Positions 1 through 64,000 of a stretch of DNA of 64,000 nt are shown here, in pieces (position 1 is the stretch's first letter; each line of letters starts with the position of its first letter). The notes under the pieces are model-generated. The model was given only the letters and a program-made list of their open reading frames with translations, was not told the origin of the DNA and did no database searches. The DNA is taken from IMG/VR virus record IMGVR_UViG_3300022555_000046; one strand, given 5' to 3'. Position numbers and translations under genes: made by a program. Source of the stretch: a virus.

Positions 1-823
1 TTACCTTGACATCTTCCACTGCTGTTTTCCATGCCTCGGAGAACGTGGCGAACTCAAAATCCAAGCGATGTTCCAGATAGGCGGGATTCTTCATCCCGGC
101 CATCAATAGCTTGATCATGTCTGGGTCCTTGCACTGTGCCCATCCCTTGGAGATGATCCATCTCATACGCCAGTCCCCGACCAAAACACGGCTTTCGTTG
201 ATTGGGAATTCAGGGGCGTCATAGTTGAAAAGACTTTTCTGCTTGGGGTCGAAAAAGCAAAGAATGCCTTTTCTGAAAAGTCTCAGGCCATCCATTGTCG
301 CAGGGTAAATAGTGATTTCCTCATTCGACTCAAGGGCGTCCTTCCGGTTCATGGTAAAGTAGTTTCCCAGATTGGTGTAAAAGTCAGATGTCTGCTCATT
401 GCACTCAATGAAGAACGAGGTGCATCCCGGGGTGGGACGTGCCAGATCAATGTTGTCAAGCGTGGCACCAGCATCTTCATCAAGGGCATTGCTGTAAATC
501 TCCCTGATTGGGGCAAACATGTTATCCCAGTCGGCTCCTCCCATGTTTGTGGTCATGGATGTTTCTTTGCCGTTGATACAGATAACTTCAAAGGTTTCCC
601 CCTTGAATACGGTGGGGGTGGTGGTAAACTTAATCTCTTCCTTCCCTGAAAATACACGGAAGGACACGTTATTGCGGATCAGGCTGGCGATGGCGTATTT
701 GTTACCAGAGCCATATTTGCCAATTTTAGGGCGATCATCGTCCTGTTTTACTGATGCTCCTATGAGCGAAAAGGCCAGCACGTCAATAAGGCCAGCGGAT
801 TTGATACGGATGAACTTTTTCAT
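1..823 (-). CDS. GHKL-type ATPase-like protein with permuted motif order (partial, runs off window)
   Basis: Not in ORF track (no stop in window). Manual translation from ATG 823: MKKFIRIKSAGLIDVLAFSLIGASVKQDDDRPKIGKYGSGNKYAIASL...PIREIYSNALDEDAG. Contains a G-box (GxYGxGxK) and an N-box (ExxxNAxD). Confidence 0.7.
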   Translation of the reverse strand, partial: MKKFIRIKSAGLIDVLAFSLIGASVKQDDDRPKIGKYGSGNKYAIASLIRNNVSFRVFSGKEEIKFTTTPTVFKGETFEVICINGKETSMTTNMGGADWDNMFAPIREIYSNALDEDAGATLDNIDLARPTPGCTSFFIECNEQTSDFYTNLGNYFTMNRKDALESNEEITIYPATMDGLRLFRKGILCFFDPKQKSLFNYDAPEFPINESRVLVGDWRMRWIISKGWAQCKDPDMIKLLMAGMKNPAYLEHRLDFEFATFSEAWKTAVEDVKV

Positions 824-831
824 TTTGTGGG

Positions 832-897
832 TTTTTGGTGGATAAATTAATTTAGTCCCCGTCCCGCTCCGGTAGCAGGATAAGCGGATTCGGGGGC
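832..897 (-). other. GC-rich intergenic stem-loop
   Basis: Minus strand CCCCG-AA-TCCGCT-TATCCTGCTACCGG-AGCGGGA-CGGGG; shares the 3' CCGGRGCGGGAC with the element at 3248-3300. Confidence 0.4.
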
Positions 898-903
898 ATT
901 GCA

Positions 904-1047
904 TTACTGCTTGACTGGTCGAATGCTGTATGACTTGTTAAAACATTGTTTGGCGTACTGTTTGGCCTTCGCCTTACTTTCAAACATGCCAAAGTCAATC
1001 TCTTTGTACATGGCGTGAAAAATCAACCTGCATTTCTGTGCCTTCAT
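904..1047 (-). CDS. small hypothetical protein (47 aa)
   Basis: Manual ORF MKAQKCRLIFHAMYKEIDFGMFESKAKAKQYAKQCFNKSYSIRPVKQ; ATGA overlap with the upstream stop. Confidence 0.65.
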   Translation of the reverse strand: MKAQKCRLIFHAMYKEIDFGMFESKAKAKQYAKQCFNKSYSIRPVKQ

Positions 1048-1394
1048 TTAACGTCCTCCATTTTAGGGTGAATAATTTCAGATATAGCACAAAGTCCGTC
1101 TATTTTACGATACGACCAGATAGGTCCAGCCTTTGACCCTCCGGTAAGGATTCCAGATATCCCGATTCCTTTTGTCTCTTCGGTTATATCCTTAATCTCT
1201 CCCCGGGTAGCAATAAGCATAGATGGGTTCATGTTGGTGTAAATGTTTGCGTCCGTTACCCCAGACAATAAAAAGTCTGGGGATTCGTGAACAGAGTACT
1301 TTTCAAGAGCCTTAAAGTCATCCCAGTCAGTGACCGTGATAACGATGGCGAGGTGCCCGAATTTTCTGATAAATACGTTGTGCTGTGTAGACAT
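1044..1394 (-). CDS. hypothetical early protein
   Basis: 116 aa ORF, SD AAAGGAGG upstream, in operon. Confidence 0.7.
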   Translation of the reverse strand: MSTQHNVFIRKFGHLAIVITVTDWDDFKALEKYSVHESPDFLLSGVTDANIYTNMNPSMLIATRGEIKDITEETKGIGISGILTGGSKAGPIWSYRKIDGLCAISEIIHPKMEDVK

Positions 1395-1407
1395 TGCTTA
1401 TCCTCCT

Positions 1408-1692
1408 TTAGTTTAAGAATACTTTTGTTTTGATCCAGCTCATTACCTGTCCAGCGTAATAGCTGGAAGTAAGATCATTCAGGAAGTCATCCAGTTTACG
1501 GAAAGCACCGCCATCCCGGGACGCAACCTCGAGACGTGTCCATTCTTTCGCATTGCTCTGGTTGCTGGACCGTCTTGATCCTACTTTGTAGTCCCATTGT
1601 TTGCCGATAACCTTTACGGTCTTGGCTGTTGTTTCAACTGTGATGATGCCGCCTTTGCAGTATTCACCGATCTTCCATGTTTTTGTTGCCAT
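1408..1692 (-). CDS. hypothetical early protein
   Basis: 94 aa ORF, AAGGAG upstream. Confidence 0.7.
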   Translation of the reverse strand: MATKTWKIGEYCKGGIITVETTAKTVKVIGKQWDYKVGSRRSSNQSNAKEWTRLEVASRDGGAFRKLDDFLNDLTSSYYAGQVMSWIKTKVFLN

Positions 1693-1704
1693 TTTTTTGT
1701 CTCC

Positions 1705-2055
1705 TTATTTTGTGTGATAATTTTGGTGCTGATAAATAACGTTACTTTTATCTCTGGACTGTGTTATCTTAACAATACAGTGAGTGAGGATACCGCCACC
1801 GCCCATTGATCTTGCATTGTGGATCAGGAGAGGTATTTTTACCGTACCACAACTCCTGCCGATGGTCCCGGCTACATCGTAAATGTCTCCCCAGTCTTCC
1901 CCGGTCTCTACATTACCCCAGTGAAACCGGACCCGGGTGCGGTTGTTTTTGATGTTTTCAAGAATGTGAATCATTTCATCCGACGTCTCCTCGTTGTAAT
2001 ATGTGTCAGACGATGATACCTTGTACGTTCTGCCGTTGTGTGTTTCTGTTTTCAT
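1705..2055 (-). CDS. conserved phage hypothetical protein
   Basis: 116 aa; GxxWxxxYDVxGxIGRSxGxxKIPLL...GGGxILxxCI pattern recalled from phage proteins of unknown function. Confidence 0.75.
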   Translation of the reverse strand: MKTETHNGRTYKVSSSDTYYNEETSDEMIHILENIKNNRTRVRFHWGNVETGEDWGDIYDVAGTIGRSCGTVKIPLLIHNARSMGGGGILTHCIVKITQSRDKSNVIYQHQNYHTK

Positions 2056-2096
2056 TGCTTTGTGTATTAGGTTATTAATTACGTTAACTATGCCAT

Positions 2097-2179
2097 TTGC
2101 CGTGGGTCCTTGATCCCGTTATCTGTTATCCTGTCGGATTCTTCTGACACTTCTCAGGCGTGGAAAATCTCCACGGCAA
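2097..2179 (-). ncRNA. structured intergenic RNA closed by a 9-bp stem
   Basis: Perfect inverted repeat TTGCCGTGG (2097-2105) / CCACGGCAA (2171-2179) enclosing internal hairpins. Confidence 0.4.
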
Positions 2180-2181
2180 TA

Positions 2182-2235
2182 GTGGGTGGCGGCTCGGGGA
2201 CTCTCCGCTGTATTCCCATTCACCCGGGGTAATTA
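2182..2235 (-). ncRNA. repeated pseudoknot-forming RNA motif, copy A
   Basis: TAATTACCCCGGGTGAATGGGAATACAGCGGAGAGTCCCCGAGCCGCCACCCAC; near-identical to 4146-4200 with two compensatory base-pair changes. Confidence 0.65.
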
Positions 2236-2460
2236 CGAAACCCTCAACTGTCCTGCGGTTCCGTTTGAATAATAAACCTTACCAGTCTGGATATCCAAAA
2301 CCTGATAGTCGTAAAACTCTGGGGATACCTCCCCGTTCCAACTGGTCAGGTTAGAACCTGCACTGCAAGCATCATCCAGTCCTGTAAATGCAGCATGAAA
2401 ATCCCTTACCCCTCCTGCGGGGTAATACTCGAACATGCAGAATAACCAATACCTCTTCAT
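2233..2460 (-). CDS. hypothetical early protein
   Basis: 75 aa ORF on operon strand. Confidence 0.65.
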   Translation of the reverse strand: MKRYWLFCMFEYYPAGGVRDFHAAFTGLDDACSAGSNLTSWNGEVSPEFYDYQVLDIQTGKVYYSNGTAGQLRVS

Positions 2461-2505
2461 GGTACAAAGATTAGGTTATGTGGCAATATTGCCAATTGTT
2501 TTAGT

Positions 2506-2697
2506 TTATTCTTCCTGCTGGTCCAGCACATCGACTGGTGGCGTGTAATCCTTGAACCTCTTGGAGGACGTGTGAAACACGCTCCTTGTTGAGGGATCAA
2601 ACAAACAGGACTCACCAACCCTGATGATCCTTCCGGTCTCAGCACATACGCTCTGCGCCTTACTGGGGACGATTCTGACTTCTTTCTTGATCTTCAT
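2506..2697 (-). CDS. hypothetical early protein (Cys-containing)
   Basis: 63 aa ORF on operon strand. Confidence 0.6.
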   Translation of the reverse strand: MKIKKEVRIVPSKAQSVCAETGRIIRVGESCLFDPSTRSVFHTSSKRFKDYTPPVDVLDQQEE

Positions 2698-2715
2698 AAC
2701 TACTCTTTTAGGGGG

Positions 2716-2961
2716 TTAAAATAAAAATACGTGATACGATAAATTCTTGGTGGCTAATGAATAATAGATGTTTGCGACAATTTTCTTGTCGTTCTGAAGG
2801 GATATCCCGATGGTGGGATTTTCTGGCTCATAGGGCACAATGTCGATGTATCTGGTGCCAAAGAATACCGTTGTGGCTCCGATCTTCAACCAATCATTCT
2901 GAGACAGTCTTTTGGTGATGTATTCTGCCAATTGCTTTGATGTCCTTGGAGGATTTTTCAT
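2716..2961 (-). CDS. hypothetical early protein
   Basis: 81 aa ORF; ATGA overlap with upstream gene. Confidence 0.65.
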   Translation of the reverse strand: MKNPPRTSKQLAEYITKRLSQNDWLKIGATTVFFGTRYIDIVPYEPENPTIGISLQNDKKIVANIYYSLATKNLSYHVFLF

Positions 2962-3230
2962 TGCAGTAAAGATTTGAAACCAGTGTACACATTCTGTCTG
3001 TAAGCATTCGATGCATGGTCCAGCACTGAGGCGGTGAGGATCGAGGTAATAGAGCAGTTCCGTGCCTCGATTTCTGTCAATAATCCTTCAAAGGTGTGCC
3101 CTTTTTTAAGAGCGCAAAGAAGGTCCAGTCTTGATTTAATGGGGGCTGGATTCCATACCCCGGTGACCCTTGCTTGGATGTGGGCATCTGCGATGGCCTT
3201 CACATCCTTCTTGATTCTGTTTTTCGTCAT
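2958..3230 (-). CDS. hypothetical early protein
   Basis: Likely start MTKNRIKK at 3230 after an A-rich leader (track start 3278 falls inside the RNA element). Confidence 0.65.
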   Translation of the reverse strand: MTKNRIKKDVKAIADAHIQARVTGVWNPAPIKSRLDLLCALKKGHTFEGLLTEIEARNCSITSILTASVLDHASNAYRQNVYTGFKSLLQ

Positions 3231-3247
3231 TTTATCAGTATTAAGGT

Positions 3248-3300
3248 TTGTCCCGCCCCGGGTATCGAACCCGGGCAATAGACCAGATCAGCGAGGGGGT
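3248..3300 (-). ncRNA. tRNA-like fragment (acceptor-like stem plus T-arm, no anticodon arm)
   Basis: Minus strand CCTCGCT-GATCTGGTCTATTGC-CCGGG-TTCGATA-CCCGG-GGCGGGA-C. Confidence 0.45.
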
Positions 3301-3302
3301 GA

Positions 3303-3773
3303 TCATTTTACCTGTATTGCAGGCACAACACTTACATTAACATATCCACGGCTGCGAAAACCACCAGCCGCCTTTTCAGCATTAACAGCACTCTGGGACC
3401 ATCCCAGAACGGATCGTTTTATGTTCTTAGCCGCCTTCTCGTACTCGTCAACGTGCTTATTTATTGTTTCTTCAATATACGCTACCCTGTACGGGTTTTT
3501 GGCGATAAACTCATTGCCCTTGTCAATCGTTTCTTGATCGTAGCAACAATGGGATTTGGTCCACTGGAATTGAATATCCACCACAGAGGCATTCGCACAT
3601 TTGTTGTAATAATCCCAGTCTGACCCAAGTCTCTTGATACTGTCAGGAGACTGAGTCATCCTTATGCTTTTCAGATAGTCCCACTCCCCGATAATGGCGT
3701 GGGTATACATTTTAGGGGAAGTCCTTTTTGCTCCCGGGACCTCTTTACAGGTGAAAACGTGTTTCTTTTCCAT
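3303..3773 (-). CDS. hypothetical early protein
   Basis: 156 aa ORF on operon strand. Confidence 0.75.
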   Translation of the reverse strand: MEKKHVFTCKEVPGAKRTSPKMYTHAIIGEWDYLKSIRMTQSPDSIKRLGSDWDYYNKCANASVVDIQFQWTKSHCCYDQETIDKGNEFIAKNPYRVAYIEETINKHVDEYEKAAKNIKRSVLGWSQSAVNAEKAAGGFRSRGYVNVSVVPAIQVK

Positions 3774-3784
3774 TGTCTTCGTTA

Positions 3785-3868
3785 TTAATTATTGAATACC
3801 AGTACGATGATTGTCAGGAGGGTTCCAGCGATAAGCATAAGGATTCCCTCAGTGTGTTTGCCTCTCAT
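3785..3868 (-). CDS. single-TM micropeptide (27 aa)
   Basis: Manual ORF MRGKHTEGILMLIAGTLLTIIVLVFNN; TAATG overlap with upstream stop; fills the operon gap. Confidence 0.55.
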   Translation of the reverse strand: MRGKHTEGILMLIAGTLLTIIVLVFNN

Positions 3869-4104
3869 TATTTGATCGGCTTAAAAGTGTCGGTGATGAT
3901 GTACATGTGTCCGGTCCCTTCCGCTCTTCCTACGAGATTGAACCCGAGGTGGAACAGGTAGTTTTCGGCATCTTCCAGTCCGGTTTCACCGTCACGGGCG
4001 ATCCTTACTGATTGTTTGAAACGCTCAGAGGTGATAATTACTCTTGCTGGCAGGTGTTCCGTTGCTCCAACGGTTCTGACCTTGATAATGTTGAAATTTG
4101 GCAT
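3868..4104 (-). CDS. hypothetical early protein
   Basis: 78 aa ORF after an AC-rich leader. Confidence 0.7.
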   Translation of the reverse strand: MPNFNIIKVRTVGATEHLPARVIITSERFKQSVRIARDGETGLEDAENYLFHLGFNLVGRAEGTGHMYIITDTFKPIK

Positions 4105-4145
4105 GGTTTTGGGTTTTTGAGGTTTGTATTAAGTTGATTAACGTG

Positions 4146-4200
4146 GTGGGCGGTGGATCGGGGACTCTCCACTTGCATTCCCGTTCGCCCGGGGTGATTG
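4146..4200 (-). ncRNA. repeated pseudoknot-forming RNA motif, copy B
   Basis: CAATCACCCCGGGCGAACGGGAATGCAAGTGGAGAGTCCCCGATCCACCGCCCAC; covaries with copy A. Confidence 0.65.
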
Positions 4201-4201
4201 G

Positions 4202-4399
4202 CTATCCTTTAGGATACCCAGTGCCATACTTGTAGTCATTGTTATGCAGCGAAGTGATAAATTTATCATTCGCCTTCTTGCTTTTAAAGATCGCAATACC
4301 AAAAAAGGGCGATCCGTCCCGGTGTGTTGCTACGCCATCATGGGAGTTAACCACGTATTTGGAGCGGCCTACATGCATCATCGTGTTGTACAGTTTCAT
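4202..4399 (-). CDS. hypothetical early protein
   Basis: 65 aa ORF, SD AAAAGGAGG. Confidence 0.7.
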   Translation of the reverse strand: MKLYNTMMHVGRSKYVVNSHDGVATHRDGSPFFGIAIFKSKKANDKFITSLHNNDYKYGTGYPKG

Positions 4400-4413
4400 T
4401 GTTTATCCTCCTT

Positions 4414-4725
4414 TTAAATGAATTGATACCATGTTTCAACTGTTGATACCAGTACACATTCCTGATTGAAGGTGTCCCGAAACCTTTCTGCTATTTCCTT
4501 GGCGGTCAGGCCAGTGATGGCCTTATCCATGTTGATAAAGGAAACAACCAGTGATACTTCCTGAACTTGTTTCCAGTATCCGATCTGTTCTGACACTGAG
4601 AATGCGTGTATTTCGTATTCTGCAAGCATCTTCGCAATTGTTACCTTGGCGGCATCTTTAGCTATTGCATCGCCTTCTTTGGTTGTCATCCCGACAAACC
4701 AGTTGTATTGAATCGCTTTCTTCAT
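4414..4725 (-). CDS. DUF3574 / SAM-lyase-like (PII-type fold) protein, tentative
   Basis: GYWKQVQEVSLVV and IAERFRDTFNQECVL match the G-[YW]-x4-E-x-S...F-x-Q-E-x-V-L pattern. Confidence 0.45.
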   Translation of the reverse strand: MKKAIQYNWFVGMTTKEGDAIAKDAAKVTIAKMLAEYEIHAFSVSEQIGYWKQVQEVSLVVSFINMDKAITGLTAKEIAERFRDTFNQECVLVSTVETWYQFI

Positions 4726-4754
4726 TGTGTGTGGGTTTTAAGGGTTAATACTTG

Positions 4755-4825
4755 TACCTATCTGCTGGAATCGAACCAGCATCCCCGGGGCAAACCCCGG
4801 TGTAATACCGTTATACTAAGAAGGT
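4755..4825 (-). tRNA. degenerate tRNA-like gene (Gln-TTG-derived; 6-nt/tetraloop anticodon arm, bulged acceptor, no CCA)
   Basis: ACCTTCT-TA-GTATAACGGTATTAC-A-CCGGG-GTTTGC-CCCGG-GGAT-GCTGG-TTCGATT-CCAGC-AGATAGGT-A: canonical D and T arms. Confidence 0.7.
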
Positions 4826-5300
4826 CTTCGCAGGATCATTGAAACGGGCACCCAACATACGGGTGATCCTAATCAGTAAGACAACCACCGGACCAACGTG
4901 GAACGGTTAATTTAAGCGGAAACGCTTGTGCCCTCTGCATCATCTGCGGTGGGCTGGAGGCGAATGTCAGGAGTAATGCTGACTTCCGATTATAGTGTCA
5001 CTTAATATGATCAAGTGAACCTGCTACCCTTTATTCTCTGGTGTGAGTCCCCGACTTCACTCATGGTTACTGTTTCTGGATCATTGCACTGACTCACGTC
5101 TGGACACCTGCTGATTCACATCAGGGGGCTTGATCTGGGTTTTCTTGATCCCAGTGTACCGTTGTGACCGTTGTTACTGGGGTGTCAATCTTTCACCGTG
5201 GGAAGGAGGATTTCAGGAAGTCAAAGAACTTAAAGTGGGATCATTCTAAATCACGGGACGAATCCCGGGGGTCAAATGGTGACGCAGTAAATAAAGAACG
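4826..5300 (-). ncRNA. candidate long structured non-coding RNA or leader
   Basis: No credible ORF; many hairpins (CGGGA-TTCG-TCCCG, GTGAGTC/GACTCAC, CACTT/AAGTG, GTCAG/CTGAC, AAGCG/CGCTT, GGATCA/TGATCC) directly downstream of a consensus promoter. Confidence 0.4.
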
Positions 5301-5306
5301 ATGCGG

Positions 5307-5337
5307 CAAAAATAATATGAATAGAGACGCTTGTCAA
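5307..5337 (-). promoter_or_regulatory. early leftward promoter
   Basis: TTGACA-N17-TATTTTTG. Confidence 0.75.
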
Positions 5338-5515
5338 GCATTATCTTTTATTCTGATTCTAAATAAGGAAATACCATGTCAGGAACTGTCAGTAAATACT
5401 ACGATATGTCATCTAATTTAGAATGATAATAAATTTCATACACGACAAAAACAATTATTGTGGCACAGTAGTTGTGTAGGTGTGTGAAATAGATGAAAAA
5501 TATCTCTGGAAACCC

Positions 5516-5546
5516 TTGACAATACTGGTATAATGTTGTATATTTA
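5516..5546 (+). promoter_or_regulatory. rightward promoter
   Basis: TTGACA-N17-TATATTTA. Confidence 0.7.
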
Positions 5547-5636
5547 CAGTCTTATATGGACACAGTCTACGGTCAAATAGACCCTTTTCGACCCCTGTCC
5601 GTTGTAAGGGCGAAAACCTAACAAATTGAGTGTTTT

Positions 5637-5846
5637 ATGTTCATTGAAGGACTGATTGATATAGAATGGCTGAAATCCGCTGGTATCGTGCGTTTCGAGG
5701 ATGAGCCAGAACCAGTGCTTAAGATTAGATCACTGATTTACAAGGCTGATCAACTACGCTGGATTGACTGGGACAATGCAAGGGACGTACAGGAGGCAAG
5801 AAACATCATGGAAAGCAGTGGAGTAGCTTACAGGAGTAGGGGTTGA
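5637..5846 (+). CDS. hypothetical protein
   Basis: 69 aa ORF downstream of the 5516 promoter. Confidence 0.6.
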   Translation: MFIEGLIDIEWLKSAGIVRFEDEPEPVLKIRSLIYKADQLRWIDWDNARDVQEARNIMESSGVAYRSRG

Positions 5847-5871
5847 TGGCTATTGGTGATAGTTAAGCGAT

Positions 5872-6318
5872 TCATACCTGTTGAGCAGGTTTCTTGAGTT
5901 TACGCTGTCGTTTATAAGGTAACATCTCATACCCTTGCATTCTTCCCCGTATACGATCCATTCTCCGATCGAAGGCGGTCCAGAAGGCGTTCATCCAGTT
6001 GTTACCCTCGTGAGTCCATCTATATTGACCTTTGTCCAGATCATTGCTCTTTGTATAGGTTTCCAGATATCCCCGCTCCTTCAGGTCCTTTAATCCACGC
6101 TGGAGGACTGCCCTACAAAAGAAGGTTGAGTAATCAAGGTAGTAGGGACGAAACGCCCGGGCACCTGATCCGGTCCCTAACCACTTCAAAACAACTCCTA
6201 CCTTAAGAACCTCGGGATTCATTCCAGTCTTCCCCTTCCATTGCTCAGTATTCAGCAGGTATAGTTCATATCCTACAAACGTGTACCACAATGCATCCTG
6301 TTGTGAGATATATCCCAT
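5872..6318 (-). CDS. hypothetical protein, possible winged-helix DNA-binding domain
   Basis: LQRGLKDLKERGYLETY...YRWTHEG resembles a wHTH recognition helix and wing. Confidence 0.5.
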   Translation of the reverse strand: MGYISQQDALWYTFVGYELYLLNTEQWKGKTGMNPEVLKVGVVLKWLGTGSGARAFRPYYLDYSTFFCRAVLQRGLKDLKERGYLETYTKSNDLDKGQYRWTHEGNNWMNAFWTAFDRRMDRIRGRMQGYEMLPYKRQRKLKKPAQQV

Positions 6319-6506
6319 GACTCAATCGCTTAAATGCCACTCATGTATTTGTTGAGGCAAAGATACTCATTTCATTGATTGAGAGACATAACCGGGGAAG
6401 AGCAGGTGAACTTTTCTGTGTAAATCTCAGAAAACACTGGAAATCAGCGGCTAATGAGCATCTTTTACCCCTGTTTTACCCTTCTTACACCTTGATTTAC
6501 AGGTAT

Positions 6507-6535
6507 AACATAACACTTCAATTGATATATGTCAA
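6507..6535 (-). promoter_or_regulatory. leftward promoter candidate
   Basis: TTGACA-N17-TATGTT. Confidence 0.45.
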
Positions 6536-6891
6536 TATACAGCCATCTTATGTCGTCTGATAATTAATATTATGTTAAATAGTATTTGGAATGCCACATT
6601 CTGTAAGGGTTACAGCCCCTCCCCTACCCTACCGATGTCAAGGCAATAAACAGCATCTGGGAGGAAAATGGTGATGTTTATGTGCTTGATCTTGTCATCC
6701 AGAGCAGGAAGAAACTGAGTTGAAGAAACCCTTCATATGATCTCTGTAACTTACTGGACCAGAGGTGGGTGGGGGTCGGGAAATCGAGTTTCGGTTTGGG
6801 ATGGCACCCCCCGGGCAACGTCACAGTGACTCCCCAAACATATCCAAACACCCCACCAATATCAGCGACACCTTTTTATATATTTCTATTA

Positions 6892-6937
6892 CTGTTTCTA
6901 TTTCCATATGGGGGACCATATGGCTCTCCATATGGGG
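6892..6937 (-). repeat. triple CATATG repeat with 12-bp period, copy 1
   Basis: CATATG at 6905, 6917, 6929; 38/46 identical to 12382-12427 in inverted orientation. Confidence 0.75.
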
Positions 6938-7646
6938 AATGTATTTTCTATTGTATTGATAATCAATGGTAAAGTGCCAACCCTTCACCGCATGGAGAAA
7001 AGTTGTTTAGCTGTTTCAAACAACCAGACAACCCAGAAGGTGCTGGTAGTGAAACAGATAGCCGGGATGTCAACGAAATCCATTGCGTGAACATGATCAT
7101 TTTCCCGGGATCAGGAAAATGATAACGAGTGTAAGTGCTTGATCTATAACTGTAAAATGCCATCTCTCCACCGTGTGGATAATTTATTTTCGATCTCGTG
7201 TCGGATGTACATATATTGTACGTATATTTGCATTCAGGTTCTGGACCGTTGCTGTTATCGGGCGAGACATGTCGAACCTCACGTTCTTTGAAACCCCCGT
7301 CTGATTGATCAAGACCGACTGATTTCGTGGATTGATCGAAAAGGACCGACCCCCGAAACCGATCCATGAGCCTCGCCAAAGGTTTGTGGCGGGAATGATT
7401 GAGGGGCGGTGGCCTTGGCACGGCACGGGGGTGACAAAGGACATACGAAATCGTTCTTCGTCTCCCGGCAAGGTTCCCAATCTATCTCCCGATCCGGTCC
7501 ATCCCGGGAGTTGAAAGTAGTAGGGGCGAAAAGCCGGGAGAGCGGAACGGTGGGGTCCAATGAAGTCATGGAAAAAAGGAGAGAAACTTACGTTTAGAAG
7601 GAAACTCGCACATATCACAATATCTGAAGAATAGGGAGGAGCCGAA

Positions 7647-7889
7647 ATGAAAGCTGGCATAAGAAAAACAACTGAAGGGCTAAGGTCTTACATGAAGAAA
7701 CACGGTTATACAGGGTTATTATTTTCGGATGAAAACTGCGGATGCTCAATACATGACCTTGTACCATGTGGCGAAGATCATTCTCAATGTGAATTTGGAT
7801 GGGAAAGGGAGTGTTCGGCAGAAGAAACAGATCAGGGGTATGATTTTATGATAACTAATATAAAACCCACAGAGGAGGAAACAAAATGA
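7647..7889 (+). CDS. small Cys-rich hypothetical protein
   Basis: 80 aa, GGAGG SD, ENCGCSIHDLVPCG motif. Confidence 0.7.
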   Translation: MKAGIRKTTEGLRSYMKKHGYTGLLFSDENCGCSIHDLVPCGEDHSQCEFGWERECSAEETDQGYDFMITNIKPTEEETK

Positions 7890-8128
7890 CGCATCCCCAT
7901 CAGCAAATTATCTCCGTAATAATTACTATTTTAAGTATTTACCTTATAGTAATTATTGTGCTGTCAATCATTTGGATCAAAAACAAAGATAGGCGCAGGG
8001 AGCCTTTTATCCAAGATGTTTTTTATAAGAATGGTGTAATGTTTGCTGTTTCCGCAATAGTAGTATTTATAGTAGTAATTACCTTAATAGGGCTTACCTC
8101 TGTTTTGGTAAATGACTTAATTTTCTAA
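7886..8128 (+). CDS. two-TM membrane protein
   Basis: Two hydrophobic stretches; ATGA overlap. Confidence 0.7.
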   Translation: MTHPHQQIISVIITILSIYLIVIIVLSIIWIKNKDRRREPFIQDVFYKNGVMFAVSAIVVFIVVITLIGLTSVLVNDLIF

Positions 8129-8129
8129 T

Positions 8130-8438
8130 ATGAAATTTATCGTATCCACAAGCAGATTTCGCACGGCAGTATCAAAAGCCATGTTAAATAATACAGTGTC
8201 GGTATTCTCCCAATACGGGAAACTTACATTTGTAGGGTTTACCAATATGTGTTTTAATTTTGAAACCACAAAAGAACACATACACGAGACTCTTGGTAGT
8301 TGTCCGTTTAATGAAATTCAATGGGAGTCCGTCCGTAAATTTCTGGGAACACTGGAGGATCAACCAATCGTTGTCGACCTTGACTGGGATGGAGATTATT
8401 TGGGAATTCAGTTCAGTCAATTTGTAATAAAATTCTGA
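8130..8438 (+). CDS. hypothetical protein
   Basis: 102 aa, tightly packed in operon. Confidence 0.65.
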   Translation: MKFIVSTSRFRTAVSKAMLNNTVSVFSQYGKLTFVGFTNMCFNFETTKEHIHETLGSCPFNEIQWESVRKFLGTLEDQPIVVDLDWDGDYLGIQFSQFVIKF

Positions 8439-8734
8439 TGGCACACACCAATTTAAGAACCAGAATAAAACTTATTGCCGAACGGCAGTATGGCTCAAAA
8501 ATCGACAGCACGGCTATGGTAGATGAGATCATGGAGTTGGTTATGATCTTTACGAAATATAAGGAGGTGAAGGAAGAATCTCCTTGTGATCATCCGAAAA
8601 ACATATTACATCAGTACCATGACCTTTCGGTGATCTGCGAAAAATGCCATGAGGTTATCTGGCAGGTGGACTTCAGTAAGCCAAATACGCTCGCCCAGTT
8701 CAGAGGAGTAGATAATCCAATGTTCGCCAAATGA
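8438..8734 (+). CDS. hypothetical protein with CxH...CxxCH motif
   Basis: 98 aa; TGATG overlap. Confidence 0.65.
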   Translation: MAHTNLRTRIKLIAERQYGSKIDSTAMVDEIMELVMIFTKYKEVKEESPCDHPKNILHQYHDLSVICEKCHEVIWQVDFSKPNTLAQFRGVDNPMFAK

Positions 8735-8747
8735 AAAAGGATAGACG

Positions 8748-9815
8748 ATGAAAATAAAGGGAATGAATAAAGACGGACAGCCATTGCTAAAAGACTATAT
8801 AAATCTTGGTAACTATCTAAAACCCAAATTCTACGACATTATAAGAAAAAAATTTGATCACGTATTTGAGGATGAACCACAGATAGAGCCGATTGATCTT
8901 GAACTTTCCCCGGCCATCAAACAGGCACTTTCAGGACTTCAAAAGGCAATGGACGATATCCAACTTTACTGGATGAATATAAATCAGGCACTTAAACCAA
9001 AAACCATGAGATACATCTTAGTTAAAGACCACGAGACCAGAGGGATAAAACTCGACAGAGGCATGGTCTTCACCAGAAAAGAAAAGGAAACAAATCACCC
9101 CGGGAAAACCGATGTGTATTACGAACACGAGAAAGTGAGTTCCTTCGGGGACGGTTTTGTTATGCGACTTTCTCCCTATGAGGTGGAGAATAATCCGATC
9201 TTCCAGCAGGTGATCGAACGTGATGACTACCCGGGTCCCGCTGGTGCTAAATGGAACCTTGGAAGAGAAAAACTGCCAAGGGATATCTACCTGCATTACT
9301 ACCTTGGAAGGATTGTCTGGCACAAAGATATTTATAACGGTAAGGAACATATGAAGATCGTTGGACTCAGACCAAATCTGGTCGAACTCGAAGGAGACTA
9401 CTCTGGAGGGACCAACAATGTTTGTCAGAGTAGTTGGATGCCGATGGCCGGGGTTCTTTTTGAGGAGAACAAAACATCAGCCATCGGACCACTCTCACAT
9501 CCTGAAACACCATACTTCCCGATTGTCAGAGGACACACCTTATATAAGATCGGGATGAAGGCCGTAGTCGAATACAGCACATACATCAGGGTTAAATGTA
9601 ATGGAACGTGGTATGTCATAAGACACACAGCAGAAGGGGCGATATACAATTGTTGCGATGCCTGTAAACCGGATGACAACGATGTTATATACAAGTTAAT
9701 TCGTGATGCTTATTTCATGCAGAAAATGATCCACACAGAATGGATTAAGGTCGGCCTTAATGTCTATGAGGTTGACCCCTGTCAGGAAGAAGAGGAAGTT
9801 CGATTACTTAAATAG
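8748..9815 (+). CDS. hypothetical, probably multi-domain protein
   Basis: 355 aa ORF; no recognised motif. Confidence 0.75.
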   Translation: MKIKGMNKDGQPLLKDYINLGNYLKPKFYDIIRKKFDHVFEDEPQIEPIDLELSPAIKQALSGLQKAMDDIQLYWMNINQALKPKTMRYILVKDHETRGIKLDRGMVFTRKEKETNHPGKTDVYYEHEKVSSFGDGFVMRLSPYEVENNPIFQQVIERDDYPGPAGAKWNLGREKLPRDIYLHYYLGRIVWHKDIYNGKEHMKIVGLRPNLVELEGDYSGGTNNVCQSSWMPMAGVLFEENKTSAIGPLSHPETPYFPIVRGHTLYKIGMKAVVEYSTYIRVKCNGTWYVIRHTAEGAIYNCCDACKPDDNDVIYKLIRDAYFMQKMIHTEWIKVGLNVYEVDPCQEEEEVRLLK

Positions 9816-9816
9816 A

Positions 9817-9987
9817 ATGAACTGCAAGTACAAGAAAGACACACCATGCACGGACGATTGCCATCAGTCCCGGTGTGTCTTTCGATACGAAAAGATGTTT
9901 TACAAAACAGGTGAAACAAGTTGTATGAAACCCCACCGACTGCGTGGTAAAAACAAGAAAAATGGCAAAGCCAACAAGAACCATTAA
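9817..9987 (+). CDS. small Cys-rich basic protein
   Basis: MNCKYKKDTPCTDDCHQSRCVFRY...; starts just after the upstream stop. Confidence 0.5.
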   Translation: MNCKYKKDTPCTDDCHQSRCVFRYEKMFYKTGETSCMKPHRLRGKNKKNGKANKNH

Positions 9988-10300
9988 GGTATATTTAGCC
10001 GCCCCATATTCACACGGGGACCGGGAGGCGAATCTACGTAGAAGTATTGACATAGCGGAGGAACTTATGGTCGCTGGATTCGTGGTATTCAATCCCCTTC
10101 TGGATCGTTACCATCAGGCTGTACACAGACATGAACACAGTTTCTGGATGGAACAGGGCAAGGCGTGGATCGACTGTTGTGATATGGTTATGAGAATACC
10201 CGGGCAAAGCCTTGGGGCAGACGAGGAGGAGGATTATGCCGAGAAGTTAAACATCCCGGTACTCCATAATGTTAACATGATTAAGTCGTATTTCATATAA
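9962..10300 (+). CDS. nucleoside 2-deoxyribosyltransferase-like protein (DUF4406/DUF1937-type)
   Basis: KVYLAAPYS...VVFNPL...CCDMVMRIPGQSLGADEE...LNIPV. Confidence 0.75.
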   Translation: MAKPTRTIKVYLAAPYSHGDREANLRRSIDIAEELMVAGFVVFNPLLDRYHQAVHRHEHSFWMEQGKAWIDCCDMVMRIPGQSLGADEEEDYAEKLNIPVLHNVNMIKSYFI

Positions 10301-10308
10301 AAACCGAC

Positions 10309-10566
10309 ATGGGAAAGTGTGATGAGTGTATTAAGTTAATGACGAAAGTAAGGGTAGGAACCTTCTGCAATGACTGCAAGGGAGTCCTTCCTTATATCTC
10401 AAGAGAGTCCATTAAACTAAAGATTGAGAAGATAAAGAGTTTGGAGAAAGATTCTATTATGGAAGTGTTTGGGGCAGGAAGAACCAAGTCGTTTATAGAT
10501 GGTTTTAATATTGGAATAAAGGCAGCGTTGGAGGAATTAAAAGAAATTAGCGATGATAAAGAATAA
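10309..10566 (+). CDS. hypothetical protein with two CxxC motifs
   Basis: KCDEC...FCNDCK. Confidence 0.6.
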   Translation: MGKCDECIKLMTKVRVGTFCNDCKGVLPYISRESIKLKIEKIKSLEKDSIMEVFGAGRTKSFIDGFNIGIKAALEELKEISDDKE

Positions 10567-11179
10567 ATGGAAACGCAAGGAACTCTGGCTTGAATCGGAG
10601 ACGCTTGATAAACTTTCCGAGATGGCCTCCCGGGAAGGACGTAGTTTAAAGGATTTTTGTGAGAGGATTCTTTATTTCGTGGGAAACGGAAGTTACATCA
10701 CACGTTCCGATGGACGCATAGAAATTCCGAGTCCCGGTAATTACACCACTTGGATACATGAAGACATGACATATAAGGTTAGGTCTATCCCGGGGTGGGA
10801 TTCAAAGGATTGGGATATCGAGGAAAAGATAAATGATGAAGTCGGAAAGACCGCTCCTCTTCTTGGTTATGTTTCCCAGTTAATGGAAGAAACCCCAAAT
10901 CACCGGATGCCTAACGGCAGGAAATTAACGGATGAGGACATAAATCTGGCACAGGAGGTCGTTTCTATGGCAAACCAAGGAATTATCCATCCAGCGGTTT
11001 CTCACATCACTACGCCCAATCACGTTAAGTTTTCTGACAAGATTGTGATTGACGATATGGAGTTATTGAACTCCGAGAAGAAAATGAAAATAGCAAGGGG
11101 ACTTGCGATAATTGAAGAGGTTAAGAACAAAAAGAAAATTAAAAAGAATGGAGGGAAAAATGAGAAAATTGCTGACTAA
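10553..11179 (+). CDS. protein with N-terminal ribbon-helix-helix (CopG-like) domain
   Basis: ELWLESETLDKLSEMASREGRSLKDFCERIL. Confidence 0.6.
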   Translation: MIKNKWKRKELWLESETLDKLSEMASREGRSLKDFCERILYFVGNGSYITRSDGRIEIPSPGNYTTWIHEDMTYKVRSIPGWDSKDWDIEEKINDEVGKTAPLLGYVSQLMEETPNHRMPNGRKLTDEDINLAQEVVSMANQGIIHPAVSHITTPNHVKFSDKIVIDDMELLNSEKKMKIARGLAIIEEVKNKKKIKKNGGKNEKIAD

Positions 11180-11516
11180 ATTTTTTGAATATGCAAAGCG
11201 TCATTACTCCAACCCCTCGGAAGATACCGTGGAATTCTTTATGAGAACATTATCTCTCTCACCGTCAGAAACGGTGGTTGAACTTCGCAGACAGGCCGGG
11301 AACACCACCCGCCAAGTCGATGACGCAATTCAGAGGCTGTTTGCCGGGGAATCTATTAGGGCTATTGATCACTGGAAGTTTGGATCATCCGAGGAGGCAA
11401 ACACAAATTACTTCAGGAGGATACTTCTACGGATCGAGCATGAACATAGCTGGCTGATCAGGTCAAACCTTCTGGAGATTGACGAAATAGAACTCACGAT
11501 CAAGTTACACAATTAA
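11160..11516 (+). CDS. hypothetical protein
   Basis: Likely start MRKLLTK after GGAGG. Confidence 0.65.
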   Translation: MRKLLTKFFEYAKRHYSNPSEDTVEFFMRTLSLSPSETVVELRRQAGNTTRQVDDAIQRLFAGESIRAIDHWKFGSSEEANTNYFRRILLRIEHEHSWLIRSNLLEIDEIELTIKLHN

Positions 11517-11536
11517 TTTAATTAACCACACATAAT

Positions 11537-11872
11537 ATGACTACAATGAACACCTTAACGATGACAACTTTCATCGTATTAAATATACTTCTTTATTCGG
11601 TTGTCGGTTATTTTTACTGGTACAACCATGTCCGTGAAAAGAAACGGAATCAGTGGAATTGCGTGAAGAAGAAAGGACTTCCTCCACCGAACAAACCCGT
11701 TATTGTTACGAGCGGGGATTGCACTATCATGTATGTAGCTGAGTGGTATATAGATGAGTTTGGAAAGACGAGATGGCAATGTTCCTCTCCTCCAGCATGG
11801 TTTATTCCTGAACATCATTTTCCAACACATTGGATAAATCTTCCAGATAAGATCGGAGGCTCAAATGGATGA
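11537..11872 (+). CDS. N-terminal TM plus DUF551-like domain protein
   Basis: WNCVKKKGLPP...YVAEWY...PTHWINLP pattern. Confidence 0.6.
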   Translation: MTTMNTLTMTTFIVLNILLYSVVGYFYWYNHVREKKRNQWNCVKKKGLPPPNKPVIVTSGDCTIMYVAEWYIDEFGKTRWQCSSPPAWFIPEHHFPTHWINLPDKIGGSNG

Positions 11873-12254
11873 TACACTTAAATTGATCGACAGAATAATT
11901 GGTCACCTGAAGGATAATAGTAAGGACACTCAATATCCTATACCTTACATCAGGACTGAAGAGGCTAACTTTGGATCACCCTCTCTTCCAAGGGTAATTA
12001 TCTCAAGGAATTCCATGTATGATATCTTGCGAAATCCATTAAGGCAATTCCTTATTGGTGCTATTGAAATTTCAAGAGAGGAGGTCGCAAAAGAGTTTGA
12101 ACAGCGGATGGTTTTTATAGACAAGGCATCTGCTGTGCCGGGAATCGACCCGGGTATGTTGATAAAAACCGCTGCCCTTATTGAACAGTATGTCACGAAA
12201 AAAAATAGTCCCAAGAATTCAGATAACACTGGTATTTCGGACAAAGAACGGTAG
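11865..12254 (+). CDS. hypothetical protein
   Basis: 129 aa, GGAGG SD. Confidence 0.65.
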   Translation: MDDTLKLIDRIIGHLKDNSKDTQYPIPYIRTEEANFGSPSLPRVIISRNSMYDILRNPLRQFLIGAIEISREEVAKEFEQRMVFIDKASAVPGIDPGMLIKTAALIEQYVTKKNSPKNSDNTGISDKER

Positions 12255-12312
12255 GTTGTTTATTGACTGTTATGGAGCAATAACCATTAGCAGGTTATTC
12301 ACCAAGAAACAA

Positions 12313-12435
12313 ATGATAAGGCTAACGACAGATCAGATAATACGGGTTATGAATGAGTTGGCTCCTCCTGTTAAAAATAATCCCCATATGGACTCCCATA
12401 TGACTTCCCATATGGAAACAGAAACAGAAATATAA
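12313..12435 (+). CDS. small hypothetical peptide ending in HMxx repeats
   Basis: MIRLTTDQIIRVMNELAPPVKNNPHMDSHMTSHMETETEI; may be incidental to the DNA repeat. Confidence 0.35.
   Translation: MIRLTTDQIIRVMNELAPPVKNNPHMDSHMTSHMETETEI
12382..12427 (+). repeat. triple CATATG repeat with 12-bp period, copy 2
   Basis: CATATG at 12385, 12397, 12409 followed by GAAACAGAAACAG. Confidence 0.75.
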
Positions 12436-12447
12436 ATATTAAAAGAA

Positions 12448-12870
12448 ATGAGTAATTACAAATTAATAAACAATAGGGTTGAAAGGCTTTTGTCTGAACA
12501 TCCTGAACTTCGTGACGATGATCGTAAACTTCAGGTGGCTATATGGAAGGAAGATATTTTCGGAAGAGAGGAATTACCGTTCTCCCAGTTGTTCGTTCTT
12601 CGTGATGACCAAGGAAAGTACGTTATAACAAACCCTGAGTCTATCAGGAGATCACGGCAAAAGGTTCAGGAGATGTTCCCACGCTTAAGGCCAATAACTG
12701 AAAAACGTGCTGATACCGAACCGGACTGGCGGACTGAACTCGGATACACCTCCCCGGGATCAACCAAGCCGTACCCGGGAGATAAAGAAGATTACAAGGG
12801 GGATGATTTATTTGGAGGTCCTGAAAAAGGAAAGAAAGGATTTTCCATCCCCTCGGATGAAGGAGAATAA
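12448..12870 (+). CDS. conserved phage hypothetical protein
   Basis: RVERLLSEHPELRDDDRKL...PESIRRSRQKVQE pattern. Confidence 0.75.
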   Translation: MSNYKLINNRVERLLSEHPELRDDDRKLQVAIWKEDIFGREELPFSQLFVLRDDQGKYVITNPESIRRSRQKVQEMFPRLRPITEKRADTEPDWRTELGYTSPGSTKPYPGDKEDYKGDDLFGGPEKGKKGFSIPSDEGE

Positions 12871-12895
12871 AAAACCCGGGGAGACCCGGGTTCTT
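12868..12895. terminator. bidirectional intrinsic terminator
   Basis: AACCCGGG-GAGA-CCCGGGTT; T6 on the minus strand, TTCTT on the plus strand; lies between convergent genes. Confidence 0.8.
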
Positions 12896-12913
12896 ACCTT
12901 TGGTGTTCAGCGA

Positions 12914-12997
12914 TTATTTACAACCACATTTTCCACCTTTTCCTCCCTTGCCACCTTTGGTGGGTTTTCCTGAAGGTTTACCTTTCGATCCAGCCAT
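12914..12997 (-). CDS. 27-aa Gly/Lys-rich basic micropeptide
   Basis: MAGSKGKPSGKPTKGGKGGKGGKCGCK; own promoter, A-rich leader and terminator. Confidence 0.65.
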   Translation of the reverse strand: MAGSKGKPSGKPTKGGKGGKGGKCGCK

Positions 12998-13031
12998 TTG
13001 ATTCTGATTTTAACATTAATGAAAAAGCGCA

Positions 13032-13062
13032 CAAATATACAAAATGAATTGATGGATGTCAA
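13032..13062 (-). promoter_or_regulatory. promoter of the micropeptide unit
   Basis: TTGACA-N17-TATATTTG. Confidence 0.8.
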
Positions 13063-13088
13063 TAAAAAACCCGGGAATTTTCCCGGGT
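13063..13088 (-). terminator. intrinsic terminator of the 13145-16840 operon
   Basis: ACCCGGGA-AAAT-TCCCGGGT followed by a T-tract. Confidence 0.8.
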
Positions 13089-13144
13089 CTCCCTGTTCAC
13101 AAACAGGTCACGCATCCATGTGGCTCATCTGCCTCGGAGTTATC

Positions 13145-13669
13145 TTAAAGGGGCATAGGCTGGAATCCCGGGGAACTCACTACCGTACCGCCTTCCACTG
13201 ATTTTTCATATTCCTTAACATTCTTGATTCGATTTAACTCCCATCCGAGCCAGTGCTTTGCCTCAATCATGGAGCATCTTGAGAAGATCAGATGGTTTTC
13301 AGTCCACACCCCGGGAATGTCATACATTTCGCTTGCCGGGAAAACCCTGTCAAACCGTGATAAAAACTCTTCAATCTCCTTGCGAAACAATTTTACGCAG
13401 GAGGTTTGGGTTGCGCTGGACACGTCAATTCCATCCCATATGGTTTCAAATTTATGTTCAGCCTGTTCCTCAATTACAGGACTTGATGGGTCGGTTGAAC
13501 TTCCGTAAGGGGTTGGGGTTCCGAGTCCTCCAAGTACCATCCCGAGCCACGCCTTGGCTCTCTGGAGTTGCCTCATGCACAGCGTAATCTCCGCTGAATT
13601 GTTTAACCGATATGTTGAGTTGATTAGCTTGTCGATTTCAAGCCTGAGTGTTCTAATTTGTTCTTCCAT
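13145..13669 (-). CDS. protein with two helical-hairpin repeats (Acb2/Tad1-hairpin-like, tentative)
   Basis: EITLCMRQLQRAKAWLGMVL and HLIFSRCSMIEAKHWLGWEL internal duplication. Confidence 0.55.
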   Translation of the reverse strand: MEEQIRTLRLEIDKLINSTYRLNNSAEITLCMRQLQRAKAWLGMVLGGLGTPTPYGSSTDPSSPVIEEQAEHKFETIWDGIDVSSATQTSCVKLFRKEIEEFLSRFDRVFPASEMYDIPGVWTENHLIFSRCSMIEAKHWLGWELNRIKNVKEYEKSVEGGTVVSSPGFQPMPL

Positions 13670-13677
13670 TTTTTATG

Positions 13678-14010
13678 TTATTTGTGAGTTTTTAATTGCT
13701 TGCCAGAGCGTTCGATTATTTTACCTAACTTGAAAACAAAGTAGTCCGTTCCTTCTACTGCGCCCCAACTTTGATTGCCTTGATTAATGGCAATATCGAG
13801 GACCTCGACTTTCATGGAGGGGGCGTCTCGTTGGTATCCATTACGGAAAGTGATCGTGGCGAACGGCTTAAACACACATCCACGGGCATCGTCAAAACGC
13901 AGAATAAGTCGATCATACCAGTACGATTTGATCTCCCGGTATTCTTCCGTCTTGACCCCTGACTCGATCATCTCGAACCACTTTGCTTTCAAAGTTAAAG
14001 GCAGGTTCAT
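13678..14010 (-). CDS. ASCH/PUA-like domain protein
   Basis: LTLKAKWFEMIESGVKTEEYREIK...ITFRNGY. Confidence 0.8.
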   Translation of the reverse strand: MNLPLTLKAKWFEMIESGVKTEEYREIKSYWYDRLILRFDDARGCVFKPFATITFRNGYQRDAPSMKVEVLDIAINQGNQSWGAVEGTDYFVFKLGKIIERSGKQLKTHK

Positions 14011-14525
14011 TTTGCTTGTTTCATTGAGGTTCCGTTCGACATCGGTTTCGGGTCTTTCACCGGGGGTTTTCTTTCCCTTTTTTTAGTGGTTTCGCCTTTC
14101 GGTTTTATGGAGGCACTGGCCTTGCTTACCGGAGATATTTCTTTAACAGCCTCCACAAACTCTTCGGCATTAGGATTTTCCGAGGATGAAGACTCTTCGG
14201 GTCCCGGGATCATCGACTGGTCTGTGGGTCCCGTTGGGGCGTCCATCACTGACGGGGGGAGTGGCTCGCCATCCCCTGCCTTCGCAGTGTTTGGGAGTTC
14301 AAATCCTTCGGGGACTTCCTCGACATAGGTTGATAGGTCCTGATATTTCGAGGTCCCATCAGGGCTGTCACCAACCAAGATGATGGTCTCCCCCTTGATA
14401 TCTATTTTCCTCTCCTCGTTGGCCTTTTCGGTTGCGTCACGGTCAAGAATGAATAACGCCTTATTCACAAAGAACGCTCCAATAAGGAGGATGTTCATGG
14501 CCTTTAATTTTGATTGTGTTTTCAT
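14007..14525 (-). CDS. hypothetical protein with low-complexity Pro/Ser/Lys C-terminus
   Basis: 172 aa in operon. Confidence 0.65.
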   Translation of the reverse strand: MKTQSKLKAMNILLIGAFFVNKALFILDRDATEKANEERKIDIKGETIILVGDSPDGTSKYQDLSTYVEEVPEGFELPNTAKAGDGEPLPPSVMDAPTGPTDQSMIPGPEESSSSENPNAEEFVEAVKEISPVSKASASIKPKGETTKKRERKPPVKDPKPMSNGTSMKQAK

Positions 14526-14541
14526 ATATTTGTATTTGAGA

Positions 14542-14763
14542 TTAAAGACAGAACCGAATATCCTGCCATATCTTTAACGGGGTTGGAGCGACCTCTCCGA
14601 AGTCCCCGGCACTTCTTTTTTTATAGGTGATTACCAGTTTTTGCTGGACGTTCTTAAAACGAAATCCCCACACTGCGTAACCTTCCAGACGTTTAAATCC
14701 CCAGATAAACTTCCGTGTTATTCTGGTTTTCCCTGTCTCGTATTTTGCTGATACTGGTGCCAT
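14542..14763 (-). CDS. hypothetical protein
   Basis: Likely start MAPVSAKY. Confidence 0.55.
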   Translation of the reverse strand: MAPVSAKYETGKTRITRKFIWGFKRLEGYAVWGFRFKNVQQKLVITYKKRSAGDFGEVAPTPLKIWQDIRFCL

Positions 14764-14764
14764 G

Positions 14765-15172
14765 TTAATTGAGTTCAAAGGTATTAAAAGTATCCGAATA
14801 AACATTGCCAATTATTTCCTGACAATGGGAGATTAAGACCGGATTAAATCCATTTGGGTCCTTGAGCCACCGAACGATAAACGATCCGTAATGGTATTCA
14901 ACCACGCCTATGCTTTCGAGGTGTCTGACGATATCTCCTTCGTAAACCTCGGCCTTTCCCGGGGTAAACACTCCCGTGAACTGATACCTATCGTATGTGC
15001 CGGGGGCTTTAATATAGTCATCGAAGGTTCCTTCAAATACCTCTGCGTCCATCTCGGATACTCCGGTATGAGCCTGATGTTGCCATCCTTTTTCTGAGGT
15101 GGTCCATTCGTACCCGATAAGGGTGCGGGACTCACGTTCAACTACCTTGAATTTAATCGGTCTCGCAGCCAT
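14765..15172 (-). CDS. YopX family protein
   Basis: PIKFKV...YQFTGV...EVYEGDIV...EIIGNVY. Confidence 0.8.
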   Translation of the reverse strand: MAARPIKFKVVERESRTLIGYEWTTSEKGWQHQAHTGVSEMDAEVFEGTFDDYIKAPGTYDRYQFTGVFTPGKAEVYEGDIVRHLESIGVVEYHYGSFIVRWLKDPNGFNPVLISHCQEIIGNVYSDTFNTFELN

Positions 15173-15519
15173 TGTGTGATTCTTTTAAGCCAAGGAGTAG
15201 GCGTAAATACTTCTTTGTACTTTTCGGTATCCTGTTCCCCTTTAGCGTACTCGTCAACTGAATAGGATGGGGGACACAAGGACTTTATCTTTGATTGCTT
15301 AATTGGCCTACCGGAAAGTGTTTTCTTTTCCTTCTGAGCATGGATAGGTGCCTTGGAGCGATCTTCATCCACGACACCACGGAGATGCATTTTGATCCTT
15401 TTGTTGTGGAGGGTTCTTAGGGCTCTCCACATCTCCATATCCATCCCCTCCGGTCTTTCAATAGGGAAGTCATCGGCAACCTTAATAGACGGGTCTATTT
15501 CAGCAACTGGCTTTTTCAT
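15142..15519 (-). CDS. hypothetical basic protein
   Basis: 125 aa, GGAGG upstream. Confidence 0.65.
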   Translation of the reverse strand: MKKPVAEIDPSIKVADDFPIERPEGMDMEMWRALRTLHNKRIKMHLRGVVDEDRSKAPIHAQKEKKTLSGRPIKQSKIKSLCPPSYSVDEYAKGEQDTEKYKEVFTPTPWLKRITQWLRDRLNSR

Positions 15520-16706
15520 TCTCCCTCCGTGATTGTGGCAACAACATCCCCCATCTGCATTACCAGATGTTTCACCTTCTCGGTCTCGCCATCGACTCCT
15601 CCTTCTTTCGGAAGGTCCAGTTCGACCTCAAATCCAGCGTACTTCCCGTACAGGATTCTTTCCCCGGGGTTCACCCACATACTGATGAAAGAAGTTCCGG
15701 TATCCCTGCCGGGACCTACTGAAACAACGGTTCCACGTTGCGGTTTTTCCTGCGCCTGATCGGGGATGATGATCCCTCCTTTTGTGACTCTCTCGGCCTT
15801 GTCTGGGAGGACCAGAATGCGGTCCTGTTTTGGATTTAATACTTCGGGCATACCTGTAATTGTTAGTGAGATAAATGATGAATCGAATAATAAACAAAGT
15901 CCATCCTTTACGGAATTGACTATGGTAAATCCTTTTGGATTGTATTTAACACGTTCCCCAACCTTCACAAACGAATTTTCGCTTATAGCAACCACGGTTC
16001 CGGTTGTGGGAACTTCCCGGTGTTCGACAGGGATCAGGATTCCGTCAGCAGCAAATTGCTTGGCTGGATCAGGCTTGATCATAATCATATCGCCAACTGG
16101 CTTAATATGCTTGTTCTCAACAACCGCCTGAACCCATCTGCTTTGAACGACTATCCTGTTGCGCTCCAGACGGGTCATGGACGCATTCTTATGGAAGATA
16201 ATGTTCTTTCCAGCGAACTCTCCTGCCGTGCAGTAGGCGATGTTTGTCATCTCAAGAGCGGTAGACACCAGACACTTTGGGAGTTTACGAAGAGGTTCAA
16301 CCTGATTATAGTCGTTCAACATTGTTATAACACCCTTCTTATCTTCCTTAAAGTAAATGAACTTCGGTTTTATAAACACCGAACACACCTTCTCTCCCGA
16401 CTTTGTTACACCGAGAATAAAATTCCGGTCATCGGACTCAGATGCCTCATTAAACCACTTTCCGAGATTAATAACAACTCCGAAATACTCCATATGAACG
16501 ATGTCTCCTTTGTTCACCCCGGGCATGCAGGAATGTACCACGGTTCCTTTTGTGGGAACCCAGTCAGCGGGATGGAGGGATGATTGGTTGGGGAGCAGGA
16601 TTCCGCTTTTTGTCTCAGCACGAAACAGGCTGTCGGTCTTCTTGAGGCCAATTCCGTAAGCAGTGGACTTGGTCATTAACTTAATTAACATCCTGTCCGA
16701 CTTCAT
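15516..16706 (-). CDS. groES: multi-domain co-chaperonin (about four tandem GroES/Cpn10 domains)
   Basis: C-terminal canonical domain LNPKQDRILV..TKGGIIIPDQAQEKPQRGTVVSVGPG..GERILYGKYAG; further repeats IKPVGDMIMI..DGILIP..GTVVA and ETKSGILLP..GTVV. Confidence 0.85.
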   Translation of the reverse strand: MKSDRMLIKLMTKSTAYGIGLKKTDSLFRAETKSGILLPNQSSLHPADWVPTKGTVVHSCMPGVNKGDIVHMEYFGVVINLGKWFNEASESDDRNFILGVTKSGEKVCSVFIKPKFIYFKEDKKGVITMLNDYNQVEPLRKLPKCLVSTALEMTNIAYCTAGEFAGKNIIFHKNASMTRLERNRIVVQSRWVQAVVENKHIKPVGDMIMIKPDPAKQFAADGILIPVEHREVPTTGTVVAISENSFVKVGERVKYNPKGFTIVNSVKDGLCLLFDSSFISLTITGMPEVLNPKQDRILVLPDKAERVTKGGIIIPDQAQEKPQRGTVVSVGPGRDTGTSFISMWVNPGERILYGKYAGFEVELDLPKEGGVDGETEKVKHLVMQMGDVVATITEGE

Positions 16707-16840
16707 GCTTTCTGTTTTTTAAAGAATGAATCCATGATAACCTCCAGCATACTTGAGAAAGATCGCCTTTCTTTGTCTGCCTGTTTCTTTACCCTGTCAC
16801 GAAGTTTTGGGTCTACCGTGGCTGTTATATTCACTTTCAT
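16703..16840 (-). CDS. ribbon-helix-helix (Arc/CopG-like) regulator
   Basis: MKVNITATVDPKLRDRVKKQADKERRSFSSMLEVIM. Confidence 0.75.
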   Translation of the reverse strand: MKVNITATVDPKLRDRVKKQADKERRSFSSMLEVIMDSFFKKQKA

Positions 16841-16858
16841 AGTATAGTTATTGGTCTG

Positions 16859-16889
16859 CAAATATATATCATAAAATAACATAATGCAA
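16859..16889 (-). promoter_or_regulatory. leftward promoter of the RHH-groES operon
   Basis: TTGCAT-N17-TATATTTG. Confidence 0.65.
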
Positions 16890-16917
16890 GTTTGTTGATA
16901 AAAAAATAATATTTTAT

Positions 16918-16948
16918 TTGACAACGATATAAATTAGTGATACTTTTG
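16918..16948 (+). promoter_or_regulatory. rightward promoter (likely leaderless transcript)
   Basis: TTGACA-N17-TACTTTTG-N4-ATG. Confidence 0.75.
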
Positions 16949-16952
16949 CGCT

Positions 16953-17165
16953 ATGATTCTACAACAGACATATATGAACAGGGAGTTGGTTAGGGTTAAT
17001 AAGGCATTGAACAGGGCTACCAAGAGTGGCAACTGGGATAAATGCTTTGGCCTTTTAGCTACCAGACATAGTCTGATTGTCGAAGACAGAAAAAAGATTG
17101 TATATTTGCCTCAAAGGAGAGCAAGTGGAATTCACAGAAAAAGAACTGTCGAGACTGCCGTTTAA
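16953..17165 (+). CDS. small basic hypothetical protein
   Basis: 70 aa; ATG at the predicted +1. Confidence 0.55.
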   Translation: MILQQTYMNRELVRVNKALNRATKSGNWDKCFGLLATRHSLIVEDRKKIVYLPQRRASGIHRKRTVETAV

Positions 17166-17763
17166 GGTTATCGGTGACATTGACTACTTCGCAGAGTACC
17201 CTTCGTTAAAGAACTATAAGGCTTTCAACGATGAGATTCTTGGAGGGCTGATGATTCCCTTCAACAACCTGTTTCGGTATGTGGTTCTTCTTTACACCCC
17301 GAACACCCCCCTGATGAACATCACGGACCACAATAAGCGGAAGGCTGTGGCTCTCCAGATGTCCGATATTGATGGTGCCAAGAATATCGACCTTGTTTCT
17401 TGTAGGAATCCATTGTACAACATGATCATCATGGGGTATCTCAGGTTAATGAAGTCTCACCGATGGGCTAAATTATGCGTGTTTACCGATGCCTATTATA
17501 ATCAGTGTGCTAAACTTCAGGCTGGACTTATTGAGCCGGGAGAACGAACCAAGGAGTTAAAGGCCAATATAAACGATCTGGAGGCAGACATTGAGGTTAT
17601 GACCAATGAGTTTGTTAACTTCGATAACTCTCCGAAGTTAAGGGACGCTGTGACTCAGGCCGTGGAGGACCAGCATAATGAGTTGCTCCCAGAAACAATA
17701 GCGTCACTCATATCGGAGGGGGATGATCCCACCCGGGAATGGTCTCCATATGCAAGTAGTTAA
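17077..17763 (+). CDS. protein upstream of TerL, possible terminase small subunit
   Basis: Helical 228 aa ORF overlapping the TerL start; true start may be GTG 17125 (AAGGAG SD; TTGTCG-N18-TATATTTG at 17077-17108). Confidence 0.55.
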   Translation: MSKTEKRLYICLKGEQVEFTEKELSRLPFKVIGDIDYFAEYPSLKNYKAFNDEILGGLMIPFNNLFRYVVLLYTPNTPLMNITDHNKRKAVALQMSDIDGAKNIDLVSCRNPLYNMIIMGYLRLMKSHRWAKLCVFTDAYYNQCAKLQAGLIEPGERTKELKANINDLEADIEVMTNEFVNFDNSPKLRDAVTQAVEDQHNELLPETIASLISEGDDPTREWSPYASS

Positions 17764-19966
17764 AGATGTATTAAAGCAGTATCTCCCGGCAGATAAATTT
17801 CTTCGGGTAAACGACAGGGACCCAAACCTTGTCCCGATAGACATACCACTTCCGAAATGCCCACCACTTCATCTTATTGACGGATATGGACTACCTGCAA
17901 AGGAGCAGAAGTTCAAGCGTGAACAGATGCCGATAAATCTGGCGAAGATCGTTAAGTACTGCGATTCCGTTGACGACATCTGGACGAAGTTGTATGCCAG
18001 ACAACGGGAGATGAAGTCTGAGATAGACTGGATAAAAAAGCAATGGTATTATCGCAGACACGGATATTGGTTTTTTAACAACGGAAAACCAACCTATATA
18101 ACTGGCACTCACCACTTCTATCTTCAGTGGTTTAAGATTGACGTTGGTTCCCCGAAGTACAGGGATCGGTCCAGAAAGCACTTTCTGTGCATGGACTTCC
18201 TTCATAACTACACCTATGACTTTAAGGAGAAAATTTACGATGTAAAAGGCAATCGCCTTCCTAATAAATTTGGTGACGAACTGGAAGACACCGGACACCG
18301 CACAATGTTTGGTCTTGTCTATCCAAAAATGAGAAGAGCGGGTGCGTCCTACGAGTCTTTGGCTTGGATGCTTAACCGGATCACCATGACCGAACGGGCG
18401 CACTCTGGTATTCAGGGACCGGATAAGACCCACGGATATCGGGCGTTCAAGAAACTGGTATTTGCTTGGAGGAAATTACCATTCTTCTTCCAACCGAAGT
18501 TCACCGGAGACAATGACCCTGAAGTAAAACTTAACTTCATTAACAAAACCACCGGGGACTTTAATGCCACTCTTGGACTTGAGACCCAGTTGACTTTTGC
18601 AACCACGAACAATGGCCTTCATTACGACCAAGAGAAACTTCTTGACTACCTTCGGGAGGAACCCGGGAAGACAAAACTTGACAACATTTACTTCTCGTGG
18701 GATAAGATAAAGAATACGCTGGCTCAAGGGGACGGTGCTGAGATCGTTGGATTTGCCTTGTATCCATCAACTGCCGGGGAGATGGAGAAAGATGGCGGGG
18801 AGAATTATTTCTATATGTGCCGGGACTCCAATTACTACGAGCGGGTTCCTTCTGGGAGTACTAAAACTGGCATGGTTCTTATCTTCATCCCGGGAGATGA
18901 GGGGCTGGAGGGTTATATTGATGAATATGGAATGTCTGTTACTGACACTCCAACTGAGGAACAGGCGGCATTCATCAAGCGTAAAATCGGGGCAAGGGAA
19001 CACATTCTGGGCGGCAGGTTGCATTATCTCCAGAGAATGACACCAGAGGGCAACGAAAAATATCTGGAGCATTGTAGGCTTTATCCTCTATCAATAAAAG
19101 ACTGTTTTGCTACCTCTGGAGGTGGAATTGGGTTCAATGAAATAATCCTTGATAAGCGGATGGGTGAACTTCGATTCGACCAGACTGCTACCAGACGTGG
19201 AAATTTTGACTGGGAAGATGGAGTGTTTCTTGGTAAGGTGATCTGGAATGATGATCCGAACGGAAGGTGGACCGTCTCCAAGCTACTACCAGACGATAAA
19301 ACGAATTTAAGATTCTGGGATGAGGCTCGTGGAAGTTGGATGCCTGTCAATCCCGGCTCTCACATGCACTGTTCCGACCCCTTCAACTTTGACGAGACTG
19401 AAGGTAGTCGGCAGAGTATGGGAGGAGGAATTTGTATAGAACGGAGAAAGCATATTCAGGGAGATAGTGTGCCTATACAGAAGTGGCTCACACCGGACGT
19501 TGTTTGCACTTATTCATTCCGACATGCTGATACCACTCTGTTCTGCGAGGATATGTTGATGCAGACCCTTTATTACGGGGGGAGACATAATCCTGAGTCG
19601 AATAACGAGATGGTCAGGAAGTACTTCAAGAAACATAAGTGCAATGGATTCCTTTATTACTATAAAGACGAGGATGGTAAGTTTAATAAAACCGCTGGAT
19701 ATTCCCTTAATACAGATATGCAAACAAAAATCCTCGGAAGTTCAGTTGACTTTATTGAACGTCATGGTCATCGTTGTAATCATCTGGAACTACTTGACCA
19801 GTGTAAGAATTTAAGGGGAAGGAAGGACATTACAAACAAAGACCTTGTTGCTGTTTTCGGAGGGGCTACCCACGCTATTCAGGAGGATTATCGGGTTGAG
19901 GAAGTTGCAGACGAAGAGGAGGATCAGTGGGACCTGAGTCCTTGGGTAAAAAAAAGGAGGGGTTGA
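17723..19966 (+). CDS. terL: terminase large subunit (crAss-like)
   Basis: Walker A-like KMRRAGASY, Walker B-like YLREEPGK, PSTAG coupling motif, RNase H-like CSDPFNFD and CEDMLMQTLYYG..ESN. Confidence 0.92.
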   Translation: MIPPGNGLHMQVVKDVLKQYLPADKFLRVNDRDPNLVPIDIPLPKCPPLHLIDGYGLPAKEQKFKREQMPINLAKIVKYCDSVDDIWTKLYARQREMKSEIDWIKKQWYYRRHGYWFFNNGKPTYITGTHHFYLQWFKIDVGSPKYRDRSRKHFLCMDFLHNYTYDFKEKIYDVKGNRLPNKFGDELEDTGHRTMFGLVYPKMRRAGASYESLAWMLNRITMTERAHSGIQGPDKTHGYRAFKKLVFAWRKLPFFFQPKFTGDNDPEVKLNFINKTTGDFNATLGLETQLTFATTNNGLHYDQEKLLDYLREEPGKTKLDNIYFSWDKIKNTLAQGDGAEIVGFALYPSTAGEMEKDGGENYFYMCRDSNYYERVPSGSTKTGMVLIFIPGDEGLEGYIDEYGMSVTDTPTEEQAAFIKRKIGAREHILGGRLHYLQRMTPEGNEKYLEHCRLYPLSIKDCFATSGGGIGFNEIILDKRMGELRFDQTATRRGNFDWEDGVFLGKVIWNDDPNGRWTVSKLLPDDKTNLRFWDEARGSWMPVNPGSHMHCSDPFNFDETEGSRQSMGGGICIERRKHIQGDSVPIQKWLTPDVVCTYSFRHADTTLFCEDMLMQTLYYGGRHNPESNNEMVRKYFKKHKCNGFLYYYKDEDGKFNKTAGYSLNTDMQTKILGSSVDFIERHGHRCNHLELLDQCKNLRGRKDITNKDLVAVFGGATHAIQEDYRVEEVADEEEDQWDLSPWVKKRRG

Positions 19967-19994
19967 CAATGGGGGTTCAAAAATCATATATTTG
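19963..19994 (+). promoter_or_regulatory. promoter of the fibre cassette
   Basis: TTGACA-N18-TATATTTG. Confidence 0.8.
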
Positions 19995-20003
19995 CAAAAA
20001 AAC

Positions 20004-20606
20004 ATGAAACTACGAGCGGGAGTAGAACATTTTGTTTTTGAGATTCAACGTAGTCACTATGACAATATTCCGACAGATGACATAAAGGAGTTTACTACGG
20101 ACGGGACGATGTTTATCTTCAGGTTTGCAGCCCTTATGATAAAATTTGATTATTCTACCATAGAGCAGTATAATGGAGATTCTGTTATTCCATCTTTTCA
20201 GGAACTCGTCCCGATACTTCACGACATGATATACAAGGCAAAGAAACTGGACGCCCTTGATGATGTGAAGGAGGCTCTTTATGGAATGGGAGATGGGGTG
20301 TCTACAATTGGTTATCAGGTTACGGCATCACCTGCATCGTTTAACGCTGTTCCCGCTGGATGGAGTCTTGTCAAGGTGATTGTTGTGAATAATGAGTTAC
20401 ATGATGTTTCCGTGTCACTCGGCACGACACTTGGCGGGACCGACCTTCTTGATGTAGAAACTGTTGCTGCCGGGGCAAGAACTACCGTTCGTTGTGGTAA
20501 GTTGTATTCGCTCACATCAAATACCTCCGTTTATTTTTCCACCCCAGACGTTGTGTTTGTTGGGTTAACCCTGATAGTTGAAACTAATAAAGAACAAACG
20601 ACATGA
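20004..20606 (+). CDS. putative structural protein
   Basis: Likely start MKLRAGVE; beta-rich C-terminal half. Confidence 0.65.
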   Translation: MKLRAGVEHFVFEIQRSHYDNIPTDDIKEFTTDGTMFIFRFAALMIKFDYSTIEQYNGDSVIPSFQELVPILHDMIYKAKKLDALDDVKEALYGMGDGVSTIGYQVTASPASFNAVPAGWSLVKVIVVNNELHDVSVSLGTTLGGTDLLDVETVAAGARTTVRCGKLYSLTSNTSVYFSTPDVVFVGLTLIVETNKEQTT

Positions 20607-23600
20607 AAAAGCTGATGTTAATCATATTAATGATCCCGATCTTGGTTTACTCCCAGATAGAATCACTTGAAAAGCTGACAGTAACCATTGTGAAGGTCCC
20701 GAACGCTGTGCCGCCAACAATTAAGACAAATTTGTTATATGCCTATGGAGGCCATCTTTATTGGAGCGGGGCGAGGATTGACAGTGTATCTTCTGGTGTT
20801 GCGCCTACTAATTTCTGGACCGAACAGGCAGGGGCAACGAATAACGCTTATTATAATCGCTCCGGTAATGTTGGAATCGGGAAGACAAATCCTACTGCGC
20901 TACTTGATGTTAATGGAGACGCTTTAATTAACGGGTTAGTCGCTGGAACTGGGGGAGGGTTTTTATCACTAAGAAACACAGTCTTCGGGAACACATCCCC
21001 TCCATTTTCTGGCGCAGGAGACCAAGTATTAATTGGGTATAATGCAGGGAAGTCAATAGTGGGGGCACAGTCAAATGTTATAATCGGGTCTTTTGCCGGG
21101 GATAAGATTACAACCGCCAGCCAAAACACGATTATCGGATATGCCGCAGGAACCGAAAATGTGTCTGGGGGGCAAAATACAATTATGGGCAAAGATGCGG
21201 GGTTTTGGGTTACGGCAGACAATAACTCCTTCTTTGGCATGAGGGCTGGAATGAACACAACAACAGGGTATTGTAATACAGCCGTTGGATCAGTAGCCAT
21301 GAATAATAATGGCTCTGGGCATTCTAATGTTGCGATTGGAGCCTCTTCCCTTTTTAGTAATACAACAGCAAGTAATCTTGTGTCAATAGGAGATAGTTCG
21401 CTTTTTCATAGTACTGGAGGAGGGAATACGGCTGTTGGAAGTAAGTCGGCTTGGGGGAACACGACTGGGTGTTACAACACGGCAATAGGGCATCAGGCTA
21501 TGTATAATGTTACCACTGGATATCAGAATACAGCACTCGGAGAAATAGCCTTGTACTATCTTACATCTGGGAAAAATAATGTGGCTGTTGGAATGGCGTC
21601 TGGGGGAGGAGGAATTGGAGACGCTAACACTTCTGTCGGGGCATCGTCTTTGTCTTCTGTTACAACCGGAATGTCTAATGTCGCAATTGGTGCTTGCTCT
21701 CTAAAATCTAATCTAAGCACTTGCAATCTTGTTGCCGTTGGAGATAGTTCTTTGCGATCAAACACAAGTGGGTATTATAATACGGCAATTGGGAGTAAGT
21801 CTTTGGAGTATAATACTTCTGGAATTTATAACACTGCTGTTGGCCAGAAGAGTTTGTATGCAAATAGTATTGGGTCGTATAACACCGCTGTCGGAGTACA
21901 GGCGTTAGACGTAAACTCTGTCGGAAACTTTAACACTGCTATGGGGATGTATTCATTAACTGCAAATATAAGAGGAAGTGGGAATACGGCATATGGGTTT
22001 CATTCGTCATACGCAAACGAAACTGGATATAGCAATACGGCTGTCGGGTCGGCTGCGTTACATAACAATACTGCGGGTCACAGTATAGTGGCTATTGGCG
22101 ATAGTGCCCTTTTTTATAATTACGCCTCAAATAACGTAGCTGTTGGGTACAAGTCTGTATATACAAACACTTTTGCATCGGGAATTACGGCTGTTGGATA
22201 TTCGGCAGGATATTCTGCTACCGGACAGTATAATACATTTATTGGAGGGTATTCTGGGGTGAACGCAGGTTCTGGAGAGAATAATACCTGTGTCGGATAT
22301 TCATCTGCTGGATCGTCATCTTTGGGAGCCAGCAATACCTTTATTGGTGCGTTTTCAGGACAATTAGCCGGGGGTGCCAATATGAATACCGCTGTCGGGT
22401 ACTATGGGCAAAGTTCAAATACGACAGGGGCGTATAATGTTTCTCTTGGTGCTGGATGTTTTAATCCCATATCAATTGGTGCCGGGAATTACACTGGAGA
22501 CGGAGGTGTTGCTGTTGGGACAAATGCGCTGAGTTGCAAGTTAGACGGGGGACAAGATATTGCCATCGGATATGGTGCAGGGTCAATATATACAGGATCG
22601 GCATCGAGACAACATGGAAGTCAATCTATTTTTATTGGGTATTTGACAGGGTCGTATGCGGCAAATTGTACAAACGAGACTGTTATAGGGAATATATTAT
22701 ATGGTCACGGATCAAACACTGTTACCATCGGAAACTCTTCTATAACAGATACTTATTTATCTGGAAAGGTACGTACCGGATCGTTAATGGTTGGTCCGTA
22801 TAATGTTTCCGTCACTGCCGATTGTAGTATTCCCCCGGCAAGTTCAATGGTGTATCCCGGTGTTGGAATACCTGTTTCAACAGGATCAGCGTGGGCGTCA
22901 TCTATTACCGATAATTCCGCTAACTGGAATACCAGTTTCGGATGGGGAGACCATTCTACGTTTGGGTACTTGGTTGATCCAATGACCGCAACCGGAGATA
23001 TTATATTTCGGAGCAACAGCGGGGTTGATGTTGCACTTCCTCACGGAAATGATAATAACATTCTTGTTACAAAAAAGCACACGGCAACACTCCCGGAAGT
23101 TGACTACTATGTTCCATCATGGGTTTCCCCTCCTTGGTTAAGTATGGGATACCTTACCACAGAGTCTGACCCGAGTGTTTACGCTTGGGCTAAAGCCGCA
23201 ACAAAACCAGCATACACTTATACCGAGGTCGGAGCCGCTCCGTCCTCGCATGTTTCAAACACCTCAAATCCCCACTCTGTTACAAAGGCACAGGTTGGAC
23301 TCGGTTCTGTTGAGAACACGGCCTTGAGTACATGGGCAGGAACATCAAGTGTTACAACACTTGGGGCGATTGTATCCTGTACTTCATTTGCAACATCTGG
23401 ATCGGTCGGAATAGGAACAACCTCCCCAACGGGATTGATTAACGGAGTCTCAAGTTCTGCAAATGCCATAAACTTCGATATGTATAGCAGCACCGCAACC
23501 GTAAAGTCAAATGTTGTTATGCGGAAGGCTCGTGGAACTCCCGCATCCCCCTCCAGAGTGAGTTCAGGGGACCAGCTTGGAGCCTTTACCTTCATCGGGG

Positions 23601-24025
23601 GATATGATGCGTCAGGGACCTTTACTTGGCCTTCTGGGGCACAGGCAGGTCTTTTCGCAAAGGCAGAAGAGGATTATGTTGGCTCTACAAATCTTGGCGC
23701 ATACTTTACGATAGAGACAACAGGGGCTGGAAGTGGCAGCAGAACGGAAAAAATGAGAGTTACCGGAGGAGGGACCGTAGCCATTGGAACTACCGCCCCG
23801 TCAACAACCGAGATACTTGATGTAAACGGAAATCAAAGAATATCTGGGTATCAGAAAATTATAAAAGTGGCCGCTCATCCCACGATTGCGTCTGGGGAAA
23901 CAGCAGTATACACCAAGGGAAATTATTACGTTGTTGCTTATAATGACGGAGGAACTATGAAGTACAGGTATATGGATTTGACCAGTACGAACGCAACATG
24001 GACCTACAATACGGTGGCTCCATAA
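20603..24025 (+). CDS. fibre/adhesin-like beta-repeat protein with predicted signal peptide
   Basis: Many NTAVGxxALxxNTxG repeats and GxVGIGTTxP motifs; N-terminus MKKLMLIILMIPILVYS-Q. Confidence 0.8.
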   Translation: MKKLMLIILMIPILVYSQIESLEKLTVTIVKVPNAVPPTIKTNLLYAYGGHLYWSGARIDSVSSGVAPTNFWTEQAGATNNAYYNRSGNVGIGKTNPTALLDVNGDALINGLVAGTGGGFLSLRNTVFGNTSPPFSGAGDQVLIGYNAGKSIVGAQSNVIIGSFAGDKITTASQNTIIGYAAGTENVSGGQNTIMGKDAGFWVTADNNSFFGMRAGMNTTTGYCNTAVGSVAMNNNGSGHSNVAIGASSLFSNTTASNLVSIGDSSLFHSTGGGNTAVGSKSAWGNTTGCYNTAIGHQAMYNVTTGYQNTALGEIALYYLTSGKNNVAVGMASGGGGIGDANTSVGASSLSSVTTGMSNVAIGACSLKSNLSTCNLVAVGDSSLRSNTSGYYNTAIGSKSLEYNTSGIYNTAVGQKSLYANSIGSYNTAVGVQALDVNSVGNFNTAMGMYSLTANIRGSGNTAYGFHSSYANETGYSNTAVGSAALHNNTAGHSIVAIGDSALFYNYASNNVAVGYKSVYTNTFASGITAVGYSAGYSATGQYNTFIGGYSGVNAGSGENNTCVGYSSAGSSSLGASNTFIGAFSGQLAGGANMNTAVGYYGQSSNTTGAYNVSLGAGCFNPISIGAGNYTGDGGVAVGTNALSCKLDGGQDIAIGYGAGSIYTGSASRQHGSQSIFIGYLTGSYAANCTNETVIGNILYGHGSNTVTIGNSSITDTYLSGKVRTGSLMVGPYNVSVTADCSIPPASSMVYPGVGIPVSTGSAWASSITDNSANWNTSFGWGDHSTFGYLVDPMTATGDIIFRSNSGVDVALPHGNDNNILVTKKHTATLPEVDYYVPSWVSPPWLSMGYLTTESDPSVYAWAKAATKPAYTYTEVGAAPSSHVSNTSNPHSVTKAQVGLGSVENTALSTWAGTSSVTTLGAIVSCTSFATSGSVGIGTTSPTGLINGVSSSANAINFDMYSSTATVKSNVVMRKARGTPASPSRVSSGDQLGAFTFIGGYDASGTFTWPSGAQAGLFAKAEEDYVGSTNLGAYFTIETTGAGSGSRTEKMRVTGGGTVAIGTTAPSTTEILDVNGNQRISGYQKIIKVAAHPTIASGETAVYTKGNYYVVAYNDGGTMKYRYMDLTSTNATWTYNTVAP

Positions 24026-24063
24026 CAGAAACAAATCCTAATCAAATAACCAAAACAATCAAG

Positions 24064-24138
24064 ATGAAAACAATAATTGCAACAATTATGCTGGTGATGC
24101 TTATACTCCCGGTATTCAGCAGCGATGAAAATAATTAA
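24064..24138 (+). CDS. 24-aa hydrophobic micro-ORF (signal-peptide-like)
   Basis: MKTIIATIMLVMLILPVFSSDENN after an A-rich leader. Confidence 0.4.
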   Translation: MKTIIATIMLVMLILPVFSSDENN

Positions 24139-24208
24139 AATTTATCTTGACAAGCCTATTTTGAATTACGTTACTTTGTATCGTTCTTCTTAGTTTTTCT
24201 CCTTCAGG

Positions 24209-24242
24209 GGGTGGTGGACCAAAAATCTACCACCCTTCTTTT
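24209..24242 (+). terminator. intrinsic terminator
   Basis: GGGTGGTGG-N9-CTACCACCC-TTCTTTT. Confidence 0.7.
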
Positions 24243-24261
24243 GTTAAATTAATTAACATAC

Positions 24262-24293
24262 TTGACATTGGTAGTTTTTTATTTGTAGATTTG
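24262..24293 (+). promoter_or_regulatory. portal promoter
   Basis: TTGACA-N18-TAGATTTG. Confidence 0.8.
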
Positions 24294-24341
24294 CAGTTAA
24301 AGTTTTACTTTAAGTGAAAAACAATCTAAGCAGATAAACAG

Positions 24342-26837
24342 ATGATTGTAAATATAGCGAATTTCAAGTCCTCTAATTTCCCCCGGCCATCAGACGAAGT
24401 GGACCCTCTATATAAAGAGACTCCTGAATATGGTTTTGATTGGAGTTCGTATATTTACGGTCAGTATATTGCGGGAAAGGCATTCGTCACGCCTGACGAG
24501 CAGGAGTCGATCCAGACAAACCGGGACTATGCCGCTGGAAGACAAGACACGGAAATATACCGTGACATGCTGGAACAGCGTCAGGATGGTCCCAGATTCA
24601 TTGGAGATAAGGAGTACGACTCCTTACTTAACCACAATGAAACAATGATGTCCGTTGATTTTTCCAGAATATTTTCCCCTATCCCTAAAATCCTCCTTAA
24701 TATTCAGGGGGTAATTGAAAAAACAGAACATGAGATCAAGGTTGCCGCAATTGACGAAAAGTCTACATCCCTGAAGTCGCAACTGAAATGGGAGTCTTAT
24801 GTTGAGGGGCAGAACAAGCCTATGTTTGACTGGGTCAGGTCCACGCTCGGTCTTCCCGGGCAGGACGATAAGTCTCTCCCGCAATCCGTTGAGGAAATGG
24901 AGTTAATGGAGAAGATCGGCTCTTTTAAATTAGCATACGAGATTGGTATTAAAGATGCCTTGACCGCCACTGCAAATATCTCCAAGAACAAGAAGGTAAA
25001 GCGAAGAGTTATCCGTGACTTATTTGAAAATGGGAAAGCCGCTACCTTCTGTTATGAAGACGTTGGCGGGGTAATAAAATACAAATATATTGACTTCAGT
25101 GAGTTGATTATGGAACCCGCTGATGACGAGGATTACTCTCTGTCTAACTGGGGTGGAATTGTTGAAAACTGGACCATCGCAGACCTAAGATGCAGACTTG
25201 ACGTCCCTGAGAAAAAACTTGCCGAACTTGCCCGTGCCCAGACGAAGAAAATGGCTGGAATAAACTGGAGTACAGAGCGGAAGGATGGAACTTACTATTA
25301 TGACGATGTTAAAATCCCGGTACTTGTATCTTACTGGAAGAGTGTTGATTCTGATTATGTAACCAATCACACTGACGGAAGGTCATATAATGAGCCTTGG
25401 AAATACTCCAAGTCGAAAGACGGTAAAACAGCCAAGATTTATCCTCCCAGAATGTATAACACGGAACATCGTGTAACCAGTGTTCATAAGAGAAGGGTTC
25501 TTTATAGCACAAAATGGATCATCGGTTCGGATATTGTTTTTGACAATGGAAAAGTAACTGATATTCCTTTTGACTTTCACGCCAAGGACGTCCGTCTTCC
25601 CTTCGTTATCTACCGCATCCCCGGCATCCCGCTGGTTGAACTGATGATTCCTATTGCCGACCAGATTCAATTAACATACCTTGAACTTCAGAACGCCCGG
25701 GCGAAGGCCGCTCCCAGTGGGCTAAAGATTGAACTGAGTTCTATTGAAAACCTGAAGGTCGGGAAAAAGACCCTGCATCCGCTGGATGTAATCAAGATAC
25801 GAACCCAGACAGGTCACATGCTTTATCGACTGGCTCCTCCACAGATGGGAAATCCGATTGGGATTCAAAATCCTATTGAGGAACTTCTTGGAGGTTATGA
25901 ACCAGCGATTATCAGTGCGGTCAAGGCTCTTGAAATGTTTTATCAGGAACTTGAGCGGGTTACCGGAATCGCAGACCTTTCCACCGGGAAAAGCCCTACT
26001 AACGATCAGGGACTTGGCGTTAGTCAGATTGCGCTCGAAACAACAAATAACACCTTGTCTCCGATATACACTGGATGGGTGACCATGAAGGAAAACATGG
26101 GAATGTATTGTGCTATAAAAATCCACTCAAAAATATCTGGTGCCACCGGGATAGACTCTCCTTATTTTGAGATGCTCGGACCAGCAAAATATAATGCCAT
26201 CAAGGGTGCCGGGAAATATCCTCCTGTTTATTGGGGGATTGATATTCAGGCCAAGATCGACACTCTTACAAAGCAAAAAGTTCTTGAGTCAGCACAGGCC
26301 GCTCTTTCTGTTGGGAAGGACGGGATTCCAATTCTTACCTACTCTGAATATCTGTTTATTGTTGATAAACTTCAGGAAGGCGCAAATGTTGCGGATATCA
26401 GGGCATTCATCGCCTACAAAGAACAGAAAGCAAACGAACTGGGGGCACAGAGGGCACAGGCGTCACAGGCTCAACTTCAACAGGGTCAGGCCGCAAATGA
26501 CAAGGCAAAAAGTGATGCCCAGATTCAGCTTGAAACAACTTTGTCTTCTTTAAGGATAAAAGAAAAAGAGGCAGAGGCTATTATTCAGGCCAAGTTGCTC
26601 GCCCTTGAATATGCACTTAAGGAGAGGTTGCAGACCAATCAAATCAGGACTCAGGCAGATGTAGACAACGGGCAACTTCCAAGTGGTCAGCCAAATACGA
26701 ATGGTCCGGTGAATACCGAAGGACAGCCTCCAGCAATGCCGGGAGGTATGCCCCCGGGGGCTAACGCTCCTGTATCTGGACCAATTGTACCGCCCTCACC
26801 ACAGGCGTCTCGACCGATGGCCCAACCAGTTCAATAA
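24342..26837 (+). CDS. portal protein (crAss-like)
   Basis: 831 aa between TerL and capsid genes; NRDYAAGRQD near N-terminus, coiled-coil and Pro/Gln tail. Confidence 0.85.
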   Translation: MIVNIANFKSSNFPRPSDEVDPLYKETPEYGFDWSSYIYGQYIAGKAFVTPDEQESIQTNRDYAAGRQDTEIYRDMLEQRQDGPRFIGDKEYDSLLNHNETMMSVDFSRIFSPIPKILLNIQGVIEKTEHEIKVAAIDEKSTSLKSQLKWESYVEGQNKPMFDWVRSTLGLPGQDDKSLPQSVEEMELMEKIGSFKLAYEIGIKDALTATANISKNKKVKRRVIRDLFENGKAATFCYEDVGGVIKYKYIDFSELIMEPADDEDYSLSNWGGIVENWTIADLRCRLDVPEKKLAELARAQTKKMAGINWSTERKDGTYYYDDVKIPVLVSYWKSVDSDYVTNHTDGRSYNEPWKYSKSKDGKTAKIYPPRMYNTEHRVTSVHKRRVLYSTKWIIGSDIVFDNGKVTDIPFDFHAKDVRLPFVIYRIPGIPLVELMIPIADQIQLTYLELQNARAKAAPSGLKIELSSIENLKVGKKTLHPLDVIKIRTQTGHMLYRLAPPQMGNPIGIQNPIEELLGGYEPAIISAVKALEMFYQELERVTGIADLSTGKSPTNDQGLGVSQIALETTNNTLSPIYTGWVTMKENMGMYCAIKIHSKISGATGIDSPYFEMLGPAKYNAIKGAGKYPPVYWGIDIQAKIDTLTKQKVLESAQAALSVGKDGIPILTYSEYLFIVDKLQEGANVADIRAFIAYKEQKANELGAQRAQASQAQLQQGQAANDKAKSDAQIQLETTLSSLRIKEKEAEAIIQAKLLALEYALKERLQTNQIRTQADVDNGQLPSGQPNTNGPVNTEGQPPAMPGGMPPGANAPVSGPIVPPSPQASRPMAQPVQ

Positions 26838-26864
26838 AAACTTTAAGTAAAATAATATAAGTAC

Positions 26865-26896
26865 TTGACATTGGTGTAATAATAAACGTAAATTTG
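26865..26896 (+). promoter_or_regulatory. scaffold/capsid promoter
   Basis: TTGACA-N18-TAAATTTG; shares ACTTGACATTGGT with the portal promoter. Confidence 0.8.
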
Positions 26897-26931
26897 AACC
26901 CGAGTAATTTTTAACTTAAATTAATTAACAA

Positions 26932-28029
26932 ATGGCAAACGAAGGAGCAACCGGACCTGATGGAAAGAAGAACGCTACCATAAGGTTTGAAACTCATTCT
27001 TCTCTGGAGAAGGATCAGTATTTCAAGGGGAAACACCCCTCTCAGCAAAAGACAGATGAACCTCCCGGGGGACCTGCGGGAGCAACGGCACCTGCCGACC
27101 AGAAAAAACCGGAACCTACCGGACCTGCCGGGGCAACCGGACCAAAGACACCTGAAGACCTTATGCTTGGAAAGGTCGGGGAACCGGACTGGAAAGCAAA
27201 GGCACTCTCTCTTGAAGAGCAGTTAAAAGCATTAAACGAAAAGGGTCCAGCAAACCCCCAGATCACCAATCCAAAGTTGTACAAGTTGCAGGTTATCGAA
27301 TCCCAGACTCCTGAAGAGGCACCGCTATTTCACAAAATTGCCTACGGTACGGCAACGTCCGAAGAGTTGTGGAAAGCAGGTTTTCTCCGTGATCATCCGC
27401 AGTATAAGGAAAAACCGGAGGACGTCCAGATGTATCTTGAGCGTAAACACCCACTGTTATTTGGGGATGACGTTGATACATCCACCAAGGAGTACCAGTT
27501 CGCAAAAATGGATTTCGACTTAGAGGCAGACAGAGTGAGGCAATCACTCCAGAATCGCTTTGACGAAATCAAGCTCCCCGAGGCAAGTTATGCCAAGGAG
27601 GATAGCGCACAGGAAACGAACGCACTTGCTACGGCATGGCAACCTGAGTTTGCTAAGATCAAGACTGGATTTGAAAAACTTTCAATCAGCGTACCTACCA
27701 CAGACAAGGAGGTTGAGTTGGTTGAGGTTGAGATTCCTGTTGAAGATCAGCAGAAGTATCTTCGTGCTGGCGCATTGATGGTTCTGAGTGAAAAATTACC
27801 TGCCGGGGCTGAAAGCCTTGAACGGGTACAGAAGTACATTCAGAAACAATACATTGCTGACCATCACATCGAACTCATGCAAAAGGCAATGAAACAGTCT
27901 GCTGCCAAAATGGAGAAGTTGATGTTGGACAAAACAACCAACCCGAATCGGATTAAAACCCCTGCTGGATCGAATGACGGGGACAGCAATCCGATGGAGG
28001 CATTTATTAAAAAAGTTACTAAATCTTAA
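26932..28029 (+). CDS. putative scaffolding protein
   Basis: Acidic and helical, directly upstream of the MCP; Pro/Gly-rich N-terminus. Confidence 0.7.
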   Translation: MANEGATGPDGKKNATIRFETHSSLEKDQYFKGKHPSQQKTDEPPGGPAGATAPADQKKPEPTGPAGATGPKTPEDLMLGKVGEPDWKAKALSLEEQLKALNEKGPANPQITNPKLYKLQVIESQTPEEAPLFHKIAYGTATSEELWKAGFLRDHPQYKEKPEDVQMYLERKHPLLFGDDVDTSTKEYQFAKMDFDLEADRVRQSLQNRFDEIKLPEASYAKEDSAQETNALATAWQPEFAKIKTGFEKLSISVPTTDKEVELVEVEIPVEDQQKYLRAGALMVLSEKLPAGAESLERVQKYIQKQYIADHHIELMQKAMKQSAAKMEKLMLDKTTNPNRIKTPAGSNDGDSNPMEAFIKKVTKS

Positions 28030-28034
28030 AGCAA

Positions 28035-29438
28035 ATGGCTAAAACCGATGCGAACAGTTACCCGGGAGCCGGGATTAAAACTGAAGAGGTAGTATCCTTC
28101 ATGGATTACTTGGAGCCTCAATATTGGAATCAGGTTGGTGCCCGTTATGGGTATCAGTTTGACGGAATCTATCAAATCCTCCGTGCCCTTGGCCGGGAAA
28201 CCCCTGTTGCCGCTGATGAGTGGTATGCATACGAGGAAAACCGCTACCAGCGTTCAATCACTGTTGGCGATGTTGACACCGCTGCCCCGGGCGCAGGTGG
28301 AACTGTTATTGTCACCTTACACGCTGACGATCACGAAAACAACGGCAAAGTATCCTTCCCCCGTCAGGGAGAAATGGTCTTGACCGCTACCGAAATCCCC
28401 TGCTGGATTATTCTTAAAGAAACCGTTGGCCGTGATAACGCACACCGAATCACGATTAAACCCTTCGATTCAAGTGATGATCTCGGTGACCTGCATTCAC
28501 AGAAGTTGATTATATTCTCCGGTGCAAAAGCCGCTGGTACTGGTCAGCCTGACGGAACCTATGTCGGAAAGACAAGGCGTAAATTTGTTGCTCAGATTCT
28601 GCCCGAGTCAATCGGTCAGGAAGGAACTCAGTTTGTTAACACCGAATGGGTTCAGGCAATTGATGACGGTCGTGATTTTAACGGCTGGTACAACCCCGGC
28701 CTGATGATGGCTGAATATCGTCTTAATCGCAAGATTGACGGAGCCTTCACATGGGGTAAGGAAAACACGAATAACATCACTCAGACCACTTCCCGTGGTT
28801 CTGTTAACTTGGTTAAGACAACCAAAGGTGTTGTTCCTTGGATCACCGAACTTGGCAAGGAGATGACTGTCACCCCGGGTGCCTTTAACATCGCTGACCT
28901 TGACGAAATCACCCTTTATCAGAAACAGCAGGGTGTTACCTCGAATGTTGGGATCATCTTTGAAGGTCCTGAAATCGCCATTGATATCCGTAACGCCACC
29001 AAAGACTATGTTGATGGAAACGGAACGGATTACACTACCATCGTCAACCAGTATTTTCAGGGTGACGTACAACGTGCCATGAGCATCAACTTCAAGACTA
29101 TTGGTCTGGGAGACATGGTGTACATCCGCAAGGAGGTCCCGGCATGGAGTGATCCTACTGCTTATGCGGAAACCGGATTCGGCATGCCGAAATACGCTAT
29201 TGTAATGGCCTTGGAAACCTATAAGGACCCTGAGACCAGTGAATTGATGCCTAACATCGGATCACGCTACCGTGCCCTTGGCAGTTACAGCCGCAGGATG
29301 GAAGTATGGCAGGACGGTGCGGCAGGTGGAAATCCTTCAGGATACATCGGTGATGTTGACGAGAAGATGCTATTCCTCCGTGCCCACGTTGGCTTACAGG
29401 CGTTGAAGATGAATCGTGCGGTCATTATGAGGCCGTGA
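28035..29438 (+). CDS. major capsid protein (crAss-like, HK97 fold)
   Basis: 467 aa; EWYAYEENRY motif; position after portal and scaffold; strong terminator downstream. Confidence 0.85.
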   Translation: MAKTDANSYPGAGIKTEEVVSFMDYLEPQYWNQVGARYGYQFDGIYQILRALGRETPVAADEWYAYEENRYQRSITVGDVDTAAPGAGGTVIVTLHADDHENNGKVSFPRQGEMVLTATEIPCWIILKETVGRDNAHRITIKPFDSSDDLGDLHSQKLIIFSGAKAAGTGQPDGTYVGKTRRKFVAQILPESIGQEGTQFVNTEWVQAIDDGRDFNGWYNPGLMMAEYRLNRKIDGAFTWGKENTNNITQTTSRGSVNLVKTTKGVVPWITELGKEMTVTPGAFNIADLDEITLYQKQQGVTSNVGIIFEGPEIAIDIRNATKDYVDGNGTDYTTIVNQYFQGDVQRAMSINFKTIGLGDMVYIRKEVPAWSDPTAYAETGFGMPKYAIVMALETYKDPETSELMPNIGSRYRALGSYSRRMEVWQDGAAGGNPSGYIGDVDEKMLFLRAHVGLQALKMNRAVIMRP

Positions 29439-29453
29439 TAAGATTGCTGAAAC

Positions 29454-29485
29454 GGGAACTGCCTTCGGGCGGTTCCCTTTCTTTT
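29454..29485 (+). terminator. intrinsic terminator after the MCP gene
   Basis: GGGAACTGCC-TTCG-GGCGGTTCCC-TTTCTTTT. Confidence 0.9.
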
Positions 29486-29522
29486 AATTAACTGGAGAAG
29501 AACAACTTTAAAGAACGAACAT

Positions 29523-30479
29523 ATGTTAGTATCAGACGGAAAAAAATTAGACAAAGCCGACAAATCGAATTCAGTTGTTAAGTTCTACAACGACTGCATG
29601 GAGGCATTAAAGACAGTCAGGGATGACAATAAAATCATCTTTGAGGCACCTGCCAGAAAAGTAACCATTAATCAGGAGGGAAAACGTGAGAATTCCGCAG
29701 GTGGATGGGCTTTATACCGGGAGAAATTGATCTTCGGAAAAGAAGAGCATGACATTCAATATTACGAAACATCGTTCCCTGACGCCAAAACAGGGGCAGA
29801 AACATTCAGGCCAAGACGATACAGCTTTAACGGAGCCATTGATCCGCTGCTTGTCGATCAGGACCCAGACAAGGTATTTTTCCTGATCTTCGTTTCCCGG
29901 CACTGTGAAATCATGCCAGAACTGGAGGCTTTCCAGAATAAGCTGAAGAGGGACAACCGGAATATCTACTGGAGAGTCCAGAATAAAAAGGCCGAATCTC
30001 GTGTTAAGGTTGATTTCAAACGTAAACTTCTGGCCGTTGAAAACGCCATTTACGAAGAAAACGGCCTTTCAATGGACGTACTTCGTGTCATTGCCAAGAA
30101 CTTCCAGATCGGGAGTGTTGACAGGCTTGACCCAAATCAGTTAAGGGATGCCCTTGCTGAAAACGTGCTTGCCACAAACGCCAACGGAAGGTATGACCTT
30201 AAGAAAATTGAGGCATTCCTCGACCTGCTCCCGGCAAAAGGGGAGAAAAAAATAAGCGATACCGCAAAGATCGTTGCCTTGGTTTCCGATCTTGAGGCGC
30301 ACAATATCCTTGTGAACAAAAAGATTGCCGGGAATAAGGCGGCATGGTTCTTAGGTGACCAGCAACTGGTGGTCCATTCTCCATCAAAGAAGAAGGAGGA
30401 CGCCCTCGTTGACTACCTTACGTTAAATCCTGAAGAGAGAGAAATGCTTGAACAAAAAGTCGTGGAATTAACCATCTAA
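29523..30479 (+). CDS. conserved protein downstream of MCP (as in crAss-like capsid modules)
   Basis: 318 aa; synteny only. Confidence 0.65.
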   Translation: MLVSDGKKLDKADKSNSVVKFYNDCMEALKTVRDDNKIIFEAPARKVTINQEGKRENSAGGWALYREKLIFGKEEHDIQYYETSFPDAKTGAETFRPRRYSFNGAIDPLLVDQDPDKVFFLIFVSRHCEIMPELEAFQNKLKRDNRNIYWRVQNKKAESRVKVDFKRKLLAVENAIYEENGLSMDVLRVIAKNFQIGSVDRLDPNQLRDALAENVLATNANGRYDLKKIEAFLDLLPAKGEKKISDTAKIVALVSDLEAHNILVNKKIAGNKAAWFLGDQQLVVHSPSKKKEDALVDYLTLNPEEREMLEQKVVELTI

Positions 30480-30489
30480 AAGAAATAAA

Positions 30490-32187
30490 ATGTCGGTTCC
30501 AGCACAATTTATCCCATTGAGATATGGGCTGATCATTAACCTTGATACCAAGGCCATCACCTTCGAGGACATGCTTAAGACAAAATACCTGTCTGTCTAT
30601 GGCGTTGCCATCTCGGATGTGAAGGGGCTTATCAAGATTTCCCATCCGTCTTCCGGTACTACCATGTACAAGAATTCAGGGTGGAATGCCGATGATTACA
30701 CCTTTCCTGACATTGACGGATCGAACCCTAACTGGACGTTTGCCAACGGTATAGATCATATCCGTATGCCTCTTGGAACGGATGGAAAACCACTGCACGG
30801 GACCATTCTTGTTGAATACAAGGTCCAGACCGGAGTGTACGTAAACACGTCATCCAAGGAGTATAATTACCAGTTTGTTCAGCCAGTCATGTCTATTAAC
30901 ATGGATGTGAATTGCGAGTCAGCCGTTCTGGTAAGTGAGTACGCTACGGTTCTTGTTGTTGGAGGGGTTATTCCGATATCCATTCTTTCACACAAGGTTG
31001 TCCCCCCTGATGGGGCGGTCTGTGTTGATCCCGGTACAACGGATGACACTATCCGCTATATCGGAGGCGATCTCTTTGATCCCGCTAAGCAAATCTGGAG
31101 AGGGGAATACCAGACCACTATCGCCAATCAACTTACCTACAACATGGAAAAGTGGGATTCCTACAACTGGATTGTGATTACCTGCATTCTTCAGGGGTAT
31201 GAGCATCTGGAAGTGACCTGCAAGGACTGTGGTTGTGTGATGATCAAGTGCATACAAAACCTTCAAAGACTATGGGAGGAATCTATTGGTGTTGATCCGG
31301 TTCGTGAACATGTGTTGCACAATAAGGTAACTATGGTTCTGAACGCATGGATCGACTATCAGGATGCTATTTCCTGTGGAAACGATCCTTCCAAGTTCTG
31401 TGAAATAATTTCCAAGGTTGTTCAGGGCGAAGCCTGTCAGTGTCTGGAAGACGATGATTCTATTCCTACCCCGGTTCAGCCTCATGGAGGAAGTTCAAAC
31501 AGGGGTGCCACAGGTCCGACAGGACCCTCACAGGGACCAACCGGACCGACTGGACCGACTGGACTTACCGGAGTCGCTGGACCCACGGGGAACTCTATAA
31601 CAGGTCCAAGGGGACCAACAGGACCTCGTGGACCAACCGGAAGAACCAAGACCGGACCAACCGGACCACGTCCCGATCCCATAGAAGGACCGACAGGACC
31701 CCCGGGTGTAACTGGAGTGGAGATATTTAACGGGAACGGAGTTCCTTCTGATCTGGTTGGCAGAAATAAGGATTATTACATCAGGAAGGATGTTCGCAGT
31801 ATCTACTACAAGGCTGGTGGCGTGTGGCAACTTACAACAACACTGGTTGGACCAACCGGACCTACTGGAAGGACCGTAACCGGACCTGCTGGAATAGGAG
31901 CGGCAGGTCCTACTGGAGTAGGGTTAAGAGGTGCCACTGGACCTTCTGTAACTGGACCAAGGGGACCGACCGGACTTCGTGGACCAACTGGAAGAACTAA
32001 GACCGGACCAACCGGAGGAAGAGGGACCACAGGAGCAGTTGCCGTTACAAGATCGACCCGTGCCCCGATATTCGGAGACACTCCTCCGTGTTTCGGAGCC
32101 ATGTGGATAGACACGGCTAATAGAAATATCTATGTTGCAATCGACACCTCTGGATATTCAGATTACAAACTTGTGAAAAACTATTAA
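30490..32187 (+). CDS. structural protein with collagen-like (GPT)n repeats
   Basis: Two runs of GPTGPTG triplets at about 31500-31710 and 31845-32040. Confidence 0.8.
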   Translation: MSVPAQFIPLRYGLIINLDTKAITFEDMLKTKYLSVYGVAISDVKGLIKISHPSSGTTMYKNSGWNADDYTFPDIDGSNPNWTFANGIDHIRMPLGTDGKPLHGTILVEYKVQTGVYVNTSSKEYNYQFVQPVMSINMDVNCESAVLVSEYATVLVVGGVIPISILSHKVVPPDGAVCVDPGTTDDTIRYIGGDLFDPAKQIWRGEYQTTIANQLTYNMEKWDSYNWIVITCILQGYEHLEVTCKDCGCVMIKCIQNLQRLWEESIGVDPVREHVLHNKVTMVLNAWIDYQDAISCGNDPSKFCEIISKVVQGEACQCLEDDDSIPTPVQPHGGSSNRGATGPTGPSQGPTGPTGPTGLTGVAGPTGNSITGPRGPTGPRGPTGRTKTGPTGPRPDPIEGPTGPPGVTGVEIFNGNGVPSDLVGRNKDYYIRKDVRSIYYKAGGVWQLTTTLVGPTGPTGRTVTGPAGIGAAGPTGVGLRGATGPSVTGPRGPTGLRGPTGRTKTGPTGGRGTTGAVAVTRSTRAPIFGDTPPCFGAMWIDTANRNIYVAIDTSGYSDYKLVKNY

Positions 32188-32198
32188 AATAAATCAAA

Positions 32199-33584
32199 AT
32201 GGCTCTATGGTGCGAAAACGAAAAGCCACTTAAAATAACCTTTGCGAGAAAAGAGATGGGGCTGGATGTGTATCTTTACCTCCCGGGTCCATCTCTTTCT
32301 GTTGTTGATTTCGATGTAAGGACTGAGGGCACAATGGCGTTCGCCATAAATACCGCCTACCCCCGGGTGAAACCACATATCTGGGTCGGAATGGATAAAC
32401 CAGAGTGTTATGACCCAAGGTTAATGTACGAGGGATTCCCGAAGATTTTCAGAGGATCGTATTTCAGGCAGGTATATCGTGGCAAGTCCATCAAGGAATA
32501 CCCACAAACATACTTTGCAGACTTGGCTAAACCCCAGAAGGGAATTGAAGACATGTTTCTTTTGAATGGAGACGATGTTACATTTGTTTGGTTTAAGCAT
32601 ACCCTTGCCGTGGTTCTCCATACCATACTCTGGATGGGGGGAAAGAAAATACATTTTGTCGGATGTGATCTGGGAGGAAAAAAAGACTATCACGATGACA
32701 GGGTTCTTTCCGATGAGCAAAGGGTGTACAATAGGCTGCTGTACGATCAACAGGCAACGTTCTTGAAAGAATTCACCTCTATTGGAGAAAAATATGGGGT
32801 GGAGTGTATTTCATGTACACCGGAATCCCCTATAAATGATTTCATGCCGTACAGGAAGGTCCATGAGGCAATATCTGACAGTAAGGCGGTAGTTGGTCCC
32901 ACTCGGGATGTTAAACACGCTCTGGAGGTAGAAGAAAACGAATTAGAGGAAATAACTGACTCTATAAAGTGGAAAGAGCCGATCAGGGAGCGTGGGGTCT
33001 TGGTTATGTGCGACAAAAATCAGGAATGGATGCTCGGCTGGTGGTTCGATAACTACATCAGGCATAATCATCTTCCTATACAATTCGTTGACATCGGAAT
33101 GACGGAGGGAGGGGTCAGGTTCTGTAAGGCTCGGGGAAGTTATGTTAAGATGAAGGATGTTCCTTTAAAGAATTGGTTTAAGAAACCATTTGCCTTGAAG
33201 TTATCTCAGTTCAAGAGAACGGTTTACATGGATGTTGATTGCGAGGTACGAGGATCAATATTCCATTTGTACAAAAAATACCCAAAAGGATTTGTGATAT
33301 CAAAAGACCTTTTCACAAAACAGTCTCCCGGCAAAGACCCCGTAAACTCAGGGGTGATAATTTTTAACCATGCCGACAGTATAATTGACAAGTGGGGAAG
33401 TAGTGTTATAAAAAACCATACCATGTACAGGGGAGATCAGGAATGTCTTGATCTTGTAAGGTACAATTATGTCGAACTGAGTCCTGTTTATAACTGGACG
33501 AGGGTAATGGGAGATAATAGTAATGCATTAATATTCCATTATGTTGGGGCGATAGGAAAAGAATTTATAAAAAAACAAATATGA
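32199..33584 (+). CDS. two-domain glycosyltransferase-like protein (DUF115/Maf-like plus GT-A/GT8-like)
   Basis: N: LPGPSL..FAINTA..WVGMD..LWMGGKKIHFVGCD; C: WFKKP..TVYMDVD..VNSGV..GDQECL..YNW. Confidence 0.75.
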   Translation: MALWCENEKPLKITFARKEMGLDVYLYLPGPSLSVVDFDVRTEGTMAFAINTAYPRVKPHIWVGMDKPECYDPRLMYEGFPKIFRGSYFRQVYRGKSIKEYPQTYFADLAKPQKGIEDMFLLNGDDVTFVWFKHTLAVVLHTILWMGGKKIHFVGCDLGGKKDYHDDRVLSDEQRVYNRLLYDQQATFLKEFTSIGEKYGVECISCTPESPINDFMPYRKVHEAISDSKAVVGPTRDVKHALEVEENELEEITDSIKWKEPIRERGVLVMCDKNQEWMLGWWFDNYIRHNHLPIQFVDIGMTEGGVRFCKARGSYVKMKDVPLKNWFKKPFALKLSQFKRTVYMDVDCEVRGSIFHLYKKYPKGFVISKDLFTKQSPGKDPVNSGVIIFNHADSIIDKWGSSVIKNHTMYRGDQECLDLVRYNYVELSPVYNWTRVMGDNSNALIFHYVGAIGKEFIKKQI

Positions 33585-33586
33585 GG

Positions 33587-33618
33587 TTGACAAGCCTGAC
33601 TTAATTGTTGTAGATTTG
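33587..33618 (+). promoter_or_regulatory. tail-module promoter (likely leaderless)
   Basis: TTGACA-N18-TAGATTTG-N4-ATG. Confidence 0.8.
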
Positions 33619-33622
33619 CCAT

Positions 33623-34333
33623 ATGAACCTTAAGGACGTAAATTCTGTTGTTTCGTTTTGGCTCGGAAAGAAAAAGCCGGGATTCACGCTTACCAAGCCT
33701 GAGTTCGAGCGTCTTCTGCATCTTTCCCAGTTGAAACATTTGAAAAGGAAGATAGGACTCCCTGAAGAATATCAGCCCGGGGCACCCTTGCCGAAACAGG
33801 TTTACGAGATATCAAACGTCATTATGGACGATCTGTCTCCGTTTAAGAGAGTTATGGGGGGAGATGAGATGGCTCTTGCTATTGACATGGCTGGATACAC
33901 CAATGTCCCCAAAGATTTTTATTACCCTTCCACCCTCCAGCTTAAGTTGATTAACTCGAAAACAGGAAAGTTAAGGTATCGCAAGATCAGTATTGTAACT
34001 GACAAAGAATGGGCTGACCGTCTCGGTTCTTTTAGCGCAGAACCAAATCGGTATTTCCCGGTTGCGAACTTTCAGAATAAATTTATTCGTTTTTACCCAA
34101 AGGACTTAAGGTCGGCAGACTTTGTTTATATATCAACTCCGGTAAAGCCAGTGTACGGAGTCACCTATGGGAGAGGGTTTGCTGAATACGTCCCATCAAC
34201 ATCCACTGAACTGGCGTGGAACGATACAAATATAATTGATATTATGGGGATTCTTCTTGGAGAGATTGGGGTAAATATCCCGAACTCGGACCTGATAAAT
34301 ATCTCCGATAAGGCAGAAGTAACAGGAACGTAA
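33623..34333 (+). CDS. head-tail ring/adaptor protein (crAss-like), paralog 1
   Basis: Similar ends to 36561-37361 (N-terminal FxxxxF, YISTPVKP...ELAW..IGVNI). Confidence 0.65.
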   Translation: MNLKDVNSVVSFWLGKKKPGFTLTKPEFERLLHLSQLKHLKRKIGLPEEYQPGAPLPKQVYEISNVIMDDLSPFKRVMGGDEMALAIDMAGYTNVPKDFYYPSTLQLKLINSKTGKLRYRKISIVTDKEWADRLGSFSAEPNRYFPVANFQNKFIRFYPKDLRSADFVYISTPVKPVYGVTYGRGFAEYVPSTSTELAWNDTNIIDIMGILLGEIGVNIPNSDLINISDKAEVTGT

Positions 34334-34358
34334 TTATTAACCACAAAACCAAAATCAA

Positions 34359-36515
34359 ATGAAAAAGTTCGCTTTATTTTTACTCATGGCTGTTTTTAGT
34401 ATGAGTGTTTTCGCCCAGAAAATTATTGAAACGCCCTCTGTAAGTGCTAAGTTCAAAAAAATAGGCACGGCAGGGGATATTATTGTTGAAACAGGCACAA
34501 AGGCAATGTATATTGTACTTGCCGGGAAAACCGTTGGCACGGCTGATAACATTACCACTTCAATTGCCGGGACCGCCAGAATTGCGGCATTGTACTACGC
34601 TACCGGATCGGCCTATCTGGATACCACGAACAATAAGAATGTTCATGGGTATCTGACGTTTTATAAACCTCCTTGCTCGAACCTTGCTGGAGCAACGTCA
34701 AATGTTGGGTATGGGACCGGGACACTTAACGCCATCTCCTCTGGAGCCGTGTCTACCACTGCATTTGGGTATCAGGCGTTAAAGAACATGACTACTCCGC
34801 AACAGAATAGTGCGTTTGGCTCAAGTGCTTTATATTACAATACCACAGGTGCCGGGAATTCTGCCTTTGGAGCATCCTCTCTGTTTAATAACTTGACTGG
34901 GGGTATGAACTGCGCCTTTGGGTTAAATTCTATGTTAACCAATACCACCGGAACAGACAATTCGGCATATGGAACAAATTCCATGTATTGGAATACCACG
35001 GGGTCCAATAATATCGCTGTTGGGAAAGAGGCTTTAAAGGCAAACACAACCGCATCTTATAATTCAGCCGCAGGGTTTCACGCTCTTACCGCAAATACCA
35101 CAGGAGCAAATAACAGTGCTTTTGGGGCATCTGCACTGGCGGGAAATTTAGCGGGAGCAAGCAATTCTGCTTTTGGATCGTCTGCATTAAGCGCAAATCA
35201 GGGAGGTGCATCTAACACAGCCACTGGTATGGCGGCATTGCAGGGGAATATCTCCGGTAACTACAATACGGCAGTCGGGGAAAATGCTCTTACCTCAAAT
35301 ACGACCGCAAGCAGCAACACCGCAATCGGATATCATGCTATGTACGGAAATATAACCGGGACAACCAATGTTGCGGTAGGCGAACAGGCTTTAAAAAGCA
35401 GCACAGGAGATGGAAGTACGGCAGTCGGATACCATGCTATGTATGCAAATACGACCGGGACAAATAATACCGCTGTCGGTGATCAGGCTTTATTGACTAA
35501 TATAACTGGTATATACAATACTGCTATCGGAAGAATGGCCTTATACAACTCAACTTTAGATCATAATACCGCAGTTGGGGCGAGTGCCCTTACATCCGCT
35601 ACTACCGGACTTCAAAACTCTTTTTTGGGAAGTTTATCTGGTCAAAACATTACATCTGGAGGCTCTAATTCAGGGGTTGGGATGTCTGCGTTAAGTTCAG
35701 TAACTACGGGTATTGGAAATTCTGCACTTGGGATGTATGCCCTTACAAACTTATCTACATCGGGAGGGTATAATACCGCTATTGGGTGGGAGTCTGGAAT
35801 GGGGATTAAGACTGGTTCTAATAATATTACTATCGGAAAAAATGCAGGTCCGAGCGGAACAACGTCTTCATCCACAAACAAGCTATACATTTCAGGCGCA
35901 CCCGGGGGAGCGGATACTGCTTTCATATACGGAGATATGACTGGGGATAAGGCTACGGCAACATTACAGCTTAATTCAGCAGTAACAGCGTTCAAATCCT
36001 GTTCTTCTCCTATCGTTGCTGCCACAACCACTCTTACCCTTCCCGGCACAACCACGATCACAAAAACAACCGGAAACGGTAACTGTGCAACTGCAAGTCA
36101 CTCTCTCGCTGTAACCGACACAGTGTATGGAACAACCGTATTTGTCAATGGTAATATCATAAAACGAACCCTTGTGCCAAAGGCGTTTGACTCCACTGGA
36201 ACGATTACAGCCGCTCAACTATTAAGGGGGGTAATTACCTCTACTTCTGGGAGTCTTCAAAACATAACCATGCCTACGGCCACCACTCTTGCTGCCTTAA
36301 TCCCGAGTTGCGGAAGAGGAACCTACGTGGATTTTATTATAGATAATTCGGCTGGTGCCCAGACTATAACAGTTGTTCCTGACGGAAGTATGCCAGCTAT
36401 AACCTCTCCTATCACAGGGGGCGCAACACTGACGGTGTCTGTGGCAAATGCTGTGGGCGGTTTCCGATTGTATTTTACAAGTGGCACGGCTGGCAAGCTG
36501 TTAAGACTGTATTGA
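34359..36515 (+). CDS. second fibre/adhesin-like beta-repeat protein with predicted signal peptide
   Basis: NTAVGxxALxxNTTG repeats; N-terminus MKKFALFLLMAVFSMSVFA-Q. Confidence 0.8.
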   Translation: MKKFALFLLMAVFSMSVFAQKIIETPSVSAKFKKIGTAGDIIVETGTKAMYIVLAGKTVGTADNITTSIAGTARIAALYYATGSAYLDTTNNKNVHGYLTFYKPPCSNLAGATSNVGYGTGTLNAISSGAVSTTAFGYQALKNMTTPQQNSAFGSSALYYNTTGAGNSAFGASSLFNNLTGGMNCAFGLNSMLTNTTGTDNSAYGTNSMYWNTTGSNNIAVGKEALKANTTASYNSAAGFHALTANTTGANNSAFGASALAGNLAGASNSAFGSSALSANQGGASNTATGMAALQGNISGNYNTAVGENALTSNTTASSNTAIGYHAMYGNITGTTNVAVGEQALKSSTGDGSTAVGYHAMYANTTGTNNTAVGDQALLTNITGIYNTAIGRMALYNSTLDHNTAVGASALTSATTGLQNSFLGSLSGQNITSGGSNSGVGMSALSSVTTGIGNSALGMYALTNLSTSGGYNTAIGWESGMGIKTGSNNITIGKNAGPSGTTSSSTNKLYISGAPGGADTAFIYGDMTGDKATATLQLNSAVTAFKSCSSPIVAATTTLTLPGTTTITKTTGNGNCATASHSLAVTDTVYGTTVFVNGNIIKRTLVPKAFDSTGTITAAQLLRGVITSTSGSLQNITMPTATTLAALIPSCGRGTYVDFIIDNSAGAQTITVVPDGSMPAITSPITGGATLTVSVANAVGGFRLYFTSGTAGKLLRLY

Positions 36516-36560
36516 GATATTCTGTTTTCAGAATTCTTAATCAACTTAACGCCATGTCAA

Positions 36561-37361
36561 ATGACCATCAAGGAAATATATCAATATTGCGAGGACCTCG
36601 CCAATAAAGACCAGAAGGGGAATGCCTTCGGACCTGATCAATTCAATAACACAATGAACTTTGTGTCTCTTGAATTATTTCAGGGGTTCTTTAAGATGGC
36701 GCAGGAAGTAGCCGTGGAAAAGGGTGTGCCTCTAAGTGAGGTTATCTTCTCTATGAACGATCTTCGCACGTTCATAGCCATTGTCTCCATACCGAGCGTG
36801 AATGTATTTCCTATTGACAATACGTTCGTATCTGTTGTGGCACCGTACCCCGCTAATTACAGGTATTGGCTTTCCTTGATGGCAAACAATGTTCCGGTGG
36901 AAATAAGGCCATATTCTGAAATCAGCAACTACCGGGGAGGAATGTTGAATGTAAATCCTGACGAACATCCTCTGGCGTTTGAAGGAGGAGGTGGTTTCGA
37001 GATTATACCGAACGACCTTCAGAAGATTTCAATGACCTATCTCAGAAAGCCAGCAGTGCCGTTTTACGATTTCTGTACCACCAGTGATGACCTGAAGATT
37101 TTCATGCCAGTTGGCTCAAAAATAAGGTATCTGGGTCCCACTGACTATTTTGTTCTTTACGATAAAAACGGAGATGTGATCTGCTTGGATGTCTATAAGG
37201 AAGGTATTGCAAATCCTTCTGATACTTATCTTTCCAGAACCGTGGAATTGGACTGGACCGACACCATGCATCCAGATATAGCAATGTCTGTACTTGAGAA
37301 AATGGGGATCAACTTACGTGAACCCGGGATTGTTCAGTGGACTCAATCAAAATCAAAATGA
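36561..37361 (+). CDS. head-tail ring/adaptor protein, paralog 2
   Basis: MTIKEIYQY..NKDQKG..PDQFN; YLRKPAVP..ELDW..MGINL. Confidence 0.65.
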   Translation: MTIKEIYQYCEDLANKDQKGNAFGPDQFNNTMNFVSLELFQGFFKMAQEVAVEKGVPLSEVIFSMNDLRTFIAIVSIPSVNVFPIDNTFVSVVAPYPANYRYWLSLMANNVPVEIRPYSEISNYRGGMLNVNPDEHPLAFEGGGGFEIIPNDLQKISMTYLRKPAVPFYDFCTTSDDLKIFMPVGSKIRYLGPTDYFVLYDKNGDVICLDVYKEGIANPSDTYLSRTVELDWTDTMHPDIAMSVLEKMGINLREPGIVQWTQSKSK

Positions 37362-37909
37362 TCAAGATAGAACTCATCGAAAAATGTCATTCTAAGAACC
37401 CGCAGGTCCTTCCTCAGATTATTGAAGGACATTGTGGGACCGTCTATAATCAACTCCTATTTGACACCGGGATGGGATCGGATTATGATATCCATGCCAA
37501 GCAATACCTGAATGTTCCGGTTTTGTACGATGAGGCTGTTAATCAGTTTTATTGTGAATACCCGCAAGATATCTGTGTCCTTCCTGACGGAGCCGGGGTG
37601 AGAAGAATAAACCGAATGAAAGGGCAGGGTAGGGAATTTGTCCCTATTCAGAAATCGGCCATACCTGCATTCAATAATCTCGTAGTCAGTAAAACAGACA
37701 AGACAATTGGGTATTCATTAACCCAAGAAAGAATCGAACTGGAAAGGAATCCCGGGGTTAAGGAACTTAAGATGTCGCTGGTTATTCCTTTTGAACGTTT
37801 CGACTATGAGGATCAGGTCCATATACCCAAGGGGCAGGACGCTAAATTTTGGGCGGCTGTTGATCAGTTAATAAATGGCACACCGCCAGTAAATAAAGTT
37901 AATGAATAA
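37358..37909 (+). CDS. putative tail ring/structural protein
   Basis: ATGA overlap; synteny in tail module. Confidence 0.6.
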   Translation: MIKIELIEKCHSKNPQVLPQIIEGHCGTVYNQLLFDTGMGSDYDIHAKQYLNVPVLYDEAVNQFYCEYPQDICVLPDGAGVRRINRMKGQGREFVPIQKSAIPAFNNLVVSKTDKTIGYSLTQERIELERNPGVKELKMSLVIPFERFDYEDQVHIPKGQDAKFWAAVDQLINGTPPVNKVNE

Positions 37910-37917
37910 CCATACAA

Positions 37918-38631
37918 ATGGATAGTCCAGCCTTAATACCGATCTCCGCTGTTGTCGATTCATATCTGAATGTGACTGGTAATTATAGTGATGCCATGTT
38001 TCGCAGACTATTACAGGTAGTTTGTGAAAATTACACTCACCTGAATATTAACAGCACCTCGATATTTCAGACTCTCAGGACAACGGTTGGTAGGACCAAT
38101 ATCGTGGCGGTTCCGAGCGACTATATTGATTATGTAAGGATCGGAGTTCCTGTTCATGGGGAAATCTATACCTTGACCAAAAACGACAAAATTCTCCTCC
38201 CCACATTAATGTCATGTGGGGAGGACGTTAAGGACCCCGGCTCTTCTTCTTACACCGAAAAGCCGTGGTATCCATCTTTTTCATCGTCAGGTGGAAGGAA
38301 CTTCCTTTATTACAACTACGACAAAAAAGCCAGAGCAATTGTATTTAAAGGAGATGCAGTTGGCCGTGAGGTGGTTATTCAATACATTTCTTCTGGAGTA
38401 AGCATGGATGGAGACACCTTGATCCCGGTGCAACTACTTTTAACCATGAGGGCATTTCTTCACTGGACACTTCTTAGTTTCGATGTGAAGATGCCTGAAG
38501 TTAAGGTAGTTGCAGCTAAGAGAACATTTTACGAACTTCTTGCGGAATATGAGCGAATGGATATGTCCTTCACAGCAGACGAGTTTATTGACGCTATCAG
38601 GCAAGGGTACAAACAAACAATCAAATCATAA
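37918..38631 (+). CDS. putative tail ring/tubular protein
   Basis: AVPSDYIDYVRIG and IQYISSG patterns recalled from crAss-like ring proteins. Confidence 0.6.
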   Translation: MDSPALIPISAVVDSYLNVTGNYSDAMFRRLLQVVCENYTHLNINSTSIFQTLRTTVGRTNIVAVPSDYIDYVRIGVPVHGEIYTLTKNDKILLPTLMSCGEDVKDPGSSSYTEKPWYPSFSSSGGRNFLYYNYDKKARAIVFKGDAVGREVVIQYISSGVSMDGDTLIPVQLLLTMRAFLHWTLLSFDVKMPEVKVVAAKRTFYELLAEYERMDMSFTADEFIDAIRQGYKQTIKS

Positions 38632-38635
38632 ATGT

Positions 38636-38881
38636 ATGGAACTCACTGTAAGTGCAACAGGAATAACGATCACCAGACACACCGGATTAACCAGCAGTGT
38701 CGAACTTCATATCCCGGCAAAACTCATTTATGGGTTTAAGAAACAACGGAATGAAAAGGTTTATGTGAAGTGGGACCAATTAACTATCTTGGATTGCTCC
38801 GCTTACAGTATTTACAATGGGGTAGCTGTTACGCCAACGGCCATACAGATAATGAGCGACCTCGTTACTATAACCTCATAA
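38636..38881 (+). CDS. hypothetical protein
   Basis: Likely start MELTVSATG. Confidence 0.55.
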   Translation: MELTVSATGITITRHTGLTSSVELHIPAKLIYGFKKQRNEKVYVKWDQLTILDCSAYSIYNGVAVTPTAIQIMSDLVTITS

Positions 38882-39405
38882 TGACCATAGTCGTGGCATA
38901 TCAAATTTCAGCATCGTTAATTGCTTTCTGTATCTGGATTATGGAAGGGTTTCTGGATGGACGGAAAGAGGCGTATTATGCAGCCAAGGCAAAGGAGCAT
39001 CAGGATAAGCCTGATTACAATATCTATGACGGTATTATGAACTCCATACTATCCGAGAAAAGATGGCTTTACCTAACCACACGACTTGTTATGACTTACC
39101 TGCTTGTGATCGGAATAAAGATCACCGTGCTGCTTAAGTACGAAGAGGTTTCATATCATCCATTGATTTCAGCGATTGTGTTTATCACTATTCTTCTGGC
39201 TCCCGTCCTGTCGTATCCGTTCATCCATGATGCAACCTTTTACACCATGATGAACAGGCGCATCCCGGGATATTATCCCAGATCGTGGAAAACTAACCTT
39301 GACCAGTCTCGTTTCAGCGTTAATTATCCAACAAGACTCTATCTGTTTATTATAGCTGTATTAATGCTCGTCTCGCAAATCATTATTCATGTACACTGCT
39401 CTTAA
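38881..39405 (+). CDS. multi-pass membrane protein
   Basis: About four hydrophobic segments; TAATG overlap. Confidence 0.65.
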   Translation: MTIVVAYQISASLIAFCIWIMEGFLDGRKEAYYAAKAKEHQDKPDYNIYDGIMNSILSEKRWLYLTTRLVMTYLLVIGIKITVLLKYEEVSYHPLISAIVFITILLAPVLSYPFIHDATFYTMMNRRIPGYYPRSWKTNLDQSRFSVNYPTRLYLFIIAVLMLVSQIIIHVHCS

Positions 39406-39731
39406 TGGAAACGATGAACCCTCAAGCGTTAAACATATTTCAACTTGCAGGATGGTCAATCGCCATATGGTTTGTGATAAGATCAATTTGGAAATATGAC
39501 GCCAACGAAAAGAAGTTAATCGAACTCGCTATAAACTCGGCTACTCACTGGGAGCAGTGTGCGGCAAATTACAGAAGTTCCACCACTCACTTCGACACCA
39601 CCGATGCGACCATGTGTAGGATCGACAAAGATGTGTCTACACTTAAAAACAATGTCACCAGCATAGAAATAAGGCTGGTGAGAATTGAGGAAAAATGCAA
39701 ACTAACAAATCACGCACATGATAAAACTTAA
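39405..39731 (+). CDS. TM plus coiled-coil protein (holin/antiholin-like)
   Basis: One TM then heptad repeats ending IEIRLVRIEEK. Confidence 0.55.
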   Translation: METMNPQALNIFQLAGWSIAIWFVIRSIWKYDANEKKLIELAINSATHWEQCAANYRSSTTHFDTTDATMCRIDKDVSTLKNNVTSIEIRLVRIEEKCKLTNHAHDKT

Positions 39732-40005
39732 ATTCTGGGAAGACCAACTCCCGAACGGACAGGTCACCCAATCGTCAAGCAGACTGATCTTTCTGAGTGG
39801 ATGGCTTTTTTTGTATGCCCTCATCACCTTTGAGGTGCTGTCAGTAACCTTCTGGAATGGAAAGATGGATTATGCCCTTATCGCAATGATCGCAGGGTTT
39901 GCCACAGGCCAAAAGATGTATCAGAAAGCCGTGGAGTCAAAAGACATCAGTCCTGACACCCCTATTGTACCGGAGGTTCCGGTTACGAAAACAGACGCAG
40001 CTTAA
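39718..40005 (+). CDS. holin-like two-TM protein
   Basis: SSSRL followed by two TM segments. Confidence 0.55.
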   Translation: MIKLKFWEDQLPNGQVTQSSSRLIFLSGWLFLYALITFEVLSVTFWNGKMDYALIAMIAGFATGQKMYQKAVESKDISPDTPIVPEVPVTKTDAA

Positions 40006-40015
40006 TTGAGTTAAG

Positions 40016-40606
40016 ATGAAAAAGCTACCGTGGGGATATATTTTAGCCGCCTGTCTTTTTATTGTCATCGGGATTCTTTTGACACAGATGTGTAAAAGGA
40101 CCCCTGAGACGACTCCTGTTGCCAAGGTGACAATAGACTCTCTTGTAAAGGTGAACGCATTCCTGATCGAAGAAAACAAGGCAAAGTCGGACAGTATTGA
40201 CAGGGTGGTAAAGGACAGGGAGGACAGGGTCGCTGAAAAGGAGAAAACGATACGGTTGATCACGGAAAAATACAACCGTCTTCGCCAACAGGTTCCTCCC
40301 GGGAGGGACACGGTGGTTAAGGAGATTCAGTTTCTTAACGGAGAGGAGTGTCTGGAGAAGATGCCTATTCTTCAGGTTCAATTATGTATTAAAGATTCCG
40401 TTATTGATGACCTGAAACGGAAATGCATATTTAAAGACACGGTGAACATGGCTCTTCAGAGGCAGTTTGATCGGTCAATATTGTTAAATAAAAGCCAGCA
40501 AGGGCAGTCGGAGAAGGACGCCAAGAAGGTTAAACGATTTAAGCGACTCGGTATTGCCGGGGTGATTGTGGGTGTGGCAGGTGTTATTTACGCAACTTTA
40601 CATTGA
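40016..40606 (+). CDS. spanin-like protein (N-terminal TM, coiled coil, C-terminal TM)
   Basis: Hydrophobic termini around a coiled coil; next to holin-like genes. Confidence 0.5.
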   Translation: MKKLPWGYILAACLFIVIGILLTQMCKRTPETTPVAKVTIDSLVKVNAFLIEENKAKSDSIDRVVKDREDRVAEKEKTIRLITEKYNRLRQQVPPGRDTVVKEIQFLNGEECLEKMPILQVQLCIKDSVIDDLKRKCIFKDTVNMALQRQFDRSILLNKSQQGQSEKDAKKVKRFKRLGIAGVIVGVAGVIYATLH

Positions 40607-40607
40607 A

Positions 40608-43600
40608 ATGACTAAGGTAAATCAGGTAATTATTCCACATAAAATGAATCAGGACGTTGATGAACGTGCCCTGAAGTCAAATGAATGTCGATACAAGCTG
40701 AATCTTCGCAGTGGAACGACAGAGGGGAGTAATTCTGAAGACTCTGAGCCTATCGGAAGCACGAGAGAGATTCCTAATCCGTTTTACAACCTCGGAGATG
40801 TTGACAATGGATCGCATGAAGACATTTCAACAAGCACTGTATTCTTTTTTGTTTACAATGCCAATAAATCTTTTGACAAAATACTTCGATACACTCCAGC
40901 GGCAAACAAGTTGGAGCGTGTGTTACAGCACCGATATCTTAACTTTAGGCTTGATCGAAAAATTACAGATGTCGATGTGGTTGATGGACTACTTTATTGG
41001 ACGGATGGCGGTTTTGTTTCGTTCAAAGATAACGACTTTACTCCCCCCAGAAAGATAAATATAGACAAGGCCATAAAGTTCTCTCGGGAGTTTTTTAGCA
41101 TGGCTATGGGGAATCCAAACAGGCAATGGGAATATAATTATTGCAGAGAGGCTAAGTCGGTAACCGGACAGAATGATCATTACGGCAAAACGGCATATAT
41201 AGGAGTCTTCCCGTCTCTTTTTAGTGTCGGAAGATACATGGTTGCTTGGACTTTGGATGGAGGTGAATATGGGTACAGGCATAAGCGCACATCGGGTATA
41301 GGTAAAATACTGGACCAAGGCTCCGTTGGTTCTCTTGAATACATTGTGACCGACAGGCCGTGGAGAGAAGGTCCCGACATCACATCTCTTGCAAAATACG
41401 GGTACTCCTTGATATTTCAGACCGGAATGTATTTCGGTATAGATTATCAGGTTTTAGACGCTATAAAATACCCCCCGGCATACCCTCCGTCATACGGATA
41501 CTGGGGTTCTGGATCGCCCAAAGAGACGGGTAATCTAAGGGACCATGTTTATCAGTTTTGTTATAGATACATTTACGATGATCGTGAAACAACCGTGCTG
41601 TCTGCTTTTAGTGGGGTTTCTGAAGGGGGTACAAGTGAAATGTTTGACGGGAGTTACATTGATGGTAAGGAAAACGGGATTCGCATAACGCTGGATACTG
41701 GGTCAATTGAGGTAGTTGCGATAGAATTGTTCTTCAGGACAAACGAAACTCAGGAATGGAAGAGGTTTTACAGGATTGAAAAATACGACCAGAATGGCAA
41801 TGTTTTGATCGAAAACGATATCCCGTACGTGTTCGAGTTTTTCAATAATTATGTCACCCAGAATCTGGCAAAGGAGGACGCAATTCGCCCGTTCGATTAC
41901 GTACCGCAGATCGCAAGGGGACAGGAACTTATTGAAAAGAATAGGATTCTTTATTATGATTACTGGGAGGGGTTTGATAGGGTTAATCCAAAAATATCCC
42001 TAACAACAGTTTCTCGTGCGTTGTCATTTGCAGACTATCAAGAGGCGCATGATTTTTATCTGGCAGATATAATTATAAATAATCCAGACGAAAGTTTATC
42101 CAGAGAGTTTTTGTGCATAGTCGTAAGGTTAACGGACCTGATGCAAAGGGATCGTGGCCTATGGTATTTCTCAGCATTTGACGAGAATATAATCCCAGAT
42201 ACCATATCAGCGATATACATGTCTTCCCCGGGGGACTATACGGCAAACATTATAAGCCATTGGGTGGATGGGATACGATTACAATACAGGACGTATCCGG
42301 TATTTTCAAAATATAATATGCCCATGTTAAATGACTACACAACAAGGGATATGAATGGGACTACCGGGAACCCTTTGGGACAAGGGATTCTGTCGGGGGA
42401 TCGTATAGCCATTGCCGTAAATGATTATGCCACTCCTTGGCCGGGGCTATATGGTCCTAAAATAACAGAGTCTGTAAGTGTCGGAACGACCAGAAAAGCG
42501 TCTTTAAAGCATAGGTCGTGGTATCAAGCAGGAGTTGAATATTATGATGGACCTTCCAGAAAGGGAGCGGTTGTTCTTTCGGAAAACTCAAGACTGTACA
42601 TACCCCCGGGAGATGCCGGGGATCGGGCAATAGACGCAGTGTCGTTACGCATGGCCATAGGGCATGTTCCCCCGATGGAGGCAGATACATATCAGGTGGT
42701 TATCTCAAAAAGGTTATCCATGTCGTATTTCGATTATTTTAGGGTATATTCCATAAGAGAAACTCCTGCCGCTGTTGGTATAATAACTATGAACACGCTT
42801 GACATTACGGTGAATCCAGACATTCTGGATATGAATGAGGTGTTTAAAAAAAGTATTGTAAAACCATATGTCTGGGAGCGTGGGGATAAAATAAGATTTG
42901 CGTATTATAGAACAAGTCAATTGGCAAATACACAAGGATTATATTACTATAAGAATTTTCCAGACACCCTCTCTTTCGACATTATTAATGCCGAATACAA
43001 GGAAGTCCCAAGGCAGGGGAGGCAGGTCATCCCTATATACGAGGAAAATCAGAAGGGGGAAACTATATGGACGGCAGAGGGAAATAAGGTAGAAAATATA
43101 TTTTCCCTTCAAATTACCATACCAGCATTTAAGTATGGCAGTATAGATGGATTTAAAGACCTTGCGAAGATAGGCCCAGAGGAGCAGATTTTTGTTGAAA
43201 TATTCCGTCCAAAAAAGGAGAATGAAGATAATTTATTTTATGCCATTGGTCCGAGGATTCCAATTTCACAGCCACATACCGATTACAGGGCGCACCAATC
43301 AACAAATTCTTCGCAGGATGATGTCGATCAGACAACGGTAAACGGAGTGTCGTTAAACGATGCTATACTTACCGTTTCGGGCGGGGATGTGTGGGTAAGA
43401 AACAGGCTTACCGGGGTCATACAGAACCCAGTTCCATTCCCAATAGAATCTACAAACTATTCCGACTTTTACGAAAGCGAATTGCCTTGTCTTGGGAATG
43501 TAAATGTGGAAAACAGAAACATGAAACGCCAGAATTTCCCCACTGCATACAGGTATTCCGGTTTGTATATTCAGGACACTCAAGTTAATCAACTTAATAG

Positions 43601-44627
43601 TTTCTCGTCAGGTGACTCTAATATTCTACCACATAAATTTGGCAGAATAGCAAAAATGATTGAGGTCGGAGAAGTGTTAAGAACATTGTTGCAAAATAAG
43701 CCCATCTCCCTATATGTGAGTGCCGTGTCAATGAAACAAGGAACCATTGGAGGTCAGCAGGTTGTTGCATTATCAGATAAAGTTGTTGGGGGACAGTTGA
43801 TTCATCCAGAAGACTTTGGGACCATAAACCCAGAAAGTGTAACGGACTCTGGAAGTTACACGTATTTCTGGGATATGTATAGCGGGATATGGTGCAGATG
43901 GTCCACAAACGGAGTTCGTCAGATCGTTGGAAAGGACAGTGAGTCTGGGTGGGACTATGGAATGTCAACGTATTTCAGAAACAAAAGCAGGTCCCTAATA
44001 AAATCTGGAGTTGCCAATGTGAATGTATATTCAGCATTCGAGAGCGAATATGGGAATTTAATTGTTACATTTGTTGACCATATTAACCCTATTAATAATG
44101 CCACCCTGATGTTCCATGAGCCAACCAATTCTTGGACAACTTGTTTGTCCTTCATTCCTGATGGATATGGGACTTGTAATCTTGTGTTTATGAGTTCAAA
44201 GGGAGGTAGGCTGTATCGTCACAATATAGGCGTTACAGATATGGACAACGCTCCAAATATTTTTTATGGAGTTCAATACAAAAGCGAGGTTATTGTTGTT
44301 GCTAACGTGAATCCAGACAAGATTAAGTCGTGGGATTCTATGGAAGTGTTTTCGTATGGAAACTGGGAGTCTCCCGAAACCGGGGATGTGTACGTGATTA
44401 CGGATGGAAGTCACATGCGAAGCAGGTTGAAAAGTTCGGCATTTAAACGCAGAGAAGGCGTTGGTGTTGTGTCATTTTTGAGAGATATGTATACTCATGG
44501 AAAGGAGTCGTTGTCTGATTTGTTTAATGGGAGAAAACTCAGAGGACATACTATACGAGTAAGGCTTATAAGCGATGATGGAAAACCTATAATGGGAGTA
44601 AATATTAACGGTACAATATCTGAATAA
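40608..44627 (+). CDS. tail nozzle/muzzle (stabilisation) protein
   Basis: About 1340 aa beta-rich; KMNQDVDER..YKLNLR start, LYWTDG, FWDMYSG, FHEPTNSW motifs typical of podovirus nozzle proteins. Confidence 0.75.
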   Translation: MTKVNQVIIPHKMNQDVDERALKSNECRYKLNLRSGTTEGSNSEDSEPIGSTREIPNPFYNLGDVDNGSHEDISTSTVFFFVYNANKSFDKILRYTPAANKLERVLQHRYLNFRLDRKITDVDVVDGLLYWTDGGFVSFKDNDFTPPRKINIDKAIKFSREFFSMAMGNPNRQWEYNYCREAKSVTGQNDHYGKTAYIGVFPSLFSVGRYMVAWTLDGGEYGYRHKRTSGIGKILDQGSVGSLEYIVTDRPWREGPDITSLAKYGYSLIFQTGMYFGIDYQVLDAIKYPPAYPPSYGYWGSGSPKETGNLRDHVYQFCYRYIYDDRETTVLSAFSGVSEGGTSEMFDGSYIDGKENGIRITLDTGSIEVVAIELFFRTNETQEWKRFYRIEKYDQNGNVLIENDIPYVFEFFNNYVTQNLAKEDAIRPFDYVPQIARGQELIEKNRILYYDYWEGFDRVNPKISLTTVSRALSFADYQEAHDFYLADIIINNPDESLSREFLCIVVRLTDLMQRDRGLWYFSAFDENIIPDTISAIYMSSPGDYTANIISHWVDGIRLQYRTYPVFSKYNMPMLNDYTTRDMNGTTGNPLGQGILSGDRIAIAVNDYATPWPGLYGPKITESVSVGTTRKASLKHRSWYQAGVEYYDGPSRKGAVVLSENSRLYIPPGDAGDRAIDAVSLRMAIGHVPPMEADTYQVVISKRLSMSYFDYFRVYSIRETPAAVGIITMNTLDITVNPDILDMNEVFKKSIVKPYVWERGDKIRFAYYRTSQLANTQGLYYYKNFPDTLSFDIINAEYKEVPRQGRQVIPIYEENQKGETIWTAEGNKVENIFSLQITIPAFKYGSIDGFKDLAKIGPEEQIFVEIFRPKKENEDNLFYAIGPRIPISQPHTDYRAHQSTNSSQDDVDQTTVNGVSLNDAILTVSGGDVWVRNRLTGVIQNPVPFPIESTNYSDFYESELPCLGNVNVENRNMKRQNFPTAYRYSGLYIQDTQVNQLNSFSSGDSNILPHKFGRIAKMIEVGEVLRTLLQNKPISLYVSAVSMKQGTIGGQQVVALSDKVVGGQLIHPEDFGTINPESVTDSGSYTYFWDMYSGIWCRWSTNGVRQIVGKDSESGWDYGMSTYFRNKSRSLIKSGVANVNVYSAFESEYGNLIVTFVDHINPINNATLMFHEPTNSWTTCLSFIPDGYGTCNLVFMSSKGGRLYRHNIGVTDMDNAPNIFYGVQYKSEVIVVANVNPDKIKSWDSMEVFSYGNWESPETGDVYVITDGSHMRSRLKSSAFKRREGVGVVSFLRDMYTHGKESLSDLFNGRKLRGHTIRVRLISDDGKPIMGVNINGTISE

Positions 44628-44628
44628 A

Positions 44629-45585
44629 ATGATAGGACTATTAGCATCATTAATCCCTATGGCGATCAACTTGGCGAGCGGAGTTTTCAGCAAGGTTGCG
44701 TCTGATAAAACAGCCAGTAAGATCGGAGACCTAAATACTACGATGCCTGAACAGGCCATAGAAGCGGAGGGGATGGCAAGAGAAATGTCTTATATGGGGA
44801 TGCCGGGATATGAGAGATATAAGGACAATGTCGATCAGATGATGTCACAAACAATATCTCAGATGAAGGATGTTCTCCAGAGTCCGTCATCAATGATAGA
44901 CATGGCGTCAAGGGCGATGTCGGCAACGGACGAGGCGTACAATCAATTGGCCATAGAAGACACCAAGGCAAGACTGGGAAATATAAATAACTACGAGAAT
45001 GTACTCACACATAACGCTGGCCTTGACGTGTCTATTCAGGGTCAAAACAACCAAATTAAATTAGCATCTATCGAGCAAAGCGCACAGGGGACCAAGGACT
45101 TACTCCAAAGCATAAACACCGGAATAGGGGCTGGAATAAGCACCTACGGAATGATTAGCAGCCTGAATTCCCAAGAAGACTTTTTGAAGAAACAAGCCAC
45201 GTTCTTTCAGCAGGGGGGAAGTGTTGACTCGTTAACCCCGAGCAAACCAGCAGTGCCCACATTTGAAGATTCCCCATCCTCATCCCCGGGATACGAGAAG
45301 ATTCCCCAGATGTTTTCAAGCCCCGGGGAAAAGTCCTATGGCCTTGATGGGGTTATAAACGGGATCATCCCTCCGGTAAAAGCCGGGACACCGTATTCGA
45401 CACCTCCATTTACAGAAGAACCAGCTTTTAAAGAAGGACTTACCACTCCTTGGGGTTCGGTCTTAAATCCAAATACTCCTGTCGATAAGAGTGTTAACCC
45501 AAATGGGGACTGGTTCGATTACATGAAGTCTAATCCTGCTGACCCCATAAATATCATGTTCAAGAAACTTGGATTCAGCTATTAA
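44629..45585 (+). CDS. internal virion/ejection protein 1
   Basis: Amphipathic Gly/Ala N-terminus, helical Gln-rich body, position after the nozzle gene. Confidence 0.65.
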   Translation: MIGLLASLIPMAINLASGVFSKVASDKTASKIGDLNTTMPEQAIEAEGMAREMSYMGMPGYERYKDNVDQMMSQTISQMKDVLQSPSSMIDMASRAMSATDEAYNQLAIEDTKARLGNINNYENVLTHNAGLDVSIQGQNNQIKLASIEQSAQGTKDLLQSINTGIGAGISTYGMISSLNSQEDFLKKQATFFQQGGSVDSLTPSKPAVPTFEDSPSSSPGYEKIPQMFSSPGEKSYGLDGVINGIIPPVKAGTPYSTPPFTEEPAFKEGLTTPWGSVLNPNTPVDKSVNPNGDWFDYMKSNPADPINIMFKKLGFSY

Positions 45586-45596
45586 AAAAATAAGAC

Positions 45597-46853
45597 ATGC
45601 CTCCTATCTCGTTTTTACCTCAAGACACAATAACTCCCGCCATTCAGAATCTCGGGCAGTCTCTTTCTGCTATAAGTCAAAGAAAGATGGCTCAACAGCA
45701 GGGGATTATTGACCAGTACATGAAACTTGTGGACGTTTCTCTGGAAGGTACTCAGGCCAATCACCGGGACGAGATACTTGGAGACCTCGATACTTTCAAG
45801 CAGAAGGCGGCAGACGTTTTTGTGAAGGCCGAGCAAAATAATGCAGTCCCAAACTACAAAGACCTTACGGCTATTGAGCAGGATAAGAAATCCATTCTCA
45901 CCAAGGTTACCGATAGTCAGTTGCTGGTAAACAGGTATAAACAAGCCATGTTGTATGCTGCTGAATTGAAGAAAAAAGGGGAGTTAGCACCTTCCTCGGA
46001 GGCAGCATTGAATGACTGGGTTACGACTAAGACACCTATTGCAAAGGCCGCTGACCCAATGACCCTTATTGACACCCAGTACACACCTGAAAAGGCGATG
46101 AAAATTGAGAAGGAGTGGTTCCGTGACAATCAATATGCCGCTCAGAAGACCGGGAAAATGACTCCACGTCCTGACGGAAGTGGATACGATTACACTTACG
46201 GTGTTTATGACGAAGGGGACGTTCAGAGGGATGCAGGTAATTTATGGGACAGTGACAAGGACCTTCAGAATTACTGGAAGGAAAGGGGAGTTGACAGATC
46301 GACATATATAACCAGAAAACAGCAGACCGAGACAATGGGGATGCAGTTGATCAAGCAGAAGGCTGGATTTGGGAAAGTTCAACCATCCACCGGATGGACT
46401 CAGTTTGATAACAGTGATGGTACGACTACCTACACCCCGCAGGTTCTTATAAAAAGGCCATTAACCTATGCTGATGGTACAATATCTGACACACAATTGC
46501 TTAAATTTGTCGAGGATAAATCAACTGGTAAACGCATATGGTATGGAACAAGGATGGTCAAGGTCCCTAAAGACGCAACTCAACAGTATATTGCGGATAA
46601 CCCCAAAAAATACCCGGGCATAAAAGTTGAGACAAAAGAGGAGGAACAGCCTGTTAAGATTGACGAAACAACCCTGTCGACCGATGACTATAATTCTCTC
46701 CAAGCGTATTACCCGAAGGACCCGGGAAAGGCAAAGAAGGTTTCTGAACCAACCGTTGGGTCATTAAAGGCCGCAAGAACGCAGAACCCGGGAGTTTCTG
46801 ACGCTGACTTGATTAAACTGTACAAGGATCAACACAATATAGACCTGAAGTAA
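45597..46853 (+). CDS. internal virion/ejection protein 2
   Basis: 418 aa helical; synteny. Confidence 0.65.
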   Translation: MPPISFLPQDTITPAIQNLGQSLSAISQRKMAQQQGIIDQYMKLVDVSLEGTQANHRDEILGDLDTFKQKAADVFVKAEQNNAVPNYKDLTAIEQDKKSILTKVTDSQLLVNRYKQAMLYAAELKKKGELAPSSEAALNDWVTTKTPIAKAADPMTLIDTQYTPEKAMKIEKEWFRDNQYAAQKTGKMTPRPDGSGYDYTYGVYDEGDVQRDAGNLWDSDKDLQNYWKERGVDRSTYITRKQQTETMGMQLIKQKAGFGKVQPSTGWTQFDNSDGTTTYTPQVLIKRPLTYADGTISDTQLLKFVEDKSTGKRIWYGTRMVKVPKDATQQYIADNPKKYPGIKVETKEEEQPVKIDETTLSTDDYNSLQAYYPKDPGKAKKVSEPTVGSLKAARTQNPGVSDADLIKLYKDQHNIDLK

Positions 46854-49800
46854 TGGACGAAAACACAAAATTACCGCCAATTGATCTTTCTGGACTTACT
46901 GGTGCAAACAAGGGAGCCTCTTTACCTCCCATCGACCTTTCTGGGTTAAAAAAAAAAGAGGAGCCTGTAAATCCGTCCGATGCTTTTTCGATGGATGCCG
47001 GGAAAAACTTAGGAGGCGGGTCGCCTATATCCCCTATCCAGCCATCGTCATCCGAAGATGGTACATCTAAGGCGGCACCGGGACCAGTTGTGCCCAAGGA
47101 GGTAAAACCAGTACCTCAACCGACACCGGGATTCAATACCACAAAATTATCCCCCAAAGACGAGGAGGGTTTCCAGAAGTTCTGGAATGAGAACCCTCGT
47201 GTACAGGCGTGGAAACAGGACCAGAGATTGACCAAGGGAGGAGAAGATTCTCCTGACAATCCAGATTACGACTATCGTGGTGCGTGGAAATCAGGTATAA
47301 CTCCAGTTGCAACTAAAAACCCAAGTACAAAAAAATGGGAACTCAACTGGGGAAACTTTGGTTCAGATGGTCAAGACCTGAAATCTCCGAATAATCCTAC
47401 AAAATGGAAATCCGATTATCAGCAAGCGGTCGGGGTAGACCCTGATAAAATCGGGATCACCGAGGCAAGAGCCAAGGCAGAAATTGCTCCAATAACCTCA
47501 GAACAAGAATACCAAGACGGTTTGGATAAGCCAAAAGACCCCGTTCAGATAGAACGGGAAAACATGTGGCTCAATCAGTCTTATCTTATGCCAAGAATTG
47601 CAATGAAAGATGCCGCTGACAAGGGTGATCTTACCACGGTGGTACAAATGCTCTCTAACTTGGAGAAAACCCGTCCTGCCGATCCCTACGCCAATCAGTT
47701 GCCATACTGGGCGGCAAAGAAAGCCGCAGAAAACGATGCAAGGAATGTAATTGTTCAGTCTGGTATCGTTGATGGCTCTCCGACACCCGATGATGTAAAG
47801 GGAATACTGGCGAGAGACCCGTCAATTTACGATAAATATGGAGTTTCTGGGTTTCTTGATAAGGCACTTGCACTAAATCCCGATGATCCTACTCTTAACG
47901 GGCAGAAGGTTGTGATGGCGGCAAATTCAGGAAACTGGAAGGACGCCCTTTTGTATGCCGACAAACTGATGAGCCTTCCTCCTGATCCGAATAAGCTGGC
48001 TCAGATGGAGCGTGAACATATGGCTTTGGGGGCAAAGACAAAGGCCATGCAGAACCTTTCCCGGGAAGAGCAGGGGTCAAATACCCCAGAGCATACAAAG
48101 ATTATGAATGATGAGGTAGACAAACTTACGGACCAGAGAACGGTTCTTGGTGACGCCATAAAAGAAGAGCAAAATCAGTGGTACAATAGGAGGTCCTCAA
48201 TGGACTATATTGTGGCACAGGGAGTTGGAAATTCATTGATCGGCAAGGGAGTTCAGGCTTTCCTTCCACCGGGATCGACCGATCCAGCATTTGATCCTTG
48301 GGCGGGATACACGCCTTCCACGACTGAAAGTGTTGCGGCAGGATTTGTGAGCCTGTTGATTGACTCCGGTCCGATGTTGCCAGTAGCTGGATGGGGAACC
48401 GTTGGGAAGGGTGCTGCTGAGTTCGGTATGGAAGGACTTGGGGCGTTTTCAGTAGGGGCAAAACCTGCGGAAATGGCTGTTGACTGGGCGATCAAGAAGA
48501 ATGCTTTAAAGGCGGCAGAAAAGACTATTGCTCAGTTTGTTGCTAATGGGATGAGGGAGTCGACCGCCAGAAAAGCGGTTGCGTATCTTTCTGATGAGAT
48601 GATAAACGGAGCCACCGCCAGCGTGATTAAAAACGCTGCCGTTTCCGCTGGTTCTCTTAGTGCCTATGGGATGATGAGCGAAACAGCTACCCAGTTAGCT
48701 GATCCCAAAAACACACTTAAGAGCATTAATTGGAGTCAGGTGCTGAAAAGAGGAGGAGAGGACTTTCTTCTTGGAGGTGCGGTCGGTGCTATTGGTGCCG
48801 GGACTGAAATCGGGAAAGGGTCAGTCGGTGAATGGGGGGCTGATACCGGACTTTCAAAACAATCCATATCCACTCTTAAGGCCAATGTAAGTGCCGCTGG
48901 ATTTGCCACTGAAGTCGGGGTGTTTACGGTTGGTGGAACAATGTTCGACCCAAAGAAACAGTTAAGCGACTTAACATTCAAGGACTTTGTGTTAAGTGCC
49001 ATCCCTCTTGTAGGGCTTAAAATACCTCACATACTGATATCTGGAACGGAATGGGTCAAGGCTCAGAACTTTGATAAGGGGAAGGTGAATGAGGGCGTAT
49101 TCAGGGTAGAACTTACTCCTGACGAAATCAGTCTGATGTACGACTACAAAGGGAGACCGAAGGGTAGGACTGATAAAAACGGAAATTATAAGCTGAATGC
49201 ATTCCCCTCCTCTGACGAGGTCATAAACAGCCTGAATAACGATCCAAATCAGTTACAGTGGTTCTTAAGGTCGGGAAGTATCCCTATTGAGACCAAGGCA
49301 AAGTTGATGTATGCTATTGAGGGTCTTATGCCAGATACCGGAACTCCAGTAGTGTCAAGGATTGATACTAAAAGCGATGGAGGAAAGTCGGTTTTAATCG
49401 CCTATAATGCCGCTGACGAGCCTGTGTTCGCCCGTAAATACGGAGATGCTGACGCTGCCGAGAAGGACGCCATGAGATTCACTACCCTCATCATGGAACG
49501 TCAGAAAAGGACGGACGCAAACAGTATGACGGTCCAGCAGAAGGTGAATATCTCCCAGAGGCTTAAGGCTGGAGAGGCCGATGTTGCTACCTTAAAGATG
49601 GGGCTTGATAAATATGAAACTCCGTGGGACCGCACTCCACTGGAGCAAAAGGAGGTTGACCGATTTGATGCAGAGGTTGCCAAGGAGAAGGAAATTGAGG
49701 CTAAAAGACAAGACGCACTTTACAAGTCTGCTAAGAAGAAAATGGAGGATGGAGAGGCTTTAAGCCGGGAGGAAAGTAATATTGTAAAATTAAGAGACGA

Positions 49801-52800
49801 GAATCCATTGTCTCTCGATGATGCTGTTCAGAGGGTTAGAAACCTTGTCGAGCCTCCTCCAATCGAGACAGGGTTACTTCCCAAGAAAGGCGAGTCAGAG
49901 CCTGTTATAAAACCAGAAATTCCTATCATCCCTGCTACCGGAAGTAGGATTGAATGGGATAAACCGGATGATGGATCGGACCCAATCCTTGGTTCATATA
50001 AACTTGATGACGATAATCATGTTCAGATAGAGCAGGTTACAACACAATATCAAAAACCGTCAAGGATCGGGAGGCTGCTCGGGAAAGACGGTCAGTTTGT
50101 CCCGGTAAGTCCATATTGGGAGGTTAATGTTACGGGCGATAAATTCGGAGAGTCCACTGGGATACACCGTGCGGAAACCCGTGTAGGTGCAGAGAAAATT
50201 GCAAACGAAATTATTAATAAAAACACAGATGAAAACGTCAATAGTGAAAACGCCATCAGGGTACTTAGTCCAGACGGACGAAGGCAAACCGTTAACCCCG
50301 GCACTATCCTTGGAGGAGGCGAAACAACGCAAGAAGGCAATCGACTCGTATCAGGGGAGACTGGCGAAGTTAAACCAAGCTCCGTTGTCTTCCTCGATGG
50401 AAAAGCCTTTGTTGTAAAAGGGATATCGGGAGATAAATTTGATCTTGGGGACGGGAATATTGTTGATAAATCCAAGGTGCTTGTGGTTGGAGATGAAGGT
50501 TCTGGAAAGCCCGTAAAATCACTTCTTGACAGGCCAGTTTCAGAAGTTAATCCGGTCGACATAAACGATAAAAGCCTGAATGACGAGGTTAAGTACAGGA
50601 CAAACAGGCTGAATGTCGAGGTTTTGGATCACGAGACAGCCGCTGTTTCAGCGCAGGTTCTTAATATGATGTCCGATCCTGCTAATGCCGGGAAATCCCT
50701 TAATGAAGTCATTGATCAGGCGGTCGGAGAGTACGAGGCGTTCCGCAAGGTTGATAAGGAGCCTATTAATGGAGCCGATCCCGTAATTTCCAAGGACGCA
50801 AAGGGAAGCGAGACAACCACGCCAAGTTTCAGTCTAAATGACGCTGTTCGCAACAGTCCAAAAAACAAAGGGAACAACCTGTGGGTAAGGATGGACCCGG
50901 GAAAAGATAATTCAGACAGAGTGTTGCTTGTTCAATTTTCAAACTCGGACCTCCTGAACAGAGGAAGATTGACCGGGGACCCGACAGAGTTGTATTATGA
51001 CAAACTATACCGTACCAGACCCGGGTTCGACAGGACGTTCGACTTCTGGGAAATTCCACTATGGATGTCCCGGCTCTCTCATATTGTTGACAAGTCGGAT
51101 GTTTATGTTGTCAGGGATATGGATGAGGCTATTAAGTTTATTAAAGAGGCTGGATACGACAGGGTTGCATTCAGTACTCTTATGATAAATGAGCCACATA
51201 TTTCGAGGATAGCAGAGGAGATTCCCGGGCAGAAAATATCCGTAGGGGGATACACCGAATTCAAATCCTTGAGTGAAAAACCAAACGTTACCGTGTATAA
51301 GACGGTCAGTGAGTTTGCTGTTCAAAATGGATACCCAGATGTTCATGGGTATTCCTATCGTCATTTCAGGGGCACGAGAGTCATCCCCAGACTCAGTATG
51401 TCCGAAGGGTGCCTGTTTCACTGCGCCTTTTGCTCGGAAATTCCCCGGGTTATAACGGAAACGCCCAAAGATATCATTGACTCTCAGGTTGAAAGCATCA
51501 AGGACTTGGATGCAAGGCTGATATATTTGGATGACAAAACTTTCGGTCAGTCCAAGAACCACACTTATCTCACTGAGATTTACAAGAGGATAAAGGAGGT
51601 AAATCCTGATTTTGAAGGCTTTATAATCCAGACAACCGCTGGCCAGATGCTCAAGTTTGACAATCAGTTTCTGGAGGACGCCCACATTAAGTACGTTGAA
51701 CTTGGAATTGAGTCGTTTAACGATCCTATTTTAAGGAGATTACACAAGCCAGCCCTTGAAAAACAGATGGAGTTGGCGGCAGAAAAACTCAGGGAGAACA
51801 AAATAAACTTCATTCCTAATCTCGTTGTTGGTTTCGAGGGGAAAGACAAGGTCGGAGACACTGAAACGGACTGGTCGGAAACGCCCGAGTCTTACGCCAG
51901 AACAGCCGATTATCTTAATAAGAATCTGGATATCATTTCACATATCAATGTGAACTCCCTCGCCCTTTATGACGGGACAGAGTTAAGTGATAATATCGGA
52001 GCAAATATCGAAGGCAATAACAACCAAAATGTCGTTGAAAAGCCGTACCAGAAGAATCCTTCCGTACACAGACAGGCAATACTTGACTTTACAAAAATAG
52101 CATCAAAAGCCCTTGATCGTGTTCCTTACGGACCGGAGCCTCTGGCAAAGCCAGATATGATCAATAGTCTCAATCCTGATGGCACAATTTCAGCCATATT
52201 TGTAGCACCTTACAGGGACCTGAAGATAACCAGCGTAGAGGATGCCACATCCGTCAGGGAAAGACCAGAGTATAAGGCGTACATCAAGGGGATGCATGAA
52301 CTTGGCCGAATTATGAAGGTTGAGATAAAGAACATCGACCACACTATTGGAATTTTTGAAGGCATCCCAGAGGTGTCAAACAGGGTGGAAGTGAATGCGA
52401 AAACCCTTGATGAGGCCGAACAATTTGCCGCACTCCTTGGCGTGATGTCTCACGAAACCCAGAAAGCAACAATTGCCTCCAGATACGTTGAGCCTGACGC
52501 CCCTTCGGACGGGGTTTCCGACAGGATTATCGAACTGGAATTCAAGGTAGACAATGTTGAAGGGGTGCTTAAGGCACTCAAAGACGCTGGACTTGACGCC
52601 ACACTTCTTGACGAGAAGGGAAGAGTTCAAATACTTGATTTCTACGATAATAAGAATGAGGAATTTAATTCACAGGTAGATAAATTTGCAACTAATTTAA
52701 AAGAAAATGGAATCACCATCGAAGATCAAACAGCCAGACCAGTCGACTCCAGATACGTCACCGAAGACAGACGGTCCCAGTTACTCAAAGAATTTGGCGT

Positions 52801-55800
52801 TCAAGTGGAAGACGGACAGGGTGGGGAAGATCAACGTGCGCTTTGGCAACGAGCCACCGAAAGGGATGCGGAATACCGGAGTGTGAATGGCTTAACCCCG
52901 GTTAATTACAAGGACGTACCTATTGAGGAAAAGGTCATCCCGGCAGAAGTTCCTTTAATGAAGGAAATTCAAGCCCTTCAGGAGGCCACCAAGAAAAATC
53001 CCGCCCCAGAGTCTCAGAAGAATGTACAGTCTATTATTAACGGGCTGGCAAAGAAGGCTGTTAATGGACTTGATGCGGTTGTGGTACAGTCTCAGGAAGA
53101 CCTTCCTGCCGACATAAGGGCTGGAATTGAAGGGAATGCATCTCCCGGGGCAAAGGTAAATATCAGGGGTGTTTATGACCCTTGGAACGGGAAGATTTAC
53201 TTCATTGCCGACAATCTTAAGAATGAGAATGATGCCGTGGCCACATGGGTTCACGAGCAGGGGATTCACCGTGGCCTCAGATCGCTGATTGAAAAGCCAG
53301 AGGAATTAGATAAACTGCTTGGGAAAATATATGACTCCGTGGGAATGGATAAGATATCCCAAACCATCGACAGGTCGTATATTAATTCGTTTAACAGCGG
53401 TAAGATCGGGAAAGAAGGTTTGGCCGAGGAGTATCTTGCCAAGATTGCCGAGAAGATCATTACCAAAGAGGACCTCAATAAAATGGAGAAGGGAATATGG
53501 CAGCAGGTTGTCGATTTTGTTCGCAATGCCATAAAATCCTTTATCGGGAAAGACGTGGCTCTTACAGATAACGAAATTGCCGATATCATCAAGGCCAGTA
53601 CCGCCTCTGTATATGAAAGAGAGTCTCCGTTCTTCCCAAGTCAAGGAGGTAATGTCATGCCTCACATGGATGAGTTTATGACCGGGGAAGAGTCTTTCAG
53701 AAGTATAGGAATAAACCCAAATAAGACAAATAACCTCAGAAAAATATATGAGAAAATAAATGAGTATTACGAGCGTAAAAAATGGAGGGTAACCGACAGG
53801 CTTAAGTCGGAAAAGGATAAAAAAGGAGACGAATTAGCCCGTATAATTGCTCACAACAAGAGTGTTAGGCACCAGATCATCCCCAGACTATCTAAGTTTA
53901 TCGCCTTAGAGGTTGAACACATGATAGACACATACGGAATGTCAGACCGTAGCGGAGTTGGCTGGTATACAAAGCAGTACGAAAAGGCTATCGACACACT
54001 CAGTACTGTGTATCCAGAGTTAAAAACAAACGAACATGGGGAGCGTGACCTATTCACAATGCTCACGGCCATTACCAGCGATCAAACCGAGGTTAATGAC
54101 AATCTTCAGGCTGCTGTTGAAATATATGAGGCTTACAAAAACAATGGCTCTAAAAAAATACCTTATGCTACCGGAGGTGGGACAAAAACAGAATCTTACG
54201 ACCTTAATATAGATAGGATAAACGAACTACTTGAGAGTCCTGAATTTGATGGAGACATCAAAAAATTAAGCAAGTGGTTGATGGAAAAAAAGACCGGAAC
54301 TAAGTTTCGTAAAGAGGCAAAAGAACTTGGAATTAAATACAATAGCGGGTGGGAAGATAAGATGAAACTCCCACGGGCTGTTACCGTGTTTGGACCTAAG
54401 TTAGGAGTGTACTTCTCTAATCTTATGGGAGACGAAGGGTATCCGACAATGGACCGTTGGGAGTCCAGATCATTCAATAGATACAGGTCATCAGTCATCC
54501 CTACTTTAAAAGGAAGGGAAGGCTCTCCTGAGTCGGAAGATGTCGGTGTTAGGGCGTATAAAACGCTGATTGGCAAGCCAGACATATCTGATGACGATGC
54601 AATTGCTGACGCAACAAAAAGGACGAGGGCTTACATAAAAAGAAAAGGACCAGACACCGTTGTGACCAAAGACGGCATAACGAAGGTTAAAAAAGGAGGT
54701 GGATACTGGACCGATATCGAGATATTGGTTGGTCAAAAAAAGGGGACAAAGAAAGAGCAGGAGATTGAGTACGAGAAGATTTTGGCAAATCTTGACGTGG
54801 AAAAGGCTCAACGTGACAAGGGCGTGGTCCCGAATATGATAAAGTCAAAAGAGCAATTAATACAAGAGGGGAACGCTGATACTAAGGCAAATGGGATATT
54901 CCAGAAAATGAATGGAACAGTAGATTCCCCAGATAATGCCCCAGATCGAACATTGCAATACGAAACTTTTAAAGAGGCACAACGTAAGTTGGCTGAGAAA
55001 GGGTATAATCTTTCTGTGGCAGATGTTCAGGCTGCATTGTGGTATTTTGAGAAAGACCTGTATATCAAAGCGGGAGGAAGGGAAAATGCTGCCGGGGTTT
55101 CTTATGGAGACGTTGCGGGTCCACTCGTCAAAGGCAAACTCAATACAGGAGTATGGAAAAGTGAGATGACAACCAAGCAGTTAAAAACAAGAGATCAGGC
55201 CGAGAAAGATACGAGTTCTGGGCAGGGAAGGTTGTTTTCAGCAGAGTCAGAACCGATGTCTTCCGAGGATCGCAAGAAATTGATCAACGGTATTACTAAT
55301 GTGTTTGGGAAGTTCAGGGACATTCATCCCGAATTAAAGGGCACTGCGCTGGTTAATGCGTTTAAGGAAAGTGTTGCTAAAACCAACGAGTCGATCCCTA
55401 ATGACGTGATAAACGAGGCTATTTTCGGTAAAAAAGCAAGGATGAAAAAGCCAGCGGATGAAACTACGGCCATAAATAATGCCACAATAGAAAGTGAACT
55501 GGAGGGCAGGGAAGGCTTACAGGCTCTGGACGCTCTCAGGAGACACATAGGAGCCGTACACAGCACGAACGTCTTCGAGGCATATGACATTGCCAAAGCC
55601 GGGGTAAACGCAAACCCAGAGATTCTGTACGGGGTAACAAACAGGGTTCTGAGAGATCATACCGGAAATCTGGTTGACGAGGCAGTTCTTTTGATCCACA
55701 GAGCCATCCTTCGTAATGACGAGATTGAGTATCTGAATAAATTAAAGGCCGAGAAAAGTCCAGAGCAAAGAAGGAAACTTCAGAATGATCTGTCTGAGGT

Positions 55801-58800
55801 TTATCGTAAAATGTCAGATAATGACATGGCAAGCTGGATGATCGGGCGTGAGGCCAGCAACATCTTCCGTCTTCGTCAGACATACGTAAACACGGAGTTG
55901 AATATCGGCCAGATGGAGCGTGAATACATGGCCACCAAGAGTCTTGAGGAATTGACCCCAGAGGCAAAGGCTTATGTTGCTCAAAAATTTCAGGACCTGC
56001 GGGATGCCAAAATAAGGATCGAAGAACTGGAAAAGGCGCATGAGGCAGATAAGGAGAAGATAAGGATCATGGAAGTTCTGGGGACCGGGGGCAGGAGTAA
56101 AAATATGCCAAAGGAACCAGAAAACAGGATCAAAGTGAATGTGGAGAAACTGCGCCAGATCATGTTGGCCGGAATGAAACCATCATCCTCAGAAGAAGGT
56201 CCTGTCAAAAACATCGTCCCGAAAGAGTATTCTAAAAATATGGTTGACGATGGGAATGGGAATTATATATTCTTCAGGTACGGTCATGGTTGGGAGAAGT
56301 ACAAGAACGGGATGGTTGATCCATCACACTGGGGGGAGAATAGCATAACCTCAGATAAGCGTTCCGAAAAGGTTAGTTATTATTACACTCAGCCGGGAGA
56401 TCGTGAACACAACGTTACCGGAGGATTACACGCTGTAAGGATTCCGAAAGACAAGGTTTATCCGTTTAACGATGATCCATTAAATTTCTATGATCAAGCC
56501 CTTGCCTTATTTAGGAAGGATTATGGTCCAGACGTGTCGTTCTCGCCAGACAAGCAGATCGACTACATGAATCCCCTCATTGCAGAGGCTGGATACGACA
56601 TGGTTGTAGCTAAATGGAACGGAAAACTAAGAGCGGAAAGCACGAAAAGCCATCCGATTGACATGGATGCCACAAGAAACGCCAGAGGGGGAGGTGCAGC
56701 AGCAGAAAAAGATGACCTTGGCTCAAAGATAAAAAACAGGATAGAAAAAGAGGTAAATACAGCGTCAGGGTTTGAGAAATACGGATCGCTTTATTATGCC
56801 AAGGGAGGGTCGAAGGCTGATGTGGCAGAATTATTATCAAACAAGGATATAGCAAAACTTATAGGAAAAAAAGATGTCGACAAATACAGGGAACTGGAAG
56901 GCATGTATCCTACGGACAAGGAGGCTAAACCCTCCTCGGAGTCCAGTGCTGATATATCAAGGATCATCAAGGATATCGCTAAGGATCATCATGTTATGGG
57001 CGCAAAGTCGCTGGATGAGATTGTAGAAAAAACCCTGAGTGACGTGCAGCAGGTATTCCCCGAGTTTACCGCCAGAGACATCATGGATCATCTTTCTGGA
57101 TATTCAAAGGAGAATGCTCCAAAGACAAGGAGTGAACTTGCCACGGATATGGCGAACTATAAGCGTGAGGCCGAACTCCGTCTTAAACTTGAAGACACAC
57201 AAAATGGTATCGACACCGGGAAGGTGAAACCTAAACCCCCTGCCGATCCTCCCGAGATAAAGGAGTTGAAGGATCAAATTAAGGACCTGAAAAATGCAGA
57301 CAAGCCAACTCCCGCACAATCTGCCGAACTTCGCAAGAAAGACAGGTTGATGCAGCAGTATGAGGACCTTAAAAACGGAATAACCAGACCAAAGACCCCG
57401 GCACAGCAAAAGCAGGAGAGTCAGGACATTATTGATCTTCGTGATGACATAAAGAGACTTCAGGACAAAAATAAACCCACGCCCGAAGAAAAGAAGGAGT
57501 TGCAGATAAAGAAAAGGCTTTTCGAGAACTTCAGGGACATGGTTGAAAATGGAGGTGGGAAGTCCGGTATTTTTGTCGTAAGAGAAGGTGACTCTGAGGA
57601 TGTTATAAGAATGAAAGAACAGGGAATGGCAGAGGCTGAACGCCTTGGTCTTCCTGCCCGGGAATACAACGAAAGACGTATTAAGTATCTTAACAATCGA
57701 AAGAACTGGGTACAGGAGCAGATCGACAACGAGCAGTTTACCACCCTAAAGAAAGCGGCTAAAACATACGAGAAAACAGATGCCCTTCTGGAGGCAGAAG
57801 ACGATTATGCAAACAAGGTAAACGAATGGAAGACCGAACGTCAGGCAGACCTGAACCGGAACAAGCCTCCGATCCAAAGGTGGACCGAAAACATTCTGAA
57901 ATGGCAGCGTTTCGCTATCCTTGGATTTGCCGGGACACTTGCAAAACTGGCGGCTGTTGTTGGTTATGGCACCATCCTTAAGCCGTTTATGGTTGCTTGG
58001 CAGCAGGTTATCGCTCAAATAACACCCAAGTCAGCCAAGGATCAAATGGATATCTGGGGAGAGGCTCACTGGTCAGCCGTGTCTAAGTATTACGCTCAGT
58101 TCATAAGGAACTTCCCGATAACCAGAAAAGGAAGGCAAAATTGGGCGAACATGTTTGGCGGTCAGGACCCGCATGAAACCCAGTTTGGCAAACCTAATAT
58201 CTTCGAGGAGTGGAATATCGGACAGGGGATTATGGAATTCCCGGGTAGGGCGCACGGATACATCAAGTCGTTTATAAAGAACCCTGAGTTCGTTTACGCT
58301 ACCGAGCAGATTTCACTTAATTACTTTAAGAAGATCAGGGACATCGAACAGAAACTTCGAGACCCAAACCTGTCTTCGGAGGAAAGAAAGTCACTGGAGG
58401 ATCAACATAAGCTGTATGATCCATCGAGGAAGGACGTCCAGTTTAAGATTGGGACCATGTCTTTGAACCATGCGAAATGGTCGATCCTTATGAATGAGAA
58501 TGATTTTATTCAGGGTTTACAGGGATTGTTTGCCAAGGGATTGCCGGGAGCGTTTTTAAAGACTGAACTTCCGATCTTGAGGGTCCCCCTGAATTACATT
58601 GACAGGGCGTTAACATTCAAGTATGGGCTATTCATTGCTCTTGCCGGGAAGAGAAGGTTGGCGAAGGAAGGAATGCCTATGGAGGCACCGGGACTGGCTC
58701 ATCTGATGGTCAGCGGAACCAAGATACTTAAACCCGGGGAGGCTGATATTCTCCAGAGAAGTATTGTAATGGGGTCAATGGGGGCTGGACTTTTTGTACT

Positions 58801-59527
58801 GGGGGCTTTGATGAGAAACTACCTGACTCACAATGACGATGGCTCTGTACTTATAAACGCAGGAGGGAAGAAGACCACCATCTCAAAGAAAATAACCCAC
58901 TATCCGATGCTGGAAAGTGTTCTGGCCGGGGCGTCTGCTGCTCACGAGATCGACAAACAGGCGGCAAAAGGGAATAGCACCGGACTACTTCAGTGGTTAG
59001 AGGAATACGTTGCCTCTGATGCAGCTACGGTCAAGAATGCACCGTTTATTAACATGCTGGAATACGGCCTTATGGGAACCGTCATCAATGCCACCCCGTA
59101 CTTTAAAGACAGGTCAGACTCTGTTAAAATAGACAAGGGGATGACTCAGGTAGAAACCGCTCTGGTGAACAAATTTGCCAGAATGGGAGTCCCCGGGCTG
59201 GTTCAGGAGGTTGCAAAATGGCAATCGGACTTCGGGATGCAGGTAACCCCAGAAGGAGATACGATCCCGGCAGAAAAGCGATTTGCCAAGACCCCGGGGG
59301 AGGCATTCTTCCAGATGTTCCCGGTACTTCGTGAGAAATACGTTCCTACCAATACTGAGCGGGAGGCAATGAAAAGAGAGGACAAGATTAAGAACGTCCC
59401 GACTTCTGCGGAAATGGATGCTAAAATTGAAAAGGGAATTAAGCAGATGGATGAGAAACAATTGAAGGAAGTTCGGATGATCCTCGAACTAAAAAGAAGA
59501 GGGAAAACACTTCCTCCTCCTTCTTAA
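46853..59527 (+). CDS. giant polyvalent ejection protein (4224 aa): TPR-like, radical SAM, zincin metallopeptidase, HhH-glycosylase-like and ART-like domains
   Basis: CLFHCAFC at aa 1520-1527 with YLDDKTF, VELGIES, NLVVGF; WVHEQGIH..LAEEYLA at aa ~2134; GWY..AITS..FSNLMG..TMDRW..VQAALW; FLDKALALNPDD. Confidence 0.85.
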   Translation: MDENTKLPPIDLSGLTGANKGASLPPIDLSGLKKKEEPVNPSDAFSMDAGKNLGGGSPISPIQPSSSEDGTSKAAPGPVVPKEVKPVPQPTPGFNTTKLSPKDEEGFQKFWNENPRVQAWKQDQRLTKGGEDSPDNPDYDYRGAWKSGITPVATKNPSTKKWELNWGNFGSDGQDLKSPNNPTKWKSDYQQAVGVDPDKIGITEARAKAEIAPITSEQEYQDGLDKPKDPVQIERENMWLNQSYLMPRIAMKDAADKGDLTTVVQMLSNLEKTRPADPYANQLPYWAAKKAAENDARNVIVQSGIVDGSPTPDDVKGILARDPSIYDKYGVSGFLDKALALNPDDPTLNGQKVVMAANSGNWKDALLYADKLMSLPPDPNKLAQMEREHMALGAKTKAMQNLSREEQGSNTPEHTKIMNDEVDKLTDQRTVLGDAIKEEQNQWYNRRSSMDYIVAQGVGNSLIGKGVQAFLPPGSTDPAFDPWAGYTPSTTESVAAGFVSLLIDSGPMLPVAGWGTVGKGAAEFGMEGLGAFSVGAKPAEMAVDWAIKKNALKAAEKTIAQFVANGMRESTARKAVAYLSDEMINGATASVIKNAAVSAGSLSAYGMMSETATQLADPKNTLKSINWSQVLKRGGEDFLLGGAVGAIGAGTEIGKGSVGEWGADTGLSKQSISTLKANVSAAGFATEVGVFTVGGTMFDPKKQLSDLTFKDFVLSAIPLVGLKIPHILISGTEWVKAQNFDKGKVNEGVFRVELTPDEISLMYDYKGRPKGRTDKNGNYKLNAFPSSDEVINSLNNDPNQLQWFLRSGSIPIETKAKLMYAIEGLMPDTGTPVVSRIDTKSDGGKSVLIAYNAADEPVFARKYGDADAAEKDAMRFTTLIMERQKRTDANSMTVQQKVNISQRLKAGEADVATLKMGLDKYETPWDRTPLEQKEVDRFDAEVAKEKEIEAKRQDALYKSAKKKMEDGEALSREESNIVKLRDENPLSLDDAVQRVRNLVEPPPIETGLLPKKGESEPVIKPEIPIIPATGSRIEWDKPDDGSDPILGSYKLDDDNHVQIEQVTTQYQKPSRIGRLLGKDGQFVPVSPYWEVNVTGDKFGESTGIHRAETRVGAEKIANEIINKNTDENVNSENAIRVLSPDGRRQTVNPGTILGGGETTQEGNRLVSGETGEVKPSSVVFLDGKAFVVKGISGDKFDLGDGNIVDKSKVLVVGDEGSGKPVKSLLDRPVSEVNPVDINDKSLNDEVKYRTNRLNVEVLDHETAAVSAQVLNMMSDPANAGKSLNEVIDQAVGEYEAFRKVDKEPINGADPVISKDAKGSETTTPSFSLNDAVRNSPKNKGNNLWVRMDPGKDNSDRVLLVQFSNSDLLNRGRLTGDPTELYYDKLYRTRPGFDRTFDFWEIPLWMSRLSHIVDKSDVYVVRDMDEAIKFIKEAGYDRVAFSTLMINEPHISRIAEEIPGQKISVGGYTEFKSLSEKPNVTVYKTVSEFAVQNGYPDVHGYSYRHFRGTRVIPRLSMSEGCLFHCAFCSEIPRVITETPKDIIDSQVESIKDLDARLIYLDDKTFGQSKNHTYLTEIYKRIKEVNPDFEGFIIQTTAGQMLKFDNQFLEDAHIKYVELGIESFNDPILRRLHKPALEKQMELAAEKLRENKINFIPNLVVGFEGKDKVGDTETDWSETPESYARTADYLNKNLDIISHINVNSLALYDGTELSDNIGANIEGNNNQNVVEKPYQKNPSVHRQAILDFTKIASKALDRVPYGPEPLAKPDMINSLNPDGTISAIFVAPYRDLKITSVEDATSVRERPEYKAYIKGMHELGRIMKVEIKNIDHTIGIFEGIPEVSNRVEVNAKTLDEAEQFAALLGVMSHETQKATIASRYVEPDAPSDGVSDRIIELEFKVDNVEGVLKALKDAGLDATLLDEKGRVQILDFYDNKNEEFNSQVDKFATNLKENGITIEDQTARPVDSRYVTEDRRSQLLKEFGVQVEDGQGGEDQRALWQRATERDAEYRSVNGLTPVNYKDVPIEEKVIPAEVPLMKEIQALQEATKKNPAPESQKNVQSIINGLAKKAVNGLDAVVVQSQEDLPADIRAGIEGNASPGAKVNIRGVYDPWNGKIYFIADNLKNENDAVATWVHEQGIHRGLRSLIEKPEELDKLLGKIYDSVGMDKISQTIDRSYINSFNSGKIGKEGLAEEYLAKIAEKIITKEDLNKMEKGIWQQVVDFVRNAIKSFIGKDVALTDNEIADIIKASTASVYERESPFFPSQGGNVMPHMDEFMTGEESFRSIGINPNKTNNLRKIYEKINEYYERKKWRVTDRLKSEKDKKGDELARIIAHNKSVRHQIIPRLSKFIALEVEHMIDTYGMSDRSGVGWYTKQYEKAIDTLSTVYPELKTNEHGERDLFTMLTAITSDQTEVNDNLQAAVEIYEAYKNNGSKKIPYATGGGTKTESYDLNIDRINELLESPEFDGDIKKLSKWLMEKKTGTKFRKEAKELGIKYNSGWEDKMKLPRAVTVFGPKLGVYFSNLMGDEGYPTMDRWESRSFNRYRSSVIPTLKGREGSPESEDVGVRAYKTLIGKPDISDDDAIADATKRTRAYIKRKGPDTVVTKDGITKVKKGGGYWTDIEILVGQKKGTKKEQEIEYEKILANLDVEKAQRDKGVVPNMIKSKEQLIQEGNADTKANGIFQKMNGTVDSPDNAPDRTLQYETFKEAQRKLAEKGYNLSVADVQAALWYFEKDLYIKAGGRENAAGVSYGDVAGPLVKGKLNTGVWKSEMTTKQLKTRDQAEKDTSSGQGRLFSAESEPMSSEDRKKLINGITNVFGKFRDIHPELKGTALVNAFKESVAKTNESIPNDVINEAIFGKKARMKKPADETTAINNATIESELEGREGLQALDALRRHIGAVHSTNVFEAYDIAKAGVNANPEILYGVTNRVLRDHTGNLVDEAVLLIHRAILRNDEIEYLNKLKAEKSPEQRRKLQNDLSEVYRKMSDNDMASWMIGREASNIFRLRQTYVNTELNIGQMEREYMATKSLEELTPEAKAYVAQKFQDLRDAKIRIEELEKAHEADKEKIRIMEVLGTGGRSKNMPKEPENRIKVNVEKLRQIMLAGMKPSSSEEGPVKNIVPKEYSKNMVDDGNGNYIFFRYGHGWEKYKNGMVDPSHWGENSITSDKRSEKVSYYYTQPGDREHNVTGGLHAVRIPKDKVYPFNDDPLNFYDQALALFRKDYGPDVSFSPDKQIDYMNPLIAEAGYDMVVAKWNGKLRAESTKSHPIDMDATRNARGGGAAAEKDDLGSKIKNRIEKEVNTASGFEKYGSLYYAKGGSKADVAELLSNKDIAKLIGKKDVDKYRELEGMYPTDKEAKPSSESSADISRIIKDIAKDHHVMGAKSLDEIVEKTLSDVQQVFPEFTARDIMDHLSGYSKENAPKTRSELATDMANYKREAELRLKLEDTQNGIDTGKVKPKPPADPPEIKELKDQIKDLKNADKPTPAQSAELRKKDRLMQQYEDLKNGITRPKTPAQQKQESQDIIDLRDDIKRLQDKNKPTPEEKKELQIKKRLFENFRDMVENGGGKSGIFVVREGDSEDVIRMKEQGMAEAERLGLPAREYNERRIKYLNNRKNWVQEQIDNEQFTTLKKAAKTYEKTDALLEAEDDYANKVNEWKTERQADLNRNKPPIQRWTENILKWQRFAILGFAGTLAKLAAVVGYGTILKPFMVAWQQVIAQITPKSAKDQMDIWGEAHWSAVSKYYAQFIRNFPITRKGRQNWANMFGGQDPHETQFGKPNIFEEWNIGQGIMEFPGRAHGYIKSFIKNPEFVYATEQISLNYFKKIRDIEQKLRDPNLSSEERKSLEDQHKLYDPSRKDVQFKIGTMSLNHAKWSILMNENDFIQGLQGLFAKGLPGAFLKTELPILRVPLNYIDRALTFKYGLFIALAGKRRLAKEGMPMEAPGLAHLMVSGTKILKPGEADILQRSIVMGSMGAGLFVLGALMRNYLTHNDDGSVLINAGGKKTTISKKITHYPMLESVLAGASAAHEIDKQAAKGNSTGLLQWLEEYVASDAATVKNAPFINMLEYGLMGTVINATPYFKDRSDSVKIDKGMTQVETALVNKFARMGVPGLVQEVAKWQSDFGMQVTPEGDTIPAEKRFAKTPGEAFFQMFPVLREKYVPTNTEREAMKREDKIKNVPTSAEMDAKIEKGIKQMDEKQLKEVRMILELKRRGKTLPPPS

Positions 59528-59679
59528 AATGTTTTAGGGCCACGGATGTCAATCATCTTTGGTCCGTCCTGCTTACACTTCGGGCACCTGACTTGGCAGA
59601 CAGGTTTGGCGGTCCAGAACTCGTGGCCGCAATCGCACCGAAATTTTCTTGTGATGATGATAATTGGTTTTTCTGTCAT
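59524..59679 (-). CDS. small zinc-ribbon protein (51 aa)
   Basis: Manual ORF MTEKPIIIITRKFRCDCGHEFWTAKPVCQVRCPKCKQDGPKMIDIRGPKTF; stop overlaps the giant gene stop. Confidence 0.7.
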   Translation of the reverse strand: MTEKPIIIITRKFRCDCGHEFWTAKPVCQVRCPKCKQDGPKMIDIRGPKTF

Positions 59680-59758
59680 ATATTTGCACGGGTTTTTGCT
59701 TTCATAGGTCGAATGGTTCCCCGGTTGGATTTTAACGGTCCTCCCGGGGACCTTCGTT

Positions 59759-60100
59759 TTAAAGACCTTCTTTTTTTAGGATAATGGTGTACGGACCATC
59801 TTCGCAAGGAATAATAACGACCTTGGACGGGTCTCCCATATATTTCCACTCGATCTTTGCCTTAAATCCTTTTGTGCATTGATCGGGAGTAAGTGGGTAC
59901 TGGGCGTTTGTCTCCTTTTCTATGCGTTCCACTATGCTTTTGGTATAACATTGAGCGGAACAATATCCCAGAAGGACTGGCATTGACTCCACCCCATACG
60001 CCCTCTTCACCCTCTCCATATCAAACAGGGTGTAGCACTGACGGCAGCGGTGAATGTTGTCCTTGGGGTTTGTTGTTTTATGTGCCATTATTTTACTCAT
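59759..60100 (-). CDS. hypothetical protein with CxxC...YCSxxC motif
   Basis: 113 aa, AAGGAGG SD. Confidence 0.7.
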   Translation of the reverse strand: MSKIMAHKTTNPKDNIHRCRQCYTLFDMERVKRAYGVESMPVLLGYCSAQCYTKSIVERIEKETNAQYPLTPDQCTKGFKAKIEWKYMGDPSKVVIIPCEDGPYTIILKKEGL

Positions 60101-60202
60101 TTGTTCCTCCTTTCAAATTACTGCATTATCTTCGATTTAGCGAACGATCTCCCGGGGAAGGTGACTTAGTGCCACCATCGCCCTGAAGTCGTTAAATACC
60201 CC

Positions 60203-60487
60203 CTATGGGGTAGTTCCTGATGAGAAATCCACCTGATCGTATCTGGATGATCCCCGGCCTCCTTTTCTGGCCGATCCGCAGTAACGGGATTGGTGGTTTT
60301 CGTAGTTTTCAACAACCTTCTTCTCGTCATGGTTGCTATTCACGTATACGACTGTCTTCCCGTCAGATAAAAGATGGGGAGTACAGTTCGAGATATCTCC
60401 ATTAGACATGTTCTTATTCTTATGTCCGTTGGTGAAGTGGGAAGGTCTCTCTGGGTGATCTCTTCTGAATCTGGTGTCTGATGCCAT
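60203..60487 (-). CDS. hypothetical protein
   Basis: Likely start MASDTRF just after the ssb stop. Confidence 0.55.
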   Translation of the reverse strand: MASDTRFRRDHPERPSHFTNGHKNKNMSNGDISNCTPHLLSDGKTVVYVNSNHDEKKVVENYENHQSRYCGSARKGGRGSSRYDQVDFSSGTTP

Positions 60488-60497
60488 AGCTGTTGGA

Positions 60498-60938
60498 TTA
60501 AAACGGAAGATCATCCTCGGGCTGATCTCCAGACGGGGATGAAGGCTTTGCGTTTGAATAGGGATTTCTGGGAGTTGAACTTGTTTTTTCGTCCTCGAGA
60601 TCACGATCCCCGGCAGGTTTGTCAAGCATCTTCATCTCAGAACCGATGATCTCGGTCACCTTACGCTTGACCCCATCCTTATCCTCATACTCCCGGGTGG
60701 TTATTTTCCCTTCGACATAGATTCTGGCACCCTTCTTCAGATACTTTTCGGCCACTTCAGCCAGTCCTCTCCAGAAGATCACATTATGCCATTCGGTTGT
60801 TTTCACTCTCTCACCATTCTTATCCTTGTAGGAATCGGTGGTGGCAAGGCTGAAAGAGGCTTTAACTACGCCACTTTCCAATCGGTGAATCTCAGGGTCC
60901 TTTCCGAGGTTCCCGAGCAAAACTGCTTTATTTATCAT
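60498..60938 (-). CDS. ssb: single-stranded DNA-binding protein
   Basis: NKAVLLGNLGKDPE..TEWHNV..LKKGARIYVEGKI..DDLPF. Confidence 0.95.
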   Translation of the reverse strand: MINKAVLLGNLGKDPEIHRLESGVVKASFSLATTDSYKDKNGERVKTTEWHNVIFWRGLAEVAEKYLKKGARIYVEGKITTREYEDKDGVKRKVTEIIGSEMKMLDKPAGDRDLEDEKTSSTPRNPYSNAKPSSPSGDQPEDDLPF

Positions 60939-60961
60939 GTTTAATTACATTAAGTATTGTT

Positions 60962-60992
60962 AAAAACTGGGGTCCGGTTCTGCCCGAACCCC
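60962..60992 (-). terminator. terminator candidate
   Basis: GGGGTTCGG-GCAGAA-CCGGACCCC-AG-TTTTT. Confidence 0.5.
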
Positions 60993-61122
60993 TCAAAATT
61001 GTCTCCCAACAATTTACTCTCTGGCTTTTAGGGGTGCCACCCCAGATCGGCATCGGTATTTCATACTCCTTATGTTTTTAGGTTAAAGTGCATCAAGTTC
61101 TTTTTGCAAATAGGCTCTCCTT

Positions 61123-61635
61123 TCACTTTAATAAAAAATTGTGTTTGATCAATTCCCGGGTAACTTCAAGGATCATCCAGTTCAAATCAGCCGCTGACCG
61201 TTTGCAGGTCATCTGGGACTTGATCCTGATCTTCTCGGCAGTACCGGGACCGTATTTTCTGTCAATCCACGCTCCGAAGTCTGCCTGTCTTCCCGACCAT
61301 TGAATGTTGCAACGAGGGCACTGGGGAGCCAAATTCATAAGGTCAAACTTGGTGGACTTCTTTGCACGGGAGATGTAGTGCCCTGCTTGAGAGTGTCTCC
61401 AAGACATTAAGGCGTTACAGGTACAACACCTGACTCTCCCTTCGGAGTCAGCGGGTAACTGTCTTACAAGAAGAGAGGTGAGCCTCCAAAGTTCTCCGTC
61501 AAGCCATTTAGTGGTAGTCTTTTTCATAACCGCCTTAATCTGCTTAACCGTGTACTTTTTAAGACCCGTTCGTTTTAACGGGGTCCTCCTCTTGGGAGGC
61601 TCTCCTCTTTTCAGTGGCGTTCTTCGCTGGATCAT
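61123..61635 (-). CDS. ninG: NinG/Rap-like recombination endonuclease
   Basis: CCTC..QAGHYISR..KFDLMNLAPQCPRCN..G. Confidence 0.85.
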   Translation of the reverse strand: MIQRRTPLKRGEPPKRRTPLKRTGLKKYTVKQIKAVMKKTTTKWLDGELWRLTSLLVRQLPADSEGRVRCCTCNALMSWRHSQAGHYISRAKKSTKFDLMNLAPQCPRCNIQWSGRQADFGAWIDRKYGPGTAEKIRIKSQMTCKRSAADLNWMILEVTRELIKHNFLLK

Positions 61636-61919
61636 TTCTCGATAGAATTAAGCCTGTCGATTTCAGCGGCAATGAGTGCCCCGGCAATGATAAGGCGATC
61701 CTTGTATGATTTCTTTATCATTTTCCTCCATATGGGTCCACTCCATCTGATGGGAGCAATCCATTCCCTTGGAACATCTACCCCAGAGATTAATTTCTTA
61801 GCCGCCTCTGATAGTTGATAGAGGCTATTTTCGATAACATCCTTATTAATGGACCTGCCGTGTTTTTCGATCTGCTCCTCCCTTTCTTGAGCAATCAATT
61901 CTATTCCAGTCTTTTCCAT
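61632..61919 (-). CDS. conserved phage hypothetical protein
   Basis: IAQEREEQIEKHG...LIIAGALIAAEIDRL family pattern. Confidence 0.75.
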   Translation of the reverse strand: MEKTGIELIAQEREEQIEKHGRSINKDVIENSLYQLSEAAKKLISGVDVPREWIAPIRWSGPIWRKMIKKSYKDRLIIAGALIAAEIDRLNSIEK

Positions 61920-61924
61920 ATGGG

Positions 61925-62782
61925 TTATTTTAACCATTTTTTAACCGTCTTTCCTTGTTGGGATAGGTAAAATCCGCTACTTGGTGGGCGTTTCAACAGT
62001 TGCCCTATCGAATTGTAGTAGACTATCGGACCCGCTGGCAGGTCTGCCGCAAATGTCTTGTCGTAAACCCCCACATTGATTGGCGTGTATGGTGTTGGAA
62101 CTTCAACCATAGAAATATGATTTATCCTAAACCAATTCAAATCAGAGTCCCTTCCGACAATTTTGACACGGTCGATCATGGTACTTCGCTGCGTAAAGGT
62201 AATACTATAATGGCTATCCGTGGTATTGGTTGAGGTAATTGTTGCCACGTTGTACATCGCTGAACTATTCCAGCCCATCAATATCCATATTTCACCATAA
62301 CACACCATGTCAAACTCAAGTTTGTATGTTTTTGGCTGGTCGTTCTGAATTCCGACAATCTGCCATATTTCTGCTTGAGCGCACGGGTAATTCCTCGCCA
62401 TTGCGTATTGACCAGATTGATCACATTCCACAGAGTCGGTTAACGGACCTTTTACCCAGTGCTTTGCAACCCCGGCAGTAACGGAGTCAAAATTCCCGTT
62501 CTTAATGATCTCCTCTCCCTGCTTAGACTTGCTGGCTTTAAGGGGTGGGTCCACGGCAGTCATCCTGAAATATCCATCAATAACGGACTCCGTTTGTATG
62601 TCCCCCTGCTGACACATCACACGGATATTCCCAGACAATTCGGACCCGATGATATGCACAACGTTATTTGTGATAAGGGTATCCATTACGGCAATGGTGT
62701 CTGCGATGGTGCTTACGCTTGTTTGTGCTGTTGCTGTAAACACAGCCAGAGCGGTTAACATAATTACTATTATCTTTTTCAT
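61925..62782 (-). CDS. secreted protein: signal peptide, CBM-like beta-sandwich, T9SS-like C-terminal tail
   Basis: MKKIIVIMLTALAVFTATA-Q; IIKNGNFD..W..IWQIV..TYKLEF; YYNSIGQLLKRPPSSGFYLSQQGKTVKK. Confidence 0.7.
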   Translation of the reverse strand: MKKIIVIMLTALAVFTATAQTSVSTIADTIAVMDTLITNNVVHIIGSELSGNIRVMCQQGDIQTESVIDGYFRMTAVDPPLKASKSKQGEEIIKNGNFDSVTAGVAKHWVKGPLTDSVECDQSGQYAMARNYPCAQAEIWQIVGIQNDQPKTYKLEFDMVCYGEIWILMGWNSSAMYNVATITSTNTTDSHYSITFTQRSTMIDRVKIVGRDSDLNWFRINHISMVEVPTPYTPINVGVYDKTFAADLPAGPIVYYNSIGQLLKRPPSSGFYLSQQGKTVKKWLK

Positions 62783-62803
62783 TTTGTTTCCTCCTATTTT
62801 TAA

Positions 62804-63439
62804 TTAAAGTTTCACTTTGATTTTCAGTTTTATATTACATGCATCACAAATGTAAGATGGTGCCCCAAGAGGCTTATGGCATTCAGGACACGAAAATTTA
62901 TCATCAATTCTCCATGACCTGACAATAAGTTCGATTGGCCGGGGCGATCCATCTTGGACATCCAGAGGAAGTTCCCCTTGTTCGTTTGGTAATCTGATTT
63001 TAAAATGAAGGTAATCCCAACACCAGTCACGGGCACGTTGAAGAATGTCCTCGTATTCAGCGGTGCTTTTGTCGGAGGAGGACCCGGGAAGTTGAATGAT
63101 TTCCCCGGTATCCAGAACCATTTCTTTTCCCCAGAACTTGGAACACATGAGAATGTGAGCCTCCTTCCTGCTCACATACGAGCCATGAGCCTCTGAGAGA
63201 GCCGTGGCGAAGTCATCAAGGAAGATGTGGTGGTAATACCCATTCTGGCCGTAGGTCACCGTACCGTCATCGTGAAGTATCTTGGTTGATCGTTGTTTGT
63301 AAATCTTCTCGCAGGTCCATGTGACCCTGCAAGGTCCGAAACTTTTTATCTGCTCCATAAAGGCGTCCCGGTAGTGCATTTTAGGCACCCCATCCGCACC
63401 GATAGAGCCTGTGGTCGTTGCTTTCTTCTGCTTACTCAT
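62804..63439 (-). CDS. ninB: NinB/YbcN-like recombination mediator
   Basis: QRSTK..QNGYYH..AH..MC..F..SSSDKSTAEY..L..ARDW; likely start MSKQKK. Confidence 0.7.
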   Translation of the reverse strand: MSKQKKATTTGSIGADGVPKMHYRDAFMEQIKSFGPCRVTWTCEKIYKQRSTKILHDDGTVTYGQNGYYHHIFLDDFATALSEAHGSYVSRKEAHILMCSKFWGKEMVLDTGEIIQLPGSSSDKSTAEYEDILQRARDWCWDYLHFKIRLPNEQGELPLDVQDGSPRPIELIVRSWRIDDKFSCPECHKPLGAPSYICDACNIKLKIKVKL

Positions 63440-63677
63440 CTTCGTTTTTGTTAAAAAGTTCGCTGTTATGCAGTGTTTCAAATCGCTTGTTCTTCGGGAC
63501 CTTCTCAGGTGCCTCGAGTATGGTGAAGGCGAAGTCAACGTCAACCTCCTTTAGTTTCCATGAGACATAACGGGCGTATACCTTTCTGAACCTGTTAATA
63601 TTCGTCACGGTTCTGTTTATGGGACGGTGCCCTATTGTGGACCCGTCCCGATAAAGAGTTGCTCCAAGTATTTTCAT
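63432..63677 (-). CDS. hypothetical protein
   Basis: 81 aa, TAATG-coupled to dnaB. Confidence 0.6.
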   Translation of the reverse strand: MKILGATLYRDGSTIGHRPINRTVTNINRFRKVYARYVSWKLKEVDVDFAFTILEAPEKVPKNKRFETLHNSELFNKNEDE

Positions 63678-64000
63678 TAGAATGCGGGATTTGGTGGTAT
63701 TTCAGATGATTGTTGTTCTTCTTCGTAATCAACTTCTTTTACCAACGTATACTCCTTAATGAACTTAAGCAGGAGGTCATCCCGGGTGGGTCCATTTCGG
63801 TTCTTGGCAATAATAATCTCCAGTGCTGATTGAAGTTCATCGTACTGAGGATCATCATGTTTCATGTAATAAGCGGGACGGAAAAGGAAAAGCACCAGAT
63901 CGGCATCCTGCTCAATTGATCCAGACTCACGGAGGTCGCTTAGTAATGGGCGTTTATCGCTACGCTCCTCGGACTTTCGTGACAATTGAGACAAGGCAAT
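63677..64000 (-). CDS. dnaB: replicative DNA helicase, C-terminal part (partial)
   Basis: [41 protein letters not shown]...[11 protein letters not shown]. Confidence 0.95.

What the first reader, a model, noticed from the sequence alone, without database searches (positions are those of the whole stretch)
824..5300. Early operon punctuated by structured RNA modules before AC-rich leaders
Seen: one promoter (5307-5337) is followed by a structured leader, a tRNA-like gene, motif B, a T-arm fragment, motif A with a long hairpin, and another stem-loop. Each sits between gene blocks and is followed by a similar leader (AAAACCCACACACAATG, AAAAACCCAAAACCATG, AAAAACCCACAAAATG). Two other junctions share TAAAGGAGGATAAGCAATG / TAAAAGGAGGATAAACAATG. 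Inference: tRNA mimics and pseudoknots may recruit RNase P/Z or block exonucleases to cut the transcript into separately stabilised mRNAs, or may be crossover points for cassette shuffling.
Basis: partly seen in the sequence, partly recalled or inferred. Interest (0 to 1): 0.7.

Follow-up and report, generated by a model that had tools for sequence, protein, structure and literature searches.

The report
tRNA-like punctuation marks in phage operon
Between the early genes of an uncultured lake phage of Bacteroidota sit five small RNA folds that copy all or the top half of a tRNA and end in a CCA-like tail. They probably tell the host's tRNA-trimming enzymes where to cut one long message into pieces, but no RNA data exist to show it.

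Summary
The features are real and lie on the minus strand. One consensus promoter (5337-5307) is followed by a 475-nt ORF-free leader and about 14 small genes. Five G+C-rich intergenic elements split these genes into blocks.

The first element (4825-4754) scores as tRNA in Rfam but has a 6-nt anticodon loop, so it cannot decode. Motifs A and B are two copies of one roughly 50-nt fold with two compensatory pair changes. I found no homologue of it in any collection searched. The "T-arm fragment" and the last hairpin share the same architecture as A and B: a 9-12-bp stacked helix on a continuous 3' strand, followed at once by AC-N-A. That is a tRNA top half with discriminator and a CCA-like tail.

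The "AC-rich leaders" are ordinary. The same A-rich, TTAA-rich start regions precede genes throughout the genome, as expected for Bacteroidia-type translation initiation. The leader as a whole folds no better than shuffled sequence.

Best reading (about 40%): tRNA-mimic processing signals for RNase P, perhaps with RNase Z, like plant-mitochondrial t-elements. This scan has reported the same kind of element on other phage DNA at least eight times. Cleavage is untested: no RNA run holds this phage, and all recovered copies are identical.

The parts
5307..5337 (-). Early leftward promoter, TTGACA-N17-TAnnTTTG (Bacteroidota type).
   Evidence: Eight other promoters of the same composite form head other units in the window. 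None lies inside the operon.
4826..5300 (-). 475-nt non-coding leader, a chain of about 11 small hairpins.
   Evidence: No ORF over 42 codons in any frame. Fold z = 0.06. The sub-element 4960-4900 has z = -2.5.
5211..5228 (-). 18-nt box in the leader, conserved in the nearest syntenic relative and resembling boxA.
   Evidence: 17 of 18 bases identical to L020:1335-1352, while the rest of the leader cannot be aligned. Its first seven bases match the boxA consensus GYTCTTTAANA of PMC5725501.
4750..4825 (-). tRNA-like element: full cloverleaf, canonical T-arm and D-loop GG, 6-nt anticodon loop closed by a G-C pair, one bulge in the acceptor stem, tail ACAA.
   Evidence: Rfam RF00005 at 37.4 bits, E = 2.4e-5. 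ARAGORN. About 75% identity to phage tRNA-Trp genes over 56-62 nt.
4144..4197 (-). Motif B. P1 is 4190-4186 with 4152-4148. P2 is 4172-4168 with 4157-4153. There is a 13-nt connector with GGG, a 10-nt loop with CCCC, and the tail ACCA at 4147-4144. The P1 helix begins 11 nt after the stop codon.
   Evidence: No Rfam match.
3248..3297 (-). T-arm element. The acceptor-like P1 (3297-3291 with 3256-3252, 2-nt bulge) is followed by a 15-nt connector with GG and a T-arm hairpin (6 bp, loop TTCGATA). The tail is ACAA at 3251-3248.
   Evidence: Sequence reading. Exact GGTTCGATNCC occurs only twice in 64 kb, here and in the tRNA-like element. ARAGORN at an 80% threshold calls a weak tRNA at 3329-3249.
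2180..2230 (-). Motif A, the paralogue of motif B. P1 is 2225-2221 with 2188-2184. P2 is 2208-2205 with 2192-2189. The tail is ACUA at 2183-2180. The P1 helix begins 7 nt after the stop codon.
   Evidence: It lies in a different reading frame from motif B relative to the upstream stop codon.
2097..2178 (-). Long branched hairpin closed by a perfect 9-bp stem, directly after motif A.
   Evidence: z = -2.87, with 0 of 200 shuffles as stable. No AC-N-A tail.
853..896 (-). Hairpin of about 11 bp (5 + 6 bp with small irregularities) with the tail ACUA at 856-853. It lies between the 47-aa gene and the 440-aa gene.
824..852 (-). A/C-rich translation start region. Equivalent stretches are 4726-4749, 4105-4143, 3231-3247 and 2056-2096.
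   Evidence: This is a genome-wide property of gene starts, in line with PMC6847099.
4397..4417 (-). Stop codon, then an extended Shine-Dalgarno sequence, then the start codon. The twin junction is at 1392-1412.
   Evidence: D13: 18 nt, 94% identical. 12 of 70 gene starts carry an SD-like core.

Best explanation
The five G+C-rich intergenic elements are tRNA-derived or tRNA-mimicking processing signals ('punctuation marks') in one long early transcript made by host RNA polymerase.

Each element presents what tRNA 5'- and 3'-end enzymes read: a stacked helix of 9-12 bp on a continuous 3' strand (the acceptor/T-arm top half), followed by a discriminator-like A and a CCA-like C-N-A. RNase P would cut at the 5' edge of each element, a few nucleotides after the upstream stop codon. 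RNase Z, or an A/U-specific endonuclease, may cut after the tail. This would split the message into blocks of two to four genes. Each block then starts with an unstructured A-rich leader of the Bacteroidia type.

Shown here: the folds, their shared anatomy, tRNA identity for one of them, compensatory changes in motif A/B, the single promoter, and the lack of U-tracts.

Inferred: recognition and cleavage by RNase P/Z, and any effect on mRNA stability.
For: - The tRNA-like element passes the Rfam tRNA model. It keeps U8, the D-loop GG, a 5-nt variable loop and a canonical T-arm, but has only a 6-nt anticodon loop. The tRNA shape is kept while decoding is lost.
- The exact T-loop word GGTTCGATNCC occurs twice in 64 kb, both times in gaps of this operon.
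- Motifs A and B differ at 8 positions. Four of these make two compensatory pairs and none breaks a pair. Under random substitution this has a probability of 0.0009-0.009. The two copies lie in different frames relative to the upstream stop, so the conservation is not coding.
- All five elements are followed at once by AC-N-A, as is a sixth hairpin further down the operon at L023:12912-12936. The per-position frequency of AC.A upstream of genes is 0.023. None of the 8 other intergenic hairpins of the window has this tail; most are terminators with U-tracts.
- Two elements in relative L020 and one in L016 have ACCA, ACAA and (U)ACAA tails.
- There is only one promoter for at least 15.8 kb.
- Precedents: t-elements and acceptor-like stem-loops direct RNase P/Z cuts at mRNA ends (PMC1920247). 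RNase P cleaves small pseudoknots that carry RCCA (PMC12710915).
Against: - No RNA data exist.
- I drew the helix boundaries, and therefore the AC-N-A rule, after seeing the sequences. A crude genome-wide scan for any 5-bp stem followed by AC-N-A shows no enrichment.
- Motif A/B has no T-loop motif. Its helices are 9-10 bp, not 12.
- The bases at -1 and +1 are mostly C/G or C/C, not the preferred U/G.
- Only motif B has a true ACCA tail.
- Folding z-scores are weak.
- Motif A/B has no homologue anywhere I searched.
- The closest relative carries a different element in the motif A slot.
- The third L020 element and the hairpins of L017 and L019 lack the tail.
Confidence: 0.4

Rival explanations
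1. The elements are generic stability and processing hairpins. Stable G+C-rich structures just after stop codons would block 3'-to-5' exonucleases. An RNase E/G/Y-type enzyme would cut in the A/U-rich stretch behind them, giving segment-specific mRNA half-lives. On this view the tRNA likeness is ancestry or coincidence.
For: - Each helix begins 5-11 nt after a stop codon, and a TTAA-rich single-stranded stretch follows.
- None has a U-tract, so they are not terminators.
- Relatives L017 and L019 have G+C-rich hairpins at gene junctions without AC-N-A tails.
Against: - This does not explain the full cloverleaf with intact tertiary landmarks.
- It does not explain the canonical T-loop in two elements.
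- It does not explain the shared 9-12-bp continuous 3' strand or the AC-N-A tail.
- TTAA enrichment is genome-wide at gene starts, so it is no evidence for a cleavage site.
Confidence: 0.25
2. The elements are relics without function. A former phage tRNA gene cluster is decaying: one pseudo-tRNA and one T-arm remnant are left, and the other hairpins are by-products of the genome's richness in CCGG-type palindromes.
For: - The tRNA score is low, 37 bits.
- The T-arm element fails the Rfam tRNA model.
- CCCGGG occurs 76 times, and neighbouring copies form stems automatically.
- No conservation was found in the relatives fetched.
Against: - The compensatory changes in motif A/B argue for selection on pairing.
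- The pseudo-tRNA has lost only its decoding loop.
- Every element sits exactly in a gap, ends in the same tail and lies in the transcript sense.
- The genome is otherwise 92% coding.
Confidence: 0.1
3. Motif A/B is a cis-regulatory RNA of its own kind: a protein or ligand binding site, a stop-codon readthrough stimulator, or a small self-cleaving ribozyme. It would be unrelated to tRNA enzymes.
For: - It is a compact pseudoknot-capable fold starting 7-11 nt after a stop codon.
- It has invariant 13-nt and 6-nt unpaired stretches.
- The frames after both stops stay open for 57 and 38 codons.
Against: - No Rfam family matches, ribozymes and riboswitches included, at E up to 10.
- The readthrough frames differ relative to the motif, and one overlaps the next gene.
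- There is no expression platform.
- Only two copies are known.
Confidence: 0.12
4. The elements act at the DNA level as crossover points for shuffling early gene cassettes, like the promoter-stem-loop cassettes described in T4-type phages (from my own knowledge, not checked here).
For: - Gene order differs in relatives. In L016 the 116-aa gene is followed by the 156-aa gene type. L020 shares only 2 of about 14 genes.
- An element resembling the T-arm element lies at another junction in L016.
Against: - No breakpoint is mapped to an element.
- The elements contain no promoter.
- The compensatory changes point to a folded single strand.
- Apart from A/B, the elements share too little sequence for homologous exchange.
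Confidence: 0.08

Closest known systems
t-elements of plant mitochondria (Forner et al. 2007, PMC1920247)
   Same: Non-decoding tRNA-like folds and acceptor-like stem-loops lie inside long transcripts, next to mRNA ends, and carry the T-arm word GGTTCRANYCC. One t-element ends the cox1 leader, just as the tRNA-like element here ends the 475-nt leader.
   Different: Those act in organelles with mapped RNA ends. Here the setting is a bacterial virus with no RNA data. Three of the five elements lack a T-loop, and two are pseudoknot-capable miniatures.
Mitochondrial tRNA punctuation model (own knowledge: Ojala et al. 1981)
   Same: One long transcript is divided at tRNA-shaped signals by RNase P and RNase Z.
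   Different: There the signals are working tRNAs that abut the coding regions. Here they are non-decoding mimics, each followed by an 18-43-nt leader.
RNase P model substrates: acceptor/T-arm minihelices and RCCA-tailed pseudoknots (PMC12710915; minihelices from own knowledge)
   Same: A stacked helix with a 3' R-C-C-A tail suffices for bacterial RNase P. Motif B has exactly G-C as its first pair followed by ACCA.
   Different: The other four tails are ACAA or ACUA, and the helices are 9-11 bp. Nothing has been tested.
Earlier reports of this scan on other phages and mobile elements
   Same: They describe armless tRNA-like minihelices between early genes and interpret them as RNase P/Z cut sites.
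   Different: Those are AI notes, not evidence. Several had large conserved families. Here the elements have no detectable relatives, and one operon shows a graded series from a full cloverleaf to a bare hairpin.
Bacteroidia-type translation initiation regions (Baez et al. 2019, PMC6847099)
   Same: The leaders are A-rich and G-poor, with A at -12/-13 and -3 and little structure.
   Different: None for the 'AC-rich leaders', which are ordinary. The 12 SD-led genes are the unusual part.

Membership tests
tRNA (Rfam RF00005) | Covariance-model score at or above the gathering score | tested here: met
   4825-4756 scores 37.4 bits against 29. No other element reaches E of 10 or better.
tRNA (Rfam RF00005) | 7-nt anticodon loop with a readable anticodon | tested here: not met
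   The loop is 6 nt on a 5-bp stem, and a G-C pair can close it to a tetraloop. ARAGORN reports 'tRNA-??? (tt)'. It is therefore tRNA-like, not a working tRNA.
t-element / tRNA-like processing signal | T-arm with the word GGTTCRANYCC | tested here: inconclusive
   The tRNA-like element matches 11 of 11 bases and the T-arm element 10 of 11. Motifs A and B and hairpin 896-853 have no T-loop.
t-element / tRNA-like processing signal | Acceptor-like helix stacked on a hairpin, followed by a discriminator and a CCA-like tail | tested here: met
   All five elements have continuous 3' strands of 9-12 nt followed by ACAA, ACCA, ACAA, ACUA and ACUA. The background frequency is 0.023 per position. None of 8 other intergenic hairpins has the tail. 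I set the helix borders.
t-element / tRNA-like processing signal | Transcript ends coincide with element ends; cleavage by RNase P or RNase Z | not testable with these tools
   No RNA run holds the phage. Only DNA contigs were available.
Intrinsic terminator | G+C-rich hairpin followed by a U-tract | tested here: not met
   The scan calls none of the five. True terminators of this genome carry U-tracts.
Any Rfam family for motif A/B (riboswitches and self-cleaving ribozymes included) | Match to a curated covariance model | tested here: not met
   No hit at gathering score and none at E up to 10.
Bacteroidia-type translation initiation region | A-rich and G-poor upstream region with A near -12/-13 and -3, mostly without SD | tested here: met
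   Across 70 starts, A is 50-67% at -14 to -12 and 43% at -3; 58 of 70 starts lack an SD core. Criteria are from PMC6847099.
boxA antitermination signal | Match to GYTCTTTAANA in a leader, and binding by NusB/NusE | tested here: inconclusive
   5229-5219 matches 9 of 11 positions of the consensus for gamma-proteobacteria. The box is conserved in L020. I could not obtain the Bacteroidota consensus, and binding is untestable here.
Promoter-stem-loop shuffling cassettes of T4-type phages | An early promoter inside each repeated intergenic element | tested here: not met
   No TTGACA...TAnnTTTG promoter lies in operon sense downstream of 5307.

The most novel reading that the evidence does not exclude
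Motif A/B is a new, very compact pseudoknotted RNA class that stands in for a tRNA as a cleavage signal, or cleaves itself. The operon would then be a natural tRNA-punctuation system in a bacterial virus. It would also carry a leader segment (5054-5045, followed by ACACCA) that is perfectly complementary to the 10-nt loop of both motifs and could act like an external guide sequence for RNase P.
Probability: 0.08. Interest if true: 0.8.

Novelty: new variant of a known kind. Interest (0 to 1): 0.5.

Why it matters
If host tRNA-processing enzymes cut phage messages at tRNA mimics, phages would use the punctuation logic known from mitochondria. This would set the dosage and lifetime of early gene blocks without extra promoters or terminators.

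This operon shows, side by side, a full cloverleaf that has lost only its anticodon loop, an armless T-arm form, a pseudoknot-capable miniature and a bare hairpin, all with the same tail. That series gives a ready set of substrates for asking what bacterial RNase P and RNase Z minimally need in vivo. It also flags such elements as something annotation pipelines miss or miscall as pseudo-tRNAs.

Tried and rejected
- **DNA search against phage records:** no match.
- **Motif A/B patterns in IMG/VR:** none found.
- **Motif A/B pattern in JGI metagenome contigs:** 14 hits, all chance.
- **Motif A/B pattern in GTDB genomes:** 9 hits, all at or below 17 bits against 86-91 for the true copies.
- **Covariance model of A/B:** no further copy in the relatives' loci or in the rest of the genome.
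- **Protein-anchored relatives:**
  - The 116-aa and 440-aa gene families gave loci L016-L022, L054 and L055.
  - None of these carries motif A/B or a tRNA.
  - The 103-aa first gene has no homologue by the word-index search.
- **Leader and promoter boxes in IMG/VR:** the hits were coding sequence or unrelated contigs.
- **Sequencing runs:** no RNA holder listed.
- **Laid contigs of four runs, plus three other assemblies:** identical to the window, so there is no microdiversity to use for covariation.
- **CCCGGG as a special signal:** it is 5-fold over a dinucleotide model but only 1.18-fold over a maximal-order Markov model. Rejected as a driver.
- **Complementarity of the A/B loop to the leader and to hairpin 896-853:** weakened, because the 8-mer CGGGGACT is over-represented genome-wide, 9 occurrences against 1.6 expected.
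- **Genome-wide stem + AC-N-A scan:** uninformative.
- **Readthrough reading:** the frames are open but inconsistent.
- **ARAGORN in mitochondrial mode:** no call in the operon.


Full report
**What the window is.** The 64-kb window is most of a phage genome of about 74 kb. The same sequence sits on contigs of 73.5-75 kb in several freshwater and lake metagenomes. Its terminase is 26-30% identical to those of Cellulophaga, Flavobacterium and Maribacter podoviruses.

Its promoters have the form TTGACA-N17-19-TAnnTTTG. Its gene starts are A-rich and mostly lack a Shine-Dalgarno sequence. Both features point to a Bacteroidota host.

**Checking the observation.** The promoter at 5337-5307 is real by consensus. 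It is the only promoter of that composite form in operon sense for at least 15.8 kb, counting the 10.5 kb beyond the window that I recovered as L023.

Between the promoter and the first gene lie 475 nt with no ORF longer than 42 codons. This leader is a string of small hairpins, but as a whole it folds no better than shuffled sequence (z = 0.06). One 18-nt box (5228-5211) is 17 of 18 bases identical in the closest syntenic relative, L020, whose leader is otherwise unalignable. Its core resembles boxA.

The genes then fall into blocks separated by five G+C-rich gaps (G+C 0.49-0.54, against mostly 0.20-0.45 in other gaps).

**The AC-rich leaders are ordinary.** Across 70 gene starts of the window:
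- A reaches 50-67% at -14 to -12.
- G is depleted.
- TTAA is 3.8-fold enriched upstream and occurs before 40 of 70 genes.

This is the pattern described for Flavobacterium johnsoniae, where adenines at -3, -6, -12 and -13 and low structure tune SD-independent initiation (PMC6847099). The resemblance among the three quoted leaders is therefore a genome-wide property. It is not a module attached to the RNA structures.

The two near-identical SD junctions are confirmed. They belong to a minority of 12 SD-led genes.

**The tRNA-like element.** Region 4825-4754 scores 37.4 bits on the Rfam tRNA model, above the gathering score of 29. ARAGORN draws a cloverleaf with the following features:
- a 7-bp acceptor stem with one bulged U;
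- U8, a D-loop with GG and a 5-nt variable loop;
- a perfect T-arm with the loop UUCGAUU;
- an anticodon loop of only 6 nt that a G-C pair can close to a tetraloop.

It resembles real phage tRNAs only generically. The L-shape landmarks are kept while decoding is lost.

**Motifs A and B.** The two copies are 85-86% identical. Their helices begin 7 and 11 nt after stop codons, in different frames relative to the upstream gene, so the conservation is not protein-coding.

Both fold as P1 (5 bp), a 12-13-nt connector, a P2 hairpin (4-5 bp) and then the P1 3' strand, with no spacer between the P2 and P1 3' strands. Of the 8 differences, 4 form two compensatory pairs, one in each helix, and none breaks a pair. 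Under random substitution this outcome has a probability of 0.0009-0.009. An invariant GGG in the connector can pair with the CCC run of the 10-nt loop.

No Rfam family matches. I found no third copy in any of these:
- the rest of the genome;
- relatives' loci;
- IMG/VR;
- JGI metagenomes;
- GTDB genomes.

**A shared architecture.** Reading the T-arm fragment base by base gives the same topology as motifs A and B:
- an acceptor-like P1 (3297-3291 with 3256-3252);
- a 15-nt connector containing GG;
- a 6-bp hairpin with the canonical T-loop;
- the P1 3' strand with no spacer.

The last element (896-853) is a plain hairpin of about 11 bp. In all five elements the continuous 3' strand is 9-12 nt long. 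It is followed immediately by ACAA, ACCA, ACAA, ACUA and ACUA, which reads as a discriminator A plus a CCA-like tail.

A sixth case, a 7-bp hairpin followed by ACCA, lies further down the same operon at L023:12912-12936. AC.A occurs at 2.3% of positions upstream of genes. None of the 8 other intergenic hairpins in the window carries it; most of those are terminators with U-tracts.

In relatives, two L020 elements end in ACCA and ACAA, and the L016 element ends in (U)ACAA. A third L020 element and the hairpins of L017 and L019 do not.

Two caveats apply. I set the helix borders after seeing the sequences. A crude genome-wide count of any 5-bp stem followed by AC-N-A shows no enrichment.

**Mechanism.** A stacked helix with an R-C-C-A tail is what bacterial RNase P reads; minihelix substrates are from my own knowledge, and RCCA-tailed pseudoknots are in PMC12710915.

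In plant mitochondria, non-decoding tRNA-like t-elements and even acceptor-like stem-loops mark mRNA 5' and 3' ends made by RNase Z and RNase P. One of them ends the cox1 leader (PMC1920247). That is the arrangement of the tRNA-like element here, 28 nt before the first start codon.

I therefore favour tRNA-mimic punctuation of a single long early transcript, at about 40% confidence. Which enzyme cuts, and on which side of each element, is inference.

**What speaks against it.**
- No RNA run holds this phage.
- All recovered copies are identical, so there is no population variation to use.
- Motif A/B lacks a T-loop.
- The cleavage-site contexts are not ideal for RNase P.
- In the 80%-identical relative L016, the slot of motif A holds a different, Y-shaped element.

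**Rivals.**
- **Plain stability and processing hairpins (25%).** This explains the position of the elements but not their tRNA features.
- **Motif A/B as a separate cis-regulator or ribozyme (12%).** This cannot be excluded with two copies.
- **Decaying tRNA genes (10%).** This conflicts with the compensatory changes and with the selective loss of the anticodon loop.
- **DNA-level cassette exchange (8%).** Its only support is that early gene order differs among relatives.

**Earlier work of this scan.** After I had reached the minihelix reading (note), a look-up showed at least eight earlier reports of armless tRNA-like minihelices between phage or mobile-element genes, read the same way. These are unchecked AI notes on other DNA and add no evidence here. 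They do mean that this kind of element is not new to the scan.

What this window adds is a graded series of forms in one operon of a Bacteroidota phage, and a pseudoknot-capable miniature with no detectable relatives.

Noticed in passing
window 5211-5228 (-); L020:1335-1352: An 18-nt leader box is conserved 17 of 18 bases in a relative whose leader is otherwise unalignable. Its core GTTCTTTGAC resembles boxA, so the long operon may be read by termination-resistant polymerase.
   Followed up: partly
window 5045-5054 (-): The leader contains a perfect 10-nt complement of the loop shared by motifs A and B, followed by ACACCA. The core 8-mer CGGGGACT is itself over-represented in the window, 9 occurrences against 1.6 expected.
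   Followed up: partly
whole window: There is strong avoidance of several 6-bp palindromes: ACCGGT 0 against 15.7 expected, AGATCT 0 against 8.9, and AAGCTT, AGCGCT, ACGCGT and ACTAGT all 0. TCCGGT and ACCGGA are 3-6-fold over expectation. This looks like restriction-site avoidance.
   Followed up: partly
window 1392-1412, 4397-4417 and 10 other gene starts: 12 of 70 genes carry an SD-like core, in a phage whose host ribosomes should be blind to SD. Two of them share an identical junction of stop codon, AGGAGGAUAA and start codon. In Flavobacteriia, SD-led rpsU is translated by ribosomes lacking bS21 (PMC9976891).
   Followed up: no
window 12915-12998 (-): A 27-codon ORF rich in Lys and Gly and ending in Cys-Gly-Cys-Lys forms its own unit. 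It has a consensus promoter (13062-13032), and CCCGGG-stem terminators lie on both sides of the unit.
   Followed up: no
window 3786-3838 (-): A 17-codon hydrophobic mini-ORF lies between the 78-aa and 156-aa genes.
   Followed up: no
L020:1133-1271: The nearest relative has a small gene between its promoter and the conserved leader box. By eye it looks like a ribbon-helix-helix protein. The window phage lacks this gene.
   Followed up: no
L018:8560-8900 (-): An unrelated phage that shares the 116-aa gene has a 1.7-kb non-coding region. It holds at least two T-arm plus acceptor-like stretches that ARAGORN and Rfam do not call.
   Followed up: no
L016, L020 versus window 824-5300: The early region is highly plastic. 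L016 places the 156-aa gene type right after the 116-aa gene. L020 shares only the 90-aa and 440-aa genes.
   Followed up: partly

Follow-up and report, generated by a model that had tools for sequence, protein, structure and literature searches.

The stretch of DNA analysed here (the window, 64,000 nucleotides) belongs to a phage of about 73.5 kb that occurs in metagenomes from freshwater and lakes in four studies, with about 30x coverage in some lakes. Its TerL protein is 26-30% identical to those of the Cellulophaga phages phi46:3 and phi18:3, the Flavobacterium 'elemo' phages and the Maribacter phage Panino, and strong TTGACA-17-TATNNT promoters are present together with AGGAGG sites, a combination compatible with more than one host. 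A leftward unit runs from one of two strong divergent sigma70-like promoters (5337-5309, the other being at 5516-5544) through a long leader and genes g1 to g13 into the replication genes ParB, DnaB, NinG and SSB. Among the early genes of this unit lie two copies of a short element, accompanied by other features at the cistron boundaries:

5309..5337, minus strand: sigma70-like promoter (TTGACA, 17 nt, TATTTT), the presumed start of leftward transcription through the early operon with both copies
4754..4825, minus strand: tRNA-like element with a collapsed anticodon loop (ARAGORN), closing the leader immediately ahead of g1, the first early gene
4146..4201, minus strand: copy B of the element (blastn; covariance model R1, 84 bits)
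4105..4145, minus strand: unstructured, A/C-rich leader that spans from copy B to the AUG of g3 (4104) and contains a UUAAU-type box
3231..3302, minus strand: third boundary module, in the g4-g5 gap, with AUCACCCC at the stop
2182..2235, minus strand: copy A of the element (blastn; covariance model R1, 82 bits)
2056..2181, minus strand: second structured domain past copy A, closed by a 9-bp long-range helix

A twice-repeated motif of about 55 nt had been proposed at 2182-2235 and 4146-4200 by an earlier, sequence-only reading, and the repeat was confirmed, with copy B extending to 4201. The copies align over 54 nt at 83% identity (blastn within the window, E 2e-9) and are distinguished by eight differences, namely seven substitutions and one 1-nt indel. 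A covariance model built from both copies with two helices, H1 and H3 (model R1), scored them at 82 and 84 bits, with the next best site in the window at 15 bits, and found exactly these two copies across the whole genome of about 73.5 kb, both of them in the window.

The genes around both copies are encoded on the minus strand (ORF list and sequence of 1900-4500), and both copies occupy the 5' edge of intercistronic gaps (97 and 177 nt), directly past the stop codons, in line with the original description. The conserved sequence of copy A begins at the UAA stop of g8 (ORF 2233-2460, 75 aa, Pfam T4_Y07C-like), with H1 located 7 nt past that stop, and copy B begins 3 nt past the UAG stop (4202-4204) of g2 (ORF 4202-4399, 65 aa), with H1 located 11 nt past it. 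The spacing to the next start differs between the two, from 42 nt for copy B (g3, 3868-4104) to 127 nt for copy A (g9, 1705-2055). This position at the stop-codon edge of long gaps, with no fixed distance to the next start, would link any role of the element to the boundary as such or to where the upstream cistron ends.

The flanks of the two copies do not align to each other, and no homology was found between the proteins flanking copy A and those flanking copy B, g3 and g9 being likewise unrelated. The element is therefore a discrete unit of about 55 nt and not a piece of a larger duplication, an origin that we rejected on this ground. A coding reading was rejected as well: the plus-strand ORFs 2110-2232 and 4098-4235 both encode VGGGSGTL across the element's 3' half with three synonymous differences, but these ORFs have a TTG start, run antisense to the operon and are otherwise unrelated, and the three synonymous differences coincide with positions accounted for by the helix model. 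The 1-nt indel disrupts every frame and the copies lie in different frames relative to the upstream ORFs, which together rule out coding; the differing frames and the unrelated extensions also led us to reject stop-codon readthrough or bypass.

On the minus strand, the differences between the copies are arranged around the following helices:

2221-2225 with 2184-2188, minus strand: H1 of copy A
2205-2208 with 2189-2192, minus strand: H3 of copy A
2215-2218 with 2195-2198, minus strand: possible H2 of copy A
4186-4190 with 4148-4152, minus strand: H1 of copy B
4169-4172 with 4153-4156, plus an extra A-U pair (4168/4157), minus strand: H3 of copy B
4180-4183 with 4159-4162, minus strand: possible H2 of copy B

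H1 pairs GGGYG with CRCCC over 5 bp and encloses H3, which pairs GYGG with CCRC over 4 bp (5 bp in copy B) and has a loop of about 10-12 nt; on the 3' side, the strands of the two helices adjoin with no linker. As described earlier, each of the two helices carries one double compensated change, such that four of the seven substitutions make up two compensated pairs (U-A to C-G in H1, C-G to U-A in H3). A fifth turns a U opposite G in copy A into a C in copy B (U-G to C-G), a sixth supplies the extra A-U pair on H3 of copy B, and the remaining substitution, as well as the indel, lies in a linker. Loop and junction bases are invariant between the copies and the stems vary, an invariance that carries little weight between just two copies that are 83% identical.

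How far this pattern exceeds chance was assessed in two ways. Among 20,000 column shuffles, 8.7% gave at least two compensated pairs in helices that are 4 bp or longer and conserved between the copies, and with H1 and H3 fixed beforehand, the probability that at least 4 of 7 random substitutions fall inside them with all nine pairs intact was 1.2%. The covariation reported by the sequence-only reading is thus present as two compensated pairs, but with two sequences only (P about 0.01 to 0.09) it appears no more than suggestive, all the more since chance helices are common in a GC-rich sequence with G- and C-runs. Minimum-free-energy z-scores were not significant on either strand, the element folding no better than shuffled sequence; H1 and H3 together contribute about -11 kcal/mol in each copy. 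We regard the structure formed by H1 and H3 as suggested by the sequence comparison.

The third helix, H2 (YGGG with CCCG), is invariant except for Y and so offers no informative variation. It has a second possible register (GGGA with UCCC), and a rival 5' hairpin, CCCG with YGGG, fits the same Y change at similar predicted stability (-9.8 kcal/mol in copy A, -11 to -15 kcal/mol in copy B). Of the enclosed H-type pseudoknot put forward previously, H3 gains the support of its compensated pair, but given the invariance of H2, its two registers and the competing hairpin, the knot as a whole is plausible only; a pseudoknot is possible, and a two-state fold equally so. H2 had also been taken to favour the minus strand. 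The U-G pair in copy A and C-G pair in copy B do point that way, but through a single pair: H1 and H3 consist of Watson-Crick pairs only, with zero wobble pairs, so that the strand assignment rests on gene orientation as well as on that one U-G pair. Reading the element as RNA on the minus strand is the most likely choice.

The element is undescribed as far as our searches reached. Rfam 15 gave no match at gathering score over the whole window, and a scan of 1900-4500 at E up to 10 gave nothing overlapping either copy, the models for hammerhead, twister, twister-sister, pistol, hatchet and HDV-like ribozymes and those for known riboswitches included. The cobalamin riboswitch core (Rfam RF00174) and the element both contain the words GGGAAU and AGAGUCCCCGA. 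In the riboswitch, however, these words form nested P3 and P4 of a four-way junction with a B12 box, whereas in the element they pair with different partners; cmscan found no match, we rejected this identity, and the likeness is due to chance. Nor did either copy show a promoter-like or terminator-like site: the 3' flanks are not U-rich, and with no U-tract past it the element is not a canonical terminator, a type that does occur elsewhere in the genome, for example near 12875 and 13070.

We then considered how widely the element is distributed. Ten contigs from other samples (L060-L069) were identical to the window at both copies, contigs of four DNA runs were identical to it over 1700-5400 with zero variants, and no deletion or swap between the two copies was seen in any strain sampled. 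Since all sampled strains are identical at the element, populations are uninformative here. More distant comparisons came from seven syntenic relatives, three of them (L436-L438) reached through g13 (440 aa, 47-54% identity) and four (L508-L511) through g5 (90 aa, 46-51% identity). The closest relatives have homologues only for g5 and g13; g4 has none besides itself, and the single g9 homologue in IMG/VR belongs to an unrelated high-GC phage. Model R1 did not find the element in any of the seven relatives, which indicates that it is dispensable for this type of operon, and it gave no match in 79 TerL-related IMG/VR loci. The covariance-model search proposed for the two copies thus recovered exactly both of them but no further homologue in these loci, the relatives or the rest of the genome.

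Scans with partial patterns, matched exactly, were no more productive. In IMG/VR, chance matches were all that was left after context filtering, and hits to the 5' half were rejected, most of them representing a coding motif (ITPGEWERR...) of a protein of about 210 aa in high-GC phages. The pattern scan of GTDB genome contigs gave 45 matches, 0 with the fold. The JGI metagenome scan was flooded with cobalamin riboswitches through the two common words: among the matches listed, cobalamin-riboswitch cores dominate and none has the flanking helices. As the patterns were matched exactly and the metagenome result applies to the matches listed, these scans do not prove absence elsewhere. Since only two copies are known, both in one species, and no homologue was found in these searches, the element ranks for now as a candidate and does not define a motif class.

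The remaining boundaries of the operon provide a context for the two copies. Genes that lie close behind their neighbour carry AGGAGG, whereas upstream of those that follow a gap (g1, g3, g5, g8 and g9) there is instead a GC-rich structure, succeeded by an A/C-rich leader that contains UUAAU. No Shine-Dalgarno sequence is present in the leader before g3 (4105..4145). Past copy A, the 3' part of the 2056..2181 domain aligns with the T-arm-containing module of L436 and L437, and the domain is followed by a AACCUAAUAC leader and the AUG of g9 (2055). At 3257-3275, the g4-g5 module has a hairpin with a CCCGGG stem and a loop resembling a T-loop; the T-arm-containing module to which the g4-g5 module is homologous stands in L437 ahead of the homologue of g5 and is also found in L436. 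The sequence AUYACCCC stands directly at three stops, namely those at copy A, copy B and the g4-g5 gap. Five structured modules, some of them tRNA-like and common to relatives, each preceding a leader without a Shine-Dalgarno sequence, suggest that these are points of punctuation and processing in the early mRNA.

These observations are best explained if the element is a structured nucleic-acid module that is real and under selection. For its function we tentatively favour a lineage-restricted module for processing and stability at cistron boundaries of the early mRNA, to which we assign a probability of roughly 0.38. As part of the leftward early polycistronic transcript, the element would present H1 (5 bp) enclosing H3 (4-5 bp) as two coaxially adjoining GC-rich helices, and the third contact (GGG/CCC) may fasten them together as a compact knot. 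An endonuclease might cut in the unstructured A/C-rich leader downstream, or RNA polymerase might stop there, whereupon the compact structure beside the stop codon would block 3'-to-5' exonucleases and thereby stabilise the upstream message. The element could also keep its GC-rich sequence from pairing with the leader of the next, Shine-Dalgarno-less gene, which would need to be single-stranded. The proposal of the sequence-only reading that the element subdivides the early mRNA fits this context, with its sigma70-like promoter at 5337-5309 and its structured modules and leaders at cistron boundaries, although the ribozyme version of that proposal gained no positive support. Overall, the feature is real and its structure suggestively rather than securely supported; that it acts as RNA rather than DNA, that it forms a pseudoknot, and that it has any effect on RNA ends or stability is what we infer from sequence and setting.

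Similar arrangements are familiar from other systems. In phage T7, hairpins processed by RNase III lie between early genes, as reportedly described by Dunn and Studier. They divide the host-transcribed early polycistronic mRNA into segments, and the 3' structures that remain protect the upstream messages; like them, the element is structured and lies in gaps of an early polycistronic mRNA. However, a T7 site is a long, irregular hairpin (about 20 bp or more) with proven cleavage, whereas either copy of the element has at most 9-10 stacked pairs, short of the roughly two helical turns of a T7-type site, plus a possible pseudoknot. In bacterial operons, 3'-UTR stem-loops such as REP stop 3' exonucleases and stabilise the upstream segment, and the element resembles them as a GC-rich structure shortly past stop codons inside an operon. 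Yet REPs are simple imperfect palindromes with hundreds of copies in host chromosomes, unlike this phage-borne element with its two copies and its branched or knotted fold. If functional, it would extend the ways in which phages divide and stabilise early polycistronic messages by a module that is compact and perhaps knotted, in a freshwater phage lineage without a cultured relative.

Other readings of the same observations were weighed against the processing and stability module. The element could regulate the downstream gene in cis as a sensor or operator: on binding a small molecule, or a protein of phage or host origin, it would switch between the 5' hairpin and the H1/H2 state and thereby control use of the leader. 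The two near-isoenergetic folds that use the same G-run would suit such a switch, as would the invariant loop and junction bases between varying stems and the unstructured, UUAAU-containing leader that runs from the element to the AUG. There is a precedent in the translational operator of T4 gene 32, a pseudoknot followed by an unstructured leader that controls the gene of the single-strand-binding protein itself; the element shares with it a compact 5' structure and then a UUAAA/UUAAU-rich unstructured leader up to the start codon, but precedes unrelated small ORFs at spacings of 42 to 127 nt. This threefold difference in distance, the further 126-nt structured domain intervening past copy A, the lack of relationship between g3 and g9, and the absence of a match to known riboswitches make a sensor or operator unlikely.

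We give a similarly low chance to the possibility that the element is a functionless, recent local duplicate of a GC-rich, hairpin-forming stretch in which the paired changes arose by chance. The shuffle P of only 0.087 would allow it, CCCGGG is 9-fold enriched across the genome and used in many hairpins, and the relatives do without the element. Drift, however, would be expected to produce neither sharp boundaries, nor identical placement at the stops of unrelated genes, nor a concentration of substitutions in compensated pairs.

A feature acting at the DNA level seems quite unlikely. It could be a recombination boundary for gene cassettes, or a site that is folded in single-stranded DNA or bound by protein, and with their pure Watson-Crick pairing H1 and H3 would fold equally in either strand or as DNA. 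The first possibility recalls the PeSL cassettes of T4-type phages, in which a repeated terminator stem-loop and an early promoter stand between early genes, many times per genome (PMC4122927, PMC2839356). The element likewise forms direct repeats, short and structured, among small early genes in a hyperplastic region where only g5 and g13 have counterparts in the closest relatives. Unlike PeSL cassettes, it has two copies only, and neither copy is followed by a U-tract or by a promoter-like site before the next gene. PeSL cassettes also mark junctions of indels or replacements between related genomes; the comparison in which no recombination junctions were seen here covered strains that are identical at the element, in none of which a deletion or swap between the copies occurs, and closest relatives that are too diverged for mapping junctions. 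The inverted integron attC core sites RYYYAAC and GTTRRRY, which flank an imperfect palindrome behind a cassette ORF, do not occur in either copy on reading of the sequence. The H3 loop of 10-12 nt differs from the 3-nt loop on a 5-7-bp stem of N4-type hairpin promoters, which serve a virion RNA polymerase ahead of early genes in phages without host-type early promoters and would not be needed in any case, since the early promoters resemble host sigma70 promoters. Moreover, helix-preserving double changes are unexpected for a protein site or a patch of recombination homology.

The tRNA-like modules in the operon bring up a tRNA-like minihelix, in which H3 stacked on H1 would mimic a T-arm/acceptor stack, be cut by RNase P or RNase Z, and punctuate the early mRNA together with the T-arm modules. 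In its favour, H3 abuts H1 without a linker, copy B has A-CCA after the 3' strand of H1, and the same operon contains both the tRNA-like element at 4754-4825 and T-arm-like hairpins common to relatives. Copy A, however, has A-CUA in place of A-CCA, the stack comprises 9-10 bp and not 12, and the 12-nt loop of H3 lacks the T-loop consensus, where a tRNA-like assignment would call for a cloverleaf, or for an acceptor and T arm with a 7-nt T-loop of the UUCRANY type. At default settings ARAGORN calls only 4754-4825, and its low-threshold calls at the element are noise on both strands; tRNA identity was accordingly rejected, and the minihelix is very unlikely. Equally improbable in our estimate is a new class of small knotted phage RNA alongside the operon's tRNA-like modules, be it a ribozyme, a nuclease-blocking knot or an early decoy against host defence. 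The least probable reading, a small self-cleaving ribozyme of an undescribed class, would be compatible with the size of about 50 nt, the possible closed pseudoknot and the invariant junction bases, and cleavage at an intercistronic position would be useful, but no known ribozyme model matches, the helix order (1,2,3,2',3',1') is unlike HDV and pistol, homologues are missing and nothing speaks positively for it.

This phage group has structured boundary modules of several kinds, among which the element alone is private to this species. The modular, partly tRNA-like punctuation of the early operon, which relatives share, may be a better lead than the element alone. In L436 and L437, a shared and covarying long hairpin lies directly past the stop of the g13 homologue.

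The boundaries between genes of the leftward early operon carry tRNA-like or T-arm-like modules at three places in the window, and T-arm-like modules also occur in L436 and L437, two relatives reached through homologues of the 440-aa protein g13:

4754-4825, minus strand, tRNA-like element
3231-3302, minus strand, module in the g4-g5 gap
2056-2181, minus strand, second domain after copy A of the ~55-nt repeat
L436:2290-2371, T-arm-like module
L437:4656-4760, T-arm-like module

Downstream of each tRNA-like or T-arm-like module comes a AACCUAAU-type leader that has no Shine-Dalgarno sequence, and the T-arm module is kept in both relatives at protein identities of 51-57%. These boundary modules could represent a tRNA-style punctuation of the phage mRNA. 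In the ORF list, the start of g5 is TTG 3278 (minus strand), which would place the T-arm hairpin inside the ORF; read from the ATG at 3230, g5 encodes a 90-aa protein (2958-3230, minus strand) whose homologues align with it over the full length. Reading the sequence of the g3-g4 interval, we also found an uncalled ORF encoding a hydrophobic peptide:

3777-3860, minus strand, 27-codon ORF

The control region contains strong, divergent sigma70-like promoters, each with a long ORF-free leader downstream, the leftward of which appears to be kept in L436 and L437:

5309-5337, minus strand, 10/12 matches
5516-5544, plus strand, 11/12 matches

Immediately 3' of the stop codon of the g13 homologue, the two relatives share a long hairpin with compensatory changes between them:

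L436:6442-6520, long hairpin
L437:11252-11330, long hairpin

The 5' start of this hairpin, GAUCA(A)CCCCC, resembles the 5' edge of the window's two-copy element.

Downstream of the structural genes lies an ORF whose sole Pfam match is a radical SAM domain (residues 1515-1661) and for which none of the PHROG families matched:

46853-59527, plus strand, 4224-aa ORF

Across the 64 kb window, the tetranucleotide CGCG is completely absent (~160 occurrences expected), as is GGGCCC, and GCGC and GGCC are rarer than expected. CCCGGG occurs 76 times (~8 expected) and forms the stem of many hairpins. This word usage suggests that restriction sites are strongly avoided and that one GC-rich palindrome is favoured. 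Paired CCCGGG words also make up two canonical terminator-like sites, each a hairpin with a T/A-run:

12875-12895, terminator-like site
13070-13090, terminator-like site

Follow-up and report, generated by a model that had tools for sequence, protein, structure and literature searches.

The window analysed here is the whole 64,000-nucleotide stretch of DNA of IMG/VR virus record IMGVR_UViG_3300022555_000046. It contains a co-directional structural operon in which the TerL gene, the portal gene, and fibre/spike-like and virion protein genes lie upstream of a single giant ORF. This ORF ends the operon, and NinG/NinB-like genes follow it on the opposite strand. Frame translation showed that the whole giant frame is open, giving a protein of 4224 aa. 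The features that concern us are these:

17723-19966, plus strand (the strand of the giant ORF): TerL gene.
24342-26837, plus strand: portal gene.
46853-59527, plus strand: giant ORF of 12.7 kb, last gene of the structural module.
50870-52147, plus strand: radical SAM module, aa 1340-1765, delimited by BLAST coverage, a 62-sequence alignment and an AlphaFold2 model.
50870-51364, plus strand: N-terminal Rossmann-like (B12-binding-like) domain, aa 1340-1504, with five beta-alpha units.
51365-51979, plus strand: radical SAM core, a partial TIM barrel, aa 1505-1709, placed by Pfam, alignment and model.
51410-51433, plus strand: CxxxCxxC, with C1520, C1524 and C1527 as predicted [4Fe-4S] ligands, recognised by motif and conservation.
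51980-52147, plus strand: C-terminal helical cap, aa 1710-1765, as seen in the AlphaFold2 model.
53912-55114, plus strand: divergent DUF7178-like domain with insertions, aa 2354-2754, placed by HMM pieces and motifs and of predicted Ogg2-type HhH-GPD fold.

TerL is 26-30% identical to proteins from phages of Flavobacteriia (Flavobacterium Elemovirus, Cellulophaga phi46:3, phi18:3 and phi38:1, and Maribacter Panino), and its 87 matches, all within this range of identity, come from Flavobacterium, Cellulophaga, Tenacibaculum and Maribacter phages and one further record. The portal protein shows 23% identity to that of Cellulophaga phi38:1-type podoviruses. No Crassvirales record appeared among the TerL or portal matches. 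An earlier note on this DNA had set the giant protein in a crAss-like frame; because TerL and portal resemble those of flavobacterial podoviruses and match nothing crAss-like, this frame is unsupported. Judged by these two proteins, the phage is an uncultured podovirus and a distant relative of Flavobacteriia phages. Elemovirus has a giant counterpart of 3668 aa, annotated as a 'structural protein', which has a short stretch in common with the window protein and lacks the radical SAM module. Outside the module, the giant protein gave no sequence match in the PDB and none in PHROG. TM-like segments lie at aa 494-512, 711-731, 3686-3706 and 3969-3988.

The radical SAM domain that the earlier note had reported within this protein is genuine. 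Pfam PF04055 (Radical_SAM) matches aa 1515-1661 with 32.3 bits in the whole protein and 39 bits in the domain slice, both above the gathering score of 29.5 bits, and on the sequence evidence this match is not due to chance. All of the motifs quoted earlier were found where they had been placed in the 4224-aa frame: CxxxCxxC at nt 51410-51433, IYLDDKTF at aa 1557-1564, VELGIESFND from aa 1615 and NLVVGF at aa 1656-1661, preceded by YDRVAFST (aa 1435-1442) and KISVGG (aa 1461-1466) in the Rossmann segment. Nucleotides 50870-52147 encode a complete radical SAM module, which we predict with near certainty to be catalytically competent.

The borders of the module are drawn by its homologues. BLAST coverage along the giant protein showed that aa ~1300-1760 are common to all 181 of the homologues retrieved, whereas the flanks are covered by fewer than 30 homologues upstream and by about 43 directly downstream. 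The conserved block (from ~aa 1300/1340 to 1760) agrees with the range of aa ~1345-1760 first suggested for the domain. Because so sharp a block of coverage stands between poorly shared flanks, the module looks like a shuffled cassette, and by this pattern it is a discrete mobile element of giant phage proteins.

Within the module the predicted cluster ligands are strictly kept. In a clean alignment of 62 viral homologues at 30-60% identity, C1520, C1524 and C1527 are invariant, as are positions in YLDDKTFGQ, FxGFIIQTT, ELGIES..N....L.K and NLVVG. A word-indexed search found 66 giant proteins of 2326-5605 aa that match aa 1340-1790 at 36-60% identity, and the three cysteines are present in 66/66, 66/66 and 65/66 of these; the exception is the closest homologue, P0003, which has a tyrosine at the third position. 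The conservation of the triad in homologues, which had been named as a check on the original proposal, is therefore borne out. The N-terminal domain has its own conserved stretches (NLWVR, LLVQFS, YYDKLY, DFWEIPxW and KISVGGY), and the alignment shows no conserved cysteine in it.

When 1.84 billion representatives were searched exhaustively and without a profile, 529 relatives passed E<=1e-3 and 282 passed E<=1e-30, both counted as representatives of 50%-identity clusters. Nearly all of them lie inside much longer proteins, of 1000-5600 aa; standalone genes are the minority and encode 375-560 aa in phages. An alignment-seeded scan of IMG/VR located the module in 76 viral loci, while a single-sequence scan of viral contigs returned nothing. 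With 282 clusters and 76 loci, the module is widespread. tblastn against 50,697 deposited phage genomes gave no match, so that neither a cultured nor a deposited phage was seen to carry the module, and against plasmids it gave distant cellular radical SAM genes only. The module thus escaped study because it is absent from all of these deposited phage genomes. At one locus (L057) an in-frame stop was considered as a recoding event and rejected, as it is simply the stop that precedes the start of the standalone gene.

Standalone relatives with 31-32% identity also occur in cells, in Aliirhizobium smilacinae and Halovulum marinum. Both adjoin a class II aldolase gene and a PNP/AMP-nucleosidase-type gene, whose PNP-family product resembles AMP nucleosidase or DeoD rather than MtnN. 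The Aliirhizobium operon further includes an aldehyde dehydrogenase, a cobalamin adenosyltransferase and an amino-acid ABC transporter. From these neighbourhoods one may guess at a chemistry of nucleosides or sugars and at a role for cobalamin, which we take only as a lead; the same is true of the idea that the cellular loci may be operons for the salvage of 5'-deoxyadenosine.

The AlphaFold2 model, built from the 62-sequence alignment, has a pLDDT of 90.4 and a pTM of 0.88. In it, residues 1-165 of the slice form a Rossmann-like domain of five strands, a radical SAM barrel follows, and a helix closes the module at its C-terminus; the chain after aa ~1765 is modelled as a disordered linker. 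The barrel, whose absence the earlier note had named as a refutation, is present in the model. The Rossmann-like segment that had been noticed ahead of the core likewise appears, as five beta-alpha units of B12-binding-like fold with weak PF02310 matches in the family. The best single structural match is AprD4, with a score of 20.9 over 357 aligned residues, followed by MgmA (20.6), MiaB (20.2), RimO (18.8), CysS (18.8), OxsB (17.9) and TsrM (17.0); enzymes that consist of the core only score ~15. Alignments with MgmA, TsrM, OxsB and CysS extend over the full length. By sequence profile, RimO comes first at an E of about 1e-9, and MgmA, AprD4, Elp3, OxsB and CysS come after it. The nearest ESM Atlas cluster is an all-viral Radical_SAM cluster of 380 aa (TM 0.77/0.90), and the second-nearest is a viral cluster that combines B12-binding and Radical_SAM domains, with PF02310 in 96% of its members. 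No sequence relative of the N-terminal domain alone was found in the PDB. The fold matches, the Atlas clusters and the weak PF02310 matches together support a class-B-like architecture for the modelled module.

What this architecture means for the chemistry is less certain. The earlier note had taken the motif series as the mark of class B, cobalamin-binding radical SAM enzymes; the two-domain architecture stands, but membership of the curated class B families (PhpK, BchE, MgmA and others) was not reached, and the top structural match is a dehydratase. One reading is that the module is a true, cobalamin-dependent class B methylase that would methylate unactivated C or P atoms of a host or phage macromolecule. 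Its two-domain fold matches MgmA, TsrM, CysS, TokK and OxsB, the best of its weak NCBIfam matches are to PhpK, BchE and B12 radical SAM families, and PF02310 is matched by 10 of the 62 N-terminal domains (best E 8e-4). In addition, the Aliirhizobium relative, which shares an operon with the cobalamin adenosyltransferase gene, has a PF02310 match of its own at 24 bits. However, the NCBIfam matches (PhpK, BchE, MiaB/RimO and the B12 radical SAM families) are all far under their cutoffs, the best being 35 bits against 600 for PhpK and 28 bits against 481 for BchE; MiaB/RimO score equally well; and the N-terminal domain of the window protein itself has no PF02310 match. To our knowledge, AprD4 is a dehydratase whose B12-like domain binds no cobalamin. 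Because the best structural match is of this kind, class B methylase is only one option, and we regard it as rather doubtful. Another reading is that of a methylthiotransferase of the MiaB/RimO/MtaB kind that would act on host tRNA or a ribosomal protein. Those enzymes (PDB 7mjx, 4jc0 and 9a6d) have auxiliary-cluster cysteines and a TRAM domain, and the module has neither. Its N-terminal domain has no conserved cysteine and the protein has none outside the triad, so that an auxiliary cluster cannot form; TRAM was found neither by Pfam nor in the model, which ends in one helix and then disorder; and the scores lie far under the family cutoffs. Lacking the three N-terminal auxiliary-cluster cysteines and TRAM, the module is hardly conceivable as a methylthiotransferase and we reject this reading.

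The cysteine content of the giant protein is itself informative. C1520, C1524 and C1527 are the sole cysteines in all 4224 residues. Cysteine makes up 0.80% of the other structural ORFs of this phage, and at this frequency the chance of finding no further cysteine in the giant protein is about 2e-15. The same pattern extends to homologues of at least 2000 aa, where 61/123 have exactly three cysteines and 113/123 have six or fewer. Modules embedded in long frames (n=41) contain 3-4 cysteines and standalone viral genes (n=18) contain 4-11, with a median of 8 (Mann-Whitney p 2.6e-10), a contrast that phylogeny confounds, the standalone forms being a different and more divergent clade. The cellular relatives have 11-13 cysteines. 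The cluster-ligand-only cysteine content of giant module-bearing phage proteins is a new observation. In our reading, proteins that leave the cytoplasm are under selection to lose cysteine, and only the cluster ligands would be protected from this. The purge then speaks for export and equally for a functional cluster: the three cysteines that are left would be indispensable, and near-absence of cysteine would be an easily read mark, at the sequence level, of proteins under selection for export.

A second domain of the giant protein bears on what the module might act upon. Among the standalone module genes, the commonest neighbour encodes a DUF7178 protein of 170-267 aa, on the same strand and at a distance of <=3 kb in 9 of 20 loci; at locus L066 the radical SAM gene and the DUF7178 gene overlap by 4 nt. 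An HMM built from these neighbours matches the window protein (E 7.5e-7) over aa 2366-2734, where insertions split the match into collinear pieces. The motifs recognised there are GVGWY (2368), TSDQTEVNDNL (2408), GPKLG with K2516, TMDRW with D2534 and QAALWY (2726). At E<=1e-5 the same HMM finds DUF7178 in 52 of the 123 giant homologues, where it nearly always follows the module.

The DUF7178 profile also matches archaeal and bacterial Ogg2 8-oxoguanine glycosylase/lyases, with E values from 4e-5 to 8e-3. The invariant lysine and aspartate of DUF7178 (K2516 and D2534 in the window protein) align with chain residues 129 and 147 of Methanocaldococcus jannaschii (M. jannaschii) Ogg, which we take to be the catalytic pair of that enzyme, and the spacing is 18 in both. 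By profile and alignment, DUF7178 is an Ogg2-like HhH-GPD DNA glycosylase fold in which the predicted catalytic lysine and the aspartate 18 residues downstream are kept. DUF7178 thereby gains a fold and candidate catalytic residues. A functional tie between it and the radical SAM module is suggestive, not proven. DUF7178 also occurs in 8/8 mid-size multidomain proteins that lack the module, 7 of which contain no cysteine at all, and where the two domains do occur together the distance between them varies from 37 to 1465 aa. Because DUF7178 is found without the module and the spacing is so variable, the link may reflect a shared architecture and not a shared chemistry.

Several unrelated enzymatic domains, radical SAM and Ogg2-like HhH, are predicted in one polypeptide of 4224 aa that is encoded in a phage structural operon. 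Pfam found none of the hallmark polyvalent domains (MPTase, ArdC-N, ART-PolyVal and the LPDs) in the window protein itself. ART-PolyVal, InPase, LPD14/23/38, HD, GNAT, histidine phosphatase and SNF2 domains are found in many proteins that share the module. We place the window protein with the phage polyvalent proteins because ART-PolyVal, InPase and LPD14/23/38 occur in its homologues, a membership that these domain matches support. Polyvalent proteins are thought to be the phage's first weapons inside the cell, and their known cargo works by hydrolysis or group transfer. A radical enzyme, labile to oxygen and hungry for cofactors, is not what one would expect among it. The earlier note did not recall such a cargo in described polyvalent proteins, and none came up here: the word 'radical' has 0 occurrences in the main text of the founding paper (PMC5512222), and no paper that our literature searches brought up describes a radical SAM domain in a polyvalent, ejection or internal virion protein.

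Based on these results, we propose that the module is a cassette of a polyvalent-type protein that is delivered with the DNA and performs radical chemistry early in infection. We hold this account, taken as a whole, to be modestly probable. The giant protein would be packaged and would then pass, threaded along with the DNA, into the next host, which is the route proposed for polyvalent proteins; gene position, the TM-like segments and the cysteine purge are indirect signs that bear on this predicted delivery. As a cluster cannot survive unfolding through the tail channel, activity after entry would require that the cluster be loaded again. During the passage the cluster is probably absent from the module, and the problem of oxygen would be avoided as well. 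In the cytoplasm, host Fe-S machinery would load the cluster and host flavodoxin or ferredoxin would reduce it; SAM would then be cleaved to the 5'-deoxyadenosyl radical, and a target would be modified early in infection by methylation, dehydration or rearrangement. The most likely substrate class is DNA or nucleotide, because the module is fused to or lies beside DUF7178, in the window protein as elsewhere, and because its cellular relatives adjoin a nucleoside phosphorylase-type gene. The acidity of the module counts against DNA: its predicted pI of 5.3 (family median 5.9) is not typical of an obvious DNA binder. A more specific form of our account is offered tentatively, as possible but not probable. 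In this form, a cluster-free, cysteine-purged passenger would be re-armed by the Fe-S machinery of the host and, within minutes of infection, would attack DNA or nucleotides by radical chemistry, together with the Ogg2-like base-flipping glycosylase domain. If true, this would be a new kind of counter-defence or genome conditioning, and the enzyme would stand for a new class of radical SAM enzymes directed at DNA.

The main rival of delivery is that the module acts in the producer cell, where the holo-enzyme would be made late, would modify replicated phage DNA or a virion component, and would afterwards be packaged as a passenger. The gene does lie in a late structural operon, an Fe-S cluster would probably be lost on unfolding and ejection, and radical SAM and HhH-fold enzymes are known to cooperate in thymidine hypermodification (M6 gp53 and aGPT-Pplase; PMC8989533). 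Under this rival, the HhH-type domain could be a partner in DNA modification. We consider action in the producer cell unlikely. Less likely still, by far, is that the module serves no such chemistry, and either consumes SAM, blunting SAM-dependent host defences, or is a non-catalytic structural relic. Phages do attack SAM, and phage T3 encodes a SAM lyase; but radical SAM enzymes are slow and need a reductant, and would be poor depleters of a pool, so that we judge SAM depletion to be unlikely. A relic would fit with the embedding of the module in a structural-type protein. It is disfavoured because the cluster ligands and SAM-motif residues are invariant at 30-60% identity while cysteine has been purged everywhere else.

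The delivered cassette that we propose has partial counterparts in several known systems. Among enzymes, AprD4 (PDB 6fd2), MgmA (9ccb), TsrM (6wte), OxsB (5ul4) and CysS (9n1d) share its two-domain fold at only 11-17% identity, and they differ from the module in that it sits in a 4224-aa virion-type protein and is stripped of non-ligand cysteines. Like the polyvalent proteins of phages and conjugative elements (Iyer, Burroughs, Anand, de Souza and Aravind, 2017; PMC5512222), the window protein is a giant chain of unrelated enzymatic domains that is encoded with virion genes. It also resembles the giant ejected virion RNA polymerases of N4 and crAss-like phages (PMC13434306), which are enzyme-bearing proteins of several thousand residues whose genes lie beside structural genes and which presumably enter the cell together with the DNA. 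In contrast to these, no polymerase domain was found in the window protein, its phage is not N4-like or crAss-like by TerL and portal, and its predicted cargo is a redox metalloenzyme.

A parallel to the pairing with DUF7178 comes from the thymidine hypermodification of phages M6 and ViI, in which the radical SAM isomerase gp53 cooperates with the HhH-fold aGPT-Pplase after replication (PMC8989533). As in those kits, a phage radical SAM enzyme is here paired with a protein of DNA-glycosylase fold, and the M6/ViI enzymes act on DNA. There are also differences. The gp53 enzyme is SPL-like and the window module is B12-like; DUF7178 is Ogg2-like and keeps the Lys/Asp pair; no gene of the 5-hmdU pathway was recognised among those analysed; and the M6/ViI proteins are separate enzymes of the cytoplasm, whereas the module is one bead of a virion-type protein. 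According to PMC8989533, the only radical SAM enzymes that act on DNA are spore photoproduct lyase and M6 gp53. If the link to the Ogg2-like domain is functional, the module would add one more member to this very short list.

The domain that often accompanies the radical SAM module, DUF7178 (PF23802), has an Ogg2-like HhH-GPD DNA glycosylase/lyase fold, in which a Ser, a Lys and an Asp are invariant. It is found both as a standalone protein and within many polyvalent proteins. The copy in the giant protein is broken up by large insertions.

53912-55114, DUF7178 copy of the window (aa 2354-2754 of the giant protein)
4173-4778 of L066, a locus with a separate module gene: standalone DUF7178 gene

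Five standalone loci with a radical SAM and DUF7178 gene pair also encode a conserved family of 83-100-aa proteins, which carry the motifs YTE, GxWxGxxE and NxQ. The members are as follows.

L003, 4766-5041
L056, 4669-4950
L066, 5759-6061
L067, 5614-5865
L073, 4483-4761

L090, a phage-like contig of 178 kb, encodes a pair of radical SAM paralogues, one of 418 aa (2518-3774) and one of 469 aa (8001-9410), and at most 10 kb of it holds both of them together with an RtcB ligase gene and a gene for a 596-aa DUF7178 protein. The cellular relatives of the module, which are standalone, are flanked by a class II aldolase gene and by a gene for a PNP/AMP-nucleosidase-like protein.

L085, 7404-14869, relative and neighbourhood in Aliirhizobium smilacinae
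L083, 3730-6663, relative and neighbourhood in Halovulum marinum

The Aliirhizobium neighbourhood also has genes for aldehyde dehydrogenase, cobalamin adenosyltransferase and an amino-acid ABC transporter. We regard this gene set only as a lead towards a putative uncharacterised pathway.

In P0003 (3713 aa), the closest homologue, a Tyr replaces the third cluster cysteine (CKFKCAFY, residues 1403-1411). This copy may be inactive, the Tyr may be a sequencing error, or the cluster may be ligated in an unusual way.

Four ORFs of the structural operon other than the giant gene contain no cysteine at all (codon positions include the stop).

26932-28029, 366 codon positions
33623-34333, 237 codon positions
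44629-45585, 319 codon positions
45597-46853, 419 codon positions

The last two lie directly upstream of the giant gene, and this pair may encode co-ejected proteins. Elsewhere in the window, a 396-aa protein (15516-16706, minus strand) has a GroES/Cpn10 domain confined to aa 290-364; its N-terminal extension of about 290 aa had no family match.

Cultured Elemovirus phages, represented by Flavobacterium phage vB_FspP_elemoE_10-3D (L001, 3-11006), encode a 3668-aa 'structural protein' (DUF3293), of which about 145 aa match aa ~3122-3265 of the giant protein. Although this Elemovirus protein lacks the radical SAM module, it is a tractable relative for virion proteomics.
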